Shown: piece by piece, positions 1 to 53,442 of the stretch
How positions within the stretch are numbered: position 1 is the stretch's first letter
How the letters are laid out: every line of letters begins with the position of its first letter
DNA from: a virus
Virus record (IMG/VR): IMGVR_UViG_3300048062_000147
DNA length: 53,442 bases
Reading direction: 5' to 3' (one strand)
Notes under the pieces: generated by a model
The model's input: the letters and a program-made list of their open reading frames with translations, nothing else
Told to the model about the DNA's origin: nothing
Databases searched by the model: none
Program-made: the position numbers and the translations under genes

Positions 1-127
1 GCTCACCGAATGATCCAGTCAAAGCAACAGCAGTTGCAGATGCAGCAGCAGCTCCTGAACCAACACCTTCAGAATCAGAGATACCGTCGATTACCGCACG
101 GATAGATCCGTTCAACAATACAACGTC
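1..127. repeat. Exact 127-nt duplicate of 53316..53442 (closure overlap of a circular or terminally redundant genome)
   Basis: Base-by-base comparison of the window start with its end. All 127 nt are identical, and the duplication lies inside one continuous reading frame. Confidence 0.95.
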
Positions 128-472
128 GTTGTTACGCAAGAAGGTAGAACCTGATGCGATTACGATCTCACAAGATGCAGCGCCAGAAGCGATGTCTGCA
201 GTACCTGAAGGAGTTACAGTAGCTTTGCTGTGAAGACGAGACTCTTCCCAGTACTGTACTTCGTCGTTAGAACCGCTAGCTTTTACAGCTCCGGTCATTT
301 TCAAGAAACCAGTGATACCTTGGTTACCGTAAGTTTTAACCAAAAGGTCACGGTTATCTGGTGCGTTTACTTCATCAATGAAGTCACCCAATGAAGTATA
401 CTTCGCTGGGTCTAGTGATTTAAATCCTGCTGAGACGCCGCCGCCGTTAACAGGAGGAGTTCCTAATGCCAT
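1..472 (-). CDS. Major capsid protein candidate, 5' part (ATG at 472; gene split by linearisation, continues at 53442..52378)
   Basis: The minus-strand frame is open from ATG 472-470 (MALGTPPVNGGGVSAGFKSLDPAKYTSLGDFIDEV...) to nt 1. It is in frame with ORF 52378..53433 through the 127-nt overlap, giving one protein of about 469 aa. The gene lies directly downstream of the scaffold-like gene and is followed by a strong terminator. Function is assigned by position and size only. Confidence 0.65.
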   Translation of the reverse strand, partial: MALGTPPVNGGGVSAGFKSLDPAKYTSLGDFIDEVNAPDNRDLLVKTYGNQGITGFLKMTGAVKASGSNDEVQYWEESRLHSKATVTPSGTADIASGAASCEIVIASGSTFLRNNDVVLLNGSIRAVIDGISDSEGVGSGAAAASATAVALTGSFGE

Positions 473-492
473 AGTATTTTATTTTTTAGGCT

Positions 493-1617
493 TTATAAAA
501 ATCTTAATGTTTTGTCCACATTCAGAGCATCAAGTATTTGCTGCTCTAAATTATTGGTATTATTACCCGTTCCAACATTCGGGCTCTTTGTCGATATATT
601 TGCAGCTTGATCAACGATTCTACGCTGTCCATCACTTAAGCCTTGCTGATAAATACTCTTTGCAATCGCATCTATATTATCCACCAAGGCTCGGTGTGAG
701 TTAAACGTGTCGTAATCCCACTGACCATTCTGATCAACATATTGATCAAAGAAGGTTTCTATGTTGCTGTTCTTGTCTATTAGCTGACCTCTGTAATCCT
801 CACTAATGCCAAATTCAAACTCCCCGCCGGGAAGCTCGAAACTCAATGCTTCTAGAGCATTGGTTTCTCTTTTCATAGAGCTGATCCATTGTTCGTCAAT
901 AGGGCTTTGAACAGCTGTCTCTTTTTCTACTTCAGGGATTGTGTAGTTGCTACGCAAACCTTCAATAGACTGTCGAGATTTATTTGCATCGATCTTAAGC
1001 TGTAATTTAGACAACTTGATTTCGTCTTCAGTGTATAGGTCTTCATCGATCTTGTACTTGTTTCCAACTAACATATCGATTTCCTCAGAATTTAAGTCTG
1101 GATATTCAGCTGTCATAGACATCTTTACCACTGTGAGGTCATCCATTTCGGATGGGTTCATAGCTTGGTATCTGAACCAGTCTTCTGGAGATCGACCTGT
1201 TTCTTCAACGAAATCAGCAATCACCTTAATTCGCTCATCAATCTCTGCTTGTCGTGGAGTTGTAGGATTCCGAAGATCCTCAAGACTGCTTAGGTCCATC
1301 CCTAGCTTTTCGCTAAGATATCCCATAACAAGCCCGTCAACATCTTCGTTGTCGTACGACTCTACGTTATTTTCCGTATTTAAAGAACTGTCTGGTTGTG
1401 GGTCGTAACCCCCAACCGTTTCAGTCTGCTCATTAGATACTGGCTCTTGAACAGGCTGTGTATTTTCTTCTCCTGCAGAAAAATCAAAATCAGGCGCTAC
1501 GCCTTCTGGGATTCCTGCTGGAGCTGTGGTCTCCTCTTGAACTGCTTCTGGTGTATCGCTTACCTCAAAACCAGCATCTTCAATAGATTCCAATAAATCA
1601 TTTTCAACTGAACTCAT
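493..1617 (-). CDS. Scaffolding protein candidate
   Basis: 374 aa with a very acidic, low-complexity N-terminus and helical, charged repeats. It sits immediately upstream of the capsid gene. Assignment is positional. Confidence 0.5.
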   Translation of the reverse strand: MSSVENDLLESIEDAGFEVSDTPEAVQEETTAPAGIPEGVAPDFDFSAGEENTQPVQEPVSNEQTETVGGYDPQPDSSLNTENNVESYDNEDVDGLVMGYLSEKLGMDLSSLEDLRNPTTPRQAEIDERIKVIADFVEETGRSPEDWFRYQAMNPSEMDDLTVVKMSMTAEYPDLNSEEIDMLVGNKYKIDEDLYTEDEIKLSKLQLKIDANKSRQSIEGLRSNYTIPEVEKETAVQSPIDEQWISSMKRETNALEALSFELPGGEFEFGISEDYRGQLIDKNSNIETFFDQYVDQNGQWDYDTFNSHRALVDNIDAIAKSIYQQGLSDGQRRIVDQAANISTKSPNVGTGNNTNNLEQQILDALNVDKTLRFL

Positions 1618-1639
1618 AATATATATTTAATTAATGTTG

Positions 1640-1647
1640 CAAAATTA
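1640..1647 (-). promoter_or_regulatory. Bacteroidota-type -7 box TAATTTTG ahead of the scaffold/capsid genes
   Basis: Perfect TAnnTTTG on the minus strand, 22 nt upstream of ATG 1617. Confidence 0.45.
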
Positions 1648-1653
1648 ACGATT

Positions 1654-1896
1654 CTAACGATATCTTTTTACAATACGTTGTATGTCAGGAGAGTACTTAG
1701 CAAACTGCTCCCCTTTATTAGTCGCTGCTTTCTTTTGGGCTGTGGCTTTTTTGTAAAGCCCAGCCTTCTTCAGTGCAGCGACAGCTTTAGCTGGGAAGTA
1801 CGCCTCTCCAGTATCCTTGCTCTTTTTACCGCTGGCTGTACTCCATTTCTGTTTTGTCCAATTTCTAAGGGACTGCTGTGACTTCTTGAGTGCCAT
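1654..1896 (-). CDS. Small lysine-rich basic protein, unknown function
   Basis: 80-aa ORF tightly packed with its neighbours. Its start overlaps the stop of the upstream gene at 1896. Confidence 0.6.
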   Translation of the reverse strand: MALKKSQQSLRNWTKQKWSTASGKKSKDTGEAYFPAKAVAALKKAGLYKKATAQKKAATNKGEQFAKYSPDIQRIVKRYR

Positions 1897-2078
1897 TAGT
1901 TTTTATAGCCGCCTCCTGCAGCTTTATACTCTTTAGCGAGTAGCTGTGCTTTACGAGCAGACCACTGTCCGGGATTACCACCACGGCTGCCCGCCATAAT
2001 TTGCTTAAACAGCTTTTTTCTAAGCGTTGGCTTAGTATAGTTGCCGGCTTCGTTTACTCTTGACTTCTTAGCCTTCAT
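1896..2078 (-). CDS. Small lysine-rich basic protein (GQWSARKAQ motif), unknown function
   Basis: 60-aa ORF, compact spacing, basic composition. Confidence 0.6.
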   Translation of the reverse strand: MKAKKSRVNEAGNYTKPTLRKKLFKQIMAGSRGGNPGQWSARKAQLLAKEYKAAGGGYKN

Positions 2079-2083
2079 AGCTG

Positions 2084-2266
2084 TTACTCTCCTTTAGCTG
2101 CATCTACAGCATCCTTCAACTCTTCTTTAACATTGGAGTATCTACGACGTGCTTCAGCATATGCTGCTAGAGCTTTCTCATCTAGATCAGTGAATCCCAA
2201 CCAATAGCACCAGAAGCGCTTGTGAGTTTCCTTGATCCAAAGCCAAAATACTTTTAGGTGTTTCAT
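2084..2266 (-). CDS. Hypothetical small protein
   Basis: 60-aa ORF, 1-nt gap to the upstream gene. Confidence 0.5.
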   Translation of the reverse strand: MKHLKVFWLWIKETHKRFWCYWLGFTDLDEKALAAYAEARRRYSNVKEELKDAVDAAKGE

Positions 2267-2267
2267 A

Positions 2268-2579
2268 CTATTTGTTTTTTAATCTTTCATTTTCTTTTTC
2301 GAGGAACTCTACCTTAACTCTAAGGGCAGATACCTCTTGGGTTAGTGCAAGTACCTGATTTCTCAGTTCGTCTTTCTCGTCGCTACTAGTGGCAAGAAGA
2401 GACTCTAAGTTTCTTACCCTGTTCTTTAAATCGTCTCTGTATTGCACTCCGTCATTGTTCTCTAACTTAGACTTCTTTTCTTCAGACCTTACTTTGAGTC
2501 TAGCCTCAAAGAATTTCCATATACCAGCAGACCCAGCTACTGTAGCGATGGTTATTATTATTTGTGTTACGTTATCCAT
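2268..2579 (-). CDS. Membrane-anchored coiled-coil protein
   Basis: N-terminal hydrophobic helix (IIITIATVAGSAGIWKFF) followed by a heptad-like charged region. Confidence 0.6.
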   Translation of the reverse strand: MDNVTQIIITIATVAGSAGIWKFFEARLKVRSEEKKSKLENNDGVQYRDDLKNRVRNLESLLATSSDEKDELRNQVLALTQEVSALRVKVEFLEKENERLKNK

Positions 2580-2937
2580 TTCTGTGTAGCTGTTCTGTTT
2601 TTAATCTCTTGAGGTTTCCAAAAGAAGATATAACCAATATTAACCACCCGTAATGAGATGGCGTAGGTAGACCTATGGTCATTAAATACATAGTCAAGCT
2701 TGTGGTGTACAATCCAAAGGTTAATGTCGCTGCAATAACCCTGCAATTTAAATCTCCTTTAGATATGCAGTACAGCTGATAGACTCCTACAGCTATTAGA
2801 GCTAACTGATAAACAGGCATAAATCCAAGCTCTACAAAAGTGGCGATAGGCGCAAGCACTATAAGAGCTGCGCCTAGTGTAATCTCTGTAGGCTGGCTAT
2901 CACTATATCTCCACAACTGACGTAGTCTATCAAACAC
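2572..2937 (-). CDS. Multi-pass membrane protein (paralog of 2930..3316)
   Basis: 121 aa with about 4 hydrophobic helices. It shares the N-terminal motif LWRYSDSQPTEI with the neighbouring gene (LFWYSDSEPNEI). Confidence 0.6.
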   Translation of the reverse strand: MFDRLRQLWRYSDSQPTEITLGAALIVLAPIATFVELGFMPVYQLALIAVGVYQLYCISKGDLNCRVIAATLTFGLYTTSLTMYLMTIGLPTPSHYGWLILVISSFGNLKRLKTEQLHRNG

Positions 2938-3316
2938 CTTTCTCTATCTTTTCTTTAAACACTCTAATCGTATTCCAACAGGCGAACAATCCAATAACTA
3001 TCCATCCCGTACGGCTGCCTTCCATTAGACCCGTCATACATAAGTTTACAATAGTCATTATGGCGATCAACGTAGCGATCTGAACAGCTAACAATCGCAT
3101 ATGTAATGTACCGTTCCATACGACAGCCCACATCTGAAATGCTCCTGCAGCTATCGCTCCAGCAACTAACAACCAGCTAGGGTTATGATGCTCTACAATA
3201 ATACTAGCGGGCAGTGCGATCAAATGGCAGAAGGAGATAAGTATCTCATTAGGCTCGCTATCACTATACCAGAATAGATCTTTAACTTTCGCTAGTCCTC
3301 TTTTCTTCATCACCAT
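2930..3316 (-). CDS. Multi-pass membrane protein (paralog of 2572..2937)
   Basis: 128 aa with about 4 hydrophobic helices and the same N-terminal WYSDSxPxEI motif. The start may be ATG 3316 or ATG 3310. Confidence 0.6.
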   Translation of the reverse strand: MVMKKRGLAKVKDLFWYSDSEPNEILISFCHLIALPASIIVEHHNPSWLLVAGAIAAGAFQMWAVVWNGTLHMRLLAVQIATLIAIMTIVNLCMTGLMEGSRTGWIVIGLFACWNTIRVFKEKIEKGV

Positions 3317-3603
3317 TTAACTTTATCTGCCCAATAAGCAGCGGACAGCTTACCCTTGGCAATATTCTTTCTGTGACGTGCTTTAAAAGAAGCACGTTTC
3401 TTCTTCATCTTTTCTGACTCTCCTGCCTTTGGCTTCCCAGCGGTCTTAGCCCCCTGCTCACCAAAGCGGATCGTCTTAATATTATCGCCTACTTTAGCGA
3501 CAACAATATGAGATTTCTTAGGGTGATCGGGTGTTCGCTTCGGCTTGTTATAGCCGCTCACACCCGCCCGTTCAAGTCTTGAATCTCTCTTCTTTACTTT
3601 CAT
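3310..3603 (-). CDS. Small lysine-rich basic protein, unknown function
   Basis: I place the start at internal ATG 3603 (MKVKKRDSRLERAG...). The longer track ORF would read through the terminator hairpin at 3624-3647. Confidence 0.55.
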   Translation of the reverse strand: MKVKKRDSRLERAGVSGYNKPKRTPDHPKKSHIVVAKVGDNIKTIRFGEQGAKTAGKPKAGESEKMKKKRASFKARHRKNIAKGKLSAAYWADKVKW

Positions 3604-3613
3604 AACAGCAAAG

Positions 3614-3650
3614 GTATAAAAAAAGAGGTCGCATTTCTGCAACCTCTCTA
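3614..3650 (-). terminator. Intrinsic terminator after the 73-aa gene
   Basis: Hairpin AGAGGT-N12-ACCTCT at 3624-3647. It is followed on the minus strand by T7, which is the plus-strand A-run 3618-3624. Confidence 0.6.
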
Positions 3651-3676
3651 CTGATAATCTATTGATTTTTAAGCTA

Positions 3677-3898
3677 TTAAGCCTCTTTAATTTCACCAGT
3701 GTTTAAGTCAATCTCGTTTACACCATACTTCTCGCCTAAAGAAGCCTGTTGTGACTGTAGCTCAGCTATTAGTTCTTTAGCTGTTTCTACAGCTTCTAGC
3801 TTTCTCATTTCAAATGAGGCGATGTCTATGTGGACCTGATTGACTTTAGCCACAATATCCTTAAGAGCCTGTAGCTCTTCGTCTGTTACCTTTTCCAT
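3677..3898 (-). CDS. Hypothetical coiled-coil protein
   Basis: 73-aa ORF, helical and charged. Confidence 0.55.
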   Translation of the reverse strand: MEKVTDEELQALKDIVAKVNQVHIDIASFEMRKLEAVETAKELIAELQSQQASLGEKYGVNEIDLNTGEIKEA

Positions 3899-3923
3899 TG
3901 TATTAAATTTATTTAAGTATAAG

Positions 3924-4127
3924 TTACGCTAAGACCGCTTCAATTTCATCTAGCTCGGTGCCTGTAATAGCGTCAGTAAACCAATCAAATGATATTAGCA
4001 TTGCTAAGTGGTCTTTATTTGCTTGGATGATTTCTGTTTCAGAAGCATCAGCATCATTGATAACGTCAACAGAATCTTGCCAAGTGCTTAGGTAATGGTC
4101 TTTTACTTCTTGTTCGAATTCACTCAT
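3924..4127 (-). CDS. Hypothetical acidic protein
   Basis: 67-aa ORF, 1 nt downstream of the tail fibre gene stop. Confidence 0.55.
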   Translation of the reverse strand: MSEFEQEVKDHYLSTWQDSVDVINDADASETEIIQANKDHLAMLISFDWFTDAITGTELDEIEAVLA

Positions 4128-4128
4128 T

Positions 4129-5781
4129 TTATTTTGACTTTAGTAATTCAACTTCTGCTTGAAGTTCTTTAATGGCGTTGACAAGTACAGGGACTAATTT
4201 AGCATATTGTATAGATAGCGTTCCATCTCCCATTTCTTTAACAACATCTGGCACAACTTGCTTCATTTCCTGAGCGATAAAACCAATATCGTGTCTGCCG
4301 TCTGCTTTTAAATCATACTCTACGGGGCGCATCTGAGCAACATCATCAAGTCCGTAAGGAAGGTCTTCAACATTTTCCTTTAACTTGATATCTGAAGGAC
4401 TGCTTAAAGTACCGTAACAATATAAATCCGTGATGTTGGAATCACCAAGCATCACTGTATTACCACCTTGCCCAATAGCATCGTTACCAATGGCTATTTC
4501 ATTTGTTACAGTGACTGCTGAAGGATGAGTTTCATTTCCTATAAAAACACAATCCGTTAAAGCTGTGACGTTTGAACCGCCAGAAGTAACCCTCCCGGCT
4601 TCATTACCTATAAGTACATTGAAGCTAGATGTTGTTTGCCAATAGCCTGCTTGATAGCCTATCATAACATTTTTGGTGGCTGTTGTTAGTCTTTGACCTG
4701 CCCCTTGTTGTCCAATGAGAACATTCCTAGCCCCTGAAGTTATTGAGTTTCCAGCATAACTACCAATTGCAACATTTCTATTAGCGCTAGAGCCGCTTGC
4801 GCCACCCAATGCGAAGTACCCCACTGCAGTATTGTCACCTCCTGTTGGATTGTTTATGGCGTATGCGCCAACGGCAACTGACGTACCGCCAGTAGTATTG
4901 TCTTCAAGAGCCTTATACCCAACAGCAGTATTCGTTGATGCTGTTGTATTTTGCTCCATTGCATCTACCCCTATAGCAACGTTATTTGAACCAGTGGTAT
5001 TCATTTCTAAAGCCCACGCACCTACAGCTACGTTTTGGGCGGCTGTTGATTGAGTACGTGCAGCTTGATAACCTACTGCTGTATTTCTTTGCCCGCTAGT
5101 TTGATTTTGAAGTGCTGATGTACCTATCGCAACTTGAAAATTACCAGTCATACCTACACCACCGCCTAGAGCATAATCACCAATAGCAATACCCTTACCT
5201 GTAGTAATTTTTTGACCAGCTCTATACCCAATACCTACAGAGCGAGTAGAACTGACTTCTTGCAAGCTATATGCCCCAACCGCCACATTCTCAGATGTGC
5301 TTGTAGTGTTGGTATCGCTCATTGCATTATATCCAATAGCAACATTGTCAATAGCGCTGGTAATATCCTCAAGGGCTTTGCTACCAATTGCAATGTTTCT
5401 TTGGCCAGTGGTCATTGCCGCCAACGCATCCGTGCCAAAAGCAATGCTGTATCTTTCGGCCCCTACATCAATGTTGCCTAAGGCATTTGTGCCTATCGTG
5501 TAACTATCTGTTTGGCCGCTAATAGGCGATACACCACCGCCGCCACCTGAACCGTTTGCCGCTGCCGTAATACGACCTTGTGCATCAACAGTGATATCAG
5601 CTGTTGTATAACTGCCTGCTGTTACAGCTGTGTCGGCTAGCTGGTCAGGACCGATTGAGTCGTCAGCAACGATGTTATCTGGATCTATTCTTACGTTATC
5701 GGAGCCTAAGTAACCCACCAAGAAATCTACGTTTGCTGGGTCTGTCTTTAATGTAAAGTCACTAAATTTTTTATTTGCCAT
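4129..5781 (-). CDS. Tail fibre with YadA/Hep_Hag-like repeats and a C-terminal intramolecular chaperone (peptidase S74-like) domain
   Basis: At least 14 tandem repeats of about 14 aa of the type N(V/T)A(V/I)G..A, such as NVAIGYNAM, NTAVGYQAA and NVAVGAWAL. The C-terminus reads SSPSDIKLKENVEDL...GFIAQEMKQVVPDVV...LVPVLVNAIKELQAEVELLK, typical of auto-cleaving fibre chaperone domains. Confidence 0.85.
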   Translation of the reverse strand: MANKKFSDFTLKTDPANVDFLVGYLGSDNVRIDPDNIVADDSIGPDQLADTAVTAGSYTTADITVDAQGRITAAANGSGGGGGVSPISGQTDSYTIGTNALGNIDVGAERYSIAFGTDALAAMTTGQRNIAIGSKALEDITSAIDNVAIGYNAMSDTNTTSTSENVAVGAYSLQEVSSTRSVGIGYRAGQKITTGKGIAIGDYALGGGVGMTGNFQVAIGTSALQNQTSGQRNTAVGYQAARTQSTAAQNVAVGAWALEMNTTGSNNVAIGVDAMEQNTTASTNTAVGYKALEDNTTGGTSVAVGAYAINNPTGGDNTAVGYFALGGASGSSANRNVAIGSYAGNSITSGARNVLIGQQGAGQRLTTATKNVMIGYQAGYWQTTSSFNVLIGNEAGRVTSGGSNVTALTDCVFIGNETHPSAVTVTNEIAIGNDAIGQGGNTVMLGDSNITDLYCYGTLSSPSDIKLKENVEDLPYGLDDVAQMRPVEYDLKADGRHDIGFIAQEMKQVVPDVVKEMGDGTLSIQYAKLVPVLVNAIKELQAEVELLKSK

Positions 5782-5787
5782 TTTATC

Positions 5788-5925
5788 TTATGATTCTATG
5801 ATTAAAAAGTCGCCATTCTCCGCTACCATATAAGAATCATCCTCCGCCAATATCTCAAAGAATGGTGTAGGATCATCATCTGAAACAGAAGGTGTTTTGA
5901 GGATATTTATTCCTAATATTAACAT
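5788..5925 (-). CDS. Possible 45-aa acidic protein (below the ORF-track cutoff)
   Basis: ATG 5925-5923 overlaps the TAA of the upstream gene (TAATG). It encodes MLILGINILKTPSVSDDDPTPFFEILAEDDSYMVAENGDFLIIES and fills an otherwise empty 140-nt gap. Confidence 0.35.
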   Translation of the reverse strand: MLILGINILKTPSVSDDDPTPFFEILAEDDSYMVAENGDFLIIES

Positions 5926-6191
5926 TATAGTACTTCTCTGTATGCTAATATTTTACCTGAGTCACAAGTAACAGAAGTGAACCTTCCGAAGATTGTAAGA
6001 CCCTTTGGTATTGTTGTGTCTGTAACGCTGTCGCCCTCTGTTGCAGTAGCATCAATCTGGGCGTCTTCCAAAGCTGTGATAGCGATATAGTTGTGAGAGT
6101 TCACCGTTTCCGATGCACCCACCAAATCGAATCCAGCCTGACCAAAAGCCTGAAGATTGAAGTTAGCGTCTCTCTGTAATTTTTGAGCCAT
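5925..6191 (-). CDS. Hypothetical protein
   Basis: 88-aa ORF downstream of the portal gene, with its own TAnnTTTG box. Confidence 0.55.
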   Translation of the reverse strand: MAQKLQRDANFNLQAFGQAGFDLVGASETVNSHNYIAITALEDAQIDATATEGDSVTDTTIPKGLTIFGRFTSVTCDSGKILAYREVL

Positions 6192-6207
6192 TATTATTTG
6201 TTTTTTG

Positions 6208-6215
6208 CAAAGTTA
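6208..6215 (-). promoter_or_regulatory. -7 box TAACTTTG
   Basis: Perfect TAnnTTTG on the minus strand, 16 nt upstream of ATG 6191. Confidence 0.4.
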
Positions 6216-6221
6216 GTGTTT

Positions 6222-8630
6222 TTATGAAAACATATCTGATTCATCAGGGAGCTCGCCTCGGTAACCCTTGCGCTGGCTTATAAGCTTAGACTGCTCTACA
6301 GCCTGCTTCTTAACACGCCCGTCTTTACGGTCTTCCTTCATAGCTTCTTTATCAGAGGCTACTCGGCTTTCAATCTGCTGCTCCATCACACCAAACTCGC
6401 CCTTCATTTTCTCAAGCTCCATACGCATCTGGTGTTCTAGCTGTGCTAGCTGAGACTTGAGCTGGTATTCCATCTGCTTCTTCTGCATCTCAAGCTGTAC
6501 CAGTGCCTGCTGCTTCTGAACCTCAGCCTGTGCAGCTACCTGAGATGCCTGAGCGTTAGCCTGAGCTTGCGCTTGGATATTCATCTGCTGCATCTCCTGT
6601 TGCTTAGCAATACGCTTCTTACGGCGGATGATCAATAGACGCTCTGCCTGATCAACATCCTTGATGTTTCTAATGGCGATGGCGTCTTCAAGATCGATCT
6701 CTCTCTGACCTAGTGCGATCTGAATATTCTGCTCCAAGTACTGGCGATCTCTATCGCTGAGGTCTGACAATACACGGATGCCGAAGTTGTACATCGGTAG
6801 ATCCTTAAAGCTATTCAGTACCTCCATATTGGTCTTACCAATAGCCTTCTCGTACACGTTGTATAAGACAGATTGTGAAGGAAGGATCTGTAGACATTTT
6901 AGAATGTCTTCACAGACCTTCCTATATAATATCATACTAGCATTAGTCACATCGTACAGCGCATTGTTTGCTGCCGCCATAGCCATCTGGTTCACCCCTA
7001 CTAAGGCTTCACCTTTTGGCGTAGAACCGTCTACCACCTCGTTGATACCCGTAGCATCACGGATCATACGTAGGTAGTGGTTATACAGAGCGATAAGCTC
7101 GTTGATGTTTCTGATGCTGTTGTCGATCTGACGAACGGGCGGGTTTTGGAAACCGCCCTCTGGGTTCTTACTGCGGTAGTAGAACACACCAGTTTGCTCG
7201 TAGATGTCCTGAATCTCTAGGGGTTGCAGGTCTCCACCACGACCGAGGTCTACATTCTCTAGACCTTCAACATCGATGATGATACCGTCAGGCTTTGCCT
7301 TGGCAATAGCTTGCTGGATCTTCAGGTGAGACAGCTGTAGTTGATCCGCAAAACCAATGACGCTAGAGACAAGGCTCTTAGGAACCATATTCCTAATGTT
7401 TGTCGCTACCACAGAGTAGGACATCTGCGCACGGGTGATGTCGTGGATATTCTTAGGGACGTTGTTCTTTTGTCCGTAGTTCAAGATGTGCTCTGTGCCG
7501 ATGATGTACATACCTCCGTACACGGTGGCGTTATTCATCTGTACAGGCTCTCTATCGTATACACTGTTCTTTGGTGTTTCGTAGGTATTCCCCTTGTAGT
7601 AGAATCCAATGTTTCCGAATCTAGACTTCTTCTTCTCGTAGATCATAGAATCGACAGATAAGAACTCGAAGTCTAATACCTCTAGGGTGAACTCATCGTA
7701 GCCGTAAGTGTAACGGCTGAGGCGCTGGTCGTAATAGTTCTCCATAAAGCGAGAAGCATTATTACCGTACTTGTTCATTACTGTCTTAGCAATCTTCTGG
7801 TACTCCTCTTCAGAGAGCTGGTCGCCACAAAGACGCTTCAGCTCTTGGATAGAGATGCGCTTGATGTGTCCTGCGTATACGATGTCTGAGAATGTAGGGT
7901 CGTCAGTGTAGCTGTGTACAAAGAACGCCGGGTCTACATACTCTTCGTTGATCCCGTAGTTCGGGTCGTTGCTGCGCTTGGTCACTGCCATACCACAGCT
8001 TACCAAATCCTCCACACATCTGCGGTATACACGCTCGTCGAAGTTGTTCCAACTCAGCGTCATATTGGTAGCTAGCTGTGCAGCGATCTCTGCATCAGTC
8101 TTAATATTTGTATCTAAGAAGATTTCTACTTCTTCTGGTGTTTCTGGCAATGATTCAGGATCTACGTCAACATTCAATCCAGATTTTTTTGCCTCTTCGA
8201 ACATCTCCTTGTTCTCGATACGTAGTGCTATCTTTTTCTTTTTGACGTCCTTCTCTGATCTAGAGAGTGGGTCGATAGCTTCTACCTGTGGGTATCTGTA
8301 TGAGGAGATGATTTTATTGACAACGATTTTAGCGAACTTGGGGACGATGGGAACTGGAGTCCAGTCCAGTGTCATCATAGTACCGTCACCATTATTTGGA
8401 TCCAGCGAGTTTAGAATCTGTTTATATATCGTGGTGTCTTGGGTACCGTTAGCATAAGACCTAGAAGTTTCGAACTCCTTGTATCTGCGCTTATAGAGGC
8501 TGCCCTCGGTATCTATGCCGCCCCATTGAGCCATCAATGACTTCGCATACGCTAGCCCGTATGCCTTACTCATTTTCTCTTCCGTGGGCGCTAGAGGATC
8601 CGGAAAAGTATACTTATTTTGATTATTCAT
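6222..8630 (-). CDS. Portal protein
   Basis: 802 aa, immediately downstream of TerL. It has a C-terminal Q/A/E-rich coiled-coil tail. Assignment is by size and position. Confidence 0.75.
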   Translation of the reverse strand: MNNQNKYTFPDPLAPTEEKMSKAYGLAYAKSLMAQWGGIDTEGSLYKRRYKEFETSRSYANGTQDTTIYKQILNSLDPNNGDGTMMTLDWTPVPIVPKFAKIVVNKIISSYRYPQVEAIDPLSRSEKDVKKKKIALRIENKEMFEEAKKSGLNVDVDPESLPETPEEVEIFLDTNIKTDAEIAAQLATNMTLSWNNFDERVYRRCVEDLVSCGMAVTKRSNDPNYGINEEYVDPAFFVHSYTDDPTFSDIVYAGHIKRISIQELKRLCGDQLSEEEYQKIAKTVMNKYGNNASRFMENYYDQRLSRYTYGYDEFTLEVLDFEFLSVDSMIYEKKKSRFGNIGFYYKGNTYETPKNSVYDREPVQMNNATVYGGMYIIGTEHILNYGQKNNVPKNIHDITRAQMSYSVVATNIRNMVPKSLVSSVIGFADQLQLSHLKIQQAIAKAKPDGIIIDVEGLENVDLGRGGDLQPLEIQDIYEQTGVFYYRSKNPEGGFQNPPVRQIDNSIRNINELIALYNHYLRMIRDATGINEVVDGSTPKGEALVGVNQMAMAAANNALYDVTNASMILYRKVCEDILKCLQILPSQSVLYNVYEKAIGKTNMEVLNSFKDLPMYNFGIRVLSDLSDRDRQYLEQNIQIALGQREIDLEDAIAIRNIKDVDQAERLLIIRRKKRIAKQQEMQQMNIQAQAQANAQASQVAAQAEVQKQQALVQLEMQKKQMEYQLKSQLAQLEHQMRMELEKMKGEFGVMEQQIESRVASDKEAMKEDRKDGRVKKQAVEQSKLISQRKGYRGELPDESDMFS

Positions 8631-8655
8631 CGTTTCGCTGAATCTTTATCAACTG

Positions 8656-8663
8656 CAAATATA
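8656..8663 (-). promoter_or_regulatory. -7 box TATATTTG
   Basis: Perfect TAnnTTTG on the minus strand, 25 nt upstream of portal ATG 8630. Confidence 0.4.
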
Positions 8664-8672
8664 ACCATTTTA

Positions 8673-10796
8673 TCAACGCTGGATAATCTTGCCCTTTCTG
8701 AAGAACGTCTTGTCTGTATTGTCTTTTTTAACTTTCTTTTTCTTAACTCTTTGTGCTGCCAGAAGCGCTAAACCAGAAGATATAGTAAGGTCATATTGCG
8801 TACGGTTATCTATGCGAAAATTGATCCAGTCTTCCAGCGTTCTGTTGAAGTACATAGGCTGGTAATTTCCGTTATCGTCCATACCTACATACTCGTGGAT
8901 ATAGGACTCTATCGCCTGTGCGTGTGCCTGTATCACATCCTGTGAGTTCGACGGGATTCCCTTGGTCTTTACCGTAACTCTAGCTGTTGACTTCAGATGT
9001 TCAGGGCGGTCCATCAAGTACTCGTCGTAGCCCCGCATCTCGAAGTAGCGTGCTATACCGTACTTGTTGTTCTCTATTAGTATTTTATACCCATAGAATA
9101 CCGCAGCCATCAGCACATCCTCGTAGAAGATCCTAGCCAATGGCGGACGTGATGCATACTCCACTACAAACATATTAGAGGGGTACTCCATATTAAACTT
9201 GTTGTAGAGATGGAAGGCTCCCTTAGAGCCTCTTCCATCGACCGTAGCGTCGAGGTCATAGCTATCCACACCTCCCACGCCTAGCCAATCGTTACCCGGA
9301 GACTTTTTGCCGTGGTCCATAGATACATTGTTACGCATACCCATAGGCGGCATCCAAGATACTCGGAACCTACCGTTGACATCCGGCTTGAAAATTACGC
9401 TACTATCTTGTTTCCCGTCTACCCATACGAAGTTACCCCTGACTACAGGTTGTGGGTAGAGGTCTTGGTTGTATTCTATTTGCTCGTAGATCTTTGAGAT
9501 ATTAAAGAGGCTAGACTTAGTGGAGTCTCTGAAGGCTTCCTCTGCCGTAAAAGGGAACTGGCGTATGCTTTCGTTAAGCTCATTGCTATCACCTGACAAT
9601 CCTTTGCGTTCATTCTTGAGATAGGTTTTAGACCCTATATCTATCTGTTCCCCATCCACACCCATTACAGGTTCTTCAGGGTCATCAACAACGGGATTAC
9701 CATAGATATCAAAGAAGCCTTCCAAGGCTTCGTAGGCGGGGACGAATATACGGTATAGCATACTCTTGGTTCTGCCGTTAGAGTTTCGGTCGTTGGGGTT
9801 GGACATATCCCACAGGTCACGGTAGTTTCTACCGCCCTTATCCAGTGGGTTAACTGTTGATCCGATGATCGCCTTACCGACAAATTTACGCCCTACCATA
9901 AGACAGGTACGCTGGATACGCCAGACCTCTAGAATGTCTTCGGGCTTCTCAAACTTACCGCCCTCATCAATAAACAACAGCTTTAGTTTCTCACCATCGT
10001 ATGCATTGGATGTGGTGTTGCGCCAGTTTACTATTGTGTTCAGAGCCTGCCCCTTGAAGCTGGTCTTGTTGTTCTTGGTGATACGCTTACTAGGCTCACG
10101 GAAGGCGAGCTCAGTTCTGGGATTTGTGGTACCGTCCTGAATAGGTTTGAAGAAGAAAGGGTACTGTCGGTACATCCCCACCACCTTCTTCATAAAAATG
10201 TTCTCCTGTGCGTCCTTACCGGTCTTTGACATAATCCCTATGGTGACATCGTAGGTTGACGTACCTACGTCGTCAACCTTGCTGGCAGCGATGTTAGTGT
10301 ATCCAGAACGGCGACACTTGGTATACAGCTGTCCAGCGCATCTAGGATCTACGATGCACGCTTCCATATGGTAGGAGATATCTCTCTGAAATCGCATATA
10401 ATACCCGTAGAAGCTGGCGTCGATCTTACTCCACTGGAGCATCATATAGTGGGAACCCGTTATATAAGTAGGCTCCCCGTTATTGAAAAACCACAGCCCC
10501 TTTTTACGTCTTTCAAATTCCTGATCGATGTAGGTCTCGTACTTCTTTTTGAACTCTTTGGGCATATCGTACCACTCATCCATACTACGTATTCTGGACA
10601 GCTCGGTGGGCATCTCCTGACGCTCCCATCGCTGCTCACTCTTAGGCTTATCGTGGTATAGGATCTTGTTCTTTGGTGGTACTTTAGGGAGCTGTATAAA
10701 CAGGTCAGAGAGCTCTATCACCTCACCAGATGTATCGTCTGGACAGATGTTGATCACCTTCTCATCGTAACCTTCTATGTCTTTTAGACCTGCCAT
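8673..10796 (-). CDS. terL: Terminase large subunit
   Basis: 707 aa with a Walker-A-like KCRRSGYT, Walker-B LLFIDEGG and a C-terminal nuclease-like acidic motif GGVDSYD. It is adjacent to the portal gene. Confidence 0.9.
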   Translation of the reverse strand: MAGLKDIEGYDEKVINICPDDTSGEVIELSDLFIQLPKVPPKNKILYHDKPKSEQRWERQEMPTELSRIRSMDEWYDMPKEFKKKYETYIDQEFERRKKGLWFFNNGEPTYITGSHYMMLQWSKIDASFYGYYMRFQRDISYHMEACIVDPRCAGQLYTKCRRSGYTNIAASKVDDVGTSTYDVTIGIMSKTGKDAQENIFMKKVVGMYRQYPFFFKPIQDGTTNPRTELAFREPSKRITKNNKTSFKGQALNTIVNWRNTTSNAYDGEKLKLLFIDEGGKFEKPEDILEVWRIQRTCLMVGRKFVGKAIIGSTVNPLDKGGRNYRDLWDMSNPNDRNSNGRTKSMLYRIFVPAYEALEGFFDIYGNPVVDDPEEPVMGVDGEQIDIGSKTYLKNERKGLSGDSNELNESIRQFPFTAEEAFRDSTKSSLFNISKIYEQIEYNQDLYPQPVVRGNFVWVDGKQDSSVIFKPDVNGRFRVSWMPPMGMRNNVSMDHGKKSPGNDWLGVGGVDSYDLDATVDGRGSKGAFHLYNKFNMEYPSNMFVVEYASRPPLARIFYEDVLMAAVFYGYKILIENNKYGIARYFEMRGYDEYLMDRPEHLKSTARVTVKTKGIPSNSQDVIQAHAQAIESYIHEYVGMDDNGNYQPMYFNRTLEDWINFRIDNRTQYDLTISSGLALLAAQRVKKKKVKKDNTDKTFFRKGKIIQR

Positions 10797-10840
10797 TTAA
10801 ATTATATTTTGTAGCTTTACATTAAATTAACATTGCGACT

Positions 10841-10969
10841 ATGAAGAAAATTATTCTAGTTATCATCGGTATGTTAATGCTTACGTCCTGTGCAACAGGC
10901 TCCCACGTATATACAAATTGTGTGAAAGCAGACTGCGAGATTGCAGCTGTTCACCACCACGTATACTAA
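10841..10969 (+). CDS. Small lipoprotein (42 aa) encoded antisense to the late arm
   Basis: MKKIILVIIGMLMLTSCATGSHVYTNCVKADCEIAAVHHHVY. It has a signal peptide with lipobox LTSC and lies in the gap upstream of terL. Its 3' end overlaps the convergent gene by 4 nt. Confidence 0.5.
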   Translation: MKKIILVIIGMLMLTSCATGSHVYTNCVKADCEIAAVHHHVY

Positions 10970-11262
10970 CGCTGAGCATACCTTTCTGCTAACCCGCCAG
11001 AGAAATCTCTGGCATCCTCAATCCCTCCAGTCTCCTTAAGCTCCTTAATCATTGTTTCGAGCTTCTGGTATTCTGTGATCAACTCTTTAGCATCTAGAGC
11101 TGACTCTTTTATGCTCTTGAGTTCCGCCCTACGACCGGACCCTGTGAGGTCCGAGTCTACGGGCTTTTTGATCTCTTCGGTGATGTTGTGTATGGCTTGA
11201 GCCATAGCATCCAGTAGATCCTCACCAGCCCTTACACTGCTGAACATTTTCTTGCGTCCCAT
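10966..11262 (-). CDS. Hypothetical protein (small terminase subunit possible by position only)
   Basis: 98-aa ORF, the last minus-strand gene upstream of terL (about 170 nt gap holding the plus-strand lipoprotein gene). No motif recognised. Confidence 0.5.
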   Translation of the reverse strand: MGRKKMFSSVRAGEDLLDAMAQAIHNITEEIKKPVDSDLTGSGRRAELKSIKESALDAKELITEYQKLETMIKELKETGGIEDARDFSGGLAERYAQR

Positions 11263-11849
11263 TAGAATCCAGTGGCGTAGATATCATCCATATGTACACG
11301 GTAGAGTATCTGTCCGTCTACCTCCATTTCGTAGTCGGTGTTCTTCATTATCATAACCTTGTCGCCGGATTTCAGCCCTAGCTCCTGCACACGTGGGGAA
11401 TCATACAGCACATACCCGAACTGGTTGTACTTAGGCTTCTTTGTAGATACTACGATGCCTGATTCTGTGACCTCCTCGTCCTTCTGCTCTTCTGGAGTTA
11501 GGAAGATCCAATCTGAGATAAGCTCTACCTCACCAGTGTCCTGACACTTAAAGGCGTAGGCTTGGCAGGCGTGACCGTTATTAGGGTTGAAACGTATGTA
11601 GTAGATGTCGTCCTGTACGATCTGTCCACGCCCGTTACCAGCGATCACTACGTGATGGTGGAAGTAGAGGGTATCGCCAACCTTCACATTGGTCTCATAC
11701 TTCTCTGGGATGGCTACTACTTCAGCCTCCATCTTCCTGTTCTTAAACTCGTTGAATTTTGGGTCGAGATATAGGCTGGTGTCGCCCATCTGTATCTCGT
11801 CATTGAACGCCTTTGGGAGGCGTACAAAGAAGTCGTATATACTACGCAT
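11262..11849 (-). CDS. GroES/Cpn10-like domain protein
   Basis: The C-terminal half (ESGIVVSTKKPKYNQFGYVLYDSPRVQELGLKSGDKVMIMKNTDYEMEVDGQILYRVHMDDIYA) follows the GroES pattern (GGIVL...GEVLAVG...VKVGDxVxF...DILA). The N-terminal half has a weaker second copy (AEVVAIPEKYETNVKVGDTLYF). Confidence 0.45.
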   Translation of the reverse strand: MRSIYDFFVRLPKAFNDEIQMGDTSLYLDPKFNEFKNRKMEAEVVAIPEKYETNVKVGDTLYFHHHVVIAGNGRGQIVQDDIYYIRFNPNNGHACQAYAFKCQDTGEVELISDWIFLTPEEQKDEEVTESGIVVSTKKPKYNQFGYVLYDSPRVQELGLKSGDKVMIMKNTDYEMEVDGQILYRVHMDDIYATGF

Positions 11850-11869
11850 ATGAATTAAATTTAGTTTCC

Positions 11870-12100
11870 TTAAAACTCTAGGTCGTACTCAATAAGTACG
11901 GGAACGTTCTCCACGCTCTTCCAAAGCATCACACCATTCTTAGGATGCTTTATATATACTAGGTATCTTTTTTCTTTGTATTTGTGTAGGTAGGCATCGT
12001 CTAGGATGATGGCGTCTACCTTGGAGTCTCCAGCCTTCTGACCTACATAGTAAGCCATAGCTTTCAGGGGGTCTACCCCAATGATTATTTTACGTATCAT
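11870..12100 (-). CDS. Hypothetical protein
   Basis: 76-aa ORF, compact spacing. Confidence 0.5.
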   Translation of the reverse strand: MIRKIIIGVDPLKAMAYYVGQKAGDSKVDAIILDDAYLHKYKEKRYLVYIKHPKNGVMLWKSVENVPVLIEYDLEF

Positions 12101-12105
12101 TTCGT

Positions 12106-12432
12106 TTAATTTAATTCGTTACCGCCCATACGGTTGATCCAGTAATTAATGTTACCGGGGCTGTCTCGCTGTTCTATCCTGTATGACTCTACCAAGTATG
12201 ATAGTAGGTCATCTAGCTCCTCTTCGCTATCCACGGATATTGAAGATAATAGATTCATATTTACTTCTACCCCCTCGCCATCGTCGGCAAATGCAGCAGT
12301 GTCCATATTCAAGAACCCTACAGCCATAGCCACAAGAACCTCGTCCTCTAGTTCGTATTTTTTAACCACCTCAAGGATCTGGAGCATCAGCTCCTGAATC
12401 TCCTCGATGCAGTCTCTATGACTCTCTTTCAT
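12106..12432 (-). CDS. Hypothetical acidic protein
   Basis: 108-aa ORF, D/E-rich. Confidence 0.55.
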   Translation of the reverse strand: MKESHRDCIEEIQELMLQILEVVKKYELEDEVLVAMAVGFLNMDTAAFADDGEGVEVNMNLLSSISVDSEEELDDLLSYLVESYRIEQRDSPGNINYWINRMGGNELN

Positions 12433-12441
12433 AATGTATGT

Positions 12442-13149
12442 TTAAGATGTAGCTATCTGTAGTAACTCTACACAAGACCCAGCTTCTATAGTGGTACCAC
12501 CTCCAGCTGTAGCAACGTTTACCGTGATGTAATCTGCAGCTTCTAGCTTTTGAGCGTAGAAGAATGAAGTCATATCATCTTGAGCGGTAACCTTGCTTCT
12601 GTACGATTTACAAATCTCTGCCCCGTTTTTCCTTACCTCTATTGTAATATTTGGGTTTGTGGTATTGTTTATAGAAGAAAGGCTTACATCAATTCTATAT
12701 ATGCCGGGGTTATTAACCGCTATTCTAGTGCCCGCCCCTCCGAAGGTGTAGTTAGTGCCGTCGTCCTGTGCAAATGATGCATTAACATCTGCGTTATCGA
12801 CTGTTGCGAAAACCATATCCGCATTGGTACCAGTTGCAAGGGCATTATTAGCAGCTTGTCTTGCAATGATTCTAGGTGGCTCGTCTTTAAATGCAGATGT
12901 ACCTAGCTCACGTTTTACCACATTGTCAGAACCGTTGATAAACAACGCTGTCTGCTCAGAGTTATCTGTTGAAGGGGCTGAGGTAAAGTTTAGTGTTCCG
13001 TCTACCTCTACCGTAGTTGTTGACAGCTTCAGTGCTGATGCGTCTCCGGTTCCGTCCTCTACATCTTTAGTGGTTGAGGTAAGCCCACCTTCCACGTGAA
13101 GGAGGTTCCCGAACTTATCTTTTATCTTTTGTCCTGAGAGCGTGCTCAT
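12442..13149 (-). CDS. Receptor-binding / tail-fibre-like protein
   Basis: 235 aa with a fibre-like N-terminus (MSTLSGQKIKDKFGNLLHVEGG). The C-terminal beta-rich domain (GIYRIDVSLSS...ITIEVRKNG) resembles jelly-roll head domains. Confidence 0.45.
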   Translation of the reverse strand: MSTLSGQKIKDKFGNLLHVEGGLTSTTKDVEDGTGDASALKLSTTTVEVDGTLNFTSAPSTDNSEQTALFINGSDNVVKRELGTSAFKDEPPRIIARQAANNALATGTNADMVFATVDNADVNASFAQDDGTNYTFGGAGTRIAVNNPGIYRIDVSLSSINNTTNPNITIEVRKNGAEICKSYRSKVTAQDDMTSFFYAQKLEAADYITVNVATAGGGTTIEAGSCVELLQIATS

Positions 13150-13155
13150 AAATAT

Positions 13156-13163
13156 TAATTTTG
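13156..13163 (+). promoter_or_regulatory. -7 box TAATTTTG for the plus-strand gene 13188..13664
   Basis: Perfect TAnnTTTG, 24 nt upstream of ATG 13188. Confidence 0.45.
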
Positions 13164-13165
13164 TA

Positions 13166-13173
13166 CAAAGATA
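13166..13173 (-). promoter_or_regulatory. -7 box TATCTTTG for the minus-strand gene 12442..13149
   Basis: Perfect TAnnTTTG on the minus strand, 16 nt upstream of ATG 13149. It is back-to-back with the plus-strand box, 2 nt away. Confidence 0.45.
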
Positions 13174-13187
13174 TTAAATTCAATGTT

Positions 13188-13664
13188 ATGCCTAAGAGCG
13201 AGGTGTCTAGGAAGAAGATGTATCGAGACTTCTCCGTTATCAAAGACAGATACATAAAATCCAACGACCTGAAGTACCTGAATCTAGCCCTACGTGATAT
13301 GGCTAAGAACTACAATATATCCGAGGCGGAGATCCGGTTTATGGTATTCATATATGATCTAGAGTTCTTCACCATAGACTACGCATCGAAGGCTTACTTC
13401 TATAGTAAGCGGAAGATGTGGCAACGACTCATCCAGCCCCTCAAGGCGAAGGGCTACATATATAAGCACTTCGACAGGCTCTCTGGATCTGAGACTATGG
13501 AGGAGTATATGTTTCGTGAAGAAACAAAGTACAGCTACCGTGTTAGGTATGCGCTATCGCAGAACGGCAGGCTGATGGTCAGCAAGTTTTATAGAAAGAT
13601 GGCTGGGGAGGAGCAAATAAACGTACCTGTAGATCCCAGAGCCAAAGGAGGCACCAAGCTGTAA
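13188..13664 (+). CDS. Winged-helix-like DNA-binding protein candidate
   Basis: I place the start at ATG 13188 (MPKSEV...). The protein is basic, and a segment (YALSQNGRLMVSKFY) resembles a wHTH recognition helix and wing. Its orientation is opposite to the surrounding late arm. Confidence 0.45.
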   Translation: MPKSEVSRKKMYRDFSVIKDRYIKSNDLKYLNLALRDMAKNYNISEAEIRFMVFIYDLEFFTIDYASKAYFYSKRKMWQRLIQPLKAKGYIYKHFDRLSGSETMEEYMFREETKYSYRVRYALSQNGRLMVSKFYRKMAGEEQINVPVDPRAKGGTKL

Positions 13665-13883
13665 TTACTTACTATGCTGGGTGATCACTTTGAACGGAGC
13701 TTTTAGTGAAGCTCCTTCGTGGGGAACGAATTTCCCCTCGTGAGGCATAAGATAGAAACGACCCTTTACATCCATCCAGTGGTATCCCTTTGGGGCTTCG
13801 ATCATAACCTTCTTGTCTGACTTGCCGCCTTCCTTATACTGCTTCTTTTTAGATGATGCGTAGGAATTTTTTTTAGCTCTCAT
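13665..13883 (-). CDS. Hypothetical basic protein
   Basis: 72-aa ORF with its own TAnnTTTG box. It is convergent with 13188..13664. Confidence 0.5.
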   Translation of the reverse strand: MRAKKNSYASSKKKQYKEGGKSDKKVMIEAPKGYHWMDVKGRFYLMPHEGKFVPHEGASLKAPFKVITQHSK

Positions 13884-13905
13884 AATGCTGATATAGAATA
13901 AGTTA

Positions 13906-13913
13906 CAAATATA
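13906..13913 (-). promoter_or_regulatory. -7 box TATATTTG
   Basis: Perfect TAnnTTTG on the minus strand, 22 nt upstream of ATG 13883. Confidence 0.4.
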
Positions 13914-13992
13914 CTGTAATTTTTTTTCACATTTTTTTTGGTTGGTATGATTTTATTTGTTTATCATTGTATCAGAATCAAACTTTAATACT

Positions 13993-14334
13993 ATGAGAAA
14001 ATTAATGATCATTTTGGCAGTGTGCTTGGGGAGTCAAGCAATTGCACAGCAACTACCGGAAGAACTTCAAGGCTTAGGCATTGAGTTGGACCACGTCAAC
14101 GAAACAAAATTCGGACTACACGAATGCTACGAATTCTACGGACACATCGACAGCATCTACGCTATTTACGATATCGTAGCGGATATGTCTACAATTGGAG
14201 CTCCATTCCTGTTCGAGACTGATGATGAAGAGGTATTCGAATTCGAACGCCCCGGACTCAGTGGTATAGTGTGTATCAATAAATACGTCGATCGATTAGC
14301 GATCATCTACACAAGGCATCCTGAAGAGCTATAA
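13993..14334 (+). CDS. Secreted protein (signal peptide), unknown function
   Basis: I place the start at ATG 13993 (MRKLMIILAVCLGSQAIAQQ...), a classic signal peptide. The gene is followed by a strong bidirectional terminator. Confidence 0.6.
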   Translation: MRKLMIILAVCLGSQAIAQQLPEELQGLGIELDHVNETKFGLHECYEFYGHIDSIYAIYDIVADMSTIGAPFLFETDDEEVFEFERPGLSGIVCINKYVDRLAIIYTRHPEEL

Positions 14335-14370
14335 AAAGAAAGCCCCCTCAAACGAGGGGGCTTTTTTATT
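14330..14370. terminator. Bidirectional intrinsic terminator
   Basis: Hairpin GCCCCCTC-AAAC-GAGGGGGC at 14341-14360, flanked by an A-run upstream and T6 downstream. It lies between convergent genes. Confidence 0.8.
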
Positions 14371-14386
14371 TCAGTAGAGTTTAGAT

Positions 14387-15358
14387 TTAGTATTCAAACT
14401 CAATCTCATTTCTCTTGCTCTCGTAATCTGCGAAGCCTTTAGAGTCAGTTAAATCACTAGCTAGGCGGCGCAACTTCTTGCGGTCGTTAGTAATCGCAGC
14501 GATCTCAGCTTTAAGATCCTGAGCCTTCTTGCTGTTTTTACCAAGCTTTCCAAACTTACCATACTCACTCTTTAAGTTACTGAGTGTTTCGTTAACTGCT
14601 TTAATATCCGCTTGATAAGCTTTCACCCCTGCATCGTACTCAGAGCTAGGCTTGGATTCCTTCTTAGGCTTTGCGGCACTACGATCTTTTGGAGCTCCTA
14701 GCTCAGCGAACTCTGATAGCTTATCTTCAGAGAATTGACCTGAAGATGTACCGTCAGGTAACAAAACAGTTCTACGGCTTCCTTTAAAACCTCTTTTAGG
14801 ATCACCAGTCTCTTTCTGCATACGTTTTACCTCTGCGGATTGCTCAGGAGTTAATTGCTCCATAGTGACGCCTTCATCAGTTTTTGATATCATAGAAGGC
14901 TCAACCTCTACCAATCCTGTTCCAAGTCTTAGATTCTCAAAATCTTTACTGTGCATATTGCGTGCAGAAGGGGTTCCCTCAGTAACACCTTGCGGGTAAA
15001 ACATAAAATTACCGCTGGTAAGCATTGTCCGAAGGTTACCCATATTACCCCTAGCTAATTCTGTGTGAGCTTTCTCTCTAAACTGTTCTGCTTCTTCCCC
15101 TTTCTCAATGACTCCTCTTCTTATGTTGTAGTCGATAAGGAAGTCTACTTTATCCATAGCTTTGTTCAAGGAGTTGCCTTTCCATTGTAAAGTTTTAACC
15201 AATCCTTCCTTGCCTGTAGCCTTGTCATCAACAACAGTTACTGTATCGAATGTTCCGCCTTTCTTTGGTGGATCTGTTTCTCCGCCATCCTTATAGGTCT
15301 TCATCGCTTTAACCAGTGCGCCATATTCAGCGTACAACGATTTCTTTTTTGTCTTCAT
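14387..15358 (-). CDS. Hypothetical protein, K/E-rich
   Basis: 323-aa ORF. No motif recognised. Confidence 0.6.
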   Translation of the reverse strand: MKTKKKSLYAEYGALVKAMKTYKDGGETDPPKKGGTFDTVTVVDDKATGKEGLVKTLQWKGNSLNKAMDKVDFLIDYNIRRGVIEKGEEAEQFREKAHTELARGNMGNLRTMLTSGNFMFYPQGVTEGTPSARNMHSKDFENLRLGTGLVEVEPSMISKTDEGVTMEQLTPEQSAEVKRMQKETGDPKRGFKGSRRTVLLPDGTSSGQFSEDKLSEFAELGAPKDRSAAKPKKESKPSSEYDAGVKAYQADIKAVNETLSNLKSEYGKFGKLGKNSKKAQDLKAEIAAITNDRKKLRRLASDLTDSKGFADYESKRNEIEFEY

Positions 15359-15407
15359 ACTTCTCTTTATTGTATATACTTGAGTATTAGTTTTACACTT
15401 GTAGATG

Positions 15408-15415
15408 CAAAGATA
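15408..15415 (-). promoter_or_regulatory. -7 box TATCTTTG
   Basis: Perfect TAnnTTTG on the minus strand, 49 nt upstream of ATG 15358. Confidence 0.35.
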
Positions 15416-15432
15416 GTTATTTATTGTATTGA

Positions 15433-16143
15433 TTATTTCTTTAAGGCTGCCTTCACAGCCATCTGTGCTACACGAGAAACGCCTGAGAAAAAATCTTCGT
15501 CCATAACGTCGCTAACCTTATCCGCTTGGTCGTCATCTTCGTCGTTAGCTTGGTCGTCACCTTCATAGTAATCGCTCTCCATAAAAGACGCTGTGGAATC
15601 TTCAAACAGATCGTAGTCTGTGGACGCACCACCTGCGTGGTGGTACTTACCCCAGAAGTCTTTAGCGGTGATGTCGCCGCTGGCATACTTGCCGAGGTCT
15701 GCACTAGGATGCTGCAGGTACTTTCCAATAAACAATACCTTCTGCTGTTCAGCTGTTAGTTTAGAAGCGTCTAGTGTTTTTTGCTTGTAGGCTTCTTCTA
15801 GCCAATCAGGAATAGGTATGTTATTATCCTTGAGCTCTCTGTAGGTTCTATTCACTGAAGTTATGCCGTCGGCTTTCTCACCAGCCTCAAACATAAACAG
15901 CCCCTTGCCTACACCTTGAGGTACTAAGTTCCCCTCGGCATCTTCTATCAATTGTACAGCACTAGATTTCATACGCTGACGTGGACCTGTTTCGTGATAT
16001 GCGATGATATCCATTAGCTGTTCGTACTGCTGGGGTGTTCCACCTTTCTTAGAGATCAGGTGATTCATCATAGCATCGTACCCACTACCATTATTCTTTT
16101 TGGTCTTGATAGGATTGTTGTTTGCCTTCTTCTTTATTATCAT
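15433..16143 (-). CDS. Lytic transglycosylase (SLT/lysozyme-like) protein, probably virion-associated
   Basis: I place the start at ATG 16143 (MIIKKK...). It has a catalytic-Glu context IAYHETG followed by GVGKGLFMFE, as in SLT-family murein hydrolases. It is the first gene of the late arm. Confidence 0.55.
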   Translation of the reverse strand: MIIKKKANNNPIKTKKNNGSGYDAMMNHLISKKGGTPQQYEQLMDIIAYHETGPRQRMKSSAVQLIEDAEGNLVPQGVGKGLFMFEAGEKADGITSVNRTYRELKDNNIPIPDWLEEAYKQKTLDASKLTAEQQKVLFIGKYLQHPSADLGKYASGDITAKDFWGKYHHAGGASTDYDLFEDSTASFMESDYYEGDDQANDEDDDQADKVSDVMDEDFFSGVSRVAQMAVKAALKK

Positions 16144-16147
16144 AGTG

Positions 16148-16155
16148 CAAAGGTA
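16148..16155 (-). promoter_or_regulatory. -7 box TACCTTTG, only 4 nt from ATG (TTTGCACTATG module)
   Basis: Perfect TAnnTTTG. The same 11-mer TTTGCACTATG recurs at 45241-45251 ahead of gene 44284..45243. Confidence 0.4.
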
Positions 16156-16170
16156 CAGAATTGAACACAT

Positions 16171-17296
16171 ATATAGAGAGAGGTGTAAATAGCTGTTATA
16201 TTGTTAGGCTTGCCTAAACTAGAAGGAATGGAAGGTTTAGTTTGAGCTAAACCTTCTGTAACCCCCGTAAATATTAATTTGACTTTCTCCGAAAAAAGTT
16301 GTAACTTCGCTCTAGATTCCTCACGCAATCAGGATTCTTTCCACTTGAATCCTTCTTGCTTTATCTAATTACTCACCCTGTAGCTGGAGGGTCGTCGCCC
16401 CAAGCAGAGACCCGCTCAGCTACTTTGTGAGAGCGGCAAGAACTATCCCTACAGTAAACACCCCCAGATCCTGTCAGTTCGCACAGCTTTGAGTAGCTGT
16501 TTGCTCCTGCCAGTATCCTCCTTTCTCCTGCACGAAAACCTCCCCCGACTGGCTTGATCCTACTTAACAGCTTTATGTCCATTCAAAATCGCTCTAAACA
16601 GCTCATATACCCGTTAAAAAAGGGATGAGTAATGTTTAGGTGGGGGATAATATATAGTATAGGACGTTGGCGCACGCAATCCGAAGTGGAATCTGAAACC
16701 CCACCCCCTACAGATAAAGCATTGATTGTCAAAACTTTTAGCGTTTGCTATCTACAGTACTGGTTCAGCTATAGCTATGTAACTATCTGGCTTTCAGTCG
16801 GTTAGCTGATCCGGTGGAACAGACTAGTTGCCGGAGGTGTTCTGTCCATAGGTGGAACAATCCCCACCCCACCATACACCTCAACCCAACACACTCTCAC
16901 ACGCTCACACATCCACGCTCCTGCCGTTTCTCAGGGCTGATGGATACCAACCTTGGGGCAGTCCCTCACGTGCGCATAGGTCATACTATGGCAAGATTTA
17001 GATGCCTAGGTATTTACACTCAATTGTGAAAAAAAGTGTGTATAACCCTTGTGTAATCCAAATAGCTGTCGTACCATTGTAGTGTTGAAAGGGACAAAGC
17101 GCCGTAACGCTGACTCCGACTAGTTAGGTCTAGTGACGTTCTTTACTTATTGGATACTAAGTTATAATCAGTCTGATGAGGGGTAGCAATCTACTACCCT
17201 GAGTGCTTCGGCACTCGACCCCTGAGATGGGGCGAAACCACGGGATATGGGGAGCATATCAACTAATAACAGCGGAAGCGCTTCGGTGCTTCCGTT
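16171..17296 (+). ncRNA. Candidate large structured non-coding RNA / non-coding control region between the diverging arms
   Basis: About 1.15 kb without a credible ORF. By hand count, G+C is 100/180 at 16381-16560, against 18/60 in early gene sequence at 18361-18420. There are many local hairpins, including 16231-16256 (10 bp), 16331-16353, 16412-16436, 16481-16504, 16602-16629, 17180-17200, 17201-17216 (UUCG loop), 17219-17232, 17244-17260 and 17274-17293 (UUCG loop with a G-U pair valid only on the plus strand). The strand and the boundaries are inferred. Confidence 0.45.
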
Positions 17297-17313
17297 GGTT
17301 ACTGATAACTTAA
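17158..17313 (+). ncRNA. Hammerhead-ribozyme-like element (type I topology); predicted cleavage between U17300 and A17301
   Basis: Core C3-A9 is CTGATGA at 17173-17179, and G12-A14 is GAA at 17234-17236. Helix I pairs 17158-17172 with 17301-17312 (5+7 bp with a 3-nt bulge). Helix III pairs A17237-C-C-A17240 with T17296-G-G-T17299, including the A15.1-U16.1 pair. H17 is U17300. Helix II is non-canonical: a single G17180-C17233 pair closes a junction of three hairpins. Confidence 0.4.
17274..17313 (+). promoter_or_regulatory. Hairpin + 17-mer cassette 1
   Basis: Hairpin GGAAGCGC-UUCG-GUGCUUCC at 17274-17293, then a 3-nt spacer, then GGTTACTGATAACTTAA at 17297-17313. ATG 17326 is 12 nt downstream. 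No U-tract. Confidence 0.9.
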
Positions 17314-17325
17314 ATTATATGTCTT

Positions 17326-17529
17326 ATGAAGAATCCACTAGTAGATGTCAAGCCATTCGTATTCCGAGGTGATGTAATCGGAAAGGTATTCACCTTCGAT
17401 TTGGGCAACTACCTGAACTACGGAGTCATTGAGATAACCACCGACTTGAGCGGTGATATTGTAGATTACTCAGGTTGTGGTTACAACACGGCAAATACTC
17501 TGATTCGATGTGTGCATCTAACAGATTAG
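17326..17529 (+). CDS. Early small protein, unknown function
   Basis: 67-aa ORF between cassettes 1 and 2. Confidence 0.6.
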   Translation: MKNPLVDVKPFVFRGDVIGKVFTFDLGNYLNYGVIEITTDLSGDIVDYSGCGYNTANTLIRCVHLTD

Positions 17530-17540
17530 AATAGATTAAA

Positions 17541-17574
17541 GAAGGGCAACGCCCTTCGGTCACTGATAACTTAA
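17541..17574 (+). promoter_or_regulatory. Hairpin + 17-mer cassette 2 (C variant)
   Basis: Hairpin GAAGGGC-AAC-GCCCTTC at 17541-17557, abutting GGTCACTGATAACTTAA at 17558-17574. ATG 17587 is 12 nt downstream. Confidence 0.9.
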
Positions 17575-17586
17575 TACTATTGCTTT

Positions 17587-17757
17587 ATGACAACGCAACA
17601 AATCACCCCGAAACAAGCTAACGAATTACTCGATTGCATCCGTAGAGACCTCGACACCCTCATTGGATTGGGTGAGAGCTACGCACACTTTCAATCTGCT
17701 CAGGCTACCCACAAGTACCTGAAGAAAGCAAAGAAAGCCCTTGAGGGACTTTCTTGA
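17587..17757 (+). CDS. Early small protein (56 aa, below the ORF-track cutoff)
   Basis: MTTQQITPKQANELLDCIRRDLDTLIGLGESYAHFQSAQATHKYLKKAKKALEGLS. It fills the space between cassettes 2 and 3 exactly, with the standard 12-nt spacing. Confidence 0.6.
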   Translation: MTTQQITPKQANELLDCIRRDLDTLIGLGESYAHFQSAQATHKYLKKAKKALEGLS

Positions 17758-17766
17758 TTGACCCAA

Positions 17767-17798
17767 GCCTCCGATGGAGGCGGTTACTGATAACTTAA
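17767..17798 (+). promoter_or_regulatory. Hairpin + 17-mer cassette 3
   Basis: GCCTCC-GAT-GGAGGC at 17767-17781, abutting GGTTACTGATAACTTAA at 17782-17798. ATG 17811 is 12 nt downstream. Confidence 0.9.
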
Positions 17799-17810
17799 AA
17801 CTATTGCCTT

Positions 17811-18008
17811 ATGAACGCAAAAGAATTAATTGAGCAACTCACTCATCTAGCAAAGTCTAATGGTGTAGCACTAGAGAACATTGATGTTTACTACCGATTT
17901 GATTTTGATTCCGATATCGAAGATGTTAATTTCTTGTTCGAAGATTTATACGACCAAGAGACAAACAGCGTACTAGAAACCATAGTACTGACAACTAAAT
18001 CGGAATAA
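17811..18008 (+). CDS. Early small acidic protein
   Basis: 65-aa ORF, D/E-rich. Confidence 0.6.
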   Translation: MNAKELIEQLTHLAKSNGVALENIDVYYRFDFDSDIEDVNFLFEDLYDQETNSVLETIVLTTKSE

Positions 18009-18015
18009 CGATTAA

Positions 18016-18048
18016 GCCTCCTTCGGGAGGCGGTTACTGATAACTTAA
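18016..18048 (+). promoter_or_regulatory. Hairpin + 17-mer cassette 4
   Basis: GCCTCC-TTCG-GGAGGC at 18016-18031, abutting the 17-mer at 18032-18048. ATG 18060 is 11 nt downstream. Confidence 0.9.
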
Positions 18049-18059
18049 ACAAACGAATT

Positions 18060-18305
18060 ATGGACAACGTAAAAGAGCAATTGCTGTCAATGGAGATTGG
18101 TATCTACCAAGAAATCACATTCAGCAATGGTATACTTAAATCCACAAAAGAATTGTGCCGTATCGCAGAAGGCGAATGGGTAGTAGAATCTCATAGCTGT
18201 GGATGGTCTACAGCCTATATGAATCTAGATACAGCCGTAGCTTACCTAGAGGGAAAAATCAAGGGATACGAACTAAGATGGGAGGACAACGAAATCATCC
18301 TATAA
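18060..18305 (+). CDS. Early small protein
   Basis: 81-aa ORF. Confidence 0.6.
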   Translation: MDNVKEQLLSMEIGIYQEITFSNGILKSTKELCRIAEGEWVVESHSCGWSTAYMNLDTAVAYLEGKIKGYELRWEDNEIIL

Positions 18306-18310
18306 ACTAA

Positions 18311-18344
18311 GAGGTGCAATGCACCTCGGTCACTGATAACTTAA
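18311..18344 (+). promoter_or_regulatory. Hairpin + 17-mer cassette 5 (C variant)
   Basis: GAGGTGC-AAT-GCACCTC at 18311-18327, abutting GGTCACTGATAACTTAA at 18328-18344. ATG 18356 is 11 nt downstream. Confidence 0.9.
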
Positions 18345-18355
18345 TTAAATGCTTT

Positions 18356-18604
18356 ATGAAAAATCATTTCGAAGAAATTAAATTTCACATCTTACTTGCT
18401 GAATACACTTCAACGAGGATTGAAGAAATGTCTGCAAATCGGATATTCAATTCAGGTAAAGAAGAGGGTGAGGACTTTGAATTTATTTACTCTTTACAAG
18501 ATAACTACTTTGATAGAGTAATGAGATTGAGTGTAGGTCAATCTATGCCCTTTCTAACTAGCAGAGATGCATCTTGGTACTCTGTAATTGTTAGGGTAAA
18601 ATAA
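18356..18604 (+). CDS. Early small protein
   Basis: I moved the start to ATG 18356 (MKNHFEEIKF...). The track start at 18314 (GTG) would translate the cassette itself. Confidence 0.6.
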   Translation: MKNHFEEIKFHILLAEYTSTRIEEMSANRIFNSGKEEGEDFEFIYSLQDNYFDRVMRLSVGQSMPFLTSRDASWYSVIVRVK

Positions 18605-18614
18605 CAAGATTCAA

Positions 18615-18648
18615 GAAGGGCAACGCCCTTCGGTTACTGATAACTTAA
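18615..18648 (+). promoter_or_regulatory. Hairpin + 17-mer cassette 6
   Basis: GAAGGGC-AAC-GCCCTTC at 18615-18631, abutting the 17-mer at 18632-18648. ATG 18660 is 11 nt downstream. Confidence 0.9.
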
Positions 18649-18659
18649 AACCTTTTACA

Positions 18660-18854
18660 ATGGAAAAGCTAACAAACGAAATCATCGAACGCCTAGAATA
18701 CGTAGATGGAGATGGCGTTGAATTCGAGGTGTACCAAGATCCCGAAACCAACAAATTCTACCAAGTAGAGATTGAGATTGTGAGACACTTTGAATGTGCT
18801 GAAGAGGTGAGTGGGAACTCCTTTATTGATTTGGACAAGCTCATCGATTTTTAA
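18660..18854 (+). CDS. Early small acidic protein
   Basis: 64-aa ORF. Confidence 0.6.
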   Translation: MEKLTNEIIERLEYVDGDGVEFEVYQDPETNKFYQVEIEIVRHFECAEEVSGNSFIDLDKLIDF

Positions 18855-18861
18855 TGAGCAA

Positions 18862-18894
18862 CCCTCCTGATGGAGGGGGTTACTGATAACTTAA
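18862..18894 (+). promoter_or_regulatory. Hairpin + 17-mer cassette 7
   Basis: CCCTCC-TGAT-GGAGGG at 18862-18877, abutting the 17-mer at 18878-18894. ATG 18906 is 11 nt downstream. Confidence 0.9.
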
Positions 18895-18905
18895 ACAAAT
18901 GTATT

Positions 18906-19205
18906 ATGATGATTAATGCTAATGAGACTATGGTCTTTAACGATGTATTGATACACACAGCTAGAACTTGGGAGCGTATAAGGGTAGACCGAGAACATAA
19001 AGAAATGCCTTACGACAATATCGAGTCTTGCGACTGTATCGTATCTGTTGCTGGAGATATTTTTGAGTCCGAGCTGATTCAAAAGTTTCTAAAGTCTACT
19101 GCGAGAGAGCGTAGAGGATTTTGGGAAAGAGAAACCAAGGAAGGTTTCTCGGATGACTACATTGAGAACCTTGCACACGATAAGATATGCAATGACTACT
19201 TGTGA
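18906..19205 (+). CDS. Early small protein
   Basis: I moved the start to ATG 18906 (MMINANE...), which is in frame with the track ORF. Confidence 0.6.
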   Translation: MMINANETMVFNDVLIHTARTWERIRVDREHKEMPYDNIESCDCIVSVAGDIFESELIQKFLKSTARERRGFWERETKEGFSDDYIENLAHDKICNDYL

Positions 19206-19209
19206 TTAA

Positions 19210-19243
19210 GAGAGGCTAAGCCTCTCGGTTACTGATAACTTAA
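19210..19243 (+). promoter_or_regulatory. Hairpin + 17-mer cassette 8
   Basis: GAGAGGC-TAA-GCCTCTC at 19210-19226, abutting the 17-mer at 19227-19243. ATG 19256 is 12 nt downstream. Confidence 0.9.
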
Positions 19244-19255
19244 TTTTATTGAACT

Positions 19256-19477
19256 ATGCTTTACGCAATGTACTACCAACTAGGAAATACCATAACGTAC
19301 ATTATCTCAGGAGATAATTACGAGGACACCTACTACTACGAAATCGATGCCAACATCGATGATTGCAAGGTCATTGTATCGCCTTTCGATTGTGATGATT
19401 CACCACGATTTAGAGACTACATCAAGCACCTGATTGAACGTGCAACGCCAACCAGATTTCAAGTGGTGTACGAATAG
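19256..19477 (+). CDS. Early small protein
   Basis: 73-aa ORF. Confidence 0.6.
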   Translation: MLYAMYYQLGNTITYIISGDNYEDTYYYEIDANIDDCKVIVSPFDCDDSPRFRDYIKHLIERATPTRFQVVYE

Positions 19478-19482
19478 CAAAA

Positions 19483-19515
19483 GCCACCTTCGGGTGGCGG
19501 TTACTGATAACTTAA
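19483..19515 (+). promoter_or_regulatory. Hairpin + 17-mer cassette 9
   Basis: GCCACC-TTCG-GGTGGC at 19483-19498, abutting the 17-mer at 19499-19515. ATG 19526 is 10 nt downstream. Confidence 0.9.
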
Positions 19516-19525
19516 ATTGATGACT

Positions 19526-19894
19526 ATGAAAACTTTATTAGCTGTTATTGTAGCGCTGACCTTTGGGTCTTGCGCTCCAAATGTCTACGGAGATTTATAC
19601 GAGGTTACCAGCGTGGTAACTAAGCCGAACGAAGGACCTATCGAGGTCTACTCATCTACTAGAGATTTTGTCCGCACCGATATCAAAATGACCAACGACA
19701 GCATCTTCCTTATGGAGGCTGTAGGTCAGGACAACAAATTGGTGGTGACTCAATCATTCGATTACTTGAGTGTAGTGGACTTCAAAGAGGGCAATAATGA
19801 AGAAGGTGAGCCATTCGAACTCTCACTAATTAATGCCGACTCAACGTGTGTTACTACGTACTTGTTGTACGACTTGAATAACCACTACGAGTAG
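19526..19894 (+). CDS. Early lipoprotein candidate
   Basis: I place the start at ATG 19526 (MKTLLAVIVALTFGSCAPN...): a signal peptide with Cys at position 17. Confidence 0.55.
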   Translation: MKTLLAVIVALTFGSCAPNVYGDLYEVTSVVTKPNEGPIEVYSSTRDFVRTDIKMTNDSIFLMEAVGQDNKLVVTQSFDYLSVVDFKEGNNEEGEPFELSLINADSTCVTTYLLYDLNNHYE

Positions 19895-19900
19895 TCTAAG

Positions 19901-19934
19901 AGGGGCTGTTGCCCCTTGGTTACTGATAACTTAA
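19901..19934 (+). promoter_or_regulatory. Hairpin + 17-mer cassette 10
   Basis: AGGGGC-TGTT-GCCCCT at 19901-19916, then a 1-nt spacer and the 17-mer at 19918-19934. ATG 19946 is 11 nt downstream. Confidence 0.9.
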
Positions 19935-19945
19935 TTAAACGTATT

Positions 19946-20212
19946 ATGGACTACCCATTCAAAGAGGGTGATACTTACTTCACCCTAGAAGGAATAACCT
20001 TCGAAGAGCTTCAGCTGTTAAACAGCAATGGAGAGAACCCACAAATCTTCACAGTGGTAGAGAGCACTTGGGACTTCGTGAGCGAAGAGATGCACGATGA
20101 AGACCCAAACAAAGTGTACTTCAAAACACGTGAAGAGGCAGAATCTCGCAACATCACATTTGATGAACTTGCAGAGGCTGTTGAGGCTAGTGCTAAAAAA
20201 ATCCCTCGTTGA
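19946..20212 (+). CDS. Early small acidic protein
   Basis: I moved the start to ATG 19946 (MDYPFKEGD...). The stop codon lies inside the hairpin of cassette 11. Confidence 0.6.
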   Translation: MDYPFKEGDTYFTLEGITFEELQLLNSNGENPQIFTVVESTWDFVSEEMHDEDPNKVYFKTREEAESRNITFDELAEAVEASAKKIPR

Positions 20213-20234
20213 GGGATGGTTACTGATAACTTAA
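20201..20234 (+). promoter_or_regulatory. Hairpin + 17-mer cassette 11
   Basis: ATCCCTC-GTT-GAGGGAT at 20201-20217, abutting the 17-mer at 20218-20234. ATG 20246 is 11 nt downstream. Confidence 0.9.
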
Positions 20235-20245
20235 ACAAATGTATT

Positions 20246-20407
20246 ATGACTGCGAATGATTTTGCATCTATCTGCGCCAACGCTGAGGTATCTGCGTTTG
20301 TGGCGCTAGAGAACAAACGTGTTGTTGAGCTCCTGAAGAAGGACAAGAAGCAACCATCAATTAATAACCAACTAATCCTTTCTGGATTGTTACAAACAGA
20401 ATTTTGA
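20246..20407 (+). CDS. Early small protein (53 aa)
   Basis: I moved the start to ATG 20246 (MTANDFASICANAEV...). Confidence 0.55.
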   Translation: MTANDFASICANAEVSAFVALENKRVVELLKKDKKQPSINNQLILSGLLQTEF

Positions 20408-20408
20408 T

Positions 20409-20762
20409 ATGAACAAAGTAGATTTTATACAGCTGTTACAAGCGCACGACTGGACCTACCAGTACAGCGATGACCCCAGCAAGTACAAACGAGGTCAGGC
20501 TCAACGTGAAGCCATCAACAAGGCTAGAAAGGAGCTTGGCGTAGAGGGTGATGCCCTCTACGAAACCTACAGCAAAGTACCTGAGGCTAGAATCGTTATC
20601 CCGGTGAAAGCCGAACGCACTATGCCCAAGGTAATGTGCCGTAACACTGGTCGTATGGGGCACTTAATCGATAAGAGTCCGAACGGATTTATGGAGGTTA
20701 AATTCAGCGACGGATACCGCACGGAATTCCTACGCCAGACCGACATCATCAAGCTAGGCTAA
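20409..20762 (+). CDS. Early protein, unknown function
   Basis: 117-aa ORF that starts 1 nt after the upstream stop. It has no cassette of its own. Confidence 0.6.
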   Translation: MNKVDFIQLLQAHDWTYQYSDDPSKYKRGQAQREAINKARKELGVEGDALYETYSKVPEARIVIPVKAERTMPKVMCRNTGRMGHLIDKSPNGFMEVKFSDGYRTEFLRQTDIIKLG

Positions 20763-20786
20763 GTCTAGCGGTTACTGATAACTTAA
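20753..20786 (+). promoter_or_regulatory. Hairpin + 17-mer cassette 12 (weak hairpin)
   Basis: GCTAG-N7-CTAGC at 20753-20769, abutting the 17-mer at 20770-20786. ATG 20798 is 11 nt downstream. Confidence 0.85.
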
Positions 20787-20797
20787 ATTAATGTTTT

Positions 20798-21094
20798 ATG
20801 ACAAAAGACACAATGACCATTTTTTATGAGATTGAAAGAGAGGTTAAGCCTTTCTTTGACCAGGCAAGAATCAACCTATATGGTGATGTAGCAAAGACAT
20901 CGTTAAAAGGAACACAGCGAGATGAATACATCTTTGATGGGTATGTGGAGTATTTTAAATCAATACCCAAAGATAAAGTTGGGAAACGAACCTATGTATT
21001 TGGCAAGGTGATTAAGTATGGTAGGATTCTCAGCAAAAAGCATAACCATCCATACAATGTATTCGAGATGTGCAACCTTGTGACTAAGGAGTAA
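20798..21094 (+). CDS. Early protein, unknown function
   Basis: 98-aa ORF. Confidence 0.6.
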   Translation: MTKDTMTIFYEIEREVKPFFDQARINLYGDVAKTSLKGTQRDEYIFDGYVEYFKSIPKDKVGKRTYVFGKVIKYGRILSKKHNHPYNVFEMCNLVTKE

Positions 21095-21106
21095 AAACTA
21101 AACAAA

Positions 21107-21140
21107 GCCCCTCGCTGAGGGGCGGTTACTGATAACTTAA
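21107..21140 (+). promoter_or_regulatory. Hairpin + 17-mer cassette 13
   Basis: GCCCCTC-GCT-GAGGGGC at 21107-21123, abutting the 17-mer at 21124-21140. ATG 21153 is 12 nt downstream. Confidence 0.9.
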
Positions 21141-21152
21141 ATTTATAATCTT

Positions 21153-21620
21153 ATGGGATTAGATATGTACTTGCACAAGAAAACATTTGTGCGTAATTGG
21201 GACCATATGAAAGAGTCCGAAAGAAATCACGTGTCCGTAAAGGGTGCTGAATCAAAACACATCGTAGGCGCTAGAGTATCGGAGATTACCGAGCAAATAG
21301 CCTATTGGAGAAAGGCAAACCACATACACAATTGGTTTGTTGAGAACGTTCAGAATGGCGAAGATGACTGCGGTGAATACTACCTCACCGAAGAGCACGT
21401 TAAGTCGCTTAACAAAGCTTGTAAGAAGGTCTTGGATGACAATTCTTTAGCTGAAGAGCTGTTACCTACAGCTAGTGGTTTCTTCTTTGGGGGCGTAGAG
21501 TACGACGAGTACTACTTTGAATCAGTGTTAGACACTTGGAATATAACAAGTGCCTTGATTCGGGAGATGAAAAGTTGGAATAGCGTTAGAACTGACCTTT
21601 CTTACCAAGCTTCTTGGTAG
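21153..21620 (+). CDS. Conserved-looking phage protein (MGLDMYL...YWRKANHIHNWF motif), unknown function
   Basis: 155-aa ORF. Confidence 0.65.
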   Translation: MGLDMYLHKKTFVRNWDHMKESERNHVSVKGAESKHIVGARVSEITEQIAYWRKANHIHNWFVENVQNGEDDCGEYYLTEEHVKSLNKACKKVLDDNSLAEELLPTASGFFFGGVEYDEYYFESVLDTWNITSALIREMKSWNSVRTDLSYQASW

Positions 21621-21629
21621 AAAATTAAG

Positions 21630-21662
21630 GAGGGCATTGCCCTCTGGTTACTGATAACTTAA
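21630..21662 (+). promoter_or_regulatory. Hairpin + 17-mer cassette 14 (last copy)
   Basis: GAGGGC-ATT-GCCCTC at 21630-21644, then a 1-nt spacer and the 17-mer at 21646-21662. ATG 21673 is 10 nt downstream. Confidence 0.9.
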
Positions 21663-21672
21663 TTAAATGACT

Positions 21673-21936
21673 ATGAAATACGATTTAGAAGTAACCGGAG
21701 TAGTGTACACACAAACTCCTATGGGGACATCTTATAGATGCACAACGAACGTGGATGGTGTAACAATACACTACACTAGCATCATAGGGATAACCTTCAT
21801 AGAGGGCACGTGGTCGAAGATAAAACACTACCAGCACCTAACAGAGGCACAGCTAGAAAACCTGATCGATAAGTACGAGGAGAGTAAAAGCTTGCACGTT
21901 AACCAATTAAACAGTAGATTTGACTATGGAAACTGA
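21673..21936 (+). CDS. Hypothetical protein
   Basis: I place the start at ATG 21673 (MKYDLEV...), using the same TGACTATG context as 19526. Confidence 0.55.
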   Translation: MKYDLEVTGVVYTQTPMGTSYRCTTNVDGVTIHYTSIIGITFIEGTWSKIKHYQHLTEAQLENLIDKYEESKSLHVNQLNSRFDYGN

Positions 21937-22129
21937 ATTTATGCAGACCTTAAGCAAGGCTGAATTAAAAGCGGTTGAGCTTGGTTTGAGATTCCTATTG
22001 GATGACATAACCGAAGAGCTTAAGCACTACGAAGAGTCACGGATGGATGAAGCTGTGCAGACCTCAAGGGAGGTCTTAGAAGTACTTTATAGCGTACTTA
22101 AAAAGGTACGTGAAAAGGGGATGGAGTAA
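21926..22129 (+). CDS. Hypothetical protein
   Basis: I place the start at ATG 21926 (METEFMQ...). It overlaps the upstream gene by 11 nt. Confidence 0.5.
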   Translation: METEFMQTLSKAELKAVELGLRFLLDDITEELKHYEESRMDEAVQTSREVLEVLYSVLKKVREKGME

Positions 22130-22140
22130 AAGATAAGACT

Positions 22141-22278
22141 ATGAAAGAAGACTTGATGGAGATATTCAAGGATATGAATATCGTTACCATATTTGTAATC
22201 GTAATGCTATTACCAATGGCTATAGGTTACGTTTTAACGACAGCTATTCAAAAGCTGTTTGGTTTATTCACCAGATAA
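22141..22278 (+). CDS. Possible 45-aa single-pass membrane peptide
   Basis: MKEDLMEIFKDMNIVTIFVIVMLLPMAIGYVLTTAIQKLFGLFTR. It fills an otherwise empty gap and has a clear TM helix. Confidence 0.4.
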   Translation: MKEDLMEIFKDMNIVTIFVIVMLLPMAIGYVLTTAIQKLFGLFTR

Positions 22279-22289
22279 AAACAAAAGAG

Positions 22290-22490
22290 ATGACAAAAGA
22301 AGAAACAATCAAGAAGATGAATGAGAGCACCAACCTTATGACCAAGGGTCAGATGATGGATGAGCTCTACTCAGTAATCGAAAGGATGAAAAACAGAGCT
22401 GAAGCAGATTACGATGCTCTGAATCTGTTAGATGCATCACGCATCGAATGTCTACTAGAAAACTACGAGATTCTAGCTAAGACTGAATAA
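22290..22490 (+). CDS. Hypothetical protein
   Basis: 66-aa ORF. Confidence 0.55.
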   Translation: MTKEETIKKMNESTNLMTKGQMMDELYSVIERMKNRAEADYDALNLLDASRIECLLENYEILAKTE

Positions 22491-22512
22491 GTAACTAAAT
22501 TAAATTAACTAT

Positions 22513-23094
22513 ATGACTTTAGGAGAAAAGCTGTCTTTGATACAGCAAGAATTCAAGGCTCAAAAGAGCCGTTACAACAGCTTCGGTAAGTACAACTTCC
22601 GTTCAGCTGAAGACATCTTAGAAGGACTGAAGCTCTTCAACAAGAAGTACAAGGTATACTTTGTGGTTAAGGAAGAGGTAACGACCTCTTTCATCGGTGC
22701 GACAACTCCGGTGATGGTCTCTAAGGCTACGATACACGATATCGAAAGCGATGCATCAGTCTCGGCAACAGCCATTGTGGGTGTTGACCTAGCGCAGAAG
22801 GGGATGCAAATACCACAAGCATTCGGTAGTGCTTCTTCTTATGGGAAGAAGTACGCACTTGGAAACCTATTATTGATCGATGACACCGCAGATGCAGATG
22901 CTACGAACAGCCACGGCAACTCCGCAGCTCCGAGCAAAGCCCCTGCGAAGAAGGATGATAGCTTCCAGCAGTCTATCGATTACTTGAAGTCTACTCCAGA
23001 CGACAAGAAGGGAGCTGTACTGCAGATGATTTTAGACAAATACGGCAACAAGTTTTCTGAGAAACAAGTAGCCGCACTTAGAAAGTTTGTCTAA
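22513..23094 (+). CDS. erf: ERF-family single-strand annealing protein
   Basis: KSRYNSFGKYNFRSAEDILEGLK and GSASSYGKKYALGNLLLIDD match the hallmark ERF segments. An exonuclease gene follows directly. Confidence 0.7.
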   Translation: MTLGEKLSLIQQEFKAQKSRYNSFGKYNFRSAEDILEGLKLFNKKYKVYFVVKEEVTTSFIGATTPVMVSKATIHDIESDASVSATAIVGVDLAQKGMQIPQAFGSASSYGKKYALGNLLLIDDTADADATNSHGNSAAPSKAPAKKDDSFQQSIDYLKSTPDDKKGAVLQMILDKYGNKFSEKQVAALRKFV

Positions 23095-23903
23095 TGGAGT
23101 TTGCTAAGTTATTGGTGGAGCGGACGGGTAAACCATACCTGTCCTACTCCGCCCTAAAATACGCCGCAGATGGTGGGAAACAGCAGGATATGAAGCTGTT
23201 TGAACTCTATGTGCGGGGGTTACTGAAGAAGGATAGCCCAGCGCTAACCTTCGGTAGCTTATACGATATGATGCTACTCGAACCGGAGAAGGTTAATGAG
23301 AGCTTCTACGTTCTTGACGACAGCGAAATCATCGCTGAACTAAAAGACGAATACAAGAACCCCAGAGCCTCGAAAGCCTACAAGGAATGGAAGGCGTCAC
23401 AAGAATCGGATGGGCGCACTCAGGTGAATGAGGAGGATTGGCAGATGGCTGTCGATATGATTAATCGTTTGGACAGCTCCGAGATTGTGGACCCTGAGAC
23501 CGGGGAGATGATCCCGGTACGCAACTTCCTTCAGGGACAAGCTCAGGTTGAATTCAATACTTGGATAGAAGAGATACCGGTACGAGGTTTCTTCGATGTA
23601 TTGGGTGACGGCTTCGTAACGGACAGCAAGTCCACAAGAAACGTATATGGCTTCAAGTACGATGTCAAGTCTTTTGACTATGACATCCAAGCCTACATCT
23701 ACACTCAGGTAGCGAAGACAGATACCTTCTATTGGGTAGCTCAAGGCAAGTCTAAGCCCTATCTAACAGCTGTTTACAAAGCTTCTCCGCAGATTATTGC
23801 TTCTGGGGAGCGTAAGTTTTGGTCCGGCGTTAGAAACATTGAGAGATGGCTCCGAGACCCATCAAAGGGCACGGAGACATTTGCTATCTACCAAGAGATA
23901 TGA
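23094..23903 (+). CDS. PD-(D/E)XK (YqaJ/RecB-like) exonuclease
   Basis: 269 aa, start overlapping the erf stop. It has the acidic-Lys motif FDVLGDGFVTDSKS and is the classical partner of an annealing protein. Confidence 0.6.
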   Translation: MEFAKLLVERTGKPYLSYSALKYAADGGKQQDMKLFELYVRGLLKKDSPALTFGSLYDMMLLEPEKVNESFYVLDDSEIIAELKDEYKNPRASKAYKEWKASQESDGRTQVNEEDWQMAVDMINRLDSSEIVDPETGEMIPVRNFLQGQAQVEFNTWIEEIPVRGFFDVLGDGFVTDSKSTRNVYGFKYDVKSFDYDIQAYIYTQVAKTDTFYWVAQGKSKPYLTAVYKASPQIIASGERKFWSGVRNIERWLRDPSKGTETFAIYQEI

Positions 23904-23927
23904 GTGTATAAATTTGTTTATTAATCC

Positions 23928-23965
23928 GAGACAACATACATTTGTCTCACAACTTAAATTTAATT
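23928..23965 (+). promoter_or_regulatory. Hairpin + ACTTAAATTTAATT element (second cassette type)
   Basis: GAGACA-N9-TGTCTC at 23928-23948, followed by ACAACTTAAATTTAATTAG. ATG is at 23970. It shares only the AACTTAA part with the 17-mer. Confidence 0.5.
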
Positions 23966-23969
23966 AGTT

Positions 23970-24233
23970 ATGGCAGAAGAGAAAATTTTTGCAAACGGAT
24001 TCTCTTTCAAGAGAAGAGAGAACGCTCCTGATTTTGTTATCGGGAATCAATCAATCAAGGTTGACGATGCTATCAGCTTTCTGAACAAGCATCAAAAGAA
24101 CGGTTGGGTCAACCTTGACGTCAAGCAAGCAAAGAATGGTAACTATTACCTAGAACTTGACACTTGGGAGCCGAAAGGCGGCGCTAAGGCGACACACAAC
24201 CCAACAACACCAAGCGGTGACCTTCCGTTCTAA
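23970..24233 (+). CDS. Small SSB-like protein
   Basis: 87 aa ending in GDLPF, which matches the D-(I/L)-P-F tip typical of the bacterial SSB C-terminus. It lies next to the recombination genes. The OB fold is not verifiable by eye. Confidence 0.45.
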   Translation: MAEEKIFANGFSFKRRENAPDFVIGNQSIKVDDAISFLNKHQKNGWVNLDVKQAKNGNYYLELDTWEPKGGAKATHNPTTPSGDLPF

Positions 24234-24252
24234 ACAGGTTATCAGTGATAGG

Positions 24253-24286
24253 GGCGGAGCTGAGAGGCTCCGCCTTCCTATTTATT
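24253..24286 (+). terminator. Intrinsic terminator candidate
   Basis: GGCGGAGC-TGAGAG-GCTCCGCC at 24253-24274, followed by the T-rich TTCCTATTTATT. Confidence 0.45.
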
Positions 24287-24300
24287 ACCTAGAGGTAGAG

Positions 24301-24507
24301 ATGGCTTACTTCAAGACAAAAGCTTGGAGAAAGATGAACACGTGGGTGGTCACCTTCGTGGAAGACAAAGACAGAATACTTAAGGATGATTTCAAAACAA
24401 ACTCCAGACTCAACGATGAATTCTACGGGTCAAAATTCAAAGGACAGAGAGGGCTCAGAATCGACAGAGTCATCAGCAAAAAAAGAATCGGATACACCAA
24501 CTGGTGA
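24301..24507 (+). CDS. Hypothetical protein
   Basis: I place the start at ATG 24301 (MAYFKTKAW...). The longer track ORF overlaps the SSB-like gene and the terminator hairpin. Confidence 0.5.
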   Translation: MAYFKTKAWRKMNTWVVTFVEDKDRILKDDFKTNSRLNDEFYGSKFKGQRGLRIDRVISKKRIGYTNW

Positions 24508-24780
24508 TCAGATATTTATCTACTGGGAACAATGAGAGAAACACATCCAATATTAGACAGCAAAGAATTCAAGTCGCTGCCTTGGCGCAAACGTATTATC
24601 GTTAGGCTCAAGGTGGCTTTCGCTGAATTCATATCAATGCTTTAACGAGGTATAACATAATGTCGGGGAGGAGTATTTTTTGGTTTGACATTTGCCTTCG
24701 TGGTGAAGGCGCCTCCCCACATTTACCTGACTAAACGTGTACCAAAGTGGTACACGAGTAACCTTCAAAACAAAAGAGAG

Positions 24781-25335
24781 ATGAATTGGCTAAAACGATT
24801 ATTCACCAGGGAAAAGAAAGAAAAATGGACAGCTACTTACTGTTCGGATAACTACGAAGTTAGTAACCTAGGAAGGGTGCGGAGTCTAGACAGGCTTACC
24901 ACTGACGGAAGGCTTTATAAAGGAAGACTAAAGAAGTTAAGCCTATGTAAAACTGGCTACCTTAAAGTGAATGTCACCATTGATGGGAAAAATAAAGTAT
25001 ATAACGTCCATCAGTTAGTATACTGCTCCTTTAACAAGGGTGAGCTGAGTGGCTATAAATATGTAGTAGATCATATTAACGGTGACCCTTTAGACAATAG
25101 ATTAGATAACCTTCAATTTGTTTCGCAATGGGAAAATGTTATGAAGGGGAGAGCAAACAAGTACAACTTACCTAAGTACATTACAGCTTGTCCTTACCAC
25201 TACGACAGGAGTAAGTTGATGTATTGTTACATACCTGTCATTAACAAAAAGCAGCGTGTTCTTAAATCGTCTATAGATCTACAAAAAGTTTTGAAGTTTA
25301 AAGAGGAGCATCAAAAAAGTTTGTCTATCGAATAG
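24781..25335 (+). CDS. HNH homing endonuclease (NUMOD4 + HNH_3 type)
   Basis: YEVSNLGRVRS (NUMOD4-like) and VDHINGDPLDNRLDNLQ (HNH). I place the start at ATG 24781, because the track's upstream extension is a structured leader. Confidence 0.9.
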   Translation: MNWLKRLFTREKKEKWTATYCSDNYEVSNLGRVRSLDRLTTDGRLYKGRLKKLSLCKTGYLKVNVTIDGKNKVYNVHQLVYCSFNKGELSGYKYVVDHINGDPLDNRLDNLQFVSQWENVMKGRANKYNLPKYITACPYHYDRSKLMYCYIPVINKKQRVLKSSIDLQKVLKFKEEHQKSLSIE

Positions 25336-25338
25336 TAG

Positions 25339-25446
25339 AAACCTTTAACACCAAAGAGAAATGAAAAAAGTAAGGGTATAACCTCACGGAAATTGAATTG
25401 AGTCAAGTTATAACCTTACAAAACCTTTAACACCAAAGAGAAATGA
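25339..25446 (+). repeat. 26-nt perfect direct repeat AAACCTTTAACACCAAAGAGAAATGA (25339-25364 and 25421-25446)
   Basis: Both copies were read directly. Each ends in an ATG. The first opens a 6-codon ORF and the second a 28-codon ORF. Confidence 0.9.
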
Positions 25447-25529
25447 TAGAGCTAAAATGGTTTGTGGTTTTTTTGACTATAGCATTGAGTATGATATTCA
25501 TATACCTCACAGGAAAGGATGATAATTAA
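25443..25529 (+). CDS. Possible 28-aa membrane peptide
   Basis: MIELKWFVVFLTIALSMIFIYLTGKDDN, starting at the ATG of the second repeat copy. Confidence 0.3.
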   Translation: MIELKWFVVFLTIALSMIFIYLTGKDDN

Positions 25530-25710
25530 TAACGCAATAGAGATGAAAGAAGAGAACTTGAACATTGAGTGGTGGCATAAGAGGATGATCCTATATGCCT
25601 TGAAAAAATTTGATACACAACAAGAAGCGGCAGATGCCCTTGGTTGTAGCACTAGACATTTAATCAGGAAAAAAAGAGAGTACTATGAAGACAAACTACA
25701 AGACAAGTAG
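25519..25710 (+). CDS. Fis/NtrC-type HTH DNA-binding protein
   Basis: QEAADALGCSTRHLIRKKREY resembles the HTH_8 pattern (LGISRRTLYRKLKEY). Confidence 0.55.
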   Translation: MIINNAIEMKEENLNIEWWHKRMILYALKKFDTQQEAADALGCSTRHLIRKKREYYEDKLQDK

Positions 25711-25858
25711 AACAGCTGAAGCTCGTGAGACAATCATTAGGATTGCTCGCTACGCTAGTAAGAATATGATGAGAACTAAAAATAAATCAGAGCAGTACGC
25801 AAAGATTATCGATGCGTGTATGCGTGATATCAATGACTATGGAATCGAACAAGATTAA
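25685..25858 (+). CDS. Possible 57-aa basic protein
   Basis: MKTNYKTSRTAEARETIIRIARYASKNMMRTKNK..., an ORF below the track cutoff that bridges two genes. Confidence 0.35.
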   Translation: MKTNYKTSRTAEARETIIRIARYASKNMMRTKNKSEQYAKIIDACMRDINDYGIEQD

Positions 25859-26102
25859 AGATGCTATCATAGAAAGATACGCTGATAGTGATGACATATT
25901 ATTCGCTGACGGTCTTGACAATGCAATTGTTGGGTTTGACCCAAACAACTGGAAGGTTGTATACTCACGTAGCATATGCATCTCTATACTCTGTGAAGAT
26001 ATGAGTGAAGAGGAAGCCATTGACCACCTTGAGTACAACACATTCAATGCATACGTGGGGAAAAAGACTCCATTGTGGATAGATGACTTTGGGTGGTACT
26101 GA
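25833..26102 (+). CDS. Hypothetical protein
   Basis: I place the start at ATG 25833 (MTMESNKIKD...). Confidence 0.55.
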   Translation: MTMESNKIKDAIIERYADSDDILFADGLDNAIVGFDPNNWKVVYSRSICISILCEDMSEEEAIDHLEYNTFNAYVGKKTPLWIDDFGWY

Positions 26103-26206
26103 TGACAGCTCCTGATGTTATTTTAGCTGTTGTTGTAATTGCTCTATGGAATGGGTACTTAATTTATAGAATGAATAGAGATGACAAGAAAAAGAAAGCA
26201 CGTTAA
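26102..26206 (+). CDS. Possible 34-aa membrane peptide
   Basis: MTAPDVILAVVVIALWNGYLIYRMNRDDKKKKAR. Its ATG overlaps the upstream TGA. Confidence 0.3.
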   Translation: MTAPDVILAVVVIALWNGYLIYRMNRDDKKKKAR

Positions 26207-26366
26207 AGAGGTTCAGAAGTATTTAGATATGCTTATGCTGGACCAAGTAAACCTCAGCATATATGCTAGTAGGTTTGGATGGAGTGATCAGATACAGCAC
26301 CAGCTGTCAAACTCAGCACTGCTAATTAGAAAGTATCAACGCCGACTCAGGCTAATCAAGATGTAA
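26181..26366 (+). CDS. Hypothetical basic protein
   Basis: 61-aa ORF. Confidence 0.45.
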   Translation: MTRKRKHVKEVQKYLDMLMLDQVNLSIYASRFGWSDQIQHQLSNSALLIRKYQRRLRLIKM

Positions 26367-26713
26367 TGAGGGAATGCAGTATTTGTAAAGAGCTAAAGAC
26401 GATAGACAACTTCCACAGAAGAGGTAATGGTCATAGAACAGAATGCAAGTCCTGCAAATCTATAATAGACTCCAAGAGAAAAAGAGATAGAGATCCTTTC
26501 TTTTCAGTGTACTACATTCCTGAACATCATTACGTAGGTATGACTAATTCTATTAAATATAGAATGCAAGAACACAAAACGAAAGGAAAGATAGTAGACG
26601 GCTATGAAGTAATAGGCACCTATGAAAGAGCTGTAGATGCACATCTCGTTGAAACTACGCTGCATACTATGGGATACTTTGGGTTCTATTATAAAGGAAG
26701 TAAAAAGAAATAG
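26366..26713 (+). CDS. GIY-YIG-like nuclease with N-terminal CxxC...CxxC zinc finger
   Basis: CSICKE...CKSCK followed by VYYIPEHHYVGMTNSIKYRMQEH, which fits the pattern GIY-x-YVG-x-R-x-H. Confidence 0.55.
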   Translation: MRECSICKELKTIDNFHRRGNGHRTECKSCKSIIDSKRKRDRDPFFSVYYIPEHHYVGMTNSIKYRMQEHKTKGKIVDGYEVIGTYERAVDAHLVETTLHTMGYFGFYYKGSKKK

Positions 26714-26715
26714 AT

Positions 26716-27162
26716 ATGATTTACTCAGCTAGAAAATTTAACTCAAGAGAATACGATAAGTATGACAGTTGGGCTAAGGATATTGCATCAGTTTTTTTAG
26801 AGTCTAGAGGTCATTACATTATTAGCGGTGAAGAGGATTACAATCACGACCTAGTAACAAAGAGATATAATCAGCTGTATTACTTTGAGCTAGAGGTTAA
26901 GGTAGGATATCCATTCACATCTGATCAAGATTATAGATTTGACACTGTTAGTTTCTTAGGCAGGAAGAAAAGGCTTCACGATATCAAGCCTTTTTTCTAT
27001 GTTATAATTTGCAAAGAAACTTCAGCAGCACTGTATTGCACTTCTGATATTATTTATGACGACGATCACATAGAGTATGTGGATGTTAATTCGAACAATA
27101 GAACTGGTAATGATAAAATGTATAGAGTTCCAGTAAGTAAATGCGGATTTTTTAATTTATAG
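26716..27162 (+). CDS. PD-(D/E)XK nuclease-fold protein candidate
   Basis: HDLV...YYFELEVKVG fits D-x(n)-E-x-K. Confidence 0.4.
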   Translation: MIYSARKFNSREYDKYDSWAKDIASVFLESRGHYIISGEEDYNHDLVTKRYNQLYYFELEVKVGYPFTSDQDYRFDTVSFLGRKKRLHDIKPFFYVIICKETSAALYCTSDIIYDDDHIEYVDVNSNNRTGNDKMYRVPVSKCGFFNL

Positions 27163-27164
27163 AT

Positions 27165-27371
27165 ATGGCATATTTAGACAACAAAGAACACAAGAAGATT
27201 ATCGACTGCGTACTCGAACAGAACGCAAAGCTGTTCCAGAACTTAGGCGAGGACTGCCCCAAGGCAGACTATGAAAAAGCAAAGCTTGAAGAACGTAGGA
27301 AGCTACGTAGGATAATGGATTTAGATCCTGAGAAAATAGGTAGGCTAGTTAAAGACTCACTCGATGACTAA
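27165..27371 (+). CDS. Hypothetical protein
   Basis: 68-aa ORF. Confidence 0.5.
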   Translation: MAYLDNKEHKKIIDCVLEQNAKLFQNLGEDCPKADYEKAKLEERRKLRRIMDLDPEKIGRLVKDSLDD

Positions 27372-27852
27372 GGATGATATCAAAAGAGTTTGTGACAACA
27401 CAAAGAATCTCTTAGTAAAAAAGAACGAGGCATACGGCGACAGCGCACTCAATCCACTAGGCATCTTCGGAAATGGAGATGCCGTCGTGTCTCTAGGGGC
27501 TAGGATGGATGACAAGCTGATGCGCCTGAAGGGTCTTGGCATAGGCAAAGAATCGATAGATACTTTGTACGACCTACACGGATACATAACTTTACTTATT
27601 ATCGCAATCGAAAGAAAAGAAAACCTAAACAGCTTAGATTCTGTATGTGATGACGATAGTAATACAACAAAATTAATTTCAGATGCTAGAGAAAACCATA
27701 ACGATGTTCAAGAACGTCAGGGATACGACCGACCCACAACACACTACCATACAAATCTCACTGGAGCGTATCAAGAGTGGCAAACAGAAATCCTTGATAG
27801 AGAGGGTACGTGGAGTACACAGCGTGGACCAGAACGGGAATCCGATTCCTGA
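27364..27852 (+). CDS. Small helical protein (DUF1599/MazG-like pattern KNEAYGDS...DKLMRL); 3' end uncertain
   Basis: The N-terminal 90 aa look like a real domain. The last 56 codons overlap the primase gene out of frame and are low-complexity. Confidence 0.45.
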   Translation: MTKDDIKRVCDNTKNLLVKKNEAYGDSALNPLGIFGNGDAVVSLGARMDDKLMRLKGLGIGKESIDTLYDLHGYITLLIIAIERKENLNSLDSVCDDDSNTTKLISDARENHNDVQERQGYDRPTTHYHTNLTGAYQEWQTEILDREGTWSTQRGPERESDS

Positions 27853-29506
27853 CAAAGAAGCTAAGCTTGAGCTTCCTGTAGTGATGTACAGCGGGAAGTT
27901 CTCCGGACGTAAAGACAATGACTTAGAAGAGCACAGCAGTGTCATCGTATTAGACTTTGACCACATAAACGTAGATGAATCCAAGCGTGTTCTAGCTACA
28001 GATGACTACGTACTTGCCTGTTGGGTGTCTCCAAGTGGAGACGGACTTAAAGCTTTGGTTAAAGTATCTACACCTAGCAAACACCGTGATCACTTCCGTG
28101 CCATATCTTCTTATATGGAACGTCAGTACGGGCTAGAGGTAGACCCTACGGGACAGAATGAAGCTCGCCTATGCTTCGAGTCATACGACCCGGAGATAAT
28201 CGTTAACGAGGATGCTAAGGTTTTCTCTTCGCTTCTTTCAGAGCGCAGTGAAAACCAAACCGCACAGTCCGCACCCAACACAGACTACAACAAGTTAGCT
28301 GTTCTTGCTGCTATGATTCGTAGGGCAGAAGACGGAGCCAAACACCAAGAGCTGCTGAAGGCGGCGAATCTTGCAGGAGGTTTCATTGCCGCAGGACGTG
28401 TAGAGGAAGACGAGGCTAAGCGTCTGCTCATCAAAGAGATACTCAAAAGAGATGTCGATAGCGAGGAAGCAGCTATAAATACCATACGAGAAGGTATTGA
28501 GCGTGGAAAGACTATGCCTGTACAGGACGTGGTTGACAATGAGAACAGAATTAAAAGAGAGATGCTCATCAACGATGGGGATATGTCTTTTATTTCCGAC
28601 TCCGATTCAGACTACCAATGGATACACAAGTTTGCCATTGGAGAGATCCCCAAAGGTCTCGACACTGGCAACGCAAGGCTAGACCAGTACTTCAGATACA
28701 AGCCTGAGTTTGTTATTATCAATGGACACTCTAACGTGGGTAAGACTACGATGGCACTGTACCTGATGGTGAATTCATCCATACGTCACGGATGGAGATG
28801 GATTGTATACAGCTCTGAGAATAAGACAGCCGCTATCAAGATGCGCCTGATGGAGTTCATACTAGATATCCCTATCAATATGATGACCTATGCTGAGCGC
28901 ACAGCTGCATTCAGCTGGGTATCTGAACACTTCAAGGTGATATCGAACTCAGATGTATACAGCTATATGGACCTGATCATCTTTGCTGAGAAGCTCATCC
29001 AGTACGAGGGTAACTACCAAGGCTTCTTCGTAGATCCTTACAACAGCTTGAAGATACAGATGGGTCAGGGGTCAGCACTGTCTACACACGACTACCATTA
29101 CGAAGCGGCTAGTGAGCTGTTGACCTTCACCAATAGACACGATATGGCTATGTGGCTTAACGCACACTCAGTGACTGAGGCGCAGAGACAGAAGGGTCCA
29201 GACGGATTGCCTGTCGCTCCGTTCGCAGAGCAGACTGAAGGAGGCGGTAAGTTCGTGAACCGCAGCGATTCTTTTCTGACGTTTCACAGACGGGTCCAAG
29301 CACCTACCTCTGATGAACGTAGAACTATGGAGTTCCACGTTCGTAAGGTACGCTCACAAGAAACTGGTGGTGAACCTACTCCATTGGATGAGCCATTCCT
29401 ATTCAGAATGAACATAGAGCGCACTGGATTCGAGACACTTGATACTCATAGGAGATTATTTGAGCCATTGGTGATAAAAAATGAGCAAACTTACTTTGAA
29501 ATCTGA
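27683..29506 (+). CDS. Primase-helicase (VirE-N/BT4734-like primase domain + P-loop DnaB/RecA-like domain)
   Basis: The N-terminus (FKNVRDT...LERIKSGK...LPVVMYSGKFSGR...VIVLDFDH) fits the BT4734/VirE N-terminal domain. It has Walker A INGHSNVGKTT and a Walker-B-like FFVDPYNS. Confidence 0.7.
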   Translation: MLEKTITMFKNVRDTTDPQHTTIQISLERIKSGKQKSLIERVRGVHSVDQNGNPIPDKEAKLELPVVMYSGKFSGRKDNDLEEHSSVIVLDFDHINVDESKRVLATDDYVLACWVSPSGDGLKALVKVSTPSKHRDHFRAISSYMERQYGLEVDPTGQNEARLCFESYDPEIIVNEDAKVFSSLLSERSENQTAQSAPNTDYNKLAVLAAMIRRAEDGAKHQELLKAANLAGGFIAAGRVEEDEAKRLLIKEILKRDVDSEEAAINTIREGIERGKTMPVQDVVDNENRIKREMLINDGDMSFISDSDSDYQWIHKFAIGEIPKGLDTGNARLDQYFRYKPEFVIINGHSNVGKTTMALYLMVNSSIRHGWRWIVYSSENKTAAIKMRLMEFILDIPINMMTYAERTAAFSWVSEHFKVISNSDVYSYMDLIIFAEKLIQYEGNYQGFFVDPYNSLKIQMGQGSALSTHDYHYEAASELLTFTNRHDMAMWLNAHSVTEAQRQKGPDGLPVAPFAEQTEGGGKFVNRSDSFLTFHRRVQAPTSDERRTMEFHVRKVRSQETGGEPTPLDEPFLFRMNIERTGFETLDTHRRLFEPLVIKNEQTYFEI

Positions 29507-29517
29507 TTGCTATTGAT

Positions 29518-29525
29518 TAGATTTG
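29518..29525 (+). promoter_or_regulatory. TAGATTTG box, 4 nt from ATG 29530
   Basis: Perfect TAnnTTTG on the plus strand. The very short distance to the ATG makes its function uncertain. Confidence 0.3.
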
Positions 29526-29529
29526 TTAT

Positions 29530-29907
29530 ATGTACGTAGATTATAACGAAGTCATAATCATCCTCCCTAAGCCACCAAGCCTCAACAAGTGGTATTCAGG
29601 CAAGCACTGGTCTATAAGAAAGAGCCAGAAGGAAAGCTACACTAAGCACATAAAGGAACAGCTAGATACGATCGATCCATTTTGTATGGATCGTTTCGTG
29701 ATTGACGTAACCTATAACTGTCGCTACGATGTAGACAATGCCATCACTTGTGCCAAGTTTCTTGCAGACTACTTGCGTGCTGAGGGATATGTTGAAGATG
29801 ACAACCCTAAGTTTTTCACTTCACAGTCAACAACATATAACCCAGAATTAAAGAAAGATGAGTTCAGAGCAAAAATTAAATGCTATGGATATAAAAGCCG
29901 TGAGTAA
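29530..29907 (+). CDS. rusA: RusA-family Holliday junction resolvase
   Basis: PKPPSLNKWYSGKHW...R and VDNAITCAKFLADYLRAEGYVEDDNP match the RusA pattern. Confidence 0.7.
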   Translation: MYVDYNEVIIILPKPPSLNKWYSGKHWSIRKSQKESYTKHIKEQLDTIDPFCMDRFVIDVTYNCRYDVDNAITCAKFLADYLRAEGYVEDDNPKFFTSQSTTYNPELKKDEFRAKIKCYGYKSRE

Positions 29908-30100
29908 ATCCTACTACACGGCTCTTTATATGGTGCACGATTTAACAACAGACCTTTACGAATCCATTCACGATGAGAAAGGCAATCCTATTCTAGACGA
30001 AGAGTTCTTATACCAGCTGATACAGCAGTACAAGAAGGTCGTTCGTGGGGAACTAGATATGATTAAATCTGCAGCAGCACAGTACAATGAGTCAAGATAA
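29858..30100 (+). CDS. Hypothetical protein (start uncertain)
   Basis: 80-aa ORF overlapping the rusA 3' end. An alternative start is ATG 29885. Confidence 0.45.
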   Translation: MSSEQKLNAMDIKAVSKSYYTALYMVHDLTTDLYESIHDEKGNPILDEEFLYQLIQQYKKVVRGELDMIKSAAAQYNESR

Positions 30101-31055
30101 GATAGTACTAGTATTTTTGGATGCATTGCAAGGTGTAAACTTCCACAGATTGCAGACACCATTCTTGAGGCTGATGTCTAGAGGTATGCGTGTACATTTC
30201 TTCAAGGACTTTGATGAGCTGAAGACATTCAATACTGATGTTATCTCTCACATCGTAGTGTCTAGAAGATGTACCGTAAACAATTACAAGGCATTCAGTG
30301 AATGGCTCAAGGCTAACGACATCAAGCTGGTGCTTGATCTCGATGACTACTGGGAACTGCCAAAGCATAATGCGGCACACGACTTTTATAAGAAGCATAA
30401 GTCTATTGAGATTCTGGAGTCTATAAAGATGTGTGACATAATCTGGACACCGTCTAGATATCTAGGCAATCGTATGTCAAAGGTTAATCCAAAGGCAGAG
30501 GTTCACATCATACCCAATACACTGGACCTTACCCACAGCCAATGGCAGCAGAAGAAGAAGCCTAGCAAGGAGGTAAGGTTCGGATACCTTGGTGCGAAGA
30601 ACCACGGCAAGGACATCAACCTGATATCTTATGACTTCACCGGAAAGCAAATGCACTGCGTGAATATAGAGGACTACCCAGCGAGGTTCAAGGCTTCACA
30701 CATAATGCAACCGGGAACCATTGGAGACTACGGAAAGATGTACGAGAACTTTGATGTTTCTCTGGCGCCGCTTCAAGGCGGCACCTTCAACAAATCTAAG
30801 AGTGATCTTAAGGTTGTTGAGGCAGGGTACACAAGAAGCTCTATCATAGCCTCCAACACCACCCCCTACAAGGAGAGCATAGAGAACAACGTAACAGGCT
30901 TGCTGTGCTCTACACCAAGGGACTGGAAGCACGCCATTGAATCTATGACCAAGGAGAAGCATCGTGAGCTGTCAGGTAATCTGAACAAGCACATCAAGAA
31001 GCACTACGACTTGGACAAGTTGAATAAAATACGAACAGACTCTCTAGGACTTTAA
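30087..31055 (+). CDS. GT-B fold glycosyltransferase (group-1-like)
   Basis: 322 aa. The C-terminal half (FGYLGAKNHGKD...SKSDLKVVEAGYTRSSIIASNTTPYKESIENNVTGLL...DW..AI) follows the GT1 C-terminal domain pattern. Confidence 0.6.
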   Translation: MSQDKIVLVFLDALQGVNFHRLQTPFLRLMSRGMRVHFFKDFDELKTFNTDVISHIVVSRRCTVNNYKAFSEWLKANDIKLVLDLDDYWELPKHNAAHDFYKKHKSIEILESIKMCDIIWTPSRYLGNRMSKVNPKAEVHIIPNTLDLTHSQWQQKKKPSKEVRFGYLGAKNHGKDINLISYDFTGKQMHCVNIEDYPARFKASHIMQPGTIGDYGKMYENFDVSLAPLQGGTFNKSKSDLKVVEAGYTRSSIIASNTTPYKESIENNVTGLLCSTPRDWKHAIESMTKEKHRELSGNLNKHIKKHYDLDKLNKIRTDSLGL

Positions 31056-31056
31056 T

Positions 31057-31461
31057 ATGTTTATCAAAGAACAAGAGCTGTTCGAAGCCTTAAAGAACAG
31101 CTTCATACCAGACCTAACGCCAAGCCATAAGAAGATGGCAAGGTATGACTGCTACTCTAAGTCTCACAACCTAGACATAGAACTCAAGTGCAGGAAGAAA
31201 CACTACGACGATTTACTGATTGAAAAGAAGAAGTACGATGCACTCGTATTGAGAGCTGTTACCTTTGGCTCGTCGCCAGTGTATATCAATTCAACACCCA
31301 TTGGTGTATGGGCGTTCAGGATACTTGAGATAGGCGAACCCTCTTGGGAAACAAGGGGGATGCCAAAGACCTCAGAGTTTTCACAACGCCAGTTTATCGA
31401 TAAGATTGTAGGCTATTATCATATTGATTTAGGGGTGGAGATTACGGACAAAATTAAATAA
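31057..31461 (+). CDS. PD-(D/E)XK nuclease-fold protein candidate
   Basis: YDCYS...LDIELKCRKKHY fits D-x(n)-E-x-K. Confidence 0.4.
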   Translation: MFIKEQELFEALKNSFIPDLTPSHKKMARYDCYSKSHNLDIELKCRKKHYDDLLIEKKKYDALVLRAVTFGSSPVYINSTPIGVWAFRILEIGEPSWETRGMPKTSEFSQRQFIDKIVGYYHIDLGVEITDKIK

Positions 31462-31523
31462 CCGTCAGGTTATATTTTGTACCTTGCATCTCCTTTGTTT
31501 AACCCTGTAAAATACATTATGAT

Positions 31524-31646
31524 ATGGCTGAAGATATCAACCTCAGCGAAGACTTCGCAGACTTCGTAAACGAACTAGCAACCAGCGAAAAGAATAGCAA
31601 TGCGTGTTCAATCGACAACCCAGAATGCGAAGGCTGTGGGAGCTAA
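31524..31646 (+). CDS. Possible 40-aa acidic Cys-tail peptide
   Basis: MAEDINLSEDFADFVNELATSEKNSNACSIDNPECEGCGS. It is followed by the hairpin at 31665-31689. Confidence 0.3.
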   Translation: MAEDINLSEDFADFVNELATSEKNSNACSIDNPECEGCGS

Positions 31647-31664
31647 GCGAAGAATGTAATTCAA

Positions 31665-31706
31665 GAGAGGGGTCTTTACAACCCCTCTCGCCACTTAATT
31701 TAATTG
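31665..31706 (+). promoter_or_regulatory. Hairpin + ACTTAATTTAATT element (second cassette type)
   Basis: GAGAGGGGT-N7-ACCCCTCTC at 31665-31689, followed by GCCACTTAATTTAATTGACT. ATG is at 31710. Confidence 0.5.
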
Positions 31707-31709
31707 ACT

Positions 31710-32258
31710 ATGAATAAAACACAACGAGAAATCGAGGACGTGCTGCAGGTACGTCTATCCTTTATGCAGCTAGAGGATTACTGGGACAGGTACTCAAGAA
31801 AGAACAACGTCACTAGCAGCAGACTACACGAAAACGTAATACACCGACACGCATTCTGCCACGCAGTAAGGGAGAATGCTAGAATGTCCCTGCAGAAAAT
31901 TGGTAAGATCATTGGGCGTGATCACGCAACAGTTATATGGGGATGCAAGAATCACGAGATGAACTATAGGTTCGACTCTGATTACAGGATTGTATACGAC
32001 AACATCAACCAAGAGATACAGCATATGCTTCTAGAGAACGGCGTGGTCCCCAAGACCATAGCCGATGGTAACGATGTCAGGGATGTACACTTCAAGTTTC
32101 TAGATCTTTCAAAGAAGTTAAGAAGATCTATCAATACAGTCAACAGCTACAAGGTTGAGATCAATAAGGTAGAGGTATACAAGAAGCATATCGCCGAACT
32201 TCAAGCTAAAAACCAAAGGCTTAATAAAGAATTATCTAGATTAAAGAATCTACTCTAA
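31710..32258 (+). CDS. DnaA-domain-IV-like HTH DNA-binding protein with C-terminal coiled coil
   Basis: VIHRHAFCHAVRENARMSLQKIGKIIGRDHATVIWGCKNHE parallels the DnaA C-terminus (R..AMYL.RE.T..SL..IG..FG.RDHTTVLHA). Confidence 0.6.
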   Translation: MNKTQREIEDVLQVRLSFMQLEDYWDRYSRKNNVTSSRLHENVIHRHAFCHAVRENARMSLQKIGKIIGRDHATVIWGCKNHEMNYRFDSDYRIVYDNINQEIQHMLLENGVVPKTIADGNDVRDVHFKFLDLSKKLRRSINTVNSYKVEINKVEVYKKHIAELQAKNQRLNKELSRLKNLL

Positions 32259-32275
32259 CAATTAAATTAAATACT

Positions 32276-32752
32276 ATGGGTACTCACTCAAAAATTAAAA
32301 TGCCACCTAAGCTGTTTAAAAAAATAACTAGAGAATATAAGCGCCGATATAAACTTAATCCATTAGAAGCCACCAGAAAGAGGGAGAACGTAATCAGTAG
32401 GCACTGCCTAGGTCTGATCCTGCAGGATGAATTTCATATGGGGGCTACAGATATCAGCTCCCTGATAGGATGCGACCACGCCAACATACTCTACGGAAAC
32501 AAGAAGGCGGAGGAACAGATAGCTGTTAGGAATGCACAGTACGTTAAATCGCTGGAGAACTGGAGGCGCATCTTCAAGAGGAACGACATAGAGGTATCCG
32601 ATGCTGAGGACACAACAAACACAATAAAGAATAGAATAACAGCTGTTATTAGTGATGGCATCACAGATTCGCTTATACTCAAAGAAGAAGTAGGAGACGT
32701 CTTAATAGATGTGTTAAGAACTTTCGCACCAGAATATGTGGAGGAAGACTAA
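32276..32752 (+). CDS. Second DnaA-domain-IV-like HTH protein (divergent paralog)
   Basis: RENVISRHCLGLILQDEFHMGATDISSLIGCDHANILYG has the same architecture as the preceding gene. Confidence 0.5.
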   Translation: MGTHSKIKMPPKLFKKITREYKRRYKLNPLEATRKRENVISRHCLGLILQDEFHMGATDISSLIGCDHANILYGNKKAEEQIAVRNAQYVKSLENWRRIFKRNDIEVSDAEDTTNTIKNRITAVISDGITDSLILKEEVGDVLIDVLRTFAPEYVEED

Positions 32753-32812
32753 CCTTTGCGTATCTTTGACCTGATTCTTATCCTGCTTTTCTCATAGTCA
32801 TCTCTAAGCAGC

Positions 32813-32846
32813 GAAGGGTTCCTTAACGGGAACCCTTCTTTTTTTT
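32813..32846 (+). terminator. Intrinsic terminator ending the plus-strand arm
   Basis: GAAGGGTTCC-TTAACG-GGAACCCTTC at 32813-32838, followed by T8. Confidence 0.85.
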
Positions 32847-32942
32847 AGCCTTAGCGTAACAGCATTGCCCGTCACACTCCTTTGGCTCTATTTCACAATA
32901 CTCAATCTTTCTAGGGGTATTGTCTCTCTTTCTCTTACTCAT
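32823..32942 (-). CDS. Possible 39-aa basic Cys-rich peptide, last gene of the late arm
   Basis: MSKRKRDNTPRKIEYCEIEPKECDGQCCYAKAKKKKGSR. Its ATG overlaps the spanin stop (AATGAGTAA). Its stop codon sits in the loop of the 32813-32838 hairpin. Confidence 0.3.
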   Translation of the reverse strand: MSKRKRDNTPRKIEYCEIEPKECDGQCCYAKAKKKKGSR

Positions 32943-33369
32943 TAAACAGATACTTATCGATTAGTCTTTTTCCTATTGCCAGTGCTAACAGTATTAGCGC
33001 AAAGTAAAAAACTAATCCCTGTATCTTTTGCAAGAATGTTTTTTGTTCAACATATACAACTTTTTCAAATGGTACTTCAATCTGTTTCACTATCGTATCC
33101 GAGTCGCATTTGGCGTCTATAATAAGTGTGTCCACATTCCTTATTACTTTCACTTTCAGCCTTTCCTTCTCTACCACTATAGTATCTTGTTGCTTCGTAA
33201 TCACAGTATCCGTGGTAACCACAGGCGGCACTACAACCGTGTCCGTCACAACCAGCGTGTCTTTTTCCAGAATCATAGGATCTTTTTTCACCGCTCGCTT
33301 TAGGTGCCATTGAGCGCTGCAGCTCATCAATGAGCTTATTATAATTAACTGTACCAGCCATTTCATCAA
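32935..33369 (-). CDS. Unimolecular spanin candidate (N-terminal lipoprotein signal + C-terminal TM helix)
   Basis: MMKWLVQLIIISSLMSC (lipobox LMSC), a V/T-rich beta-type middle, and a C-terminal GLVFYFALILLALAIG helix. It lies directly after the endolysin. Confidence 0.55.
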   Translation of the reverse strand: MMKWLVQLIIISSLMSCSAQWHLKRAVKKDPMILEKDTLVVTDTVVVPPVVTTDTVITKQQDTIVVEKERLKVKVIRNVDTLIIDAKCDSDTIVKQIEVPFEKVVYVEQKTFLQKIQGLVFYFALILLALAIGKRLIDKYLFNE

Positions 33370-34043
33370 GATAGTGATTTAATCATTTCAATCATTTCAG
33401 GTTGAGGGAAGATATCTGTCTTGTCCTTACGCACAGAGTTGTGGGTGTACAGTCCAGCCTCGCCACGCAATGCCTTCTTAGATACGCTCCACATATCTTC
33501 TTCGCTGTAGTCTAACGGGATGCCGTAGATCTCGTTCCAGTATCTCAACAGATTTTCTACACTGCGTATCTGTTCGTCAGAATATCTGTGGTAGAATCTG
33601 TGTCCTTTGTACGGAGTCTCTAGTTCACACACCTCTTCCTTCGGCACTGTTCTGTCAACGTAGTTGTAGAACTTACCGTTCTTTTCTTCGAGCCATCCCC
33701 AAGCGTTGATCTCTACACCGATAGCAATCTTGTCTAGCCTCTGATAAGGGATGTCGTATGCTTGGAATGTACTTCTCTTTATACCTAAGTGATAAGCCCA
33801 GTATCTACTACTGAATGCCTGAGCGATTACACCGTCGCCTTCTTTGGCGCCTGTATTTGAGATACAGACGCAAGTGGCGATCCTGCCTCGGCTGTCTCTA
33901 CCCCAGTGCTTAATTGTGTTTACACCGCTGGAGTTACCCGCAGTGTGGTGCAAGTAAATCTGTTTCTTAGGGTGCTCTTCTTTTACATACTCACCGTCTG
34001 GTAGCGGCACCTGAATAATGTCCTTTAGGAAATCGTGTGACAT
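33366..34043 (-). CDS. Endolysin, N-acetylmuramoyl-L-alanine amidase (Amidase_2/PGRP type)
   Basis: Motifs YLHHTAG, IGVEINAWG and YSDEQIRSVENLLRYW match a T7-lysozyme-like zinc amidase. Confidence 0.8.
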   Translation of the reverse strand: MSHDFLKDIIQVPLPDGEYVKEEHPKKQIYLHHTAGNSSGVNTIKHWGRDSRGRIATCVCISNTGAKEGDGVIAQAFSSRYWAYHLGIKRSTFQAYDIPYQRLDKIAIGVEINAWGWLEEKNGKFYNYVDRTVPKEEVCELETPYKGHRFYHRYSDEQIRSVENLLRYWNEIYGIPLDYSEEDMWSVSKKALRGEAGLYTHNSVRKDKTDIFPQPEMIEMIKSLS

Positions 34044-34046
34044 AAT

Positions 34047-34271
34047 TTATTTTTGTTTAGCAAATTTTTCTAATCCAGAAACACCTAATGATCCAAGGGT
34101 CACTATAACAAAGCTGTTATATGTAAACTCGTTGATGTGTAGGTCTTTCCCAAACGCACCAGTGATCACATCGGCAAGCATCACTAGTACCATTACAGCA
34201 AAGGAGAGAAAACCTATAATGGTTTTCTCGTTCCAATTGTTGTCGTCCTTAAATATATCTGTGAACTTCAT
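34047..34271 (-). CDS. Holin candidate
   Basis: 74 aa with two TM helices and a charged C-terminus, immediately upstream of the endolysin. Confidence 0.6.
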   Translation of the reverse strand: MKFTDIFKDDNNWNEKTIIGFLSFAVMVLVMLADVITGAFGKDLHINEFTYNSFVIVTLGSLGVSGLEKFAKQK

Positions 34272-37200
34272 TATATATCTTCAATCTTTAGCTGTATGTA
34301 TTGCTTGTTGAAATCGGCAACCAATTTGTATCTAGCCTTTTCAAGCTGGTCCAGTCTAGCTTCTTGCTTTAGTGGATCCTTGATGCCTGCCGCCTCGTCC
34401 TCAAGCTTACTAATTTTTTTCAAACGAGATTTGTAATCCTTACCCATCTTATGCATTTTATATATCTTCTTGGCATCTGCCCCTTCGATTATGCCTGCCT
34501 TTACTTCCTTGAACTTTTGGTTAACATCAACAGTTCTTTCATAGAAGCTGTTTATATTTGAATACTCGTATGGCTGTCCGTTGAAGGTACGTACAAAAGG
34601 AATCTGTCTAGATTCTAGCTCGTCCCAGTTACCAGTCAAAATCTTATCTATAACATTTGCAGATCTTGTCACAAACTTACCCGCACCACCAGTAATAGTT
34701 TCAACTACAAAATCAGCCTTATCTGGATTTACATCTATGTATCCTGATCTATACGCAGACCCTCCAGTAACTTCGTTCAACCATTTAGCGATTGACTGTG
34801 TCCATCTGTAACCACTTTCTTTTCCTAATTGAGACTCCGGCTTTGGTGCAGGGTCGTATATGAAATTCTCGTTATATATCTTCTGTCCAAAATAATCTTC
34901 GTTAAGACCTATAGCCACTGGGATCTGAGTAGCAGTAGGCAAAATAAATTTAATAAAGAATGAAGAAGCATCTTTACTGGTAGGAAAGTTAATCGGGGAG
35001 AAAGAACCTATCGCAGTCTGCCCTATTGCCGATGCTACTTCTCCCGGAGTCTTAGTTCCATTCAATCCTTCAGATATGTAAGAACCTGCTACATAGAATA
35101 CGTTCGACCCATATGGCAAAGGTATCTTCCAATAGTCCTTGCCGTTAGGCTTCATAATGATTATGTTTCTTTCTTTTTCGAATTCCGGTATCTTAGAGAA
35201 GAAAGATTCTTCATCCTCATCTTCATCGCTCATCCATTCATTGAATACCGACATAACACCGCCCATAACAAACAAACCTACAGCCATCTTCTGCGCTCTG
35301 GTAAGGTGATACTTTCTATTCCCCTCGCTGTCTATTTTGTATGCAGGCTTTAAGCTACGTAACAATCTAGAGCTACCCTGAACAGAGGCATTGAAGAACA
35401 GATATAGGGTGTTACCCATCTGTCCTAATGAACCAGTTTTGTTAAAGTTAACTGTCAAGTTCTTTCCGAGCTCGGCGGCTTTGGCTCTAGGGGTGCCAGC
35501 CTTCCGAGCATTGACATATGCTGATAAACGAACTGCATTCTCTACAGAAGAGTTTACACGCTCAACTAAGTTAGCTGCAGCTTTGATTGCATTATCTCCT
35601 TTACCTCTTATCAACTTCTCAATGTCCTTGTTTATTTGATCTGCAGGCTTACTATAGAACCATTCAGTCTTAGCGCCGTCCTCCAAGAACTCCTTGTAGT
35701 ACTGATCCATATCCTTGTTTCTGGAGGCTTCCTTCTTGCCAGTCCATCCACCCTCAACAGCGAATATAGTTTTAAGTGCAGGGTACACATCTTTAACTGT
35801 CTTGCCTACAATGTTCTTATCTTTTATAAGTCCATCGTCTAGATCCTGTTCAGCATACAAGTTCAATACAGCTGTCTGAATATCTCTAGAGAAGTTACGG
35901 AATACGAAATCAGGATCGTATGTGGTAATCAAGCTACTAAGCATTCTGTTGAACCCACCTATATATTTAGTGAACCATTCAGCCTTAACTACATTAGCTC
36001 CTCTAAGAACATTAGCTAGATCAGCATCCTTAAATCTGACAAACTTGTAGTCACCATCAATACGGACAGATACCATACTCTCGTCAAGAAGATAATCGGA
36101 AACAGATTTAGCAACTGCTATCACCTTACCATCACGCATTGAGGTCTTATAATCTTTAGACGTTTCTGGATCTACAATTTCGTAAATATCTTTGTTCGGG
36201 TTGTTCTTAGCGAGTTCATAGAACCTTTTCATAACGTCGTTCTTAGCACCTCTAATAATTGTAGTGGTGTTAGAGATGATAGCCTGAGTCAAAGGAGAGT
36301 CTGCTTTTCTTTGACGTCCCTTAGCTCTTCTCTCTCTGGCACGTACCTCTAGTTTGCCACCGCCTTCAATAAACTCTGAGCCGAACTGCTCATCTGCGAA
36401 ACCTCTAAGCGGTACGTAGTTTTTATACGTAGCGTTAAATGCATCTATAGTGCCCTGAGATTCTAGACCAGACTCAACCAATCTATTTCTAGTATCTGCT
36501 ATCAACTCTCTGATAGCTGTTACTGCTGTGCGAATCTTCGGAGACAGCTGAGACACATCTGGAGATGTTAGATTGAGATCGTACTTAGCCAATATCTTTC
36601 TAGCTTCTACATCAGTCATACCAGAACCATCCTTCACTAACGCATTGTCATAGAAGAATCTGTAAGGTGTTGATCCATAGATCAATAGAAGGTCAGTCAA
36701 GTCAGACGACTTCAGATCTCTCTTGTTGGCTTCAATCTCTAGGTACTGTTCTTTAGAGATGCCTAGTAGCTGAGCGACATCTGTCGGTGTCATACCGCTT
36801 GTCTTTCTCATTCTAGATAAGTTCTTGCCAATATCTGTAGAGATAGTGCGAAGATATCTGTTTCGCTCCTGAGCGTGCATAGCATACAGCAACTCGTTAA
36901 CATCGTCTACTGACAGACCAGACTTCTTGATCTTGCTAGTGATGTCTTTTATTCTGTCTTCTGTTTTGTCTAGCTCGCTCTTAGCTTTACCGTGCATCAA
37001 TACTTCCGCATTACGGAAGTCTTGGTCTAGACCAACAGGCTTACCTGTAGCGTACTCAATATCTTCTTGGATGACAATGATGTCTCTGTAGCTGTCTTGT
37101 ATTCTACGTCTAGTAAGATCTACGAAACGCTCAAAAGCATTTCTTTCTCTTGACTTCCAAGTATCTGAGGCGGCAACATCTTGATCCACCTTATTGTCTA

Positions 37201-40200
37201 TCTGAGATCTAAACACACCTTCTTTATTGTCCTCAATGGCAGAGTATGTTTCCTTAGCGTTCTCTTCTTGTTTTACTTGGTCTTCAATCTGGAATCGTAC
37301 CGTTTCCCCCTTAGAGTTCTTGTACTCCTGAAGCTCCATAGGTTCAACCTTAGCTACCTTTGGAATAGCTCCAGCACTTGACGTAACATTAGATACAGCA
37401 AATTTAGGATCGGCTTTAGTGGATACCTCTGGACCAGACATATTGTACTTAGTGTACTCGTTAGTCAGGTCATAAGACTTGTAGTATTTGTTTGGCTGTA
37501 AGATACTTTTGATTACAGCTTTAACAGTCCATCCGAATGATGGGTGGTGATCTGGATCTCCCGGCTTAGTCTTAGATACCTCAAAGGTATTAGGATCAAA
37601 CTCTACAAAGCTCATAATCTCACCACCTTCAACACCTTGATTAAGAGGGTCTGCAATAAGATTGTAGAACTGATTCAAGTTCTTAATACCGATAGCATTT
37701 TGGAATTCTTTACTCGCAGCGATCTTCTGGTTAAGAGCTTTACGTAAGTTAGGAGAATAGTTGTTCTCAGCGTCAAGAAGCTCCACTAGTTTCATAGGGT
37801 TCTTCTTAAACGAGTTTAGATTTTTAAGTCTAGAGTTATTCTTTTCGTTGAACGCCTTGAATGCTTTGGAACCTTCTTTAGACTTGATGGCTTCGTTGAA
37901 CACTTCCATCAATCTAGCTTTGCTCATAATCTTGTTATCAAGCACTGCCTTTACCAGCTCCTCAAAGATATGGTGCTGGAACTGCCAAGAATCTGTCAAG
38001 GTTCCTGAGTGTGGGGCAAACAGATCAGCATTACCTTCTTTGGCGTTTCTGATAAACCCTTCTGCCTGTGACTTAGAGTTGAACGCAGCTAGGTTGGAAA
38101 CCTCGCCGAGTTCTTTACCATTGCGCTCAAGCATTAGGGGCACATAGTTTCTACCACCCAACAGCTCAATAGAAATACCATTACCTAGTTCGGTTGTACC
38201 CGCACTAGTATAATCATACATATTGGTAACGAAGTTTCTACCTTCTAGCTCATTGATGTCTATGTCAGTAACAAACTTGTTGACGAATCCTCTAGCGTCA
38301 TCAGACGCTTTAGGAGCGTCGATGACCTCTATCTGTTCTTTAGGTATGGAAATAGTGCCTACCTCTCCAGATTCGCCCTGCTCTTCAATCTGAATTTCCT
38401 TCTCTTGTAGGTATGGGTTTGCAACAAACTCATCAGGCAACAAGCCTACTTTCTGAGGGGCAAATTTCATTGTAGCGTAAGCCTTGTCTGTAAACTCCTG
38501 TGCCTCTTCAAGCTTCCCTTCCTTACGAAGGGCTCTACCTTTGTCTCTGAGTTTAAATGCTTCGTCGTTAACTCCAGAGAAGTTTACATAGCTGTTCTGA
38601 CCTCTAGTCTCAGCTGTCAATGCTTTACGTGCTAGTGGGCTGTACATTCTAGAGTGTACATCCCAGGCGTTCTCCTCTCCGATAGGACCGAAACCGTTAC
38701 CTCTCTCTGCGTGTCCAAAGAAGTCGTGTACAAATCTAAAGACATCATTTAATAATAGTGTTCGACCATTTACATCTTTGTATTTTGTCTCTGCTAGAAG
38801 CGGGTTGTCTTTTCTTTGATCAGCTGTGATGCCTGCATCACCGAACCCTGAGTCTGTACTGAAGATTCGCATATTCTTGTTCTTGCGAAGATCTTCGATC
38901 AACTCATTACTGTTGTTGTACGGCTCGTTATTATTTACCTCTACTTTGTATCCACCCTTAATAATAGCCTCGTACTGCTCTATAGTTTCATCAGCCATAG
39001 CCTTATATGCAGCAGCAACCTCTGGACTGGTAGGGTTGTTCTTCATCGCTGTATAGGCGTCAGAGATCCTTTTTGCGAGCTTTTTGTCAATCTTTCTAAT
39101 CAGATTACCATCTGTGTGTTTGAGCCCCTTAGACTCCATATAAGCGATAGCTATAGTGCGTGCATCCTTGAGTGGTTCATTGGCTATTCTAGAACCTACC
39201 GGAACGTCTAACTGTAACCTAGAAGCCTCATAAGGATTCTTGCTGTTCACAACAGCTGCTGCCTCTGGGTTTATCTCAACTGTTAGCTCGGTACGTCCTT
39301 CAAGTGCATCTAAGAATCCATTGACAAAGTCAAACGCTTCCTCCTTAGACTTAATAGCTGTGTCGTCTATCTTGAGTCCTAGTACATCGTTAAGTATTCT
39401 AACAACAGCTTTTCTGATTCGCTCAATAGTTGACAGAGACATCTTCTGTACATCAATGCCGTCCTTGACCTCTGCAACAAACTCAGCTAAGAACTCCTCG
39501 GCAATCACTGCATCCTCAAGAGTTAGACCCTTGCCGTACACCTCTCTGTTGAGGTATTCTTTTTGGAAAGCTGTTAGCTTATTGGCTAACGCTTTCTCTA
39601 CCTTGGTACCTTTACTCAATTGTAATCTCACCTCATTAGTGAATCGCACAATCTGTTTTGAGTTTAGATCAACAGCTTTAACATAAGCGTGCATCATCTC
39701 GTGAGACAAGCTGCCTAGGCTAGCTTTGTCTGCATTTACTACTACAGCAGATGTGCCATCCTCAAGTGTTCTGAATTGAGCTCTTGACGAAGACCCTGTA
39801 ACGTTCTGCATATCAGCATCGCTAACTACATATACATTTACAGGAGCAGCACCAATAGACGATAACGCACTATTGAAACTCTCAATCATCTGTGGTGCCT
39901 TATCACTAAGATTGATAGCATCCACAGAAGCAGTTTCTAGCTGTTGTCTATCAGCGCTTGGTTCTTCAGCGACAGCTGCTTCTTCCACTGCAGCCTGATC
40001 AACCATTACTTCAACACCATATGTTTTCTTGCCTCTTCTACCAGTTGTTTCGGTAGATAATACAAGTAGGCTTGGATCCTCCACAGACAATCTTTCCTGA
40101 AGGGCTTCCACTGCTGCCATTGCCTCTTCTTCTGTGGCGTAGGTCATTTCCTCTTCAGGGAATATTCTTCGCCCTGTAGTAGGATCTTCTGCAACAGCTT

Positions 40201-42997
40201 CTTCTACTACTGCTTCTTCTACTGGTACTTCTTCTGTAACAGCTTCTTCAGCTGTTACTTCTTCAGGTGCTTGAACATCTCTATCTGCCGCAACCTCTTC
40301 AACGCCTGCTTCTTCGATAGGTTCGCCTTCGACAACGGCTTGCCCTTCTTCGACAGGACTTGGTACCCCTGCTTCTTCTTGACTAACATCTTCTAAGTAT
40401 TTACTTTCGATCGCTGTCTTTCTGCTTCTGGCATCTACAAGTTTGGATCTAGCCTCTTGCTTTTCTTCGACAGTTTCGGCTACACCGAACTGTCTAGACA
40501 ACTCACGTATTTCTGTATTGATATCTGATATATCGGCTTGGTCTTCCGCTGAGAACTCCGCAGGAGCTTCAGCTATTGGAGCCTCTTCTACTACCACTTC
40601 TTCAACCGTAGGTTCTGCAACCATCGGCTCCTCGACTACAGGCTCTTCAGCAACAGCTTCTTCTACAGGAGCTTCCTGTTCTACTACAGAAAACTTATCA
40701 GCTAATAGATCTGTTACCTCTGAATCATTTGTAGCTTCCCAAGAGCCTTGGGTAATCTCTTCAGGAGTGGCTGCCTCTAGCTGTTCTATAAATTGTTCTC
40801 TACTGAGGAACTTACCATCACGAAGATATGTAGCATTTCTTCGCTCAGCCATATTAACTAGCTCAGCATCTATTTCTTTTATCCTGTCGGTCTTATCCTT
40901 TACAAGGTTTTTATCTTTGCCTTGTATCTGTTCGTCAAGGGTTTGCTTTTCGACAAGTAGCTCAAGAGCTTTCTTTTGATCGGCAGTGTTTAAGTCGGTT
41001 GGGATCTGTGTGGTTACGCCAATGATTCTGTTAAACTCATCAAAATTTTGCTTAGCCTCAGCTTCCGTCATCTCACCAGCAGAGACTTTTTGTCTTAGGC
41101 TTTGACCATACATAGTGGTAAACTCAGAGTCGGTAGACATATCCTTAAGCATATTAAACGCATCATCGTCTATTAAGCTCATCTCCTTGTTATTCACTGC
41201 ATTGACCACAGCTCCCGGAGTAGATAGCACAAAACCACCTACAGCTTCTTGAGCACCGCCCTTTAAAACCTCACCAGCAAATTCAATCCAAGTGTTAGGG
41301 GTCTGGAACATATCCTTATCCTTGGAGATATTGTATATTTCCTTTATGCTGATTTCAGCAGCCTGTTGCGCTGCACCTGTTTCAAATTCTGCAAGACCAC
41401 CGGCACCCACAGTAAGGATACCACGAGCCATCATATTCTCAACATCCTCTCTAATAAACTGAGAAAATGCCTTAGCTGACGTTGAGTTTGTAGATCTGCC
41501 TAGAGCTCTCGCTACTAAGCCATTGAGTAGACCCTTCTGGTTTATGATGTTTCTAAAACCATATGTTTCTAGCACAGCGACAGTTACACCAACTGGAGCT
41601 GTAATGTAGTACTTTTCACTTTCAGATATATCGTCAAACTCTGGATTGCTCTCCATCTCTTGGTTCAACTGATCTGTTGTTAGGGCATACATATTTGCAG
41701 TACGCTGAGCCCAACCCATAGGACCAGCACCACCAGCCATAGCAGGTAATGATTCAGCAAGTCCAAGAATAGCACCGCCCCAGAAGCCTTCCTTCTGCAT
41801 ATCACGCCACTGCTCTGTGGTTCCCTTGTCTCCAAACAGCTCACGAGCACCTTCACGTGTAGCGTCTACAATACCCATCTCTGGATCTGTATTTGCAGCT
41901 ACAAATGAATATGGGTTTCTGAAGTACCCCTCCCCAAACTTTACGCCTTTCTTAGCGTTGTCTTTAGCCTTCTCATCTATAATCTGTCCAAGGGTTTTCC
42001 CAGCTGAGCGAGTACCATATTGCTGAAAGCTAACTGGACCAAACTCCGCTCCGAAATCTTCAGTTGTTTCTGCAGGCTCCTCTGGAACACTGTATTTCAT
42101 TTGCTCCTTAATCTCAGCTACAGTCATATCTTCATAACCTTCAGGAAGAAGGTCTGAATATCCTAACTGCTCTGCAGCGCTTATAAATGTTTCTCTATAG
42201 CCCTTCTCTCCCATCGCTGGTGTTGGGAAGTATTCTACCATAAAGTCTGTGATCATACTCATCTGACCTGCAGAAATAGAACCCACGCCTGATAAAACGC
42301 TGTTCCAGATACCTCCAGCCCAGTTACCTTTCTGAGACTGCACGTCAACGAAATCACCCACCATCTTATCTAGACGGGTACCTTGTTCCTTGAAGTACTT
42401 CTCTCTCTCAACAAGATCTGCATATTCTTGCTGTAGTGCTATATCCCTCTCTTTGAATTCGTCGTATTCTAACTTAAGAGATGGATTGATGTTGATCTGC
42501 TCTTCTGTGAGGCCTCCAAATTTATCGTTGTATTCAACCTTAATCTCTTGAGCACGGGCGGTCCAAGAATCTATATCTTCTTTATACTTCTTGGTTTCCT
42601 CATTGAATATATTCGATGCCTTTTCTACGTCTTCTTGGCTGCGAATAATGTTTTGCTGTTTAGAAAAGTCAAGTGAGTAATCGTTTATAGCTTCACTATC
42701 TACTGTATCTTGAGGGAAGAACGCATCCTCAGGTTGTTCTGTATATGTCGAATCGCCATCCAAAGATACTGAAGGAATAGCGGCGTCTTTTTTTTTTACT
42801 GTAGGCTCAGGGAACTTATACTGATTAAGGAACTCTTCCTTACTCTTGGTATAGAAACCATCTCTGCTAACAACATCGAAAACCTTTTCTTTGTATTCCG
42901 GTTCTTCTAGATACTTGAAAGCAAACTCTTCCCAAGTTTTAGTATAGTAACCTTCTCTTACAAGAAGGTCATAAAGTTTTACTAATTCGTCGTCCAT
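34271..42997 (-). CDS. Giant (2908 aa) polyvalent internal-virion/ejection protein candidate
   Basis: It occupies the position of T7 gp16. Features: a zincin motif HEMMH at nt 39689-39703; a His-rich motif HDFFGH at 38711-38728; an embedded XRE-type HTH (MTPTDVAQLLGISKEQYLEIEANKRDL, nt about 36715-36793); an E/V/A-rich acidic low-complexity tract (nt about 40120-40630); N-terminal tandem repeats (R(E/D)G(Y/F)YTK..EEF); and a C-terminal hydrophobic segment. Confidence 0.6.
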   Translation of the reverse strand: MDDELVKLYDLLVREGYYTKTWEEFAFKYLEEPEYKEKVFDVVSRDGFYTKSKEEFLNQYKFPEPTVKKKDAAIPSVSLDGDSTYTEQPEDAFFPQDTVDSEAINDYSLDFSKQQNIIRSQEDVEKASNIFNEETKKYKEDIDSWTARAQEIKVEYNDKFGGLTEEQININPSLKLEYDEFKERDIALQQEYADLVEREKYFKEQGTRLDKMVGDFVDVQSQKGNWAGGIWNSVLSGVGSISAGQMSMITDFMVEYFPTPAMGEKGYRETFISAAEQLGYSDLLPEGYEDMTVAEIKEQMKYSVPEEPAETTEDFGAEFGPVSFQQYGTRSAGKTLGQIIDEKAKDNAKKGVKFGEGYFRNPYSFVAANTDPEMGIVDATREGARELFGDKGTTEQWRDMQKEGFWGGAILGLAESLPAMAGGAGPMGWAQRTANMYALTTDQLNQEMESNPEFDDISESEKYYITAPVGVTVAVLETYGFRNIINQKGLLNGLVARALGRSTNSTSAKAFSQFIREDVENMMARGILTVGAGGLAEFETGAAQQAAEISIKEIYNISKDKDMFQTPNTWIEFAGEVLKGGAQEAVGGFVLSTPGAVVNAVNNKEMSLIDDDAFNMLKDMSTDSEFTTMYGQSLRQKVSAGEMTEAEAKQNFDEFNRIIGVTTQIPTDLNTADQKKALELLVEKQTLDEQIQGKDKNLVKDKTDRIKEIDAELVNMAERRNATYLRDGKFLSREQFIEQLEAATPEEITQGSWEATNDSEVTDLLADKFSVVEQEAPVEEAVAEEPVVEEPMVAEPTVEEVVVEEAPIAEAPAEFSAEDQADISDINTEIRELSRQFGVAETVEEKQEARSKLVDARSRKTAIESKYLEDVSQEEAGVPSPVEEGQAVVEGEPIEEAGVEEVAADRDVQAPEEVTAEEAVTEEVPVEEAVVEEAVAEDPTTGRRIFPEEEMTYATEEEAMAAVEALQERLSVEDPSLLVLSTETTGRRGKKTYGVEVMVDQAAVEEAAVAEEPSADRQQLETASVDAINLSDKAPQMIESFNSALSSIGAAPVNVYVVSDADMQNVTGSSSRAQFRTLEDGTSAVVVNADKASLGSLSHEMMHAYVKAVDLNSKQIVRFTNEVRLQLSKGTKVEKALANKLTAFQKEYLNREVYGKGLTLEDAVIAEEFLAEFVAEVKDGIDVQKMSLSTIERIRKAVVRILNDVLGLKIDDTAIKSKEEAFDFVNGFLDALEGRTELTVEINPEAAAVVNSKNPYEASRLQLDVPVGSRIANEPLKDARTIAIAYMESKGLKHTDGNLIRKIDKKLAKRISDAYTAMKNNPTSPEVAAAYKAMADETIEQYEAIIKGGYKVEVNNNEPYNNSNELIEDLRKNKNMRIFSTDSGFGDAGITADQRKDNPLLAETKYKDVNGRTLLLNDVFRFVHDFFGHAERGNGFGPIGEENAWDVHSRMYSPLARKALTAETRGQNSYVNFSGVNDEAFKLRDKGRALRKEGKLEEAQEFTDKAYATMKFAPQKVGLLPDEFVANPYLQEKEIQIEEQGESGEVGTISIPKEQIEVIDAPKASDDARGFVNKFVTDIDINELEGRNFVTNMYDYTSAGTTELGNGISIELLGGRNYVPLMLERNGKELGEVSNLAAFNSKSQAEGFIRNAKEGNADLFAPHSGTLTDSWQFQHHIFEELVKAVLDNKIMSKARLMEVFNEAIKSKEGSKAFKAFNEKNNSRLKNLNSFKKNPMKLVELLDAENNYSPNLRKALNQKIAASKEFQNAIGIKNLNQFYNLIADPLNQGVEGGEIMSFVEFDPNTFEVSKTKPGDPDHHPSFGWTVKAVIKSILQPNKYYKSYDLTNEYTKYNMSGPEVSTKADPKFAVSNVTSSAGAIPKVAKVEPMELQEYKNSKGETVRFQIEDQVKQEENAKETYSAIEDNKEGVFRSQIDNKVDQDVAASDTWKSRERNAFERFVDLTRRRIQDSYRDIIVIQEDIEYATGKPVGLDQDFRNAEVLMHGKAKSELDKTEDRIKDITSKIKKSGLSVDDVNELLYAMHAQERNRYLRTISTDIGKNLSRMRKTSGMTPTDVAQLLGISKEQYLEIEANKRDLKSSDLTDLLLIYGSTPYRFFYDNALVKDGSGMTDVEARKILAKYDLNLTSPDVSQLSPKIRTAVTAIRELIADTRNRLVESGLESQGTIDAFNATYKNYVPLRGFADEQFGSEFIEGGGKLEVRARERRAKGRQRKADSPLTQAIISNTTTIIRGAKNDVMKRFYELAKNNPNKDIYEIVDPETSKDYKTSMRDGKVIAVAKSVSDYLLDESMVSVRIDGDYKFVRFKDADLANVLRGANVVKAEWFTKYIGGFNRMLSSLITTYDPDFVFRNFSRDIQTAVLNLYAEQDLDDGLIKDKNIVGKTVKDVYPALKTIFAVEGGWTGKKEASRNKDMDQYYKEFLEDGAKTEWFYSKPADQINKDIEKLIRGKGDNAIKAAANLVERVNSSVENAVRLSAYVNARKAGTPRAKAAELGKNLTVNFNKTGSLGQMGNTLYLFFNASVQGSSRLLRSLKPAYKIDSEGNRKYHLTRAQKMAVGLFVMGGVMSVFNEWMSDEDEDEESFFSKIPEFEKERNIIIMKPNGKDYWKIPLPYGSNVFYVAGSYISEGLNGTKTPGEVASAIGQTAIGSFSPINFPTSKDASSFFIKFILPTATQIPVAIGLNEDYFGQKIYNENFIYDPAPKPESQLGKESGYRWTQSIAKWLNEVTGGSAYRSGYIDVNPDKADFVVETITGGAGKFVTRSANVIDKILTGNWDELESRQIPFVRTFNGQPYEYSNINSFYERTVDVNQKFKEVKAGIIEGADAKKIYKMHKMGKDYKSRLKKISKLEDEAAGIKDPLKQEARLDQLEKARYKLVADFNKQYIQLKIEDI

Positions 42998-43006
42998 ACC
43001 TTAGTA

Positions 43007-44284
43007 TTAATCTAGTTCGCCTCTTCCGCCCTGTTGCGAGGCTCCTTCACCAGATTGATTAGATCCGGGTTTCTGAGTCAAGGGTTGCAAGTCGTAAGTG
43101 TATTGATATTTATTTTGAATCCTACCTATCTCTAGAGCTGTTGCCGGTCTGTAGACCATTCTCTTTTCTTTCTTTGTTGTTGGGTCTTCGTACTCATTTT
43201 CTGCTGGTACTGTAACTTCGACCTCTTCTTCTACATTTACATATACGTTTCCGTCAGCGCCCATACCTATTTGAGAAACACCATCTACCTTAGTGGGTAG
43301 TGTCAAGAAGTTAATCTCAACATATTTACTGCCATCCCTGCGATCACTTTCTGCGAACGGACCATCAACATCTCCAGTGTAGACCTCCTGTGTCATTTCG
43401 CTCATCTTCTTCAATCTTCCAGAACCGCCTGATCCGCCACCACTTGGTCGAGATGGTCGAGCCACCTTAAGTGGTAAAAGATCGATGTAATTATCAACCA
43501 AAGAATTTACGTAGAAGTCGATATACTCTTGTTTGTTCTCCGAGTTTCTAACCAGCTCAAGCTCTTCTAAACTGTTGATTCTTCCGTCACCGTCACCGGC
43601 AAAACCAGACTGAGGGTTGTTAGCTGTTGTTGCCCCCCATATAGCGGCACGCTCTAAAGATTCTGGTGAACCAGACATCTTCTTAGTGGCGATGTCTGTA
43701 ATGCGTTCTCTTAATGCATCTACATCTAGGTTACCTCTTCTGTCATAGAATGTAGAAACCACATTAGAGGTCTCTTTCTGTAGGATTCTAGCTTGATCGT
43801 AAGGATTCAATAAGGCATAGGATCCTGCTGAAGGTAATGCGTTTGGATTCTCTAGGGCGGTTACCATATCTGCAAGATCTCGCTTCTGTGTTCTGAAGCC
43901 TCGATCCCAATCAAGAAACTCCGAACCACTCATAGCAAACTTAGTAGGGTCTGCGTTAAAAGCAGCTACCTGCTTGCGGTGCTCTTTAGCAAGCACCTGA
44001 GCGGTACCTGCTATCTGTGTATAGTCTGCGTATGCGCTCTTTAAGTTGTTTCTGGATTCAGGATTGTCATTCTCTGCAACTATATCCATAGCGCCCTGCA
44101 CCTTGTCCCAAGCTGTTTGAACAGATTCCTTATCACCGTCTAAGTACAGATTCTTCTCCTCTACGAATTTATCTAAGTAGGAATTTGTAGCAGCTTCATC
44201 CTGTCTCTTCTGATTGATGCGCTGTTGAGCGAGTCCAGCGAAATCTGGAGTCTCAATTATATTTGCTGGTACGAAATCTGACAT
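43007..44284 (-). CDS. Internal virion (core) protein candidate
   Basis: 425 aa with a Gly-rich linker SGGGSGGSG. The position is equivalent to T7 gp15. Assignment is positional only. Confidence 0.4.
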   Translation of the reverse strand: MSDFVPANIIETPDFAGLAQQRINQKRQDEAATNSYLDKFVEEKNLYLDGDKESVQTAWDKVQGAMDIVAENDNPESRNNLKSAYADYTQIAGTAQVLAKEHRKQVAAFNADPTKFAMSGSEFLDWDRGFRTQKRDLADMVTALENPNALPSAGSYALLNPYDQARILQKETSNVVSTFYDRRGNLDVDALRERITDIATKKMSGSPESLERAAIWGATTANNPQSGFAGDGDGRINSLEELELVRNSENKQEYIDFYVNSLVDNYIDLLPLKVARPSRPSGGGSGGSGRLKKMSEMTQEVYTGDVDGPFAESDRRDGSKYVEINFLTLPTKVDGVSQIGMGADGNVYVNVEEEVEVTVPAENEYEDPTTKKEKRMVYRPATALEIGRIQNKYQYTYDLQPLTQKPGSNQSGEGASQQGGRGELD

Positions 44285-45243
44285 TACTTAAATTGTGGTT
44301 TATTCAGCAAAGAGCTTACAAATTTATGCAATTTTGAGTTGCCAGAAGATGATAGCTGTTTTAGTTTTTTAGCTTGGCTAGGATTGAATATGTATTCGCC
44401 GCCAGTCATTTCACCGATCTTAGCGCCATCCTTGATAATATCTATAGGGTTCGTTTTATGTGAAAAATCACCCGGTGTCTTCTGTACCCCGCCATCGTCG
44501 AATTCTTCGCCATCGTCGAATTCTTCTGGAATCTCTTCTAGTTGGGTTTCAGTTACATTAAGTTTGCCTACGCCCTCTGCAAGTTTTTTGAACTCAGATA
44601 AAGTAGGGGTCTGGAAAGATTTACCACCAGACGGTATAGTTGAGACCTCTTTGAACAGCTCGTCTTGAGCTTCTTCTGTAAGTTTTTGAGCGTTTCTTCT
44701 AGCGGCTCTTTTATTCTCTCCGCCAGCATCCATAGCTCCCAGACCTGTTACAGCTGTCTTGGCTATATCTGTAAGCCCGCCAACAACATTTTGTGTTCCG
44801 GCTGCAATAGCAGCTGTTGCTTCTCCACGCTCTCTACCTTCTCTTGCTACGTCTCTAGTGCGTTGGTTCTCAGCACCTTGAATGTTAGCACGCATCGCAG
44901 CCATTATATCTGCTTGCTGTTGACCCAAGACCCCAGTACGACCTTTTATACCAGCCTCTGTAACAGCTCCAATACCTCCGATTACCCCTCGTGACCCTGC
45001 ACGCTGCAAAGCTTCTGTAGAGGTAGCCATAGACTTGTTTATCTCGTCTAGCTGTCGCTGTCGTACATCACTCTGTCTAGCCTGAGCAAGCATCTCGGCA
45101 TATTCTTTGGGTCTCCCCGTTGGAGCTACATAGGCTTCTGATAAAGCTCTTTTACCTCTCGCTCTTTGTGATGCGCCGTAAACAGCCTTGCCTACACCGG
45201 CAGCGCCCTGTAGCGCTAGTAATGACATTGTTACTGGATCCAT
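44284..45243 (-). CDS. Internal virion (core) protein candidate
   Basis: 319 aa with a G/A-rich N-terminal half. The position is equivalent to T7 gp14. Assignment is positional only. Confidence 0.4.
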   Translation of the reverse strand: MDPVTMSLLALQGAAGVGKAVYGASQRARGKRALSEAYVAPTGRPKEYAEMLAQARQSDVRQRQLDEINKSMATSTEALQRAGSRGVIGGIGAVTEAGIKGRTGVLGQQQADIMAAMRANIQGAENQRTRDVAREGRERGEATAAIAAGTQNVVGGLTDIAKTAVTGLGAMDAGGENKRAARRNAQKLTEEAQDELFKEVSTIPSGGKSFQTPTLSEFKKLAEGVGKLNVTETQLEEIPEEFDDGEEFDDGGVQKTPGDFSHKTNPIDIIKDGAKIGEMTGGEYIFNPSQAKKLKQLSSSGNSKLHKFVSSLLNKPQFK

Positions 45244-45247
45244 AGTG

Positions 45248-45255
45248 CAAAAATA
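45248..45255 (-). promoter_or_regulatory. -7 box TATTTTTG, 4 nt from ATG (TTTGCACTATG module)
   Basis: Perfect TAnnTTTG. The 11-mer is identical to the one at 16141-16151. Confidence 0.4.
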
Positions 45256-45261
45256 CTAATT

Positions 45262-48200
45262 TTAATTATGCAGCTTAGAGTCTGCAAATACTGTGTTAAT
45301 AGCAAACAACTCAATTGGTGATGAGGTTGTTTTTGTGAGTTTTAGCTGTATGTAATAGTCTCTGATTTGATCTCCTTCGATAGAGCTGTTACCAACAACC
45401 ACTAATAAATCTCCATCAGATACCGTGACATTACCGCTTAGCGTCAGTGTCTTCTCCGCTGTTATAGACAGCGGGTAGACACTTAGGCTGTCTAATTGTG
45501 AGCCGTTTAATTTGTATACCGTAGCGGTAGATCCTAATGGGAATGACATCGTGTTTATAGGGCTGTCAAAGGTAATACTGTTGCCTCCAACAACATCTGA
45601 AGCTACATTACCTAATGCAAATATCTCGCTAGTACTGGTGACAGAGGTTATAGATGATCCGTGAGATGTAGTGTCTCCGTGAATAGAGGCGTAATAGAAG
45701 CCTTCTTTTTCGGTCCATACCCCGCTAGGCGCTATGTCTGGATCGTATACAGTTCCTGCTAGGGTAGCTGTTTGGTTGGTCGTTGTAGCGACCACCTGCC
45801 AAGTAGCATCTCCCTCTAGAGATAGGGATTCAAAACTCTTGATAGCGGAAGGTGCACGGTTAGACACAGACTCAACAATAGACTCTGCAACAGCTCCACC
45901 GTAGTAGGTGTTTCTATCAGCATCTTCACTATGCTTGTATATCTTTCCTGACTTGAATGTATACATATCGCTGTTTAAAGATACAATAGATTCCGGAGTA
46001 AACGAATATCTTGTGGTCCAAGCCTTGTCATTTGTTCCGTAAGCTATGGTAAATGCGGCTAGTGCTACAGCATCTGAAGTTATGGTACCTGTATCGTCAG
46101 ATGTACAATAATCATTATCAAATACAAAGGTTTGTTCATCTGTATTTACAGTTATTGCAGCAAAGAAGTTAAAGTTTGAGTTTGTTGCTACACCGTATCT
46201 AGTTACAGTTTCCGTTTCAGCGGAATCAATAAATATAGACCCGCCATCTGCAATGTCGTCCATATATACAATTGCCTGAAGGCTATCCTGAAACTCGTCA
46301 CATATGCTGTTAAAAGTTCTTTCCTCTGTATTAAAACTAAATACAGCTACATCGTTTACAGTTACAGGAGCAAGGACTTTGGTTCCGCTACTGTCTAACT
46401 GTGCGCTATAGATGTATTCATCCGTATTGATAGCTACTTGAGCCTTTGTAATGGTATCGGATGATACTATATACTCATTGTTGTCTACATCTATACCTCC
46501 GACAACTTTAGTGGGTGAATACTTAGTAATCACGCCAAACTTAGCATCAAAGTATGAAGACATATTAGCATCGCTAATTATCGTGATTCCTTGTGAATCG
46601 ATTCGTAGTACCCTACCCTTTTTAACATCAGCAAAATATACCATACCATCTCTTGAAGAGACGCTTTCTGAGTGTGAGGTTCCGTATTCTCCGACATAAT
46701 ATTGTTCTGATTGAAGTACGTTATTAGATAGCGCTACAAGGTTATCTCCGCTGCTAGCCTGTATTACATTTCTGTTTACAGCTATAACACCAGCTCTGTT
46801 TTCCTGTATGAAATACAGCCTTTGGTTATATCCTTCCAGACCTTTTACTGAGCCATACTCATAATCCAAGTCCATAAAATTACTTAGGGACAGGTTAAAT
46901 GATGACAATCCGTTAAAGGTACCTTCGTGTAGGTACGGCTCTGAATACGTTATAGAGCCGCTACGCTTAACTGTTTTTGCATCAGGGATGTGTGACAATG
47001 GCCTACCTATAGATGAGCTCTTAGAAGAGAAAAAATCACTTACACTATAATCATCTATATATTTAGTAATACCAACTGTTCTCAGGTATATTCTGTAGTT
47101 GTCTGACTCAAGCTGTTCGTTTGCTACAAATATAGATCTTGGTCGGAAATACGCATCTCCATTGGACAGATCAATAACCTTCTCTGGGTTCGAAACAGTA
47201 AAGAAGTAAGACCCAAGGACAAAAGAAGGTCCAGTTTTATACTTGCCATAATAAGTATTTCCAGATTGCCAAGTATTTAATATCGTGATATCTGGTTGCC
47301 CAGATGTTTGTAGAACATCCCCTTTAAAGAATTTTGTACTACTAGATATTGAATCAGCGGCAACAGTTGCTGTGAACGTGGTAGCTGTTCTCTCATCCTC
47401 GTGTACACCATTAACTACCTCGTAACTTTTTCCTACTTCGTAATATATATTGTCCCCTTCTTCCGGCTTTTTATTATAGACCTCTACAACACAATCCTCA
47501 AACCACTTACTAGCCTTCTTGTTTATTTTAGACATAGTAAAGTTTACAGCCTCCGTGTTCTCCTCTACGATTAAAAAATTACCAGTGGTCGCATCTATTG
47601 ACGAGACTGAAGAACTATCTAATATTGGGTTATTGTCGCTGTCGTCTAATATTCCATATCCTATAACATTGAATTCTGAAGTCTCATATCCGCCGCTATA
47701 ACTTATGATACGAAGCTTATCGCCCTTTTCAAACGTATATCCCAGTAGAGCACCAGTTGAACTGTCGTAACTGTTCTCCTTACCTGTTAGAGTATTAAGA
47801 GATACATAAATTACATCCGAAGCCGAAAAAGATCTAATCGTTTCTGATGTTCTAAAGGGAATAAATGCACCACCAACACCATATATAAATTTGCTAATTG
47901 TGCCGCCTCTACCTGTATATACTGGAGACCATCTACTAGCCCAAGAAGGAGCTGATTCAGGAAGCCTCATAACAATAGATGCCGCCCCGTACAGATCGTT
48001 TTCATTTGATCTATCGTTAAGGGAATTTATATATACATCCCCTAACTCTTGAACACCGCTGCTTCGATTTCTGCTATCGTAGTAAACAATACCTAATTTA
48101 TGCGAAGATCCAGACTTAAATGTTTTTGTCTCTGATCTAAAGTCAGCTAAGAAAAAACTACCCACACTTAATTCAGCGCCAGAGCTAAACACCGTATATA

Positions 48201-49893
48201 CGCTACTTGCGTATAGGTATAAACTGATCGTGTCTGATGAAGCGATATTCATTTTAACCCCTGACTTATAATATTCACTAACGGTAAGCTCTGCAGATAC
48301 AGGTCTGTACTGTATAGTAGCTGTTGTCCCTCCGGGTGGAGAAGAAGCAAGAACCGATAAATACTCGATGGTTCCTTTTAAGTTACCCGTACCGGTATTG
48401 AATGTTTGTATAGATGAAGTGTCTACAGGTTTTCTTAAGGGTATTGAATAGGTCACGCCATCAAGAACCGCATTAACGGCATCAATTATTTGTTGACGTG
48501 TATATCCAGACGGTATATCTATGTATTCCTGAATCTGTATACCAGAAGAATCAAACTTACAACCAAAAGTATCCGGGTTTGTTACCGAATTTATATTGAC
48601 TGAACTGTAAGCGAAATTGCTCGATGAATCACTTTCGTAGTACGATACAGCGGCGTTAGGAAATGTAAGCGCAGCGCTTGATATATTTTTTATAGTTATT
48701 GCATTCGTATCTAAAAAAAAGTTTACAAAAACTTTTGAGTCCGAAGAAACGGATAAGGGTATAGAAGAGTAGTCTATATCAACCGTAGATTCAGTAGTTG
48801 TGCTAAGTGTAGCTACCACATCATATACTTGAGGGCTTTGCTTGTAATTAGCTATAAGTGCTACATCATTTTCCTCTAGTGTATTCGGGTATCCTTCAGT
48901 ATAGCCACCATACATCAATCTGCCGTCAACGATCTCTTGAGAATCCGCTAACTGAGGGACGTTATCAAACAGCTTGTTTTTATCTGTAACGCTCAAGGCA
49001 TTCCCGACAACCGAATTTGAAAACTGTGCCGTAGCAGGGTTGGAGGTGAAAGAATTGTTTAGTTCTTCGATCTGATAGAATGTACCATCATTACCCTCTC
49101 TAACAAATACCTGAATTTTATCTACATCAGCCACCGTGTTTTTGACAAACACGTTAATCTGATTATAGAATTCTTTTTGAGACTTTGTATTAAAACCATC
49201 TCTCAGCTGCGCCACTGAAGTGGTCAATGAAGAGTATGGCGATAGTGCTGATATCTCTCCGTCCTGATAGATGTATCTATAAGCGAACTGGAATACCTTA
49301 TCACTTATTCTATTTTCTTTTACATCTCCGTTATTTACAATGCTGTAGGTAGGTGGATCTAAAGGAGGCTGTTTAGCTGTTGTTAAGTACAACAGCTTTT
49401 CCTCATCCGTACCCGAAGTAAACTTAGATGGGTATCCACCACGCAAAGCTTTTGAAACATTGATTTTTTTAGGCTCACTATTAGCTGTGCTAAAGTACAC
49501 AAGCTCATCACCGTCTAGCGACGTTACAATGTTAGCCTTGACAAATGCATCCTCAGTGAAACCTAAAACAGAATCTTTGTATACTTGGTATGCTGTATCT
49601 TTTGTTGCTGAATATCTATATATAGAGTGATCACCATTATTGTTCCATACAAAATAGAATATGGAGTTTTTTTGATCGTTAGCTACAGAACCTATAACCT
49701 TGTTGGTACCTGCAGGCAATGCGGTGTCTAACGTAATCTCGTCATTACCGTATGCGTTCTTAATGACAAAGGCATCTCCTTCGTCATCAGAAGAAATACG
49801 CACGTTAAGAGCATCAGTCATTTCTGTACTCTTAACTAAGCGGACATCATCGTCACTGTTAAGGTATCTTGGGGTTAACTTATGTAGAGCCAT
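45262..49893 (-). CDS. Large (1543 aa) tail nozzle/tailspike-like structural protein
   Basis: S/T/N-rich and beta-rich, in the position of T7 gp12. No catalytic motif recognised. Confidence 0.45.
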   Translation of the reverse strand: MALHKLTPRYLNSDDDVRLVKSTEMTDALNVRISSDDEGDAFVIKNAYGNDEITLDTALPAGTNKVIGSVANDQKNSIFYFVWNNNGDHSIYRYSATKDTAYQVYKDSVLGFTEDAFVKANIVTSLDGDELVYFSTANSEPKKINVSKALRGGYPSKFTSGTDEEKLLYLTTAKQPPLDPPTYSIVNNGDVKENRISDKVFQFAYRYIYQDGEISALSPYSSLTTSVAQLRDGFNTKSQKEFYNQINVFVKNTVADVDKIQVFVREGNDGTFYQIEELNNSFTSNPATAQFSNSVVGNALSVTDKNKLFDNVPQLADSQEIVDGRLMYGGYTEGYPNTLEENDVALIANYKQSPQVYDVVATLSTTTESTVDIDYSSIPLSVSSDSKVFVNFFLDTNAITIKNISSAALTFPNAAVSYYESDSSSNFAYSSVNINSVTNPDTFGCKFDSSGIQIQEYIDIPSGYTRQQIIDAVNAVLDGVTYSIPLRKPVDTSSIQTFNTGTGNLKGTIEYLSVLASSPPGGTTATIQYRPVSAELTVSEYYKSGVKMNIASSDTISLYLYASSVYTVFSSGAELSVGSFFLADFRSETKTFKSGSSHKLGIVYYDSRNRSSGVQELGDVYINSLNDRSNENDLYGAASIVMRLPESAPSWASRWSPVYTGRGGTISKFIYGVGGAFIPFRTSETIRSFSASDVIYVSLNTLTGKENSYDSSTGALLGYTFEKGDKLRIISYSGGYETSEFNVIGYGILDDSDNNPILDSSSVSSIDATTGNFLIVEENTEAVNFTMSKINKKASKWFEDCVVEVYNKKPEEGDNIYYEVGKSYEVVNGVHEDERTATTFTATVAADSISSSTKFFKGDVLQTSGQPDITILNTWQSGNTYYGKYKTGPSFVLGSYFFTVSNPEKVIDLSNGDAYFRPRSIFVANEQLESDNYRIYLRTVGITKYIDDYSVSDFFSSKSSSIGRPLSHIPDAKTVKRSGSITYSEPYLHEGTFNGLSSFNLSLSNFMDLDYEYGSVKGLEGYNQRLYFIQENRAGVIAVNRNVIQASSGDNLVALSNNVLQSEQYYVGEYGTSHSESVSSRDGMVYFADVKKGRVLRIDSQGITIISDANMSSYFDAKFGVITKYSPTKVVGGIDVDNNEYIVSSDTITKAQVAINTDEYIYSAQLDSSGTKVLAPVTVNDVAVFSFNTEERTFNSICDEFQDSLQAIVYMDDIADGGSIFIDSAETETVTRYGVATNSNFNFFAAITVNTDEQTFVFDNDYCTSDDTGTITSDAVALAAFTIAYGTNDKAWTTRYSFTPESIVSLNSDMYTFKSGKIYKHSEDADRNTYYGGAVAESIVESVSNRAPSAIKSFESLSLEGDATWQVVATTTNQTATLAGTVYDPDIAPSGVWTEKEGFYYASIHGDTTSHGSSITSVTSTSEIFALGNVASDVVGGNSITFDSPINTMSFPLGSTATVYKLNGSQLDSLSVYPLSITAEKTLTLSGNVTVSDGDLLVVVGNSSIEGDQIRDYYIQLKLTKTTSSPIELFAINTVFADSKLHN

Positions 49894-49894
49894 A

Positions 49895-50638
49895 TTAGTA
49901 CTTAGGCGATAGTTTGTTATTGCGTCTTATCATCGCTAATGCGTCATTCTTACCGAACGACTTCATTCTGGCATTAGCCTTGCGTCTTTCATTATAGTAT
50001 TCTTGTCTCGCTCTCATCTTCTCGTTGTAAGGCACATTGCTTTTACGTTCGATGATACGGTAGTATATGTACGATCTAAGCGCCTCTTCAGCAAATATGT
50101 GTACAGATGGGTCTGTTGCTCTAGCTTCGTCTGCTACATACTCTATAAGAACCTTATTAACCGAGGTGTTCAAGGCTACTTCAATACGCCCCTCTTCAAA
50201 GTTGATTCTATACTCGCCAGATCCTTGACCACCGCCTAGACCATATAGACGACCTTGTGAGCTGTCACTGATATAGTTTCGATAAACATACGACTCAAAT
50301 CCAGCCATATAATCAGACAATGTATCTGGAGCTGCATTTGGCAATAGGTTTAGATTCGGGTTCTCTACAAAGCTGTATAGTATACCGTCAGTGCCTAGAA
50401 CCCCAAGCTTAGTCAATGCAACAAAGTCTGATGGGAAGTCTACCTTCCCTAGGGCTGTATCTACGGTGAGCTGGGCTGTTTTGATCTTTTTATTAAGATC
50501 AAAGCCCATCTCTCTAATCCCACGCAATGCAATATTACGCAGCGTTGTATCGCTAGCGTTTGATGCGTAGTCATCAGAGCCTTGTGTAAGGATGAAATCG
50601 TTTATTATTTGGGTTACAGATACTGATTCCTGTGACAT
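49895..50638 (-). CDS. Virion structural protein (adaptor/tail-tube-A-like by position)
   Basis: 247-aa ORF, start overlapping the upstream stop. Confidence 0.4.
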   Translation of the reverse strand: MSQESVSVTQIINDFILTQGSDDYASNASDTTLRNIALRGIREMGFDLNKKIKTAQLTVDTALGKVDFPSDFVALTKLGVLGTDGILYSFVENPNLNLLPNAAPDTLSDYMAGFESYVYRNYISDSSQGRLYGLGGGQGSGEYRINFEEGRIEVALNTSVNKVLIEYVADEARATDPSVHIFAEEALRSYIYYRIIERKSNVPYNEKMRARQEYYNERRKANARMKSFGKNDALAMIRRNNKLSPKY

Positions 50639-51381
50639 TATTTAACTTGTTCTGCCGTGATCTCTTTAGCTGCGTAGTTCACAACATCTGCATCACGAAG
50701 GTTAATACCTATTAGCTGTGCTACCTCTACAACTAAATCTACAAAATAGTGCTCAGGCAATTCAAAGTCCACACTGGAGCTGGCAGAGTATAGCTCTACG
50801 CCAGCGACAGCTGTAGAATATCCAAACTTAGGCTGGTCTACAGATTTAGCACCTGAAGTGGGATTCAATCCCTGTGGTAGTTTGTAATATCTCATTACCA
50901 TTGTAGAGACATCCGTAGGGAATATCTCTATGTCCGAAGACACCAAAGCCACTGGGTTTGTTGATGTCGGTTTAGAAAGGTCGCTAGAGAGCACTCTGTC
51001 TATATCGTCTTGATCATAAAGGATAGATACCTGATTACCAGAATATGAGCCACCACTAAATGTAGCAGCTGTTCTCATAGAGATGATTCTGCCTAAATCA
51101 GAAGGCTTTGGAAAAACATCACCAGACTTTGTTAAGCTGGCTGTTTTAGCGAATACGCTAAGATCCTCCTTTACTTGTTTATCTTTACTTAGGTCTCTGC
51201 CTGCATCCAATGTCGCACGTCTGAAACGCAGCGCATTGCTAAACTGATCGAACAACCTGTTATATATATTCATCTGTGCTACTGAAGCAAACTCATTAAA
51301 GATAGCTGGAGTGACAAAGCCTTTCTGGTCTTTGTTTACTATCCCTTTGAGGGTGCTATACACTCGATTTACACTTGCCAT
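50638..51381 (-). CDS. Virion structural protein (head-tail connector-like by position)
   Basis: 247-aa ORF with its own TAnnTTTG box. Confidence 0.4.
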   Translation of the reverse strand: MASVNRVYSTLKGIVNKDQKGFVTPAIFNEFASVAQMNIYNRLFDQFSNALRFRRATLDAGRDLSKDKQVKEDLSVFAKTASLTKSGDVFPKPSDLGRIISMRTAATFSGGSYSGNQVSILYDQDDIDRVLSSDLSKPTSTNPVALVSSDIEIFPTDVSTMVMRYYKLPQGLNPTSGAKSVDQPKFGYSTAVAGVELYSASSSVDFELPEHYFVDLVVEVAQLIGINLRDADVVNYAAKEITAEQVK

Positions 51382-51402
51382 TATAGAATTGCTTTACTAT
51401 GG

Positions 51403-51410
51403 CAAAGATA
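51403..51410 (-). promoter_or_regulatory. -7 box TATCTTTG
   Basis: Perfect TAnnTTTG on the minus strand, 21 nt upstream of ATG 51381. Confidence 0.45.
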
Positions 51411-51442
51411 ATAAATAAAAGGGGCTGCAAAATGCAACCCCT
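51410..51442 (-). terminator. Intrinsic terminator after the 273-aa gene
   Basis: Minus-strand hairpin GGGGTTGCA-TTT-TGCAGCCCC (one mismatch) followed by TTTTATTTATT. Confidence 0.6.
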
Positions 51443-51469
51443 TTCTGTAAGTATATGTAAATGAGAGAA

Positions 51470-52291
51470 TTAGATTTTCTCCAACTCGTCCAATACTCTT
51501 TCGTAAGCCGATGCTCCTTTGTCTGTCAAGAAGAATCTGGTAGCCACATCGATAACATCTGTTCCTGCTGGAGCAATTACGATGAGACGATTGCTGTCGT
51601 ACCAGTACATACCGTCTTTTCTAGCGTTAAGAATCTGGTACTGGGTAGCCTGAACAACAGCTGAACGACACTTCACTTGTGGGTTGTCGAACAACTGAAT
51701 GAACTTAGATGGATCACCTTTAGCCTCTAGAAGTAGCTCACGCTTGATCTCAGCGTTTTTCTGGTTGATATCGATGTTCAGATACATTGCCACTGATAAA
51801 AGCTCGTCAATCGGCTTCTCACGCACCAATGAAACTGCTTCGTGCTGAGAGAATTCTTTTTCTAGCATTTCTTCAGCTGTTGCAGTTTTGTCGATAGTCT
51901 TAAATGAGCTACCACCATTAGCCGCATTGCCGGGGTGTCTGTCTAAGAACTCTTTCAGGTTTGGCTTTGTATAAGGCACTGCCAACATCTTGTCACGGAA
52001 CATAATGTGTTCACGGCGTGCGAACTCACCTTGCTCGTCTCTAAAGATAGAAGGCTCATTAGGACAGTAACGGATGGCTCGAACACGTCCTGTGCCCTCG
52101 TCAAAGATTGTTACTTCTGATGGGATTTTACATACGATACCCCCGCCCTTGATTACTTCGTAAACAGTGGTGGTAGAAGGGCTGTATGATTGCTTGATCT
52201 TGAAGCTAGACTTAGCTTCTTGAGGTGCTGCAACTGGTGCAGGTTTTGAAACGCTAGCTTTAGGGCTAGCTTTAGCTTTAGCTGTTGCCAT
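51470..52291 (-). CDS. Hypothetical abundant late protein (A/K/P-rich N-terminal tail)
   Basis: 273-aa ORF bracketed by two terminators next to the capsid gene. No motif recognised. Confidence 0.6.
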   Translation of the reverse strand: MATAKAKASPKASVSKPAPVAAPQEAKSSFKIKQSYSPSTTTVYEVIKGGGIVCKIPSEVTIFDEGTGRVRAIRYCPNEPSIFRDEQGEFARREHIMFRDKMLAVPYTKPNLKEFLDRHPGNAANGGSSFKTIDKTATAEEMLEKEFSQHEAVSLVREKPIDELLSVAMYLNIDINQKNAEIKRELLLEAKGDPSKFIQLFDNPQVKCRSAVVQATQYQILNARKDGMYWYDSNRLIVIAPAGTDVIDVATRFFLTDKGASAYERVLDELEKI

Positions 52292-52315
52292 TTGTATTCG
52301 TATTAAATATAATTA

Positions 52316-52355
52316 AAAACAAAAAGAATATAAGGGGGAGGTTTCGCCTCCCCCC
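52316..52355 (-). terminator. Strong intrinsic terminator after the capsid gene
   Basis: GGGGGAGG-N5-CCTCCCCC at 52334-52354, followed on the minus strand by a T-rich run. Confidence 0.85.
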
Positions 52356-52377
52356 TCTATTCATATCAATAGTCTAA

Positions 52378-53442
52378 TTAAAGACCGTTGTTCTTGATAA
52401 GTACGTGTTGGTTAGCAGCACGAGTAATCAAGTTACACTCAGAACGGTAGTTGAACTGTAGGCTATCAGTGTTAGCGTTAGTAACACCCAAGATAGAACC
52501 TGTCATCCAGTGCTCCATTTCACGAGAGTATCCGTTAGCAGCTTTGTAATTCATTTCCAAAGCAGCTGCACGATTACCACTCTTAGGATCTACTACAGTA
52601 GTCAAAGGAATCATAACACCGTTGTAGTCAGAGCTACCCAACAATGTTGGATCGTTCAACAATTTCCAAGACTTAGTGTGGAAAGTGTAACCACCACGAC
52701 GGAAGCTTTGGAATCCTAGCTCGATAGCACCTTGCTGGCTGTTAGAGAATGCACCGAAAGCTTGAGCACCTGTAGTTACACCGGTACCAGCAGTAGCCAA
52801 ACCTTGAGCAACCATATCATCCAATGCTAGCATAGTAGCGCTGTTTGCGTAGATACAGTATTCTGGAGCAGCACCTTGCTTATCCAACTCTTTAACGATA
52901 GCGTCGATGTCAGACAATGTAGCGAAGTCACCGTCTGCAGAAGTAGAAGCTACGATACCACGATCTTCGATAGCAGCGAAGTAACCTTCAGAACCTACAA
53001 CGCTTGTTCCATTGATAGAGAGACCTGCAGTAGCAGTTTTCTCACCCAACAACATCATCATTTCACGCTTGTCTAGGAAGCGCTGACGAGTATCCATTTC
53101 GCCTTTAACGTACCAGCGGTAGTCACCTTTACCCAAGTTGATCCAACCGATGTTGGTAGCTTGAGAACCAGAAACTTTGAAAGTTTCTTTCAAGATCATA
53201 TATGGGTTAGTGCGCTTAACTACGTTAGACTCAATGAATTGAGAAGGCTGGTCTGAACCTTGAGCGAACAAGTTACCAACGATTGGCACATCCTGAGCAG
53301 TACCTGTTGCGATAAGCTCACCGAATGATCCAGTCAAAGCAACAGCAGTTGCAGATGCAGCAGCAGCTCCTGAACCAACACCTTCAGAATCAGAGATACC
53401 GTCGATTACCGCACGGATAGATCCGTTCAACAATACAACGTC
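52378..53442 (-). CDS. Major capsid protein candidate, 3' part (continues from 472..1 through the 127-nt overlap)
   Basis: The ORF is open to the window end, and its frame is continuous with 1..472. Confidence 0.65.
   Translation of the reverse strand, partial: DVVLLNGSIRAVIDGISDSEGVGSGAAAASATAVALTGSFGELIATGTAQDVPIVGNLFAQGSDQPSQFIESNVVKRTNPYMILKETFKVSGSQATNIGWINLGKGDYRWYVKGEMDTRQRFLDKREMMMLLGEKTATAGLSINGTSVVGSEGYFAAIEDRGIVASTSADGDFATLSDIDAIVKELDKQGAAPEYCIYANSATMLALDDMVAQGLATAGTGVTTGAQAFGAFSNSQQGAIELGFQSFRRGGYTFHTKSWKLLNDPTLLGSSDYNGVMIPLTTVVDPKSGNRAAALEMNYKAANGYSREMEHWMTGSILGVTNANTDSLQFNYRSECNLITRAANQHVLIKNNGL

What the first reader, a model, noticed from the sequence alone, without database searches (positions are those of the whole stretch)
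17158..17313. Register-perfect hammerhead-ribozyme core whose two arms are complementary to the 14-fold repeated early-gene motif
Seen directly:
- CTGATGA (17173-17179) and GAAA (17234-17237) occur together at the 3' end of the ORF-free region.
- Immediately 5' of C3, TAAGTTA-TAA-TCAGT (17158-17172) pairs with ACTGATAACTTA (17301-17312). This gives a helix I of 5+7 bp with a 3-nt bulge 5 bp from the core. Natural hammerheads often carry a helix-I bulge that makes tertiary contacts.
- Immediately 3' of GAAA, A17237-C-C-A17240 pairs with T17296-G-G-T17299. This gives helix III with the canonical A15.1-U16.1 pair.
- U17300 is then H17, and the scissile bond would be U17300/A17301.
- All invariant core positions (C3 U4 G5 A6 G8 A9 G12 A13 A14 A15.1 U16.1) are therefore present in the right order and register.

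The substrate-side sequences (GGT + H17 + ACTGATAACTTA) together make up the 17-nt motif that recurs 14 times downstream. The only position that varies among the 14 copies is the one corresponding to H17: T in 12 copies, C in 2, never G. Both GUU and GUC are permitted hammerhead triplets.

Inference: the element may self-cleave at copy 1. It might also act in trans, or simply anneal, at the other 13 copies. In those copies the resident hairpin abuts GGU and could stack on a 3-bp helix III.

Caveats:
- Helix II is non-canonical. One G17180-C17233 pair closes a compact junction of three hairpins (17181-17199, 17201-17216, 17219-17232).
- Helix III is only 3-4 bp, and in cis it encloses two hairpins.
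- After cis cleavage, the enzyme's helix-III arm would stay occupied by its own 3' end.
Basis: partly seen in the sequence, partly recalled or inferred. Interest (0 to 1): 0.85.

Follow-up and report, generated by a model that had tools for sequence, protein, structure and literature searches.

The report
Expanded hammerhead ribozyme with 14 target sites
At the head of this marine phage's early genes sits an unusually elaborate hammerhead ribozyme, and the 14 repeats in front of the early genes look like its cleavage sites, which suggests one RNA enzyme cuts a long transcript into single-gene messages.

Summary
On its own it is not beyond chance: 21% of random 53-kb sequences give such a register-perfect core.

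Comparative data carry the case.
- 40 distinct homologues keep CUGAUGAGG, GCGAAACC and the arm AAUCAGU, while hairpins H1-H4 covary strongly.
- A distant clade has a different repeat (GGUH|UUAACC). Its single CUGAUGA carries the matching arm GGUUAA.
- Sister phages carry compact canonical hammerheads and pistol ribozymes at the same position before early ORFs.

The 17-mer reads as a hammerhead substrate. GGU and ACUGAU are about 100% conserved. The base between them is U, C or A and never G in 212 sites. An RNA-level hairpin abuts GGU (35 G.U, 0 A.C). All 311 sites lie 3' of the single core.

Best reading: this is a genuine, expanded type I hammerhead (about 0.85) that cuts at U17300/A17301. 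The 13 core-less sites are probably cut by the same RNA (about 0.5), giving single-gene mRNAs.

Weak points: no biochemistry, a 3-bp helix III, weak predicted trans binding, the slow GUU triplet, and no Rfam hit.

The class is known. The architecture, and possibly the one-enzyme-many-substrates mode, are new.

The parts
17158..17172 (+). Helix I, enzyme strand. The proximal part AUCAGU (17167-17172) pairs with ACUGAU 17301-17306. The distal part UAAGUU (17158-17163) pairs with AACUUA 17307-17312. The bulge is 17164-17166.
   Evidence: Sequence. The proximal 6 bp are present in 40 of 40 homologues, with A-U changed to G.U in 6. The arm changes to GGUUAA where the motif is UUAACC. The distal part is present only in some lineages.
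17173..17179 (+). Hammerhead core C3 U4 G5 A6 U7 G8 A9 (CUGAUGA).
   Evidence: Invariant in the 7 relatives that were retrieved through the 17-mer alone. Also present in clade B.
17180..17233 (+). Expanded 'helix II' domain. The G17180-C17233 closing pair (10.1-11.1) encloses H1 (17181-17199, loop 17187-17193), H2 (17201-17216, UUCG loop) and H3 (17219-17232).
   Evidence: H1 has 5 of 6 pairs with compensatory changes, H2 has 5 of 6, and H3 has 1 of 4. All cells are paired.
17234..17240 (+). Core G12 A13 A14, followed by the helix III enzyme strand A15.1 C C (A).
   Evidence: GCGAAACCACG is invariant. ACC faces GGU 17297-17299.
17244..17260 (+). Hairpin H4 inside the helix III loop. Its loop GGGAG (17250-17254) is a candidate kissing partner of the H1 loop (17190-17192 with 17251-17253).
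   Evidence: 4 of 6 stem pairs are compensatory. The loop-loop combinations are UCU/GGA, UCU/AGA, UUC/GAA and UCC/GGA, all 100% paired. The control with partners slid by -1 also reaches 95%.
17270..17297 (+). Hairpin H5 (core stem 17273-17294, UUCG loop). It is the counterpart of the hairpin that precedes every other site, and it can extend to sequester G17297.
   Evidence: Fold. The sequence varies among homologues but the hairpin is retained.
17297..17313 (+). Site 1. It consists of the helix III substrate strand GGU (17297-17299), H17 = U17300, the predicted scissile bond U17300/A17301, the helix I substrate strand ACUGAU and the leader AACUUAA. The ATG is at 17326.
17535..21662 (+). Thirteen core-less sites at 17558, 17782, 18032, 18328, 18632, 18878, 19227, 19499, 19918, 20218, 20770, 21124 and 21646. 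Each is a 6-7-bp hairpin abutting GGUY, then ACUGAUAACUUAA, then an ATG 7-15 nt later.
   Evidence: In the hairpins of 81 distinct sites there are 35 G.U and 0 A.C pairs, and 67 of 81 abut GGU. No CUGANGA/GAAA core lies nearby.
17091..17134 (+). Upstream conserved hairpins, probably part of the same RNA. One is 17098-17111. The other is 17119-17134, with the conserved loop UUAGGU.
   Evidence: The stem of 17119-17134 covaries as ACUAG/CUAGU, GGUAG/CUACC and GCUAG/CUAGC. In L001 a compact hammerhead cuts just 5' of this block.
17006..17045 (+). Candidate early promoter region (ctaggtatttacactcaattgtgaaaaaaagtgtgtataa).
   Evidence: It is the only upstream stretch shared by clades A and B. Its function was not tested.

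Best explanation
The element at 17158-17313 is a genuine but structurally expanded type I hammerhead ribozyme. It lies at the 5' end of the early transcript of a podovirus that infects Flavobacteriia.

Shown:
- All core nucleotides are in register.
- A 6-bp helix I forms between AAUCAGU and the first copy of the repeat.
- A 3-bp helix III (ACC/GGU) is present.
- A conserved multi-hairpin domain replaces the usual helix II hairpin.
- Two hairpins sit inside the helix III loop.

Inferred (about 0.85): the RNA cleaves itself between U17300 and A17301. This leaves hairpin-GGUU with a 2',3'-cyclic phosphate on the upstream fragment. The first early mRNA then starts 5'-HO-ACUGAUAACUUAA, about 25 nt before its AUG.

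Inferred (about 0.5-0.55): the other 13 copies are hammerhead substrates without a core of their own. Each offers GGU for helix III, a non-G base at position 17 and ACUGAU for helix I. Each also carries its own hairpin, placed so that it can stack on the short intermolecular helix III. The single ribozyme RNA is transcribed first, and in some relatives it is itself excised by a flanking compact hammerhead. It would cut these sites in trans, or at long range within the same transcript. The polycistronic early RNA would thereby become single-gene mRNAs with a protective 3' hairpin and a uniform leader that has no Shine-Dalgarno sequence.

In sister phages the same job is done by a separate compact hammerhead or pistol ribozyme in each cassette.
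For: 1. Anatomy and register. The unconstrained MFE contains helix I and H1-H5, with z = -5.2.

2. Conservation without ascertainment bias. Seven contigs fetched through the 17-mer alone keep AAUCAGUCUGAUGAGG and GCGAAACCACG at only 70-76% overall identity, in non-coding DNA.

3. Covariation. In 40 distinct homologues 95% of cells are paired and 16 pairs show double changes. The covariation score is 0.399, against 0.16 for shuffled columns and about 0.04 for slid partners.

4. Helix I covaries as a whole between clades. Clade A has AUCAGU/ACUGAU. Clade B (L223, L340, L345) has GGUUAA/UUAACC directly flanking CUGAUGA and GGUU.

5. Family context.
- Compact canonical type I hammerheads occupy the same slot before early ORFs in relatives. 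They score 28-72 bits with my model R2. Rfam Hammerhead_1 scores 34.9 and 29.7 bits on two of them.
- Pistol ribozymes score 55-69 bits in the same regions.

6. Substrate signature at the sites, from 212 distinct sites. GGU and ACUGAUA are 98-100% conserved. Position 17 is U 181, C 29, A 2, G 0. The 3' ACUUAA is only 78-96% conserved. In clade B position 17 is U, C or A and never G in 29 sites.

7. The hairpins before the sites are RNA elements of the sense strand: 520 Watson-Crick, 35 G.U and 0 A.C pairs. They abut GGU in 67 of 81 cases.

8. Order. In 60 loci, 0 of 311 sites lie 5' of the core or on the other strand. The closed genome holds one core and 14 sites.

9. Clade C. A compact canonical hammerhead (57-59 bits) with helix III strand ACACC is followed by 2-4 core-less sites that all read hairpin-GGUGUC|UUAACC.

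10. Cofolding the 5' product with sites 2-5 gives a hammerhead-like bimolecular structure as the MFE.

11. Published precedent (PMC3088659). Hammerheads flank single genes in prophages. Stem II can be 1-2 bp and weak stems III are common.
Against: - No cleavage data of any kind.
- No Rfam hammerhead model matches the element, even at E <= 10. My compact-hammerhead model does not reach it either.
- Helix III is 3 bp and invariant, so there is no covariation within the clade. Helix II is a single pair closing a four-way junction. Clade B lacks even that pair unless two hairpins are read as an insertion after A9.
- The nearest-neighbour model puts the active secondary structure 9.6 kcal/mol above the MFE.

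For the trans step specifically:
- Predicted binding is only -4 to -6 kcal/mol at 37 C. Helix I alone gives -5.8 kcal/mol in lineages without the distal arm.
- Most sites use GUU, which is a slow triplet in minimal hammerheads (own knowledge).
- After cis cleavage the enzyme keeps its own GGUU tail.
- The match between the arms and all 14 copies follows automatically if the copies are identical for some other reason.
- No natural trans-cleaving hammerhead is established in the literature I could search.
Confidence: 0.52

Rival explanations
1. Cis-only hammerhead. The element is a real ribozyme that cuts only at site 1, trimming read-through RNA from upstream. The other 13 copies of the 17-mer are conserved for a different reason. 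That could be a promoter for an unidentified phage or virion RNA polymerase, a translation leader, a protein-binding site, or repeats that mediate cassette shuffling. The hairpins would only stabilise or insulate the upstream mRNA.
For: - The arm has to match site 1 whatever the motif does, so complementarity to all copies comes for free.
- The early region has no host-type -7 boxes between genes, whereas late genes do. Some other promoter is therefore needed.
- Cassettes are clearly shuffled between relatives at the repeats.
- Trans binding is weak on paper.
- GUU is a poor triplet (own knowledge).
Against: - No recognisable phage RNA polymerase was found. There is no T7-size unknown ORF. The 2908-aa ORF has no DFDxD motif and no PDB relative.
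- Cassettes in sister phages carry cis ribozymes at the same position and lack the 5' half of the motif.
- Conservation peaks exactly on the helix III and helix I strands, with a non-G wobble position between them.
- The hairpins abut GGU with no spacer and have no U tract.
- In clade C the sites conserve 5 nt (GGUGU) that match the enzyme's ACACC.
Confidence: 0.3
2. Non-catalytic structured RNA. The conserved multi-hairpin RNA is an antisense-type regulator or protein scaffold. It anneals to the motif copies, or only to copy 1, without cleaving. CUGAUGA and GAAA are conserved as junction or k-turn-like elements.
For: - Helix II and helix III are atypical.
- The active fold is not the MFE.
- No Rfam hit.
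- Tandem G.A motifs also occur in k-turns (own knowledge).
Against: - Every hammerhead-specific position is kept in two clades whose peripheral domains share no sequence: C3, U4, G5, A6, G8, A9, G12-A14, A15.1-U16.1 and a non-G base at 17.
- The same phages use canonical hammerheads interchangeably at this slot.
Confidence: 0.08
3. Chance resemblance. The 17-mer plus hairpin is an N4-like or T7-like early promoter and terminator unit. The inverted partial copy at 17158-17172 next to CTGATGA is accidental.
For: - A register-perfect core alone occurs in 21% of random windows.
- A repeated motif before every early gene is the classic look of phage promoters.
Against: - Conservation and covariation in 40 homologues.
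- The arm and the motif switch together in clade B.
- G.U pairs occur only on the non-template (sense) strand, 35 against 0. This argues against N4-type template-strand promoter hairpins.
- All 6 multi-copy contigs keep the core.
Confidence: 0.03

Closest known systems
Type I hammerhead ribozymes flanking genes in phage and prophage genomes (Perreault et al. 2011, PMC3088659)
   Same: The catalytic core is the same and helix I is open. Both lie in intergenic positions directly before ORFs. Both carry the proposed role of cutting polycistronic phage RNA into gene-length mRNAs. Short stems II and III are tolerated.
   Different: Here helix II is one G-C pair closing a junction of three conserved hairpins, and helix III encloses two hairpins. 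A loop-loop contact between H1 and H4 seems to replace the usual stem I/stem II contact. One core is accompanied by 13 sites that have no core.
Discontinuous hammerhead in mammalian Clec2 3' UTRs (Martick et al. 2008, cited in PMC6765202)
   Same: The enzyme and substrate strands are separated by long stretches of RNA. The substrate strand has no core of its own.
   Different: Clec2 has one enzyme and one substrate in one mRNA. Here one enzyme would serve up to 14 substrates, and after the first cut it would have to work in trans.
RNase III processing of the phage T7 early transcript (own knowledge)
   Same: Intergenic hairpins between early genes are cut, giving single-gene mRNAs that end in a stabilising 3' hairpin.
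   Different: T7 relies on a host protein enzyme that recognises double-stranded RNA. Here the proposed nuclease is a phage-encoded RNA that recognises 9 nt by base pairing.
Promoter-early stem-loop (PeSL) cassettes of T4-type phages (own knowledge)
   Same: A repeated hairpin-plus-motif unit sits before small early genes. Cassettes are shuffled between related genomes at the repeats.
   Different: PeSLs are a terminator plus a sigma-70 early promoter acting at the DNA and transcription level. Here the hairpins show RNA-level selection, there is no U tract, and the motif is a hammerhead substrate.
N4 virion RNA polymerase hairpin promoters (PMC4496689)
   Same: A hairpin with a 3-4-nt loop lies just upstream of early transcription units in a podovirus that has a giant virion protein.
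   Different: N4 hairpins form in the template strand and have specific loop and stem bases. Here the hairpin sequences are free, G.U pairs are on the sense strand only, and no vRNAP signature was found.

Membership tests
Hammerhead ribozyme (type I) | Conserved core C3 U4 G5 A6 N7 G8 A9 and G12 A13 A14 in the right order | tested here: met
   CUGAUGA is at 17173-17179 and GAA at 17234-17236. Both are invariant in the 7 relatives fetched without reference to the core, in 40 homologues and in clade B.
Hammerhead ribozyme (type I) | A15.1-U16.1 pair followed by a non-G nucleotide at position 17 | tested here: met
   A17237-U17299 is followed by U17300. Position 17 is U, C or A and never G in 212 clade A sites and 29 clade B sites.
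Hammerhead ribozyme (type I) | Helix I joins the nucleotide 5' of C3 to the nucleotide 3' of the cleavage site, and is supported by covariation | tested here: met
   The 6 bp AUCAGU/ACUGAU are present in 40 of 40 homologues, with A-U changed to G.U in 6. The whole helix is replaced by GGUUAA/UUAACC in clade B.
Hammerhead ribozyme (type I) | Helix II: a hairpin starting with the 10.1-11.1 pair directly after A9 and before G12 | tested here: inconclusive
   Only G17180-C17233 fits, and it is invariant. It closes a junction of three covarying hairpins. Clade B has C after A9 and C before G12. A one-pair stem II has been published as active (PMC3088659).
Hammerhead ribozyme (type I) | Helix III closed by base pairs beyond 15.1-16.1 | tested here: inconclusive
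   ACC/GGU gives 3 invariant bp, and a fourth pair is kept in 34 of 40 homologues. There is no covariation within clade A. Clade C shows ACACC/GGUGU. The helix is not formed in the MFE.
Hammerhead ribozyme (type I) | Match to curated hammerhead covariance models (Rfam clan CL00010) | tested here: not met
   No hit at the gathering score or at E <= 10. The test has low power here. Rfam's gathering score also misses textbook compact hammerheads in relatives, and the two long insertions exceed what a 52-nt model can span.
Hammerhead ribozyme (type I) | Site-specific self-cleavage giving 2',3'-cyclic phosphate and 5'-OH ends | not testable with these tools
   Needs in vitro transcription or end-specific RNA sequencing.
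Phage-polymerase promoter (T7-like or N4-like) | A cognate phage RNA polymerase is encoded or packaged | tested here: inconclusive
   The large ORFs are portal, terminase, primase/helicase, tail, a crAss-muzzle-like protein and a 2908-aa LPD38/HTH protein. The last has no DFDxD motif and no PDB relative. The small ORFs were not all scanned.
Phage-polymerase promoter (T7-like or N4-like) | N4 type: the promoter hairpin forms in the template strand | tested here: not met
   The stems carry 35 G.U pairs on the sense strand and 0 A.C pairs. Those G.U pairs would be C.A mismatches in the template strand.
Intrinsic terminator | A G+C-rich hairpin followed by a U tract on the transcribed strand | tested here: not met
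   On the + strand the hairpins are followed by GGUUACUGAU. The scan flags them only on the - strand.

The most novel reading that the evidence does not exclude
A single phage-encoded hammerhead RNA works as a sequence-specific endoribonuclease on many substrates. It first frees itself at site 1, and in some relatives it is cut out on both sides by ribozymes. It then cleaves 13 core-less sites (hairpin-GGUH|ACUGAU) in the early transcript, in trans or at long range.

This would be the first natural multi-substrate trans-cleaving small ribozyme. It would be an RNA-only counterpart of RNase III processing in T7.

Three phage clades appear to have moved from 'one ribozyme per cassette' to 'one ribozyme, many substrates'.
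Probability: 0.5. Interest if true: 0.92.

Novelty: new variant of a known kind. Interest (0 to 1): 0.8.

Why it matters
Hammerheads are the best-studied small ribozymes, yet their biological role in bacteria and phages is still largely guesswork. No natural one is known to act in trans on several targets.

This phage family offers a natural comparative series. Some genomes carry a compact hammerhead or pistol ribozyme in front of every early gene. Others carry one elaborate hammerhead and a dozen bare substrate sites.

This makes two open questions directly testable with a few transcripts and oligonucleotides:
- What are phage ribozymes for? The candidate answer is mRNA punctuation, uniform leaders without a Shine-Dalgarno sequence, and 3' hairpin protection in Bacteroidota hosts.
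- Can a small ribozyme be a true multiple-turnover enzyme in vivo?

The element also shows that covariance-model libraries miss expanded hammerheads. It supplies a new architecture, with a four-way junction in place of helix II and a kissing loop bridging the helix II and helix III domains. This could be used for engineering short-arm trans-cleaving ribozymes.

Tried and rejected
- Rfam on the window at the gathering score, and at E <= 10 on 16300-17500 and 16000-33500: no ribozyme hit.
- GenBank phage DNA search of 15500-19500: no match.
- Model R1 of the element against 79 loci chosen by terminase similarity: only the three contigs already known. Relatives with about 68% identical TerL either lack this version or carry the clade B version.
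- Model R2 of compact hammerheads against the whole window with filters off: best score 12.3 bits, which is noise. The window therefore has no compact hammerhead, and the big element is out of reach of a 52-nt model.
- PDB and Pfam searches for an RNA polymerase in the 2908-aa ORF: nothing. There is no DFDxD motif.
- Scan of 185,579 bacterial and archaeal genomes with the core pattern: 20 hits, none with the arm or the sites, so they are chance matches. No prophage copies were found.
- Sigma-70 and terminator scan of the early region: fewer promoter-like sites than in shuffles. The hairpins are flagged only as minus-strand terminators.
- A pseudoknot between the 5' flank UGGA (17151-17154) and the H1 loop was considered, but no supporting covariation appeared in the all-against-all column scan. 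The H1-H4 loop pairing came out of that scan instead.
- Literature searches for a described natural multi-substrate or trans-acting hammerhead in phages found none in the held library.
Full report
**1. The observation**

Reading 16400-18400 confirms every coordinate in the finding.
- CTGATGA is at 17173-17179 and GAAA at 17234-17237.
- The arm TAAGTTATAATCAGT is at 17158-17172 and is complementary to ACTGATAACTTA (17301-17312) across a 3-nt bulge.
- ACCA (17237-17240) faces TGGT (17296-17299), and U17300 falls at hammerhead position 17.

The 17-mer GGTYACTGATAACTTAA occurs 14 times. All copies are on the + strand, between 17297 and 21662. Position 4 is T in 12 copies and C in 2. Chance would give 0.03 copies.

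An unconstrained fold of 17141-17316 has -64.8 kcal/mol with z = -5.2 against shuffles. It already contains helix I and five hairpins.

The bare 'register-perfect core' is weak evidence. My scan asked for CTGANGA, a 5-bp helix I, GAAA and a 3-bp helix III within 400 nt. It hits 0.22 times per random 53-kb sequence, and 21% of random sequences have at least one hit. The case has to rest on comparison.

**2. What the genome is**

The window is a closed genome, because nt 1-127 equal nt 53316-53442.

It encodes a portal, a large terminase, a primase/helicase, tail proteins, a protein with crAss 'muzzle' domains, and a 2908-aa protein with LPD38 and HTH domains.

Its terminase is closest to Flavobacterium and Cellulophaga podoviruses at 42-47% identity. 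The host is therefore a member of the Bacteroidota. This fits the absence of Shine-Dalgarno sequences before the early ORFs.

Host-type -7 boxes (TAnnTTTG) precede the late genes on the minus strand and the + strand genes from 23.9 kb onward. None lies between genes in 16.6-22.5 kb.

**3. Relatives**

A scan of IMG/VR with the 17-mer alone returned six contigs with several copies. All six carry a homologue of 17120-17329, at 70-97% identity, in otherwise unalignable non-coding DNA. In these sequences, which were not selected for the core, AAUCAGUCUGAUGAGG and GCGAAACCACG are invariant while the hairpins differ.

Pattern scans of IMG/VR and of JGI metagenomes raised the set to 40 distinct sequences.

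Counting pairs on that alignment gives:
- 95% of cells are paired.
- 16 pairs show changes on both sides.
- The covariation score is 0.399, against 0.16 for shuffled columns and about 0.04 for slid partners.
- H1 has 5 of 6 compensatory pairs, H2 has 5 of 6, H4 has 4 of 6, and H3 has 1 of 4.

This is a real structured RNA of the + strand.

Helix I (6 bp) and helix III (3 bp) do not vary. The one exception is A-U changed to G.U in helix I in six sequences. Within this clade the two helices are therefore compatible with the model but not proven.

**4. Between-clade covariation**

L223 was fetched only through terminase similarity (68% identity). It has a different repeat, hairpin-GGUH|UUAACCAA. 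Upstream of the first copy lies a single CUGAUGA. Its 5' neighbour is GGUUAA, the exact complement of UUAACC. It also has GAAACC and GGUU in the same register.

Two more contigs share this version. L223 has 12 sites downstream and L340 has 15. The peripheral domains of this clade share no sequence with those of the window.

What the two clades share is exactly the hammerhead core, the ACC/GGU helix III, and an arm matched to the clade's own repeat.

**5. Family context**

The same scan turned up many compact, textbook type I hammerheads in these phages. An example is GUUACA-CUGAUGA-GUCC UGAGA GGAC-GAAAC-GCC GAGA GGC-GUC|UGUAACUUAAAUUA in L001.

- A covariance model I built from 14 of them scores further ones at 28-72 bits.
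- Rfam scores one at its gathering threshold and one just below it.
- Rfam also finds pistol ribozymes at 55-69 bits in six relatives.

A map of L076 shows the layout. Cassettes with a cis hammerhead or pistol come first, each cleavage site lying about 25 nt before an ATG. Then comes the big element. After it come only core-less 17-mer sites, again each about 25 nt before an ATG.

In L001 a 67-aa ORF plus a compact hammerhead is inserted at window position about 17087. The big element would then be released as an RNA of about 228 nt bounded by two ribozyme cuts.

Perreault et al. already described hammerheads flanking single genes in prophages. They also found that stem II can be one or two pairs and that stem III is often weak.

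**6. The 17-mer as a substrate**

I collected sites in clade A loci allowing up to four mismatches, which gave 212 distinct sites.
- GGU and ACUGAUA are 98-100% conserved.
- The base between them is U 181, C 29, A 2 and G 0.
- The 3' ACUUAA is only 78-96% conserved.
- In clade B the same position is U, C or A and never G in 29 sites.

This is the hammerhead NUH rule applied to every copy, not just the first.

In the window all 13 downstream sites have a 6-7-bp hairpin directly against GGU. Across 81 distinct hairpins there are 520 Watson-Crick pairs, 35 G.U pairs and no A.C pair, and 67 hairpins abut GGU.
- The hairpins are therefore RNA elements of the sense strand.
- This excludes N4-type template-strand promoter hairpins.
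- They have no U tract, so they are not ordinary terminators.
- Their position is the one the helix III hairpin holds in the compact hammerheads. They could stack on a 3-bp intermolecular helix III.

In 60 loci none of 311 sites lies 5' of the core or on the other strand.

A third clade (L260, L263, L266, L309, L329) has a compact canonical hammerhead whose helix III strand is ACACC. It is followed by 2-4 core-less sites that all read hairpin-GGUGUC|UUAACC. There the conserved stretch 5' of the cut is five nucleotides long, matching the longer enzyme strand.

Cofolding the 5' cleavage product with sites 2-5 gives a hammerhead-like bimolecular structure as the minimum-energy state.

**7. Extra anatomy**

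An all-against-all column scan pointed to pairing between the H1 loop (17190-17192) and the H4 loop (17251-17253). The observed combinations are UCU/GGA, UCU/AGA, UUC/GAA and UCC/GGA, and all are paired. The slid control at -1 also pairs in 95% of cells, so this is a candidate contact and not a proven one.

If real, it ties the helix II domain to the helix III domain across the core. That would help an enzyme strand holding its substrate by only 3 + 6 bp.

- H5 can extend to sequester G17297.
- In clade B a second AACC pairs with the GGUU of the enzyme's own site.

**8. Weak points**

- There is no biochemistry.
- No Rfam hammerhead model sees the element. That test has little power, because the gathering score also misses textbook examples in relatives.
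- Helix II is a single pair closing a four-way junction. Clade B lacks even that pair unless two hairpins count as an insertion after A9.
- The nearest-neighbour model puts the active secondary structure 9.6 kcal/mol above the MFE.
- Predicted trans binding is only -4 to -6 kcal/mol at 37 C.
- GUU is a slow triplet in minimal hammerheads (own knowledge).
- The complementarity of the arm to all copies would follow automatically if the copies were kept identical for another reason.
- The polymerase and promoter for the early transcript are unknown. The only upstream block shared by clades A and B is 17006-17045.

**9. Verdict**

The element is very probably a genuine hammerhead of a new, expanded architecture (about 0.85).

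The 14-fold motif is best read as a hammerhead cleavage site followed by a leader, not as a promoter.

Whether the 13 core-less sites are cut by the single ribozyme RNA is about even odds. It is directly testable, and the searchable literature holds no precedent.

The class is known. The architecture and the possible one-enzyme-many-substrates mode are new.

Noticed in passing
Relatives: L090 1414-1478(-), L083 851-915(+), L142 9934-9998(+), L010 11167-11231(+), L076 5338-5402(-), L110 3989-4053(-): Pistol ribozymes (Rfam RF02679, 55-69 bits against a gathering score of 34.5) lie among the early cassettes upstream of the big hammerhead in sister phages. The window itself has none.
   Followed up: partly
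IMG/VR loci L227-L340 (for example L294 1258-2946, L320, L229, L296, L304): There is a very common family of compact type I hammerheads with a fixed helix I: GGUUAA-CUGAUGA-...-GUC|UUAACCAA. They often occur as arrays of 3-5 per contig, one before each small ORF. Rfam's gathering score misses them.
   Followed up: partly
L260, L263, L266, L309, L329 (for example L263 2944-3991): This is a third arrangement. A compact canonical hammerhead with helix III strand ACACC is followed by 2-4 core-less sites, each a hairpin followed by GGUGUC|UUAACCAA.
   Followed up: partly
window 1-127 and 53316-53442: The first and last 127 nt are identical. The window is therefore a complete circular or terminally redundant genome of 53,315 bp.
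   Followed up: yes
window 17006-17045: The block ctaggtatttacactcaattgtgaaaaaaagtgtgtataa is the only part of the ORF-free region conserved between clades A and B. It is a candidate early promoter of an unknown type and does not fit the sigma-70 or Bacteroidota consensus.
   Followed up: no
window 16860-16925: A C/A-rich tract that is almost free of G (ccccaccccaccatacacctcaacccaacacactctcacacgctcacacatcc) lies in the ORF-free region. Clade B has similar tracts at the same place. Its function is unknown.
   Followed up: no
window 17119-17134: A hairpin with the conserved loop UUAGGU and a covarying stem (ACUAG/CUAGU, GGUAG/CUACC, GCUAG/CUAGC) lies 5' of the ribozyme arm. It is probably part of the same RNA.
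   Followed up: partly
window 17146-17153 and 17173-17180: The 5' flank CUUAUUGG can pair with the core CUGAUGAG, and it does so in the predicted fold of the free 5' cleavage product. This is a possible inactive alternative conformation.
   Followed up: no
window minus strand at 51410, 45255, 16155, 15415, 13913, 8663, 6215, 3616 and 1647; plus strand at 23909, 23937 and 29518: Bacteroidota-type -7 boxes (TAnnTTTG) sit just before late and middle genes but are absent between the early genes at 16.6-22.5 kb.
   Followed up: partly
window 34271-42997 (-): This 2908-aa ORF has LPD38 and HTH domains and matches large PHROG families of unknown function. It has no DFDxD motif and no PDB relative, so it is not evidently a virion RNA polymerase.
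   Followed up: partly
window 24685-25335 (+): An HNH/NUMOD4 homing-endonuclease-like ORF lies among the replication and recombination genes (ERF at 22513-23094, PDDEXK at 23094-23903).
   Followed up: no
L223 5883-6054(-), L340 3258-3434(+): In the clade B ribozyme a second AACC directly after GAAACC pairs with the GGUU of the enzyme's own site in the consensus fold. This could free the enzyme's helix III strand after cleavage, or instead of it.
   Followed up: no
window 17273-21644, minus strand: Read on the minus strand, the site hairpins are followed by T-rich tails and are flagged as terminator-like. They might also block antisense transcription into the early region.
   Followed up: no

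What the first reader, a model, noticed from the sequence alone, without database searches (positions are those of the whole stretch)
17274..21662. Fourteen hairpin + GGT(T/C)ACTGATAACTTAA cassettes, one per small early gene
Seen directly:
- There are 14 copies within 4.4 kb.
- The 17-mer is invariant except at position 4.
- Each copy ends 10-12 nt before an ATG.
- Each copy is preceded, usually with no spacer, by a G+C-rich hairpin of 5-8 bp.
- The hairpin sequence differs between copies while pairing is preserved. Loops are UUCG in three copies, plus AAC, GAU, UAA and others. That pattern suggests selection on structure rather than sequence.
- None of these hairpins is followed by a U-tract. 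The genome's convincing terminators (14341, 32813, 52334) all have one.
- The 17-mer does not match the TAnnTTTG box used ahead of the late genes. Its best segment, TAACTTAA, matches 6 of 8.
- The motif core GTTA-CTGA-TAAC is a 4+4 dyad.

Established analogies: PeSL cassettes (stem-loop plus early promoter) flank shuffled accessory genes in T4-type phages, and T7 early polycistronic RNA is cut at intergenic hairpins by RNase III.

Inference, three competing roles:
1. RNA processing or stability sites, linked to the hammerhead-like element.
2. A phage-specific early promoter or operator, with the dyad bound by one of the HTH proteins.
3. Recombination hot-spots that shuffle single-gene modules.
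Basis: partly seen in the sequence, partly recalled or inferred. Interest (0 to 1): 0.75.

Follow-up and report, generated by a model that had tools for sequence, protein, structure and literature searches.

The report
One hammerhead ribozyme, fourteen cleavage sites
The fourteen repeated 17-base motifs in front of this phage's small early genes match, base for base, the two binding arms of a single hammerhead ribozyme encoded just upstream, so one catalytic RNA probably cuts the long early transcript into single-gene messages, an arrangement I found no description of in nature.

Summary
There are 14 exact copies of GGT(T/C)ACTGATAACTTAA on the + strand (0.03 expected by chance). Each follows a G+C-rich hairpin of variable sequence and lies 10-12 nt before a start codon.

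The 17-mer is best explained as the substrate strand of a hammerhead ribozyme. The catalytic strand occurs once, at 17158-17240, just 5' of the array.
- It has the full core: CUGAUGA, a G-C pair closing stem II, and GAAA.
- Its 3' arm ACC pairs with motif bases 1-3.
- Its 5' arm UAAGUUAU-AAU-CAGU pairs with bases 5-16.
- Base 4, the only variable base, is the unpaired cleavage nucleotide. It is U, C or A and never G in 210 distinct cassettes from relatives.

A blind scan for any hammerhead core with repeated arm-defined targets returns only this core and exactly these 14 sites. About 55 related contigs each carry one core, always upstream of the cassettes. Four ribozyme helices covary. Conservation of the substrate's 3' half follows the complementarity of the arm.

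Cleavage itself is untested, and Rfam models do not detect the element. The promoter or operator reading is not supported. Gene shuffling at cassettes is real but looks like a consequence. This is a new variant of a known ribozyme class, of high interest.

The parts
17158..17172 (+). 5' substrate-binding arm of the ribozyme (enzyme strand of stem I). UAAGUUAU (17158-17165) pairs with motif bases 9-16. AAU (17166-17168) is a bulge. CAGU (17169-17172) pairs with motif bases 5-8.
   Evidence: Read directly from the sequence. MFE folds pair it with the first 17-mer. Cofolding pairs it with all 14. The proximal 6 pairs are kept in 22 distinct relatives, with AU changed to GU in 5.
17173..17179 (+). 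Hammerhead core strand C3-U4-G5-A6-U7-G8-A9 (CUGAUGA).
   Evidence: Invariant in relatives that were found independently of the core. TCAGTCTGANGA..GAAACC occurs once in the window and in 0 of 100 shuffles.
17180..17233 (+). Stem II domain. G10.1 (17180) pairs with C11.1 (17233) and stacks on hp3 (CCCC/GGGG, 17219-17232, loop UGAGAU). Two side hairpins are inserted on the 5' strand: hp1 (17181-17199) and hp2 (17201-17216).
   Evidence: Covariation: hp1 has 5 of 6 pairs and hp2 5 of 6 pairs with changes on both sides, and hp3 has 1 of 4 (CG to UA). All cells are paired.
17234..17240 (+). Core G12-A13-A14, followed by the enzyme strand of stem III: A15.1-C-C-(A). This pairs with motif bases U3, G2, G1, and with a preceding U where there is one.
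   Evidence: Read directly from the sequence. AU, CG and CG pairs are present in 22 of 22 relatives.
17244..17260 (+). hp4, a hairpin inside the stem III loop of the cis arrangement. Its loop GGGAG covaries with the loop of hp1 as a 3-bp kissing contact.
   Evidence: 4 of 6 stem pairs covary. The loop-loop contact is paired in 100% of cells, with 2 covarying pairs.
17272..17313 (+). Cassette 1 (hairpin plus 17-mer), the cis substrate. Predicted cleavage between 17300 and 17301. Gene 17326-17529.
17541..17574 (+). Cassette 2. Base 4 is C. Predicted cleavage 17561|17562. Gene 17587-17757.
17767..17798 (+). Cassette 3. Predicted cleavage 17785|17786. Gene 17811-18008.
18016..18048 (+). Cassette 4. 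Predicted cleavage 18035|18036. Gene 18060-18305.
18311..18344 (+). Cassette 5. Base 4 is C. Predicted cleavage 18331|18332. Gene 18356-18604.
18615..18648 (+). Cassette 6. Predicted cleavage 18635|18636. Gene 18660-18854.
18862..18894 (+). Cassette 7. Predicted cleavage 18881|18882. Gene 18906-19205.
19210..19243 (+). Cassette 8. Predicted cleavage 19230|19231. Gene 19256-19477.
19483..19515 (+). Cassette 9. Predicted cleavage 19502|19503. Gene 19520 or 19526 to 19894.
19900..19934 (+). Cassette 10. Predicted cleavage 19921|19922. Gene 19946-20212.
20201..20234 (+). Cassette 11. Predicted cleavage 20221|20222. Two genes follow: 20246-20407 and 20409-20762.
20753..20786 (+). Cassette 12. Predicted cleavage 20773|20774. 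Gene 20798-21094.
21107..21140 (+). Cassette 13. Predicted cleavage 21127|21128. Gene 21153-21620.
21629..21662 (+). Cassette 14. Predicted cleavage 21649|21650. It heads the long replication and recombination operon, which starts at 21667 or 21673.

Best explanation
The cassettes are cleavage sites for one hammerhead ribozyme.

The catalytic (enzyme) strand is encoded once, at 17158-17240, at the 5' end of the rightward early transcript. Each 17-mer is a substrate strand.
- Bases G1-G2-U3 pair with A15.1-C-C after the core GAAA. This gives a 3-bp stem III, stacked end-to-end on the cassette's own hairpin.
- Base 4 is the unpaired cleavage nucleotide H17.
- Bases 5-16 pair with the arm just 5' of CUGAUGA. 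This gives stem I, 4 + 8 bp with a 3-nt bulge on the enzyme side.

The predicted cut is GGU(U/C)^ACUGAUAACUUAA. The first cassette is cut in cis. The other 13 are cut by the same core, either by long-range pairing within the polycistronic RNA or in trans by the released 5' ribozyme fragment.

Each cut would leave the upstream message ending in a protective hairpin plus GGUN with a 2',3'-cyclic phosphate. The downstream message would start with a 5'-OH and a uniform A/U-rich leader of 23-25 nt before its AUG. Every gene that carries a cassette is then a self-sufficient module, which would also explain why the modules shuffle among relatives.

Shown: the anatomy, the complementarity, the conservation and covariation patterns, and the co-occurrence of core and cassettes. 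Inferred: that transcription runs through the array, that cleavage occurs at all, that it occurs at sites 2-14, and the effects on stability and translation.
For: 1. The core is complete: CUGAUGA at 17173-17179, G17180 pairing with C17233, GAAA at 17234-17237, A15.1-U16.1 and N1.1-N2.1 pairs. This follows the criteria quoted from Perreault 2011. The pattern occurs once in the window and in 0 of 100 shuffles.
2. The arms account for motif bases 1-3 and 5-16, that is, everything except the one variable base. Cofolding with each of the 14 cassettes pairs exactly these positions, with ddG of about -10 kcal/mol against -4 for shuffled 17-mers. MFE folds of the cis region form stem I in the window, L155 and L010.
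3. Base 4 is T in 178, C in 30, A in 2 and G in 0 of 210 distinct cassettes. The seed used left this base free.
4. A blind scan took any CUGANGA..GAAA, derived the target from its own arms, and required at least 3 hits. It returned only core 17173, with exactly the 14 cassettes. It found nothing in about 100 other loci.
5. There is one core per related contig (8 viral and 48 metagenome loci). All 277 cassette-like matches lie downstream on the same strand, with none upstream or antisense.
6. The ribozyme body covaries: 97.5% of cells are paired against 31-37% when partners are slid, and 15 pairs change on both sides.
7. Arm and substrate co-vary across lineages. Where the arm contains AAGTTA, substrate bases 11-17 are 96-100% conserved (n=100). 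Where it does not, base 13 falls to 56% and bases 12 and 15-17 to 78-86% (n=110). The same holds within a single ribozyme-body lineage for cassettes other than the first.
8. The hairpin abuts G1 with 0 nt spacer in 141 of 152 distinct non-first cassettes, although there are 79 different hairpin sequences.
9. No + strand terminator with a T-run lies between 17.1 and 21.7 kb.
10. Two relatives carry an Rfam-confirmed Pistol ribozyme; in L155 it lies between two ORFs of the early-gene strand upstream of the core.
11. Complete cis hammerheads flanking single prophage genes are documented and active (PMC3088659).
Against: - No experiment exists; cleavage is inferred.
- Rfam hammerhead models give no hit, even at E up to 10. 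The likely cause is roughly 40 nt inserted in stem II and roughly 55 nt in stem III, but a model-based membership test was not passed.
- Stem III is only 3 bp for cassettes 2-14.
- After self-cleavage the ribozyme keeps its own UGGUU tail, which would compete for stem III.
- Stem I and stem III show no true compensatory changes. They are invariant except for AU to GU, so support for the intermolecular helices rests on the extent of conservation, not on classic covariation.
- Lineages whose arm lacks AAGTTA would have only a 6-bp stem I, yet they still keep cassettes.
- The arm-substrate duplex energy (-9.2 kcal/mol) is not the best in the genome: 182 of 53,420 + strand windows are as good or better.
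- The promoter of the ribozyme transcript was not found.
- Conservation of base 17 and of the semi-conserved ATTAAATGCTTT before the ATG is not explained by pairing.
- Core positions in the 48 metagenome hits were fixed by the search pattern.
Confidence: 0.72

Rival explanations
1. Only the first cassette is a ribozyme substrate, cut by an ordinary cis hammerhead. The other 13 copies are duplicates of the same leader that spread by recombination. They are conserved for another reason, such as translation initiation or binding of a phage protein to the RNA or DNA.
For: - Cleavage at a distance or in trans by a natural small ribozyme has no established precedent; the 2019 review still describes a search for such RNAs.
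- Stem III is only 3 bp for the other sites.
- The fixed 10-12 nt distance to the ATG and the semi-conserved ATTAAATGCTTT suggest a role in translation that pairing does not explain.
- Bases 1-10 stay invariant even in lineages with a short arm, although those positions were fixed by the seed.
Against: - Conservation of the 3' half of non-first cassettes follows the complementarity of the arm, also within one ribozyme-body lineage. A leader conserved for translation would not track the arm.
- Base 4 varies exactly as a cleavage nucleotide should at all sites.
- The zero-spacer hairpin is a feature of the non-first cassettes, and it fits stacking on a short stem III.
- Every cassette lies downstream of the core on the same strand in 60 loci.
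Confidence: 0.13
2. Each cassette is a terminator-promoter unit of the PeSL type. The hairpin stops or pauses transcription, and the 17-mer is an early promoter or operator recognised by a phage-specific factor or an unusual host sigma factor.
For: - The motif is invariant over about 17 bp, as phage-specific promoters are.
- There is one per gene, at a fixed short distance from the ATG.
- Gene modules between cassettes are shuffled among relatives, as at PeSL.
- The 2908-aa putative virion protein carries an HTH domain.
Against: - There is no match to the host TAnnTTTG box that is obvious before late genes and three + strand genes in the same genome, and sigma-70-like sites are not in excess.
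- None of the 19 larger ORFs scanned matched an RNA polymerase or sigma-factor family, and no ORF of 35 aa or more carries a crAss-type D-x-D-x-D catalytic motif apart from one 65-aa early ORF.
- The hairpins lack a U-tract.
- The reading does not explain why the motif's borders and its one variable base coincide with the arms and cleavage site of the adjacent hammerhead core, or why substrate conservation follows the arm.
Confidence: 0.07
3. The 5' RNA pairs with every 17-mer as an antisense regulator, masking or exposing the leaders without cutting them. The hammerhead core would be a relic.
For: A 12-bp complementarity to all 14 leaders. Catalysis has not been shown.
Against: - All eleven core nucleotides and the three core-adjacent pairs are intact in relatives found independently of the core, while neighbouring stems vary.
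- GGU pairing to ACC and an unpaired non-G base 4 are needed for cleavage, not for antisense pairing.
Confidence: 0.05

Closest known systems
Clustered cis hammerhead ribozymes flanking single genes in prophages (Perreault et al. 2011, PMC3088659)
   Same: Same ribozyme class and same proposed job: cutting a long phage transcript into single-gene mRNAs. Gene content between the sites also varies.
   Different: There, every site carries its own complete self-cleaving ribozyme. Here, one catalytic strand serves 14 sites, each consisting only of a 17-nt substrate strand plus a hairpin.
Discontinuous hammerhead in mammalian Clec2 3' UTRs (Martick et al. 2008, cited in PMC6765202)
   Same: The enzyme and substrate strands of a natural hammerhead are separated by a long stretch of the same RNA.
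   Different: That is one enzyme strand with one substrate strand, in a eukaryotic 3' UTR. Here the ratio is 1:14, with separations of up to 4.4 kb, in a phage operon.
Engineered trans-cleaving hammerheads with binding arms and tertiary stabilising motifs (e.g. PMC3064770, PMC1199579)
   Same: Same design logic: two arms flanking the core define an NUH target, with a bulged or extended stem I.
   Different: Those are man-made. This one is natural, has a 3-bp stem III that appears to rely on stacking onto a substrate hairpin, and has a branched stem II domain with a loop-loop contact to hp4.
PeSL cassettes of T4-type phages (stem-loop plus early promoter; recalled from memory, Arbiol et al. 2010)
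   Same: Short repeated cassettes flank small accessory early genes, and the genes are shuffled between relatives.
   Different: PeSL carries a sigma-70 early promoter and acts at the DNA and transcription level. No promoter consensus is present here, and the repeat matches ribozyme arms.
RNase III processing sites of the T7 early polycistronic RNA (established knowledge)
   Same: Intergenic processing leaves a 3' hairpin on the upstream message.
   Different: RNase III needs about 20 bp of irregular duplex and cuts within it. Here the stems are 6-7 bp, and the predicted cut is 4 nt 3' of the stem, made by RNA.
RNase P RNA (established knowledge)
   Same: A natural ribozyme that acts on many substrates.
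   Different: RNase P hydrolyses, recognises shape rather than sequence, and is a large ribonucleoprotein. This is a small nucleolytic ribozyme guided by base pairing.

Membership tests
Hammerhead ribozyme | Core strand C3-U4-G5-A6-N7-G8-A9 | tested here: met
   CUGAUGA at 17173-17179. It is invariant in 6 relatives found through the 17-mer or through Erf, not through the core.
Hammerhead ribozyme | Core G12-A13-A14 followed by A15.1 | tested here: met
   GAAA at 17234-17237.
Hammerhead ribozyme | Stem II closed by a 10.1-11.1 pair next to the core | tested here: met
   G17180-C17233 is present in 22 of 22 sequences and stacks on CCCC/GGGG (hp3), which has one covarying pair. Two hairpins inserted between 10.1 and 10.2 are unusual. 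Stems II of 1-2 bp are documented.
Hammerhead ribozyme | Stem III with an A15.1-U16.1 pair | tested here: met
   A17237-U3, C-G2 and C-G1 in all 14 cassettes and in 22 of 22 relatives. A fourth A-U pair is present in 17 of 22 first cassettes. Only 3 bp for most non-first sites.
Hammerhead ribozyme | The cleavage nucleotide H17 is A, C or U, never G, and is unpaired | tested here: met
   Motif base 4 is T in 12 and C in 2 copies in the window. It is T in 178, C in 30, A in 2 and G in 0 of 210 distinct cassettes. It is the only variable base of the motif.
Hammerhead ribozyme | Stem I starting with a 1.1-2.1 pair | tested here: met
   A5-U17172 and then 3 further pairs, a 3-nt bulge, and 8 pairs. 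The six proximal pairs are kept in 22 of 22 relatives.
Hammerhead ribozyme | Match to the Rfam hammerhead covariance models | tested here: not met
   No hit at the gathering score or at E up to 10. The likely cause is the roughly 40-nt and 55-nt insertions in stems II and III, but this was not checked with a trimmed construct.
Hammerhead ribozyme | Site-specific self-cleavage giving 2',3'-cyclic phosphate and 5'-OH ends | not testable with these tools
   Needs in vitro transcription or end-specific RNA-seq.
Terminator-promoter cassettes (PeSL type) | A recognisable promoter consensus for the host or a phage RNA polymerase | tested here: not met
   No TAnnTTTG or TTTG boxes in the cassettes, while they are clear elsewhere in the genome. 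Sigma-70-like sites are not in excess. No polymerase or sigma gene was found.
Terminator-promoter cassettes (PeSL type) | A stem-loop acting as an intrinsic terminator (hairpin plus U-tract) | tested here: not met
   No + strand T-run after any of the 14 hairpins.
Terminator-promoter cassettes (PeSL type) | Cassettes flank accessory genes that are shuffled between relatives | tested here: met
   Gene order between cassettes is mosaic in 14 loci.
RNase III processing sites (T7 type) | About 20 bp of irregular duplex containing the cut | tested here: not met
   Stems are 6-10 bp with 3-4 nt loops.
Natural multiple-target (trans or long-range) small ribozyme | One catalytic strand cuts several separate substrate sites | not testable with these tools
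   Indirect support only: one core with 14 matching sites, and arm-substrate co-variation at non-first sites.

The most novel reading that the evidence does not exclude
A natural 'one enzyme, many substrates' hammerhead. A single catalytic RNA strand, released or tethered at the 5' end of a phage early transcript, recognises a 16-nt guide-matched site in front of every early gene. It cuts all 14, acting as a sequence-guided, multiple-turnover RNA endonuclease with no protein. The substrate hairpins supply most of stem III by stacking, so each gene needs only about 35-40 nt to be processed. New genes become expressible simply by carrying the cassette.
Probability: 0.6. Interest if true: 0.93.

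Novelty: new variant of a known kind. Interest (0 to 1): 0.88.

Why it matters
Apart from RNase P, natural small ribozymes are known as self-cleavers. Whether genomes encode small ribozymes that cut other sites has been an open search (review PMC6765202).

This system would make that question directly testable, with about 160 nt of ribozyme and 40-nt substrates. It would give a natural model for guide-arm target recognition. It also points to a new structural solution: a 3-bp stem III stacked on a substrate hairpin, and a branched stem II domain locked to hp4 by kissing loops.

For phage biology, it would explain how a Bacteroidota phage that has no RNA polymerase of its own turns one early transcript into many uniform, stabilised, single-gene messages. 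It would also explain why its small early genes behave as freely exchangeable modules.

For annotation, it shows that substrate-only ribozyme sites are invisible to covariance-model scans. The simple scan used here (core, then arms, then repeated targets) could be run over all viral contigs.

Tried and rejected
- **Phage-specific promoter.** I looked for an RNA polymerase or sigma factor.
  - The 2908-aa protein (34271-42997) has LPD38, HTH and HExxH domains. It has no D-x-D-x-D catalytic motif and no PDB sequence match.
  - No ORF other than one 65-aa early ORF carries a D[hydrophobic]DxD motif.
  - The middle operon encodes Erf, an exonuclease, HNH endonucleases, a primase-helicase and RusA, with no transcription proteins.
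  - phi14:2 early transcripts have no common motif, so no known crAss-type early promoter applies.
- **Host regulatory motif.** A scan of 185,579 genomes gave only single chance matches with no cassette context.
- **Single matches in other viral contigs.** These lie inside a baseplate-like gene and another coding sequence, so they are chance.
- **Erf relatives at about 60% identity.** They lack cassettes. The repeat in L164 is a 15-nt tandem array.
- **MW202828.1 (TerL 47% identical).** It has a different repeat, a 16-bp palindrome that also occurs inside ORFs, and no matching core.
- **Sister clade with TerL 66-70% identical.** It has no one-to-many hammerhead and no Rfam ribozymes.
- **Ranking the arm by duplex energy alone.** This was not decisive.
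- **A looser, arm-free core pattern.** It found no new arm variants, so classic compensatory covariation of stems I and III could not be obtained.
- **Cultured phages.** None carries the element.
- **The dyad as an internal RNA hairpin or dimer operator.** Variants break it without compensation.

Full report
**Observation.** The pattern GGTYACTGATAACTTAA occurs 14 times, all on the + strand, between 17297 and 21662. Shuffles give 0.03 expected.
- Only base 4 varies: it is C at 17558 and 18328.
- Each copy follows a G+C-rich hairpin of 6-10 bp with a 3-4 nt loop. The hairpin sequence differs from copy to copy.
- The hairpin touches the motif with no spacer in 13 of 14 copies.
- The gene's ATG lies 10-12 nt after the motif.
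- No hairpin has a T-run on the + strand.
- Two small corrections apply. The 14 cassettes serve 15 ORFs, because 20246-20407 and 20409-20762 share one. The stop codon of ORF 10 lies in hairpin 11.

**Context.**
- The window is a complete, circularly permuted contig of 53.3 kb with a 127-nt terminal overlap.
- It is a podovirus-like genome. It has a crAss-type muzzle protein, a 2908-aa polyvalent protein, a portal and a large terminase.
- The nearest cultured relatives, at 42-47% TerL identity, infect Flavobacterium and Cellulophaga.
- Genes left of about 16.2 kb and right of 32.9 kb are on the - strand. The cassettes open the + strand block, which continues into Erf, an exonuclease, HNH endonucleases, a primase-helicase and RusA.
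- No RNA polymerase or sigma factor was found.
- Host-type TAnnTTTG boxes are plain before late genes and before three + strand genes. The cassettes do not resemble them.

**The key finding.** I aligned the region upstream of the first cassette in six relatives that had been found through the 17-mer or through Erf. CUGAUGAG and CGAAACCACG were invariant, flanked by hairpins that change by compensatory substitutions. Read as a hammerhead, the element is as follows.
- CUGAUGA (17173-17179) is the core strand C3-A9.
- G17180 and C17233 form the 10.1-11.1 pair. This pair stacks on CCCC/GGGG (hp3, loop UGAGAU). Two hairpins (hp1, hp2) are inserted on the 5' strand of stem II.
- GAAA (17234-17237) supplies G12-A14 and A15.1.
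- The next bases, CC(A), are complementary to G2, G1 (and a preceding U) of the 17-mer, with A15.1 pairing to U3.
- The 15 nt before CUGAUGA read UAAGUUAU-AAU-CAGU. CAGU pairs with motif bases 5-8, and UAAGUUAU pairs with bases 9-16.
- So every base of the motif from 1 to 16 is paired to an arm of the ribozyme, except base 4.
- Base 4 sits where the unpaired cleavage nucleotide H17 must be, and it is the only base that varies.
- The predicted cut is GGU(U/C)^ACUGAUAACUUAA.

**Tests of the model.**
1. The combined pattern TCAGTCTGANGA-N45-75-GAAACC occurs once in the window and in none of 100 shuffles.
2. MFE folds of the cis region form stem I with the first 17-mer in the window, L155 and L010. 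Cofolding the enzyme strand with each of the 14 cassettes pairs substrate bases 1-3 and 5-16 every time. The ddG is about -10 kcal/mol, against about -4 for shuffled motifs.
3. I ran a blind scan with no knowledge of the motif. It took every CUGANGA...GAAA with a closing pair, derived the target NNU-H-rc(arm) from its own flanks, and asked for at least three hits. It returned one candidate in the whole window on both strands: core 17173, with exactly the 14 cassettes. The same scan found nothing in about 100 other loci, including a sister clade and MW202828.1.
4. The core pattern occurs once per related contig, in 8 viral and 48 metagenome loci. These give 45 distinct versions. All 277 cassette-like matches in 60 loci lie downstream of the core on the same strand.
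5. On 22 distinct ribozymes, 97.5% of cells in the proposed helices are standard pairs, against 31-37% when partners are slid. Fifteen pairs have changes on both sides, in hp1, hp2, hp3 and hp4. Stem I (proximal part) and stem III do not vary, except for AU to GU in five sequences.
6. Base 4 is T in 178, C in 30, A in 2 and G in 0 of 210 distinct cassettes collected with a seed that left this base free.
7. Ribozyme arms come in two kinds.
   - Where the arm contains AAGTTA, substrate bases 11-17 are 96-100% conserved (n=100).
   - Where it does not (GGAAAWWAAATCAGT), base 13 drops to 56%, and bases 12 and 15-17 to 78-86% (n=110).
   - The same contrast holds for non-first cassettes within one ribozyme-body lineage. 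For example, with body CTAGGTC, 9 of 9 cassettes keep the canonical 3' half with an AAGTTA arm, against 8 of 25 canonical 17-mers without it.
   - This is the main evidence that the arm 'reads' cassettes other than the first.
8. Of 157 distinct non-first cassettes, 152 have a hairpin of at least 5 bp, and 141 of these abut G1 directly. There are 79 different hairpin sequences. That is what a 3-bp stem III needing a stacking partner would select for. After cleavage the same hairpin would sit at the 3' end of the upstream message.

**Mechanism proposed.** The steps are marked as shown or inferred.
- Shown: one enzyme strand, 14 matching substrate strands, their geometry and their co-evolution.
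- Inferred: rightward transcription from a promoter that I could not locate runs through the ribozyme and the array. No + strand terminator lies between them.
- Inferred: the first site is cut in cis. Here stem III is ACCA/UGGU, closing a loop that holds hp4 and hairpin 1.
- Inferred: the other 13 sites are cut by the same core, either within the same long RNA or in trans by the released 5' fragment.
- Inferred products: messages that end in a hairpin plus GGUN>p, and messages that begin with 5'-OH-ACUGAUAACUUAA followed by 10-12 nt and the AUG.
- Not explained by pairing: base 17, the semi-conserved ATTAAATGCTTT, and the fixed distance to the ATG. These probably belong to translation initiation in a host that does not use Shine-Dalgarno pairing. 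That is inference from general knowledge of Bacteroidota.

**Weak points.**
- Nothing has been tested at the bench.
- Rfam finds no hammerhead here, even at E up to 10, so membership rests on the explicit consensus criteria, not on a model score.
- Stem III is 3 bp for most sites.
- The ribozyme's own 3' tail would compete for stem III after self-cleavage.
- The intermolecular helices show no classic compensatory changes, and a looser search found no new arm variants.
- Lineages with a short arm would have only 6 bp of stem I.
- The arm is not the energetically best partner of the motif in the genome.
- Stems II of one or two pairs and weak stems III do occur in active natural hammerheads.

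**Rivals.**
- *Only site 1 is cut, and the other copies are leaders kept for another reason.* This remains possible, at about 0.13. It does not explain the arm-linked conservation of non-first cassettes.
- *Terminator-promoter cassettes.* This has no promoter consensus, no polymerase and no U-tracts, and it leaves the coincidence with the ribozyme arms unexplained. I put it at about 0.07.
- *Antisense pairing without cleavage.* This does not explain an intact catalytic core. I put it at about 0.05.
- *Recombination.* Gene order between cassettes is strongly mosaic among 14 loci, and the phage encodes Erf and an exonuclease. Shuffling at the repeats is therefore real, but it follows from the repeats rather than explaining their sequence.

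**Comparison with known systems.**
- Complete cis hammerheads flank single genes in prophages, and they were proposed and partly shown to process polycistronic RNA (PMC3088659).
- A discontinuous hammerhead exists in Clec2 3' UTRs. The 2019 review says it fuelled the search for genomic trans-cleaving ribozymes (PMC6765202).
- Engineered trans-cleaving hammerheads use the same arm logic.
- In six full-text searches I found no description of a natural hammerhead with one catalytic strand and many substrate-only sites.
- No cultured phage carries the element.
- I therefore rate it as a new variant of a known kind.

**Verdict.** The promoter or operator hypothesis is not supported. Confidence in the one-ribozyme, fourteen-site model is about 0.72. 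Interest is 0.88.

Noticed in passing
L155:3764-3828 and L010:11167-11231 (relatives); absent from the window: Pistol ribozyme (Rfam RF02679, 70.6 and 54.9 bits), 1-1.4 kb upstream of the hammerhead core. In L155 it lies between two + strand ORFs. This phage group uses a second class of self-cleaving RNA in the same transcript region.
   Followed up: partly
window 17187-17193 (loop of hp1) and 17250-17254 (loop of hp4): The two loops covary as a 3-bp kissing contact: UCU with AGA or GGA, UCC with GGA, and UUC with GAA. Pairing holds in 100% of 22 sequences, with 2 covarying pairs. This would lock the stem II domain to the stem III side of the enzyme strand. Slid controls are fairly high (86-94%), so this is only suggestive.
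   Followed up: partly
window 17135-17153: The block CGTTCTTTACTTATTGG (TTTGACATTATGG in other lineages) is conserved just 5' of the ribozyme arm. In some MFE folds it pairs with CUGAUGAG. It could be an inactive alternative fold or a -35-like promoter box. A start site placed by the TATAAT inside the arm would remove stem I, so it is unlikely to be the promoter.
   Followed up: no
L194 (MW202828.1 43000-60850), e.g. 746, 1542, 1809, 2597, 2887, 4654, 5930, 6875: A distant relative (TerL 47% identical) has 14 copies of the perfect 16-bp palindrome GTGTCGTTAACGACAC in its early region. Most lie 17-45 nt before small-gene ATGs, but several are inside ORFs. It looks like a DNA-level protein site, and no hammerhead core matches it.
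   Followed up: partly
window 45255(-), 16155(-), 21915(+), 29518(+); also 51410, 15415, 13913, 8663, 6215, 3616, 1647 (-): Host-type -7 boxes (TAnnTTTG). At the first four positions the final G is only 3-4 nt from the ATG, which implies leaderless or nearly leaderless mRNAs.
   Followed up: no
window 24759-24793, 25339-25373, 25421-25455: A second repeated leader, AAACCTTTAACACCAAAGAGAAATGA, precedes three + strand ORF starts near the HNH endonuclease gene (family D10).
   Followed up: no
window 16200-17130: About 0.9 kb between the divergent gene blocks has no convincing ORF. It contains C-rich patches, and small hairpins at 17084-17150 that are conserved in the window-type relatives and partly in L155 but absent from L156 and L010. 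The early promoter, and possibly the origin, may lie here.
   Followed up: no
window 34271-42997 (-) and 45262-49893 (-): A 2908-aa polyvalent protein, which has LPD38, an XRE-type HTH at residues 2057-2114, an HEMMH zincin motif near residue 1100 and an acidic repeat region. Next to it lies a 1543-aa crAss-type muzzle protein. No polymerase motif was found.
   Followed up: partly
L028 320-416 (relative IMGVR_UViG_3300010299_000006): Two 17-mers lie only 80 nt apart with no gene between them, and the second lacks the usual hairpin. This looks like the scar of a deleted gene module.
   Followed up: no
window cassette hairpins, e.g. 17541-17557, 18311-18327, 20201-20217, 21107-21123: The 5' flank of the hairpins is A-rich. 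On the - strand they therefore read as a hairpin plus T-run, and the scan calls them terminator-like. They might also stop antisense read-through from the leftward late operon.
   Followed up: no
window 1-127 and 53316-53442: An identical 127-nt terminal repeat. The window is a circularly closed assembly of a genome of about 53.3 kb.
   Followed up: yes

What the first reader, a model, noticed from the sequence alone, without database searches (positions are those of the whole stretch)
16171..17296. A 1.15-kb ORF-free, G+C-enriched, hairpin-dense region at the divergence of the two arms (large ncRNA and/or origin)
Seen directly:
- The only ORFs here (16373-16582 minus strand; 16814-17029 plus strand) translate to G/R/S/C- or H/P/T-rich strings unlike any other protein in this genome.
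- By hand count, G+C is 56% (100/180) at 16381-16560, against 30% (18/60) at 18361-18420.
- Many stable local hairpins are listed in the feature entry. They include C(UUCG)G-type loops and a 10-bp stem at 16231-16256.
- A long-range 7-bp G/C helix is possible between GGTGGGG (16639-16645) and CCCCACC (16699-16705), with a second possible partner at 16862-16868.
- GGTGGAACA is directly repeated (about 16814 and about 16851).

Established: elevated G+C in an A+T-rich genome is a classic signature of structured RNA. Phages are known to carry very large ornate ncRNAs of unknown function, such as the GOLLD and ROOL classes.

Inference: a plus-strand transcript that ends at, or is cut near, the first cassette. 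The region's position between the diverging arms would equally suit a replication origin.
Basis: partly seen in the sequence, partly recalled or inferred. Interest (0 to 1): 0.8.

Follow-up and report, generated by a model that had tools for sequence, protein, structure and literature searches.

The report
Phage hammerhead ribozyme with fourteen target sites
The gene-free kilobase is the non-coding start of this marine phage's early transcript and ends in an unusual hammerhead ribozyme. The ribozyme's two guide arms match its own cut site and 13 further sites between the early genes, so one ribozyme may cut the whole operon into single-gene messages.

Summary
Window 16171-17296 is non-coding, locally G+C-rich and full of hairpins. 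It is not GOLLD or ROOL: Rfam gives no match.

From left to right it holds:
- Two copies of a DNA palindrome.
- A conserved Bacteroidota-type promoter: TTG at 16279-16281 and a -7 box TAACTTCG at 16302-16309.
- A leader of about 990 nt that is conserved across a family of uncultured marine crAss-related phages, probably of Flavobacteriia.
- A type-I hammerhead ribozyme variant at 17159-17311.

All core hammerhead nucleotides are invariant in 31 distinct versions. Five hairpins covary. Stem II carries a two-hairpin insertion that is also found in complete type-III hammerheads of gut Firmicutes.

The predicted cut is U17300|A17301, the first "cassette". Thirteen more sites have the form hairpin-GGUY|ACUGAUAACUU and match both ribozyme arms. 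In relatives, all 206 such sites lie downstream of the ribozyme and none upstream. No canonical promoter sits at any cassette.

I infer that one ribozyme processes the early operon at many sites. I put self-cleavage at about 0.8 and multi-site cleavage at about 0.5. There are no RNA data. A replication origin in the middle of the leader cannot be excluded.

The parts
16148..16155 (-). Perfect Bacteroidota sigma-A -7 box (TACCTTTG) for the left arm. It places the transcription start on the A of ATG 16143.
   Evidence: (motif scan) and the sequence. Box position -12 to -5 is taken from PMC9723704.
16204..16217 (.). Palindrome 1 (TTAGGC TT GCCTAA), an operator-like DNA site.
   Evidence: Conserved as TTTAGGCTTGCCTAAA in distant relatives.
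16231..16256 (.). It is a second copy of the same inverted repeat, 33 bp from the first.
   Evidence: Both palindromes are replaced by a GIY-YIG endonuclease gene in L001, L005 and L057.
16279..16309 (+). Early promoter: -33 TTG (within TTGACT), a spacer of fixed length, and the -7 box TAACTTCG at 16302-16309. Predicted start is about A16314.
   Evidence: TTGAC and GTAACTT are invariant in 18 sequences, and the spacer varies in sequence but has no indels. Several relatives have the perfect box TAACTTTG. This is the only intergenic TAnnTTYG box on the plus strand between 15900 and 22200.
16314..17300 (+). Predicted non-coding leader RNA of about 987 nt, released by ribozyme cleavage.
   Evidence: Non-coding. 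Conservation is equal to or higher than in the flanking gene. Folding z-score -4.2. The two ends are inferred from the promoter and the ribozyme; no RNA data exist.
16325..16423 (+). Two leader hairpins just after the predicted start (16325-16359 and 16380-16423).
   Evidence: RNAalifold on 9 diverse sequences: 33 pairs, 9 of them with compensatory changes.
16619..16716 (.). Length-invariant conserved element of 98 nt: TGAGTWAT .. GGTGGGGGAT(TA)n .. alternating CG/CA tract .. CCGAA .. CCCCACCCCC.
   Evidence: 19 distinct versions, all with the same spacing. No RNA covariation. Homologues in most distant relatives. Function unknown; possibly a DNA-level signal.
16856..16925 (+). C-rich, G-poor tract (37 C and 3 G in 70 nt), following the invariant GAACAATCC.
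   Evidence: It is the most extreme C>G 70-nt window of the whole 53 kb on either strand. Distant relatives have the same kind of tract. The rut-like reading is inference.
17119..17134 (+). Conserved hairpin upstream of the ribozyme (ACUAG UUAGGU CUAGU). It is part of a module of about 90 nt that travels with the ribozyme.
   Evidence: 4 of 5 pairs covary. Alignment A2.
17159..17172 (+). Hammerhead stem I, 5' arm: AAGUU, a bulge AUA, then AUCAGU.
   Evidence: AAUCRGU is invariant in 43 sequences. It pairs with 17301-17311. The unconstrained minimum-energy fold recovers this pairing.
17173..17179 (+). Hammerhead core C3-A9 (CUGAUGA).
   Evidence: Invariant in all 43 (31 distinct) sequences.
17180..17233 (+). 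Expanded stem II domain. G10.1 (17180) pairs with C11.1 (17233). Inserted hairpins are Pa (17181-17199) and Pb (17201-17216). The canonical stem II hairpin is Pc (17219-17232).
   Evidence: Covariation in Pa 5/6 pairs, Pb 5/6 and Pc 1/4. Pc plus CGAAAC aligns to the stem II consensus of Rfam Hammerhead_3. The same insertion occurs in gut type-III hammerheads.
17234..17240 (+). G12 A13 A14, then the stem III 5' strand ACCA (15.1-15.4).
   Evidence: GCGAAACCACG is invariant.
17244..17260 (+). Hairpin Pd with a purine-rich loop (GGGAG). It branches from the stem III junction.
   Evidence: 4 of 6 pairs covary.
17273..17294 (+). Hairpin Pe. It is the hairpin of the first, tethered substrate cassette. 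It is joined to Pd by a variable linker (17261-17272).
   Evidence: 6 of 9 pairs covary. The linker varies in sequence and length.
17296..17311 (+). Stem III 3' strand UGGU (17296-17299), H17 = U17300, predicted cleavage 17300|17301, and stem I 3' strand ACUGAU AACUU (17301-17311).
   Evidence: T.GGTYACTGATA is invariant. H17 is only U or C.
17541..21662 (+). Thirteen further substrate-like sites of the form hairpin-GGUY|ACUGAUAACUUAA. Predicted cuts are after 17561, 17785, 18035, 18331, 18635, 18881, 19230, 19502, 19921, 20221, 20773, 21127 and 21649.
   Evidence: Across all 14 sites (the ribozyme's own included), the hairpin abuts GGU, and the distance from cut to AUG is 24-25 nt in 12 of 14. 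The covariance model finds no second ribozyme in the window.

Best explanation
The region is the control region and non-coding leader of the phage's early (right-arm) operon.

**Proposed sequence of events**
1. Host sigma-A RNA polymerase starts at about A16314. The promoter is a Bacteroidota-type one: -33 TTG and -7 TAACTTCG.
2. The first 990 nt or so encode no protein.
3. The leader ends in a type-I hammerhead ribozyme at 17159-17311. It has a full consensus core, a stem II expanded by two inserted hairpins, and a stem III closed by a three-way junction.
4. The ribozyme cuts between U17300 and A17301. This separates the leader from the first early mRNA.

**The catalytic strand and its substrates**
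- The catalytic strand stays on the leader. It has two free recognition arms: AUCAGU (extended by AAGUU) for stem I, and ACC for stem III.
- The cis substrate is the first member of a set of 14 sites of the form "7-bp hairpin - GGUY | ACUGAUAACUU".
- In the 13 untethered sites the hairpin abuts GGU. It could therefore stack on a 3-bp stem III.

**What I infer**
The same ribozyme cuts these sites too. It would bind first through stem I and then displace its own 3' tail from stem III. The polycistronic early transcript would become monocistronic mRNAs. Each would have a 5'-OH end, a 24-25-nt leader, and a 3' hairpin ending in a 2',3'-cyclic phosphate.

**Shown versus inferred**
- Shown: the anatomy, the conservation, the covariation of the hairpins, the arm complementarity, and the site distribution.
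- Inferred: transcription from this promoter, catalysis, and above all cleavage of the 13 distal sites.
For: **1. Core nucleotides.** CUGAUGA, G10.1/C11.1, GAA, A15.1/U16.1 and H17 = U or C are invariant in 43 sequences (31 distinct) from at least 45 contigs.

**2. Structure.** 95.1% of cells are paired, against 29-41% for slid controls. Twenty-five pairs carry compensatory changes.

**3. Link to known hammerheads.**
- The same core with the same two-hairpin stem II domain occurs in complete type-III hammerheads. These have a GUC site, a 5-bp stem I hairpin and their own stem III. They come from gut metagenomes and from Ruminococcus and Lachnospiraceae genomes.
- They score 41.9 and 36.8 bits to Rfam RF00008.
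- My covariance model of the marine form finds them at E down to 4e-9.

**4. Folding.**
- The minimum-energy fold of 17140-17330 recovers stem I and all hairpins.
- Cofolding with cassette 2 gives stem I in trans, at -7.6 kcal/mol.

**5. Site distribution in ribozyme-bearing loci.**
- Of 206 distinct motif sites, 0 lie upstream of the ribozyme and 206 downstream. All are on the sense strand.
- The most conserved positions are exactly the ribozyme-complementary ones: GGU 100%, and ACUGAUA 99-100%.
- H17 is U in 91%, C in 8%, A in 1% and G in 0%.

**6. Hairpin placement.** In 143 of 160 distal sites a hairpin of about 7 bp ends directly at GGU. At every first (tethered) site there is a 2-nt spacer instead.

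**7. One ribozyme only.** The window has a single hit at 140.8 bits; the next best is 7.4 bits.

**8. No promoter at the cassettes.**
- No canonical TAnnTTYG box lies at any cassette.
- The only intergenic box on the right arm is the leader promoter.
- The cassette hairpins lack U-tracts.

**9. Non-coding leader.**

**10. Precedents.**
- Phage hammerheads are proposed to process long transcripts (PMC3088659).
- Abundant early long non-coding RNAs come from long intergenic regions of the marine crAss-like phage phi14:2 (bioRxiv 10.1101/2020.03.07.982082).
Against: - Rfam does not call the element. Hammerhead_3 gives 12.3 bits against a gathering score of 48.5, and only over Pb-Pc-GAAAC.
- Stems I and III, which define the three-way junction, never vary in the marine group. 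One A-U to G.U change is the only exception. They therefore have no covariation support of their own.
- For distal sites, stem III would be only 3 bp, at -0.9 kcal/mol. It must also compete with the ribozyme's own tethered 3' tail.
- The motif contains TAACTT, the first six bases of the leader promoter's -7 box. It also keeps a fixed distance to the AUG. A role in transcription or translation is therefore not excluded.
- One contig (L102) carries two full ribozymes 1.17 kb apart. That would be unnecessary if one copy served all sites.
- No transcript or RNA-end evidence could be obtained.
- The middle of the leader shows no RNA covariation.
- In three close relatives a homing endonuclease gene replaces the palindromes and the -33 element.
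Confidence: 0.7

Rival explanations
1. The hammerhead cuts only in cis, at the first cassette. The 13 other copies of GGTYACTGATAACTTAA are not ribozyme substrates. They would serve another purpose for each gene, such as a weak internal promoter using TAACTT, a translation-initiation or leader signal, or a site for a protein RNase. The ribozyme arms would simply have adapted to the motif of the first gene.
For: - The motif shares TAACTT with the -7 box of the leader promoter.
- The distance from motif to AUG is fixed at 24-25 nt.
- Stem III in trans is only 3 bp.
- L102 has two ribozymes.
- No arm-motif covariation exists, because both are invariant.
Against: - The positions conserved best (GGUY-ACUGAUA) are the ribozyme-complementary ones. 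GGTYAC has no counterpart in the real promoter.
- The cassettes have TTAA where the box needs TTTG, and they have no -33 TTG.
- A hairpin that ends exactly at GGU in 89% of sites has no role in this model.
- Motif arrays are never found without a ribozyme, and never upstream of it.
Confidence: 0.3
2. Part of the region is a DNA-level element such as the replication origin or another protein-bound site. The candidate is the length-invariant element at 16619-16716, with its (TA)n tract, alternating CG/CA tract and flanking GGTGGGG/CCCCACC inverted repeat. This function could be instead of, or in addition to, being transcribed.
For: - The cumulative GC skew has a local low here, where the arms diverge.
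- The 98-nt element has fixed spacing in 19 distinct versions.
- The element has no RNA covariation: consensus energy -2.2 kcal/mol and no compensatory pair.
- The middle of the leader has 1 compensatory pair among 126 predicted.
Against: - The skew low equally follows from the switch in gene orientation.
- I saw no iterons or DnaA-box-like repeats in the repeat scan.
- Close relatives are too similar for a lack of covariation to count against RNA structure.
- The element lies inside the transcribed leader, between a conserved promoter and the ribozyme.
Confidence: 0.2
3. The hammerhead-like element is a structured RNA that no longer cleaves. It would be a relic, or an RNA with another role such as protein binding or a 5'-UTR regulator.
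For: - Stem II is reduced to one closing pair plus a four-way junction.
- The Rfam score is far below threshold.
- No activity data exist.
Against: - Every catalytic nucleotide is invariant across 31 distinct sequences, while the neighbouring helices change freely. That pattern indicates selection on the core.
- Published active hammerheads include stem II of 1-2 bp (PMC3088659).
Confidence: 0.1
4. The region encodes small proteins: 16373-16582 on the minus strand, or 16632-16805 or 16814-17029 on the plus strand.
For: ORFs of 57-71 aa exist.
Against: - Single-nucleotide indels, a lost start codon and an 11-nt insertion break them in relatives that are 86-97% identical.
- Alignments with distant relatives have many indels that are not multiples of three.
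Confidence: 0.02

Closest known systems
Hammerhead ribozyme (Rfam clan CL00010: Hammerhead_1 RF00163 and Hammerhead_3 RF00008)
   Same: - Full consensus core: CUGAUGA, G10.1-C11.1, GAA, A15.1-U16.1, and H17 that is never G.
- Three helices around the core.
- A stem II hairpin (CCCC UGAGAU GGGG) close to the Hammerhead_3 consensus.
   Different: - A 38-nt insertion (two covarying hairpins plus linkers) lies between 10.1 and 10.2.
- Stem III is closed by a three-way junction of about 55 nt.
- Rfam models do not detect it.
- Stem I is open, and its 3' strand is a motif repeated 14 times in the operon.
Multiple cis-acting hammerheads flanking genes in prophages (Perreault et al. 2011, PMC3088659)
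   Same: Phage context. The proposed role is cutting long phage transcripts into mRNAs of operon or single-gene length.
   Different: There, every cut site has its own complete ribozyme. Here there is one catalytic core and 13 substrate-only sites.
Discontinuous (split) hammerhead of mammalian Clec2 3'UTRs, and engineered Haseloff-Gerlach trans-cleaving hammerheads (named from my own knowledge; listed)
   Same: The enzyme strand and the substrate strand are separate segments. They are joined only by the stem I and stem III arms.
   Different: The Clec2 ribozyme has one substrate on the same transcript. Trans-cleaving, multiple-substrate hammerheads are so far laboratory designs.
RNase III processing of the phage T7 early polycistronic mRNA (my own knowledge)
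   Same: Repeated hairpin-containing sites lie between early genes. Cutting yields monocistronic mRNAs that end in protective 3' hairpins.
   Different: T7 uses a host protein enzyme. Here the phage would supply its own RNA enzyme, which would give 5'-OH and cyclic-phosphate ends.
Early long non-coding RNAs of Cellulophaga crAss-like phage phi14:2 (bioRxiv 10.1101/2020.03.07.982082)
   Same: A marine Bacteroidota crAss-type phage with kilobase-long ORF-free intergenic regions in the early region. They are highly transcribed and their function is unknown.
   Different: There is no detectable sequence similarity, and no ribozyme hit in the first 12 kb of phi14:2.
GOLLD and ROOL large phage ncRNAs
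   Same: Phage-borne, large and non-coding.
   Different: No Rfam match at any threshold tried. The region is a mosaic: promoter, short structured leader parts, an unstructured C-rich tract, and the ribozyme.

Membership tests
Hammerhead ribozyme | Conserved core C3 U4 G5 A6 N7 G8 A9 and G12 A13 A14 | tested here: met
   CUGAUGA at 17173-17179 and GAA at 17234-17236. Both are invariant in 43 sequences.
Hammerhead ribozyme | Cleavage-site triplet N-U-H, with A15.1-U16.1 and H17 not G | tested here: met
   GGU-U|A at 17297-17301. H17 is U or C at first sites. At 171 distal sites it is U 91%, C 8%, A 1% and G 0%.
Hammerhead ribozyme | Stem II closed by the G10.1-C11.1 pair next to the core | tested here: met
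   G17180-C17233 is invariant. The Pc helix next to it covaries (CCCC/GGGG to CUCC/GGAG). The 38-nt insertion (two hairpins plus linkers) is atypical.
Hammerhead ribozyme | Stems I and III supported as helices | tested here: inconclusive
   - Complementarity is perfect: 6+5 bp and 4 bp.
- The minimum-energy fold recovers stem I.
- Both strands are invariant, so there is no covariation.
- Indirect support: the homologous gut form makes stems I and III from unrelated sequences.
Hammerhead ribozyme | Scores at or above the Rfam gathering threshold | tested here: not met
   12.3 bits against 48.5 for RF00008, and no hit to RF00163. The large insertions explain the failure. Gut relatives reach 41.9 bits.
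Hammerhead ribozyme | Site-specific self-cleavage giving 2',3'-cyclic phosphate and 5'-OH ends | not testable with these tools
   Needs in-vitro transcription or RNA-end sequencing.
GOLLD / ROOL large ncRNAs | Match to the Rfam covariance models | tested here: not met
   No match on either strand at gathering score (whole window) or at E<=10 (15900-17700).
Replication origin | Strand-skew switch, an A+T-rich unwinding element, and repeated initiator-binding sites | tested here: inconclusive
   A local low in cumulative GC skew lies near 16.5-17 kb, but it coincides with the switch in gene orientation. A (TA)n tract lies at 16646-16660. No iteron family was found.
Bacteroidota sigma-A promoter | -7 box TAnnTTTG at -12 to -5, with -33 TTG about 20 nt upstream | tested here: met
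   TAACTTCG at 16302-16309, and the perfect box TAACTTTG in several relatives. TTG at 16279-16281 is 20 nt upstream. Both are invariant and the spacer length is fixed. The consensus is from PMC9723704. Promoter activity was not tested.

The most novel reading that the evidence does not exclude
This would be a natural, phage-encoded hammerhead that works as a true multiple-substrate enzyme.

- One catalytic RNA is released from the 5' leader by its own first cut.
- It recognises 13 further "hairpin-GGUY|ACUGAU" sites through two short guide arms.
- It thereby matures the whole early operon into single-gene mRNAs with 5'-OH ends and 3' hairpins.

That would be the first natural trans-acting (or long-range) hammerhead with many targets. 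It would be an RNA-only counterpart of RNase III processing in T7.
Probability: 0.5. Interest if true: 0.92.

Novelty: new variant of a known kind. Interest (0 to 1): 0.8.

Why it matters
**For ribozyme biology**
- Natural small ribozymes are regarded as single-turnover, self-cutting elements. What most bacterial and phage hammerheads do is still an open question.
- This locus gives a concrete and testable function: maturation of an early operon.
- The architecture is one enzyme strand, one tethered substrate and 13 free substrates. It looks built for trans action, which so far is known only from laboratory designs.

**For detection**
- Current covariance models miss hammerheads with large stem II and stem III insertions.
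- These include a marine group of at least 31 distinct sequences and a gut Firmicutes group that falls below the Rfam threshold.

**For phage biology**
- The finding points to how SD-less Bacteroidota phages may make translatable mRNAs of about 300 nt with 24-25-nt leaders from one promoter.
- It also flags a conserved leader of 0.7-1 kb of unknown function in an abundant, uncultured group of marine phages.

Tried and rejected
- **Rfam.** Searched the whole window at gathering score and 15900-17700 at E<=10. Only chance hits appeared (mir-2756, cyano_het_sRNA, CRISPR-DR36, scr4677).
- **tRNA and tmRNA.** None.
- **GenBank phages.**
  - blastn with a 3-kb query and with the 181-nt ribozyme found no relative.
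  - No cultured phage carries the element.
  - The first 12 kb of phi14:2 has no ribozyme hit.
- **E. coli-type sigma-70 scan.** It missed the promoter. I first read it as TTGACT-17-TAACTT, then re-read it as a Bacteroidota -33/-7 promoter.
- **A promoter just upstream of the ribozyme (TTGACA-like).** Rejected, because the spacing to any -10 varies by indels among relatives.
- **A type-III arrangement with an upstream cleavage site.** Rejected, because there is no U-H after the conserved UGG and no stem I hairpin.
- **Single-copy hits of the 17-mer in other viral contigs.** These are coding coincidences inside a 623-aa ORF, with no ribozyme.
- **Pseudoknot between the Pa loop (AUYYA) and the upstream (U)GGA.** It is compatible, since Y can always pair with G. 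There are only one-sided changes, so it remains a suggestion.
- **Contig ends at cleavage sites, as a proxy for RNA ends.** None found.
- **Exact-protein look-up of the first cassette ORF.** It returned one DNA contig only.
- **Virion RNA polymerase in the 2908-aa ORF.** It has no DFDxD motif, no PDB sequence hit, and only LPD38 and HTH domains.
- **Function of the cassette ORFs.** No PHROG annotation.
- **RNA structure for 16619-16716 and for the middle of the leader.** No covariation.
Full report
**1. Context**

The window is a phage genome of about 53 kb.
- It encodes a terminase, a portal, a primase-helicase and a crAss-type muzzle protein.
- Its nearest cultured relatives by terminase are Flavobacterium and Cellulophaga podophages, at 42-47% amino-acid identity. 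A Bacteroidota host is therefore likely.
- It has no nucleotide match among GenBank phages.
- Related uncultured contigs are common in IMG/VR and in aquatic metagenomes.

**2. Checking the observation**

- 16171-18059 is the longest stretch of the window with no ORF of at least 80 aa.
- The three short ORFs in the region are broken in relatives that are 86-97% identical. The causes are 1-nt indels, a lost ATG and an 11-nt insertion.
However, the genome is 42.5% G+C, and the region as a whole is 46.0%, in the top 8% of windows of the same size.
- The region folds better than shuffled sequence on both strands, with z-scores of -4.2 and -3.9.
- Rfam 15 finds nothing at gathering score in the window, and nothing meaningful at E<=10 in 15900-17700. 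GOLLD and ROOL are therefore excluded.

**3. Left part: a promoter block**

Window 16204-16454 is conserved at about 72% in distant relatives.

It contains:
- Two copies of the palindrome TTTAGGC..GCCTAAA, at 16204-16217 and 16231-16256.
- An invariant TTGAC.
- A spacer that varies in sequence but never in length.
- An invariant GTAACTT(C/T)G.

This matches the Bacteroidota sigma-A promoter. That promoter has a -33 TTG and a -7 box TAnnTTTG at -12 to -5 (PMC9723704). It predicts a start at about A16314.

This is the only intergenic TAnnTTYG box on the plus strand between 15900 and 22200.

Just downstream, two hairpins (16325-16359 and 16380-16423) carry 9 compensatory pairs among 9 diverse sequences.

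In three close relatives a GIY-YIG-like homing endonuclease gene replaces 16162-16291. That removes the palindromes and the -33 element, but the -7 box is kept.

**4. Middle part of the leader**

- nhmmer finds homologues of about 16620-17025 in most distant relatives. There they lie 2-3 kb upstream of the ribozyme, with small ORFs in between.
- A 98-nt element at 16619-16716 has identical spacing in 19 distinct versions.
- RNAalifold finds no conserved structure and no compensatory change in that element.
- The close relatives give only 1 compensatory pair over the whole middle region.
- This part is therefore conserved and non-coding, but it is not shown to be structured RNA. A DNA-level role, such as an origin or a protein-binding site, stays open.
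- 16856-16925 has 37 C and 3 G in 70 nt. It is the most extreme C>G window in the 53 kb on either strand. The same kind of tract follows the invariant GAACAATCC in distant relatives.
- On an untranslated RNA that composition is what Rho-utilisation sites look like. This is my own knowledge and was not tested.

**5. Right end: a hammerhead ribozyme**

*How it was found.* Distant relatives share only 17120-17329 with the window, at 70-76% identity. Their alignment shows an invariant AAUCRGU-CUGAUGAG ... GCGAAACCACG ... U.GGUY-ACUGAUA. Between these blocks lie helices that change by compensation.

*More examples.* A pattern scan of metagenomes gave 58 loci. There are 31 distinct marine versions.

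*Assignment, in hammerhead numbering.*

| Element | Window coordinates | Pairing or note |
|---|---|---|
| Stem I | 17167-17172 / 17301-17306 | AUCAGU with ACUGAU |
| Stem I extension | 17159-17163 / 17307-17311 | AAGUU with AACUU, across a 3-nt bulge |
| Core C3-A9 | 17173-17179 | CUGAUGA |
| 10.1-11.1 | 17180 / 17233 | G with C |
| G12 A13 A14 | 17234-17236 | GAA |
| Stem III | 17237-17240 / 17296-17299 | ACCA with UGGU |
| H17 | 17300 | U; cleavage 17300\|17301 |

*Additions to the standard fold.*
- Two inserted hairpins, Pa and Pb, precede the canonical stem II hairpin Pc inside stem II.
- Stem III closes a junction that carries hairpins Pd and Pe.

*Covariation.*
- On the 43-sequence alignment, 95.1% of cells pair, against 29-41% for slid controls.
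- 25 pairs have compensatory changes: Pa 5/6, Pb 5/6, Pc 1/4, Pd 4/6, Pe 6/9, and the upstream hairpin 4/5.
- Stems I and III are invariant, so they are neither supported nor contradicted.

*Independent support.*
- The same core and two-hairpin stem II domain occur in complete type-III hammerheads. These have a GUC site, a 5-bp stem I hairpin and their own stem III.
- They come from human-gut metagenomes and from Ruminococcus and Lachnospiraceae genomes.
- Rfam Hammerhead_3 scores them at 41.9 and 36.8 bits, with a 45-47-nt insertion in stem II.
- My covariance model R1 of the marine form detects them at E down to 4e-9.

*Why Rfam misses the window element.* It scores 12.3 bits, and only over Pb-Pc-GAAAC. 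The insertions explain the miss.

*Folding.* An unconstrained minimum-energy fold of 17140-17330 recovers stem I and every hairpin.

**6. The cassettes as substrates**

*In the window.*
- There are 14 sites of the form hairpin-GGUY|ACUGAUAACUUAA.
- The first is the ribozyme's own 3' half. Pe is simply the hairpin of that first site, tethered by a variable linker.
- The window holds only one ribozyme: 140.8 bits, with the next hit at 7.4 bits.

*Across ribozyme-bearing loci.*
- 206 distinct motif sites were found. None lies upstream of the ribozyme and all lie downstream. This holds even where small plus-strand ORFs precede the ribozyme.
- The best-conserved positions are those complementary to the arms: GGU 100%, and ACUGAUA 99-100%. 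H17 is U 91%, C 8%, A 1% and G 0%.
- The bases after ACUGAUA are less conserved and tolerate insertions.
- In 143 of 160 distal sites a hairpin of about 7 bp (mean -10.7 kcal/mol) ends exactly at GGU. Every first site instead has a 2-nt spacer.
- That fits coaxial stacking of the substrate hairpin on a 3-bp stem III in the untethered complexes.

*Other features.*
- The hairpins have no U-tract.
- The cassettes have no -33 element, and TTAA where the -7 box needs TTTG.
- The distance from cut to AUG is 24-25 nt in 12 of 14 sites. That equals the median flavobacterial 5'UTR.
- Cofolding puts cassette 2 on the stem I arm at -7.6 kcal/mol. Stem III in trans contributes only -0.9 kcal/mol.

**7. 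Interpretation**

I propose that one promoter drives one long early transcript. The hammerhead removes the leader. The leader-borne catalytic strand then cuts the remaining 13 sites. It would bind through stem I and displace its own 3' tail from stem III.

The products would be monocistronic mRNAs with 5'-OH ends and hairpin/cyclic-phosphate 3' ends. That end chemistry follows from known hammerhead chemistry.

- Self-cleavage is inferred at about 0.8.
- Multi-site cleavage is inferred at about 0.5.

The main rival is that the motif serves transcription or translation, and that the ribozyme merely adapted to it. Three points favour that rival:
- The motif shares TAACTT with the -7 box.
- Stem III in trans is weak.
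- Contig L102 carries two ribozymes.

**8. Comparison with known systems**

- Perreault et al. 2011 proposed that several complete hammerheads flanking prophage genes process long transcripts. They also showed that stem II can be 1-2 bp (PMC3088659).
- I found no report of a natural hammerhead with separate multiple substrates, nor of hammerheads in flavobacterial phages. The searched library is incomplete.
- The marine crAss-like phage phi14:2 makes abundant early long non-coding RNAs from long intergenic regions. It has no detectable homologue of this ribozyme in its first 12 kb.

**9. Verdict**

The region is a non-coding plus-strand leader that is cut at the first cassette. It is not a GOLLD- or ROOL-type RNA, and the origin idea remains untested.

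The element is a new structural variant of the hammerhead. Its genomic arrangement suggests a new mode of use.

Noticed in passing
window 16856-16925: This is the most extreme C-rich, G-poor 70-nt window of the whole 53 kb (37 C, 3 G). It lies in the untranslated leader after the invariant GAACAATCC. Distant relatives have the same kind of tract. It resembles a Rho-utilisation site.
   Followed up: partly
window 16619-16716: A 98-nt element with identical spacing in 19 distinct versions. It reads TGAGTWAT, GGTGGGGGAT(TA)n, an alternating CG/CA tract, CCGAA, CCCCACCCCC. It shows no RNA covariation, so it may be a DNA-level signal such as a promoter or an origin.
   Followed up: partly
window 16515-16526: AUCCUCCUUUCU in the leader resembles the 3' end of 16S rRNA, the anti-Shine-Dalgarno region (CCUCCUUUCU). 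This comparison is from my own knowledge. The sequence is invariant in close relatives.
   Followed up: no
window 16141-16155 (minus strand): A perfect -7 box, TACCTTTG (16155 to 16148), places the transcription start on the A of ATG 16143. The first left-arm gene is therefore probably leaderless and starts at MIIKKK, not at the ATG at 16170.
   Followed up: partly
L057 10756-11262 (also L001 and L005): A 168-aa GIY-YIG-like homing endonuclease ORF replaces window 16162-16291 (the palindromes and the -33 element) in three close relatives. The -7 box is left intact.
   Followed up: partly
L102 437-500 and 1604-1667: One 2.7-kb metagenome contig carries two full ribozymes of different subtypes, 1167 nt apart. 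Each is followed by its own motif sites.
   Followed up: no
L066 5434-5709; also L107 (Ruminococcus MAG) and L109 (Lachnospiraceae): Complete type-III hammerheads in gut Firmicutes and their phages carry the same two-hairpin stem II insertion, often as tandem pairs about 190 nt apart. They score 37-42 bits, below the Rfam Hammerhead_3 gathering score of 48.5. Standard annotation therefore misses them.
   Followed up: partly
window 17005-17055; L078 11290-11323; relatives of the L011 type: A conserved module about 100-160 nt upstream of the ribozyme core travels with the ribozyme, including in the second copy on L102. It includes CCTAGGTATTTACACTCAAT and a doubled TGTGAAWAAAG motif. Its function is unknown.
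   Followed up: no
window 17151-17154 and 17190-17193: A pseudoknot is possible between the upstream (U)GGA and the Pa loop AUYYA. The two loop pyrimidines vary only as C or U, so they can always pair with G. This may be the tertiary contact that aligns stems I and II.
   Followed up: partly
window 34271-42997 and 45262-49893: The 1543-aa ORF matches the crAss muzzle protein. The 2908-aa ORF has LPD38 and HTH domains, but no DFDxD motif and no PDB sequence match. There is thus no evidence for a crAss-type virion RNA polymerase.
   Followed up: partly
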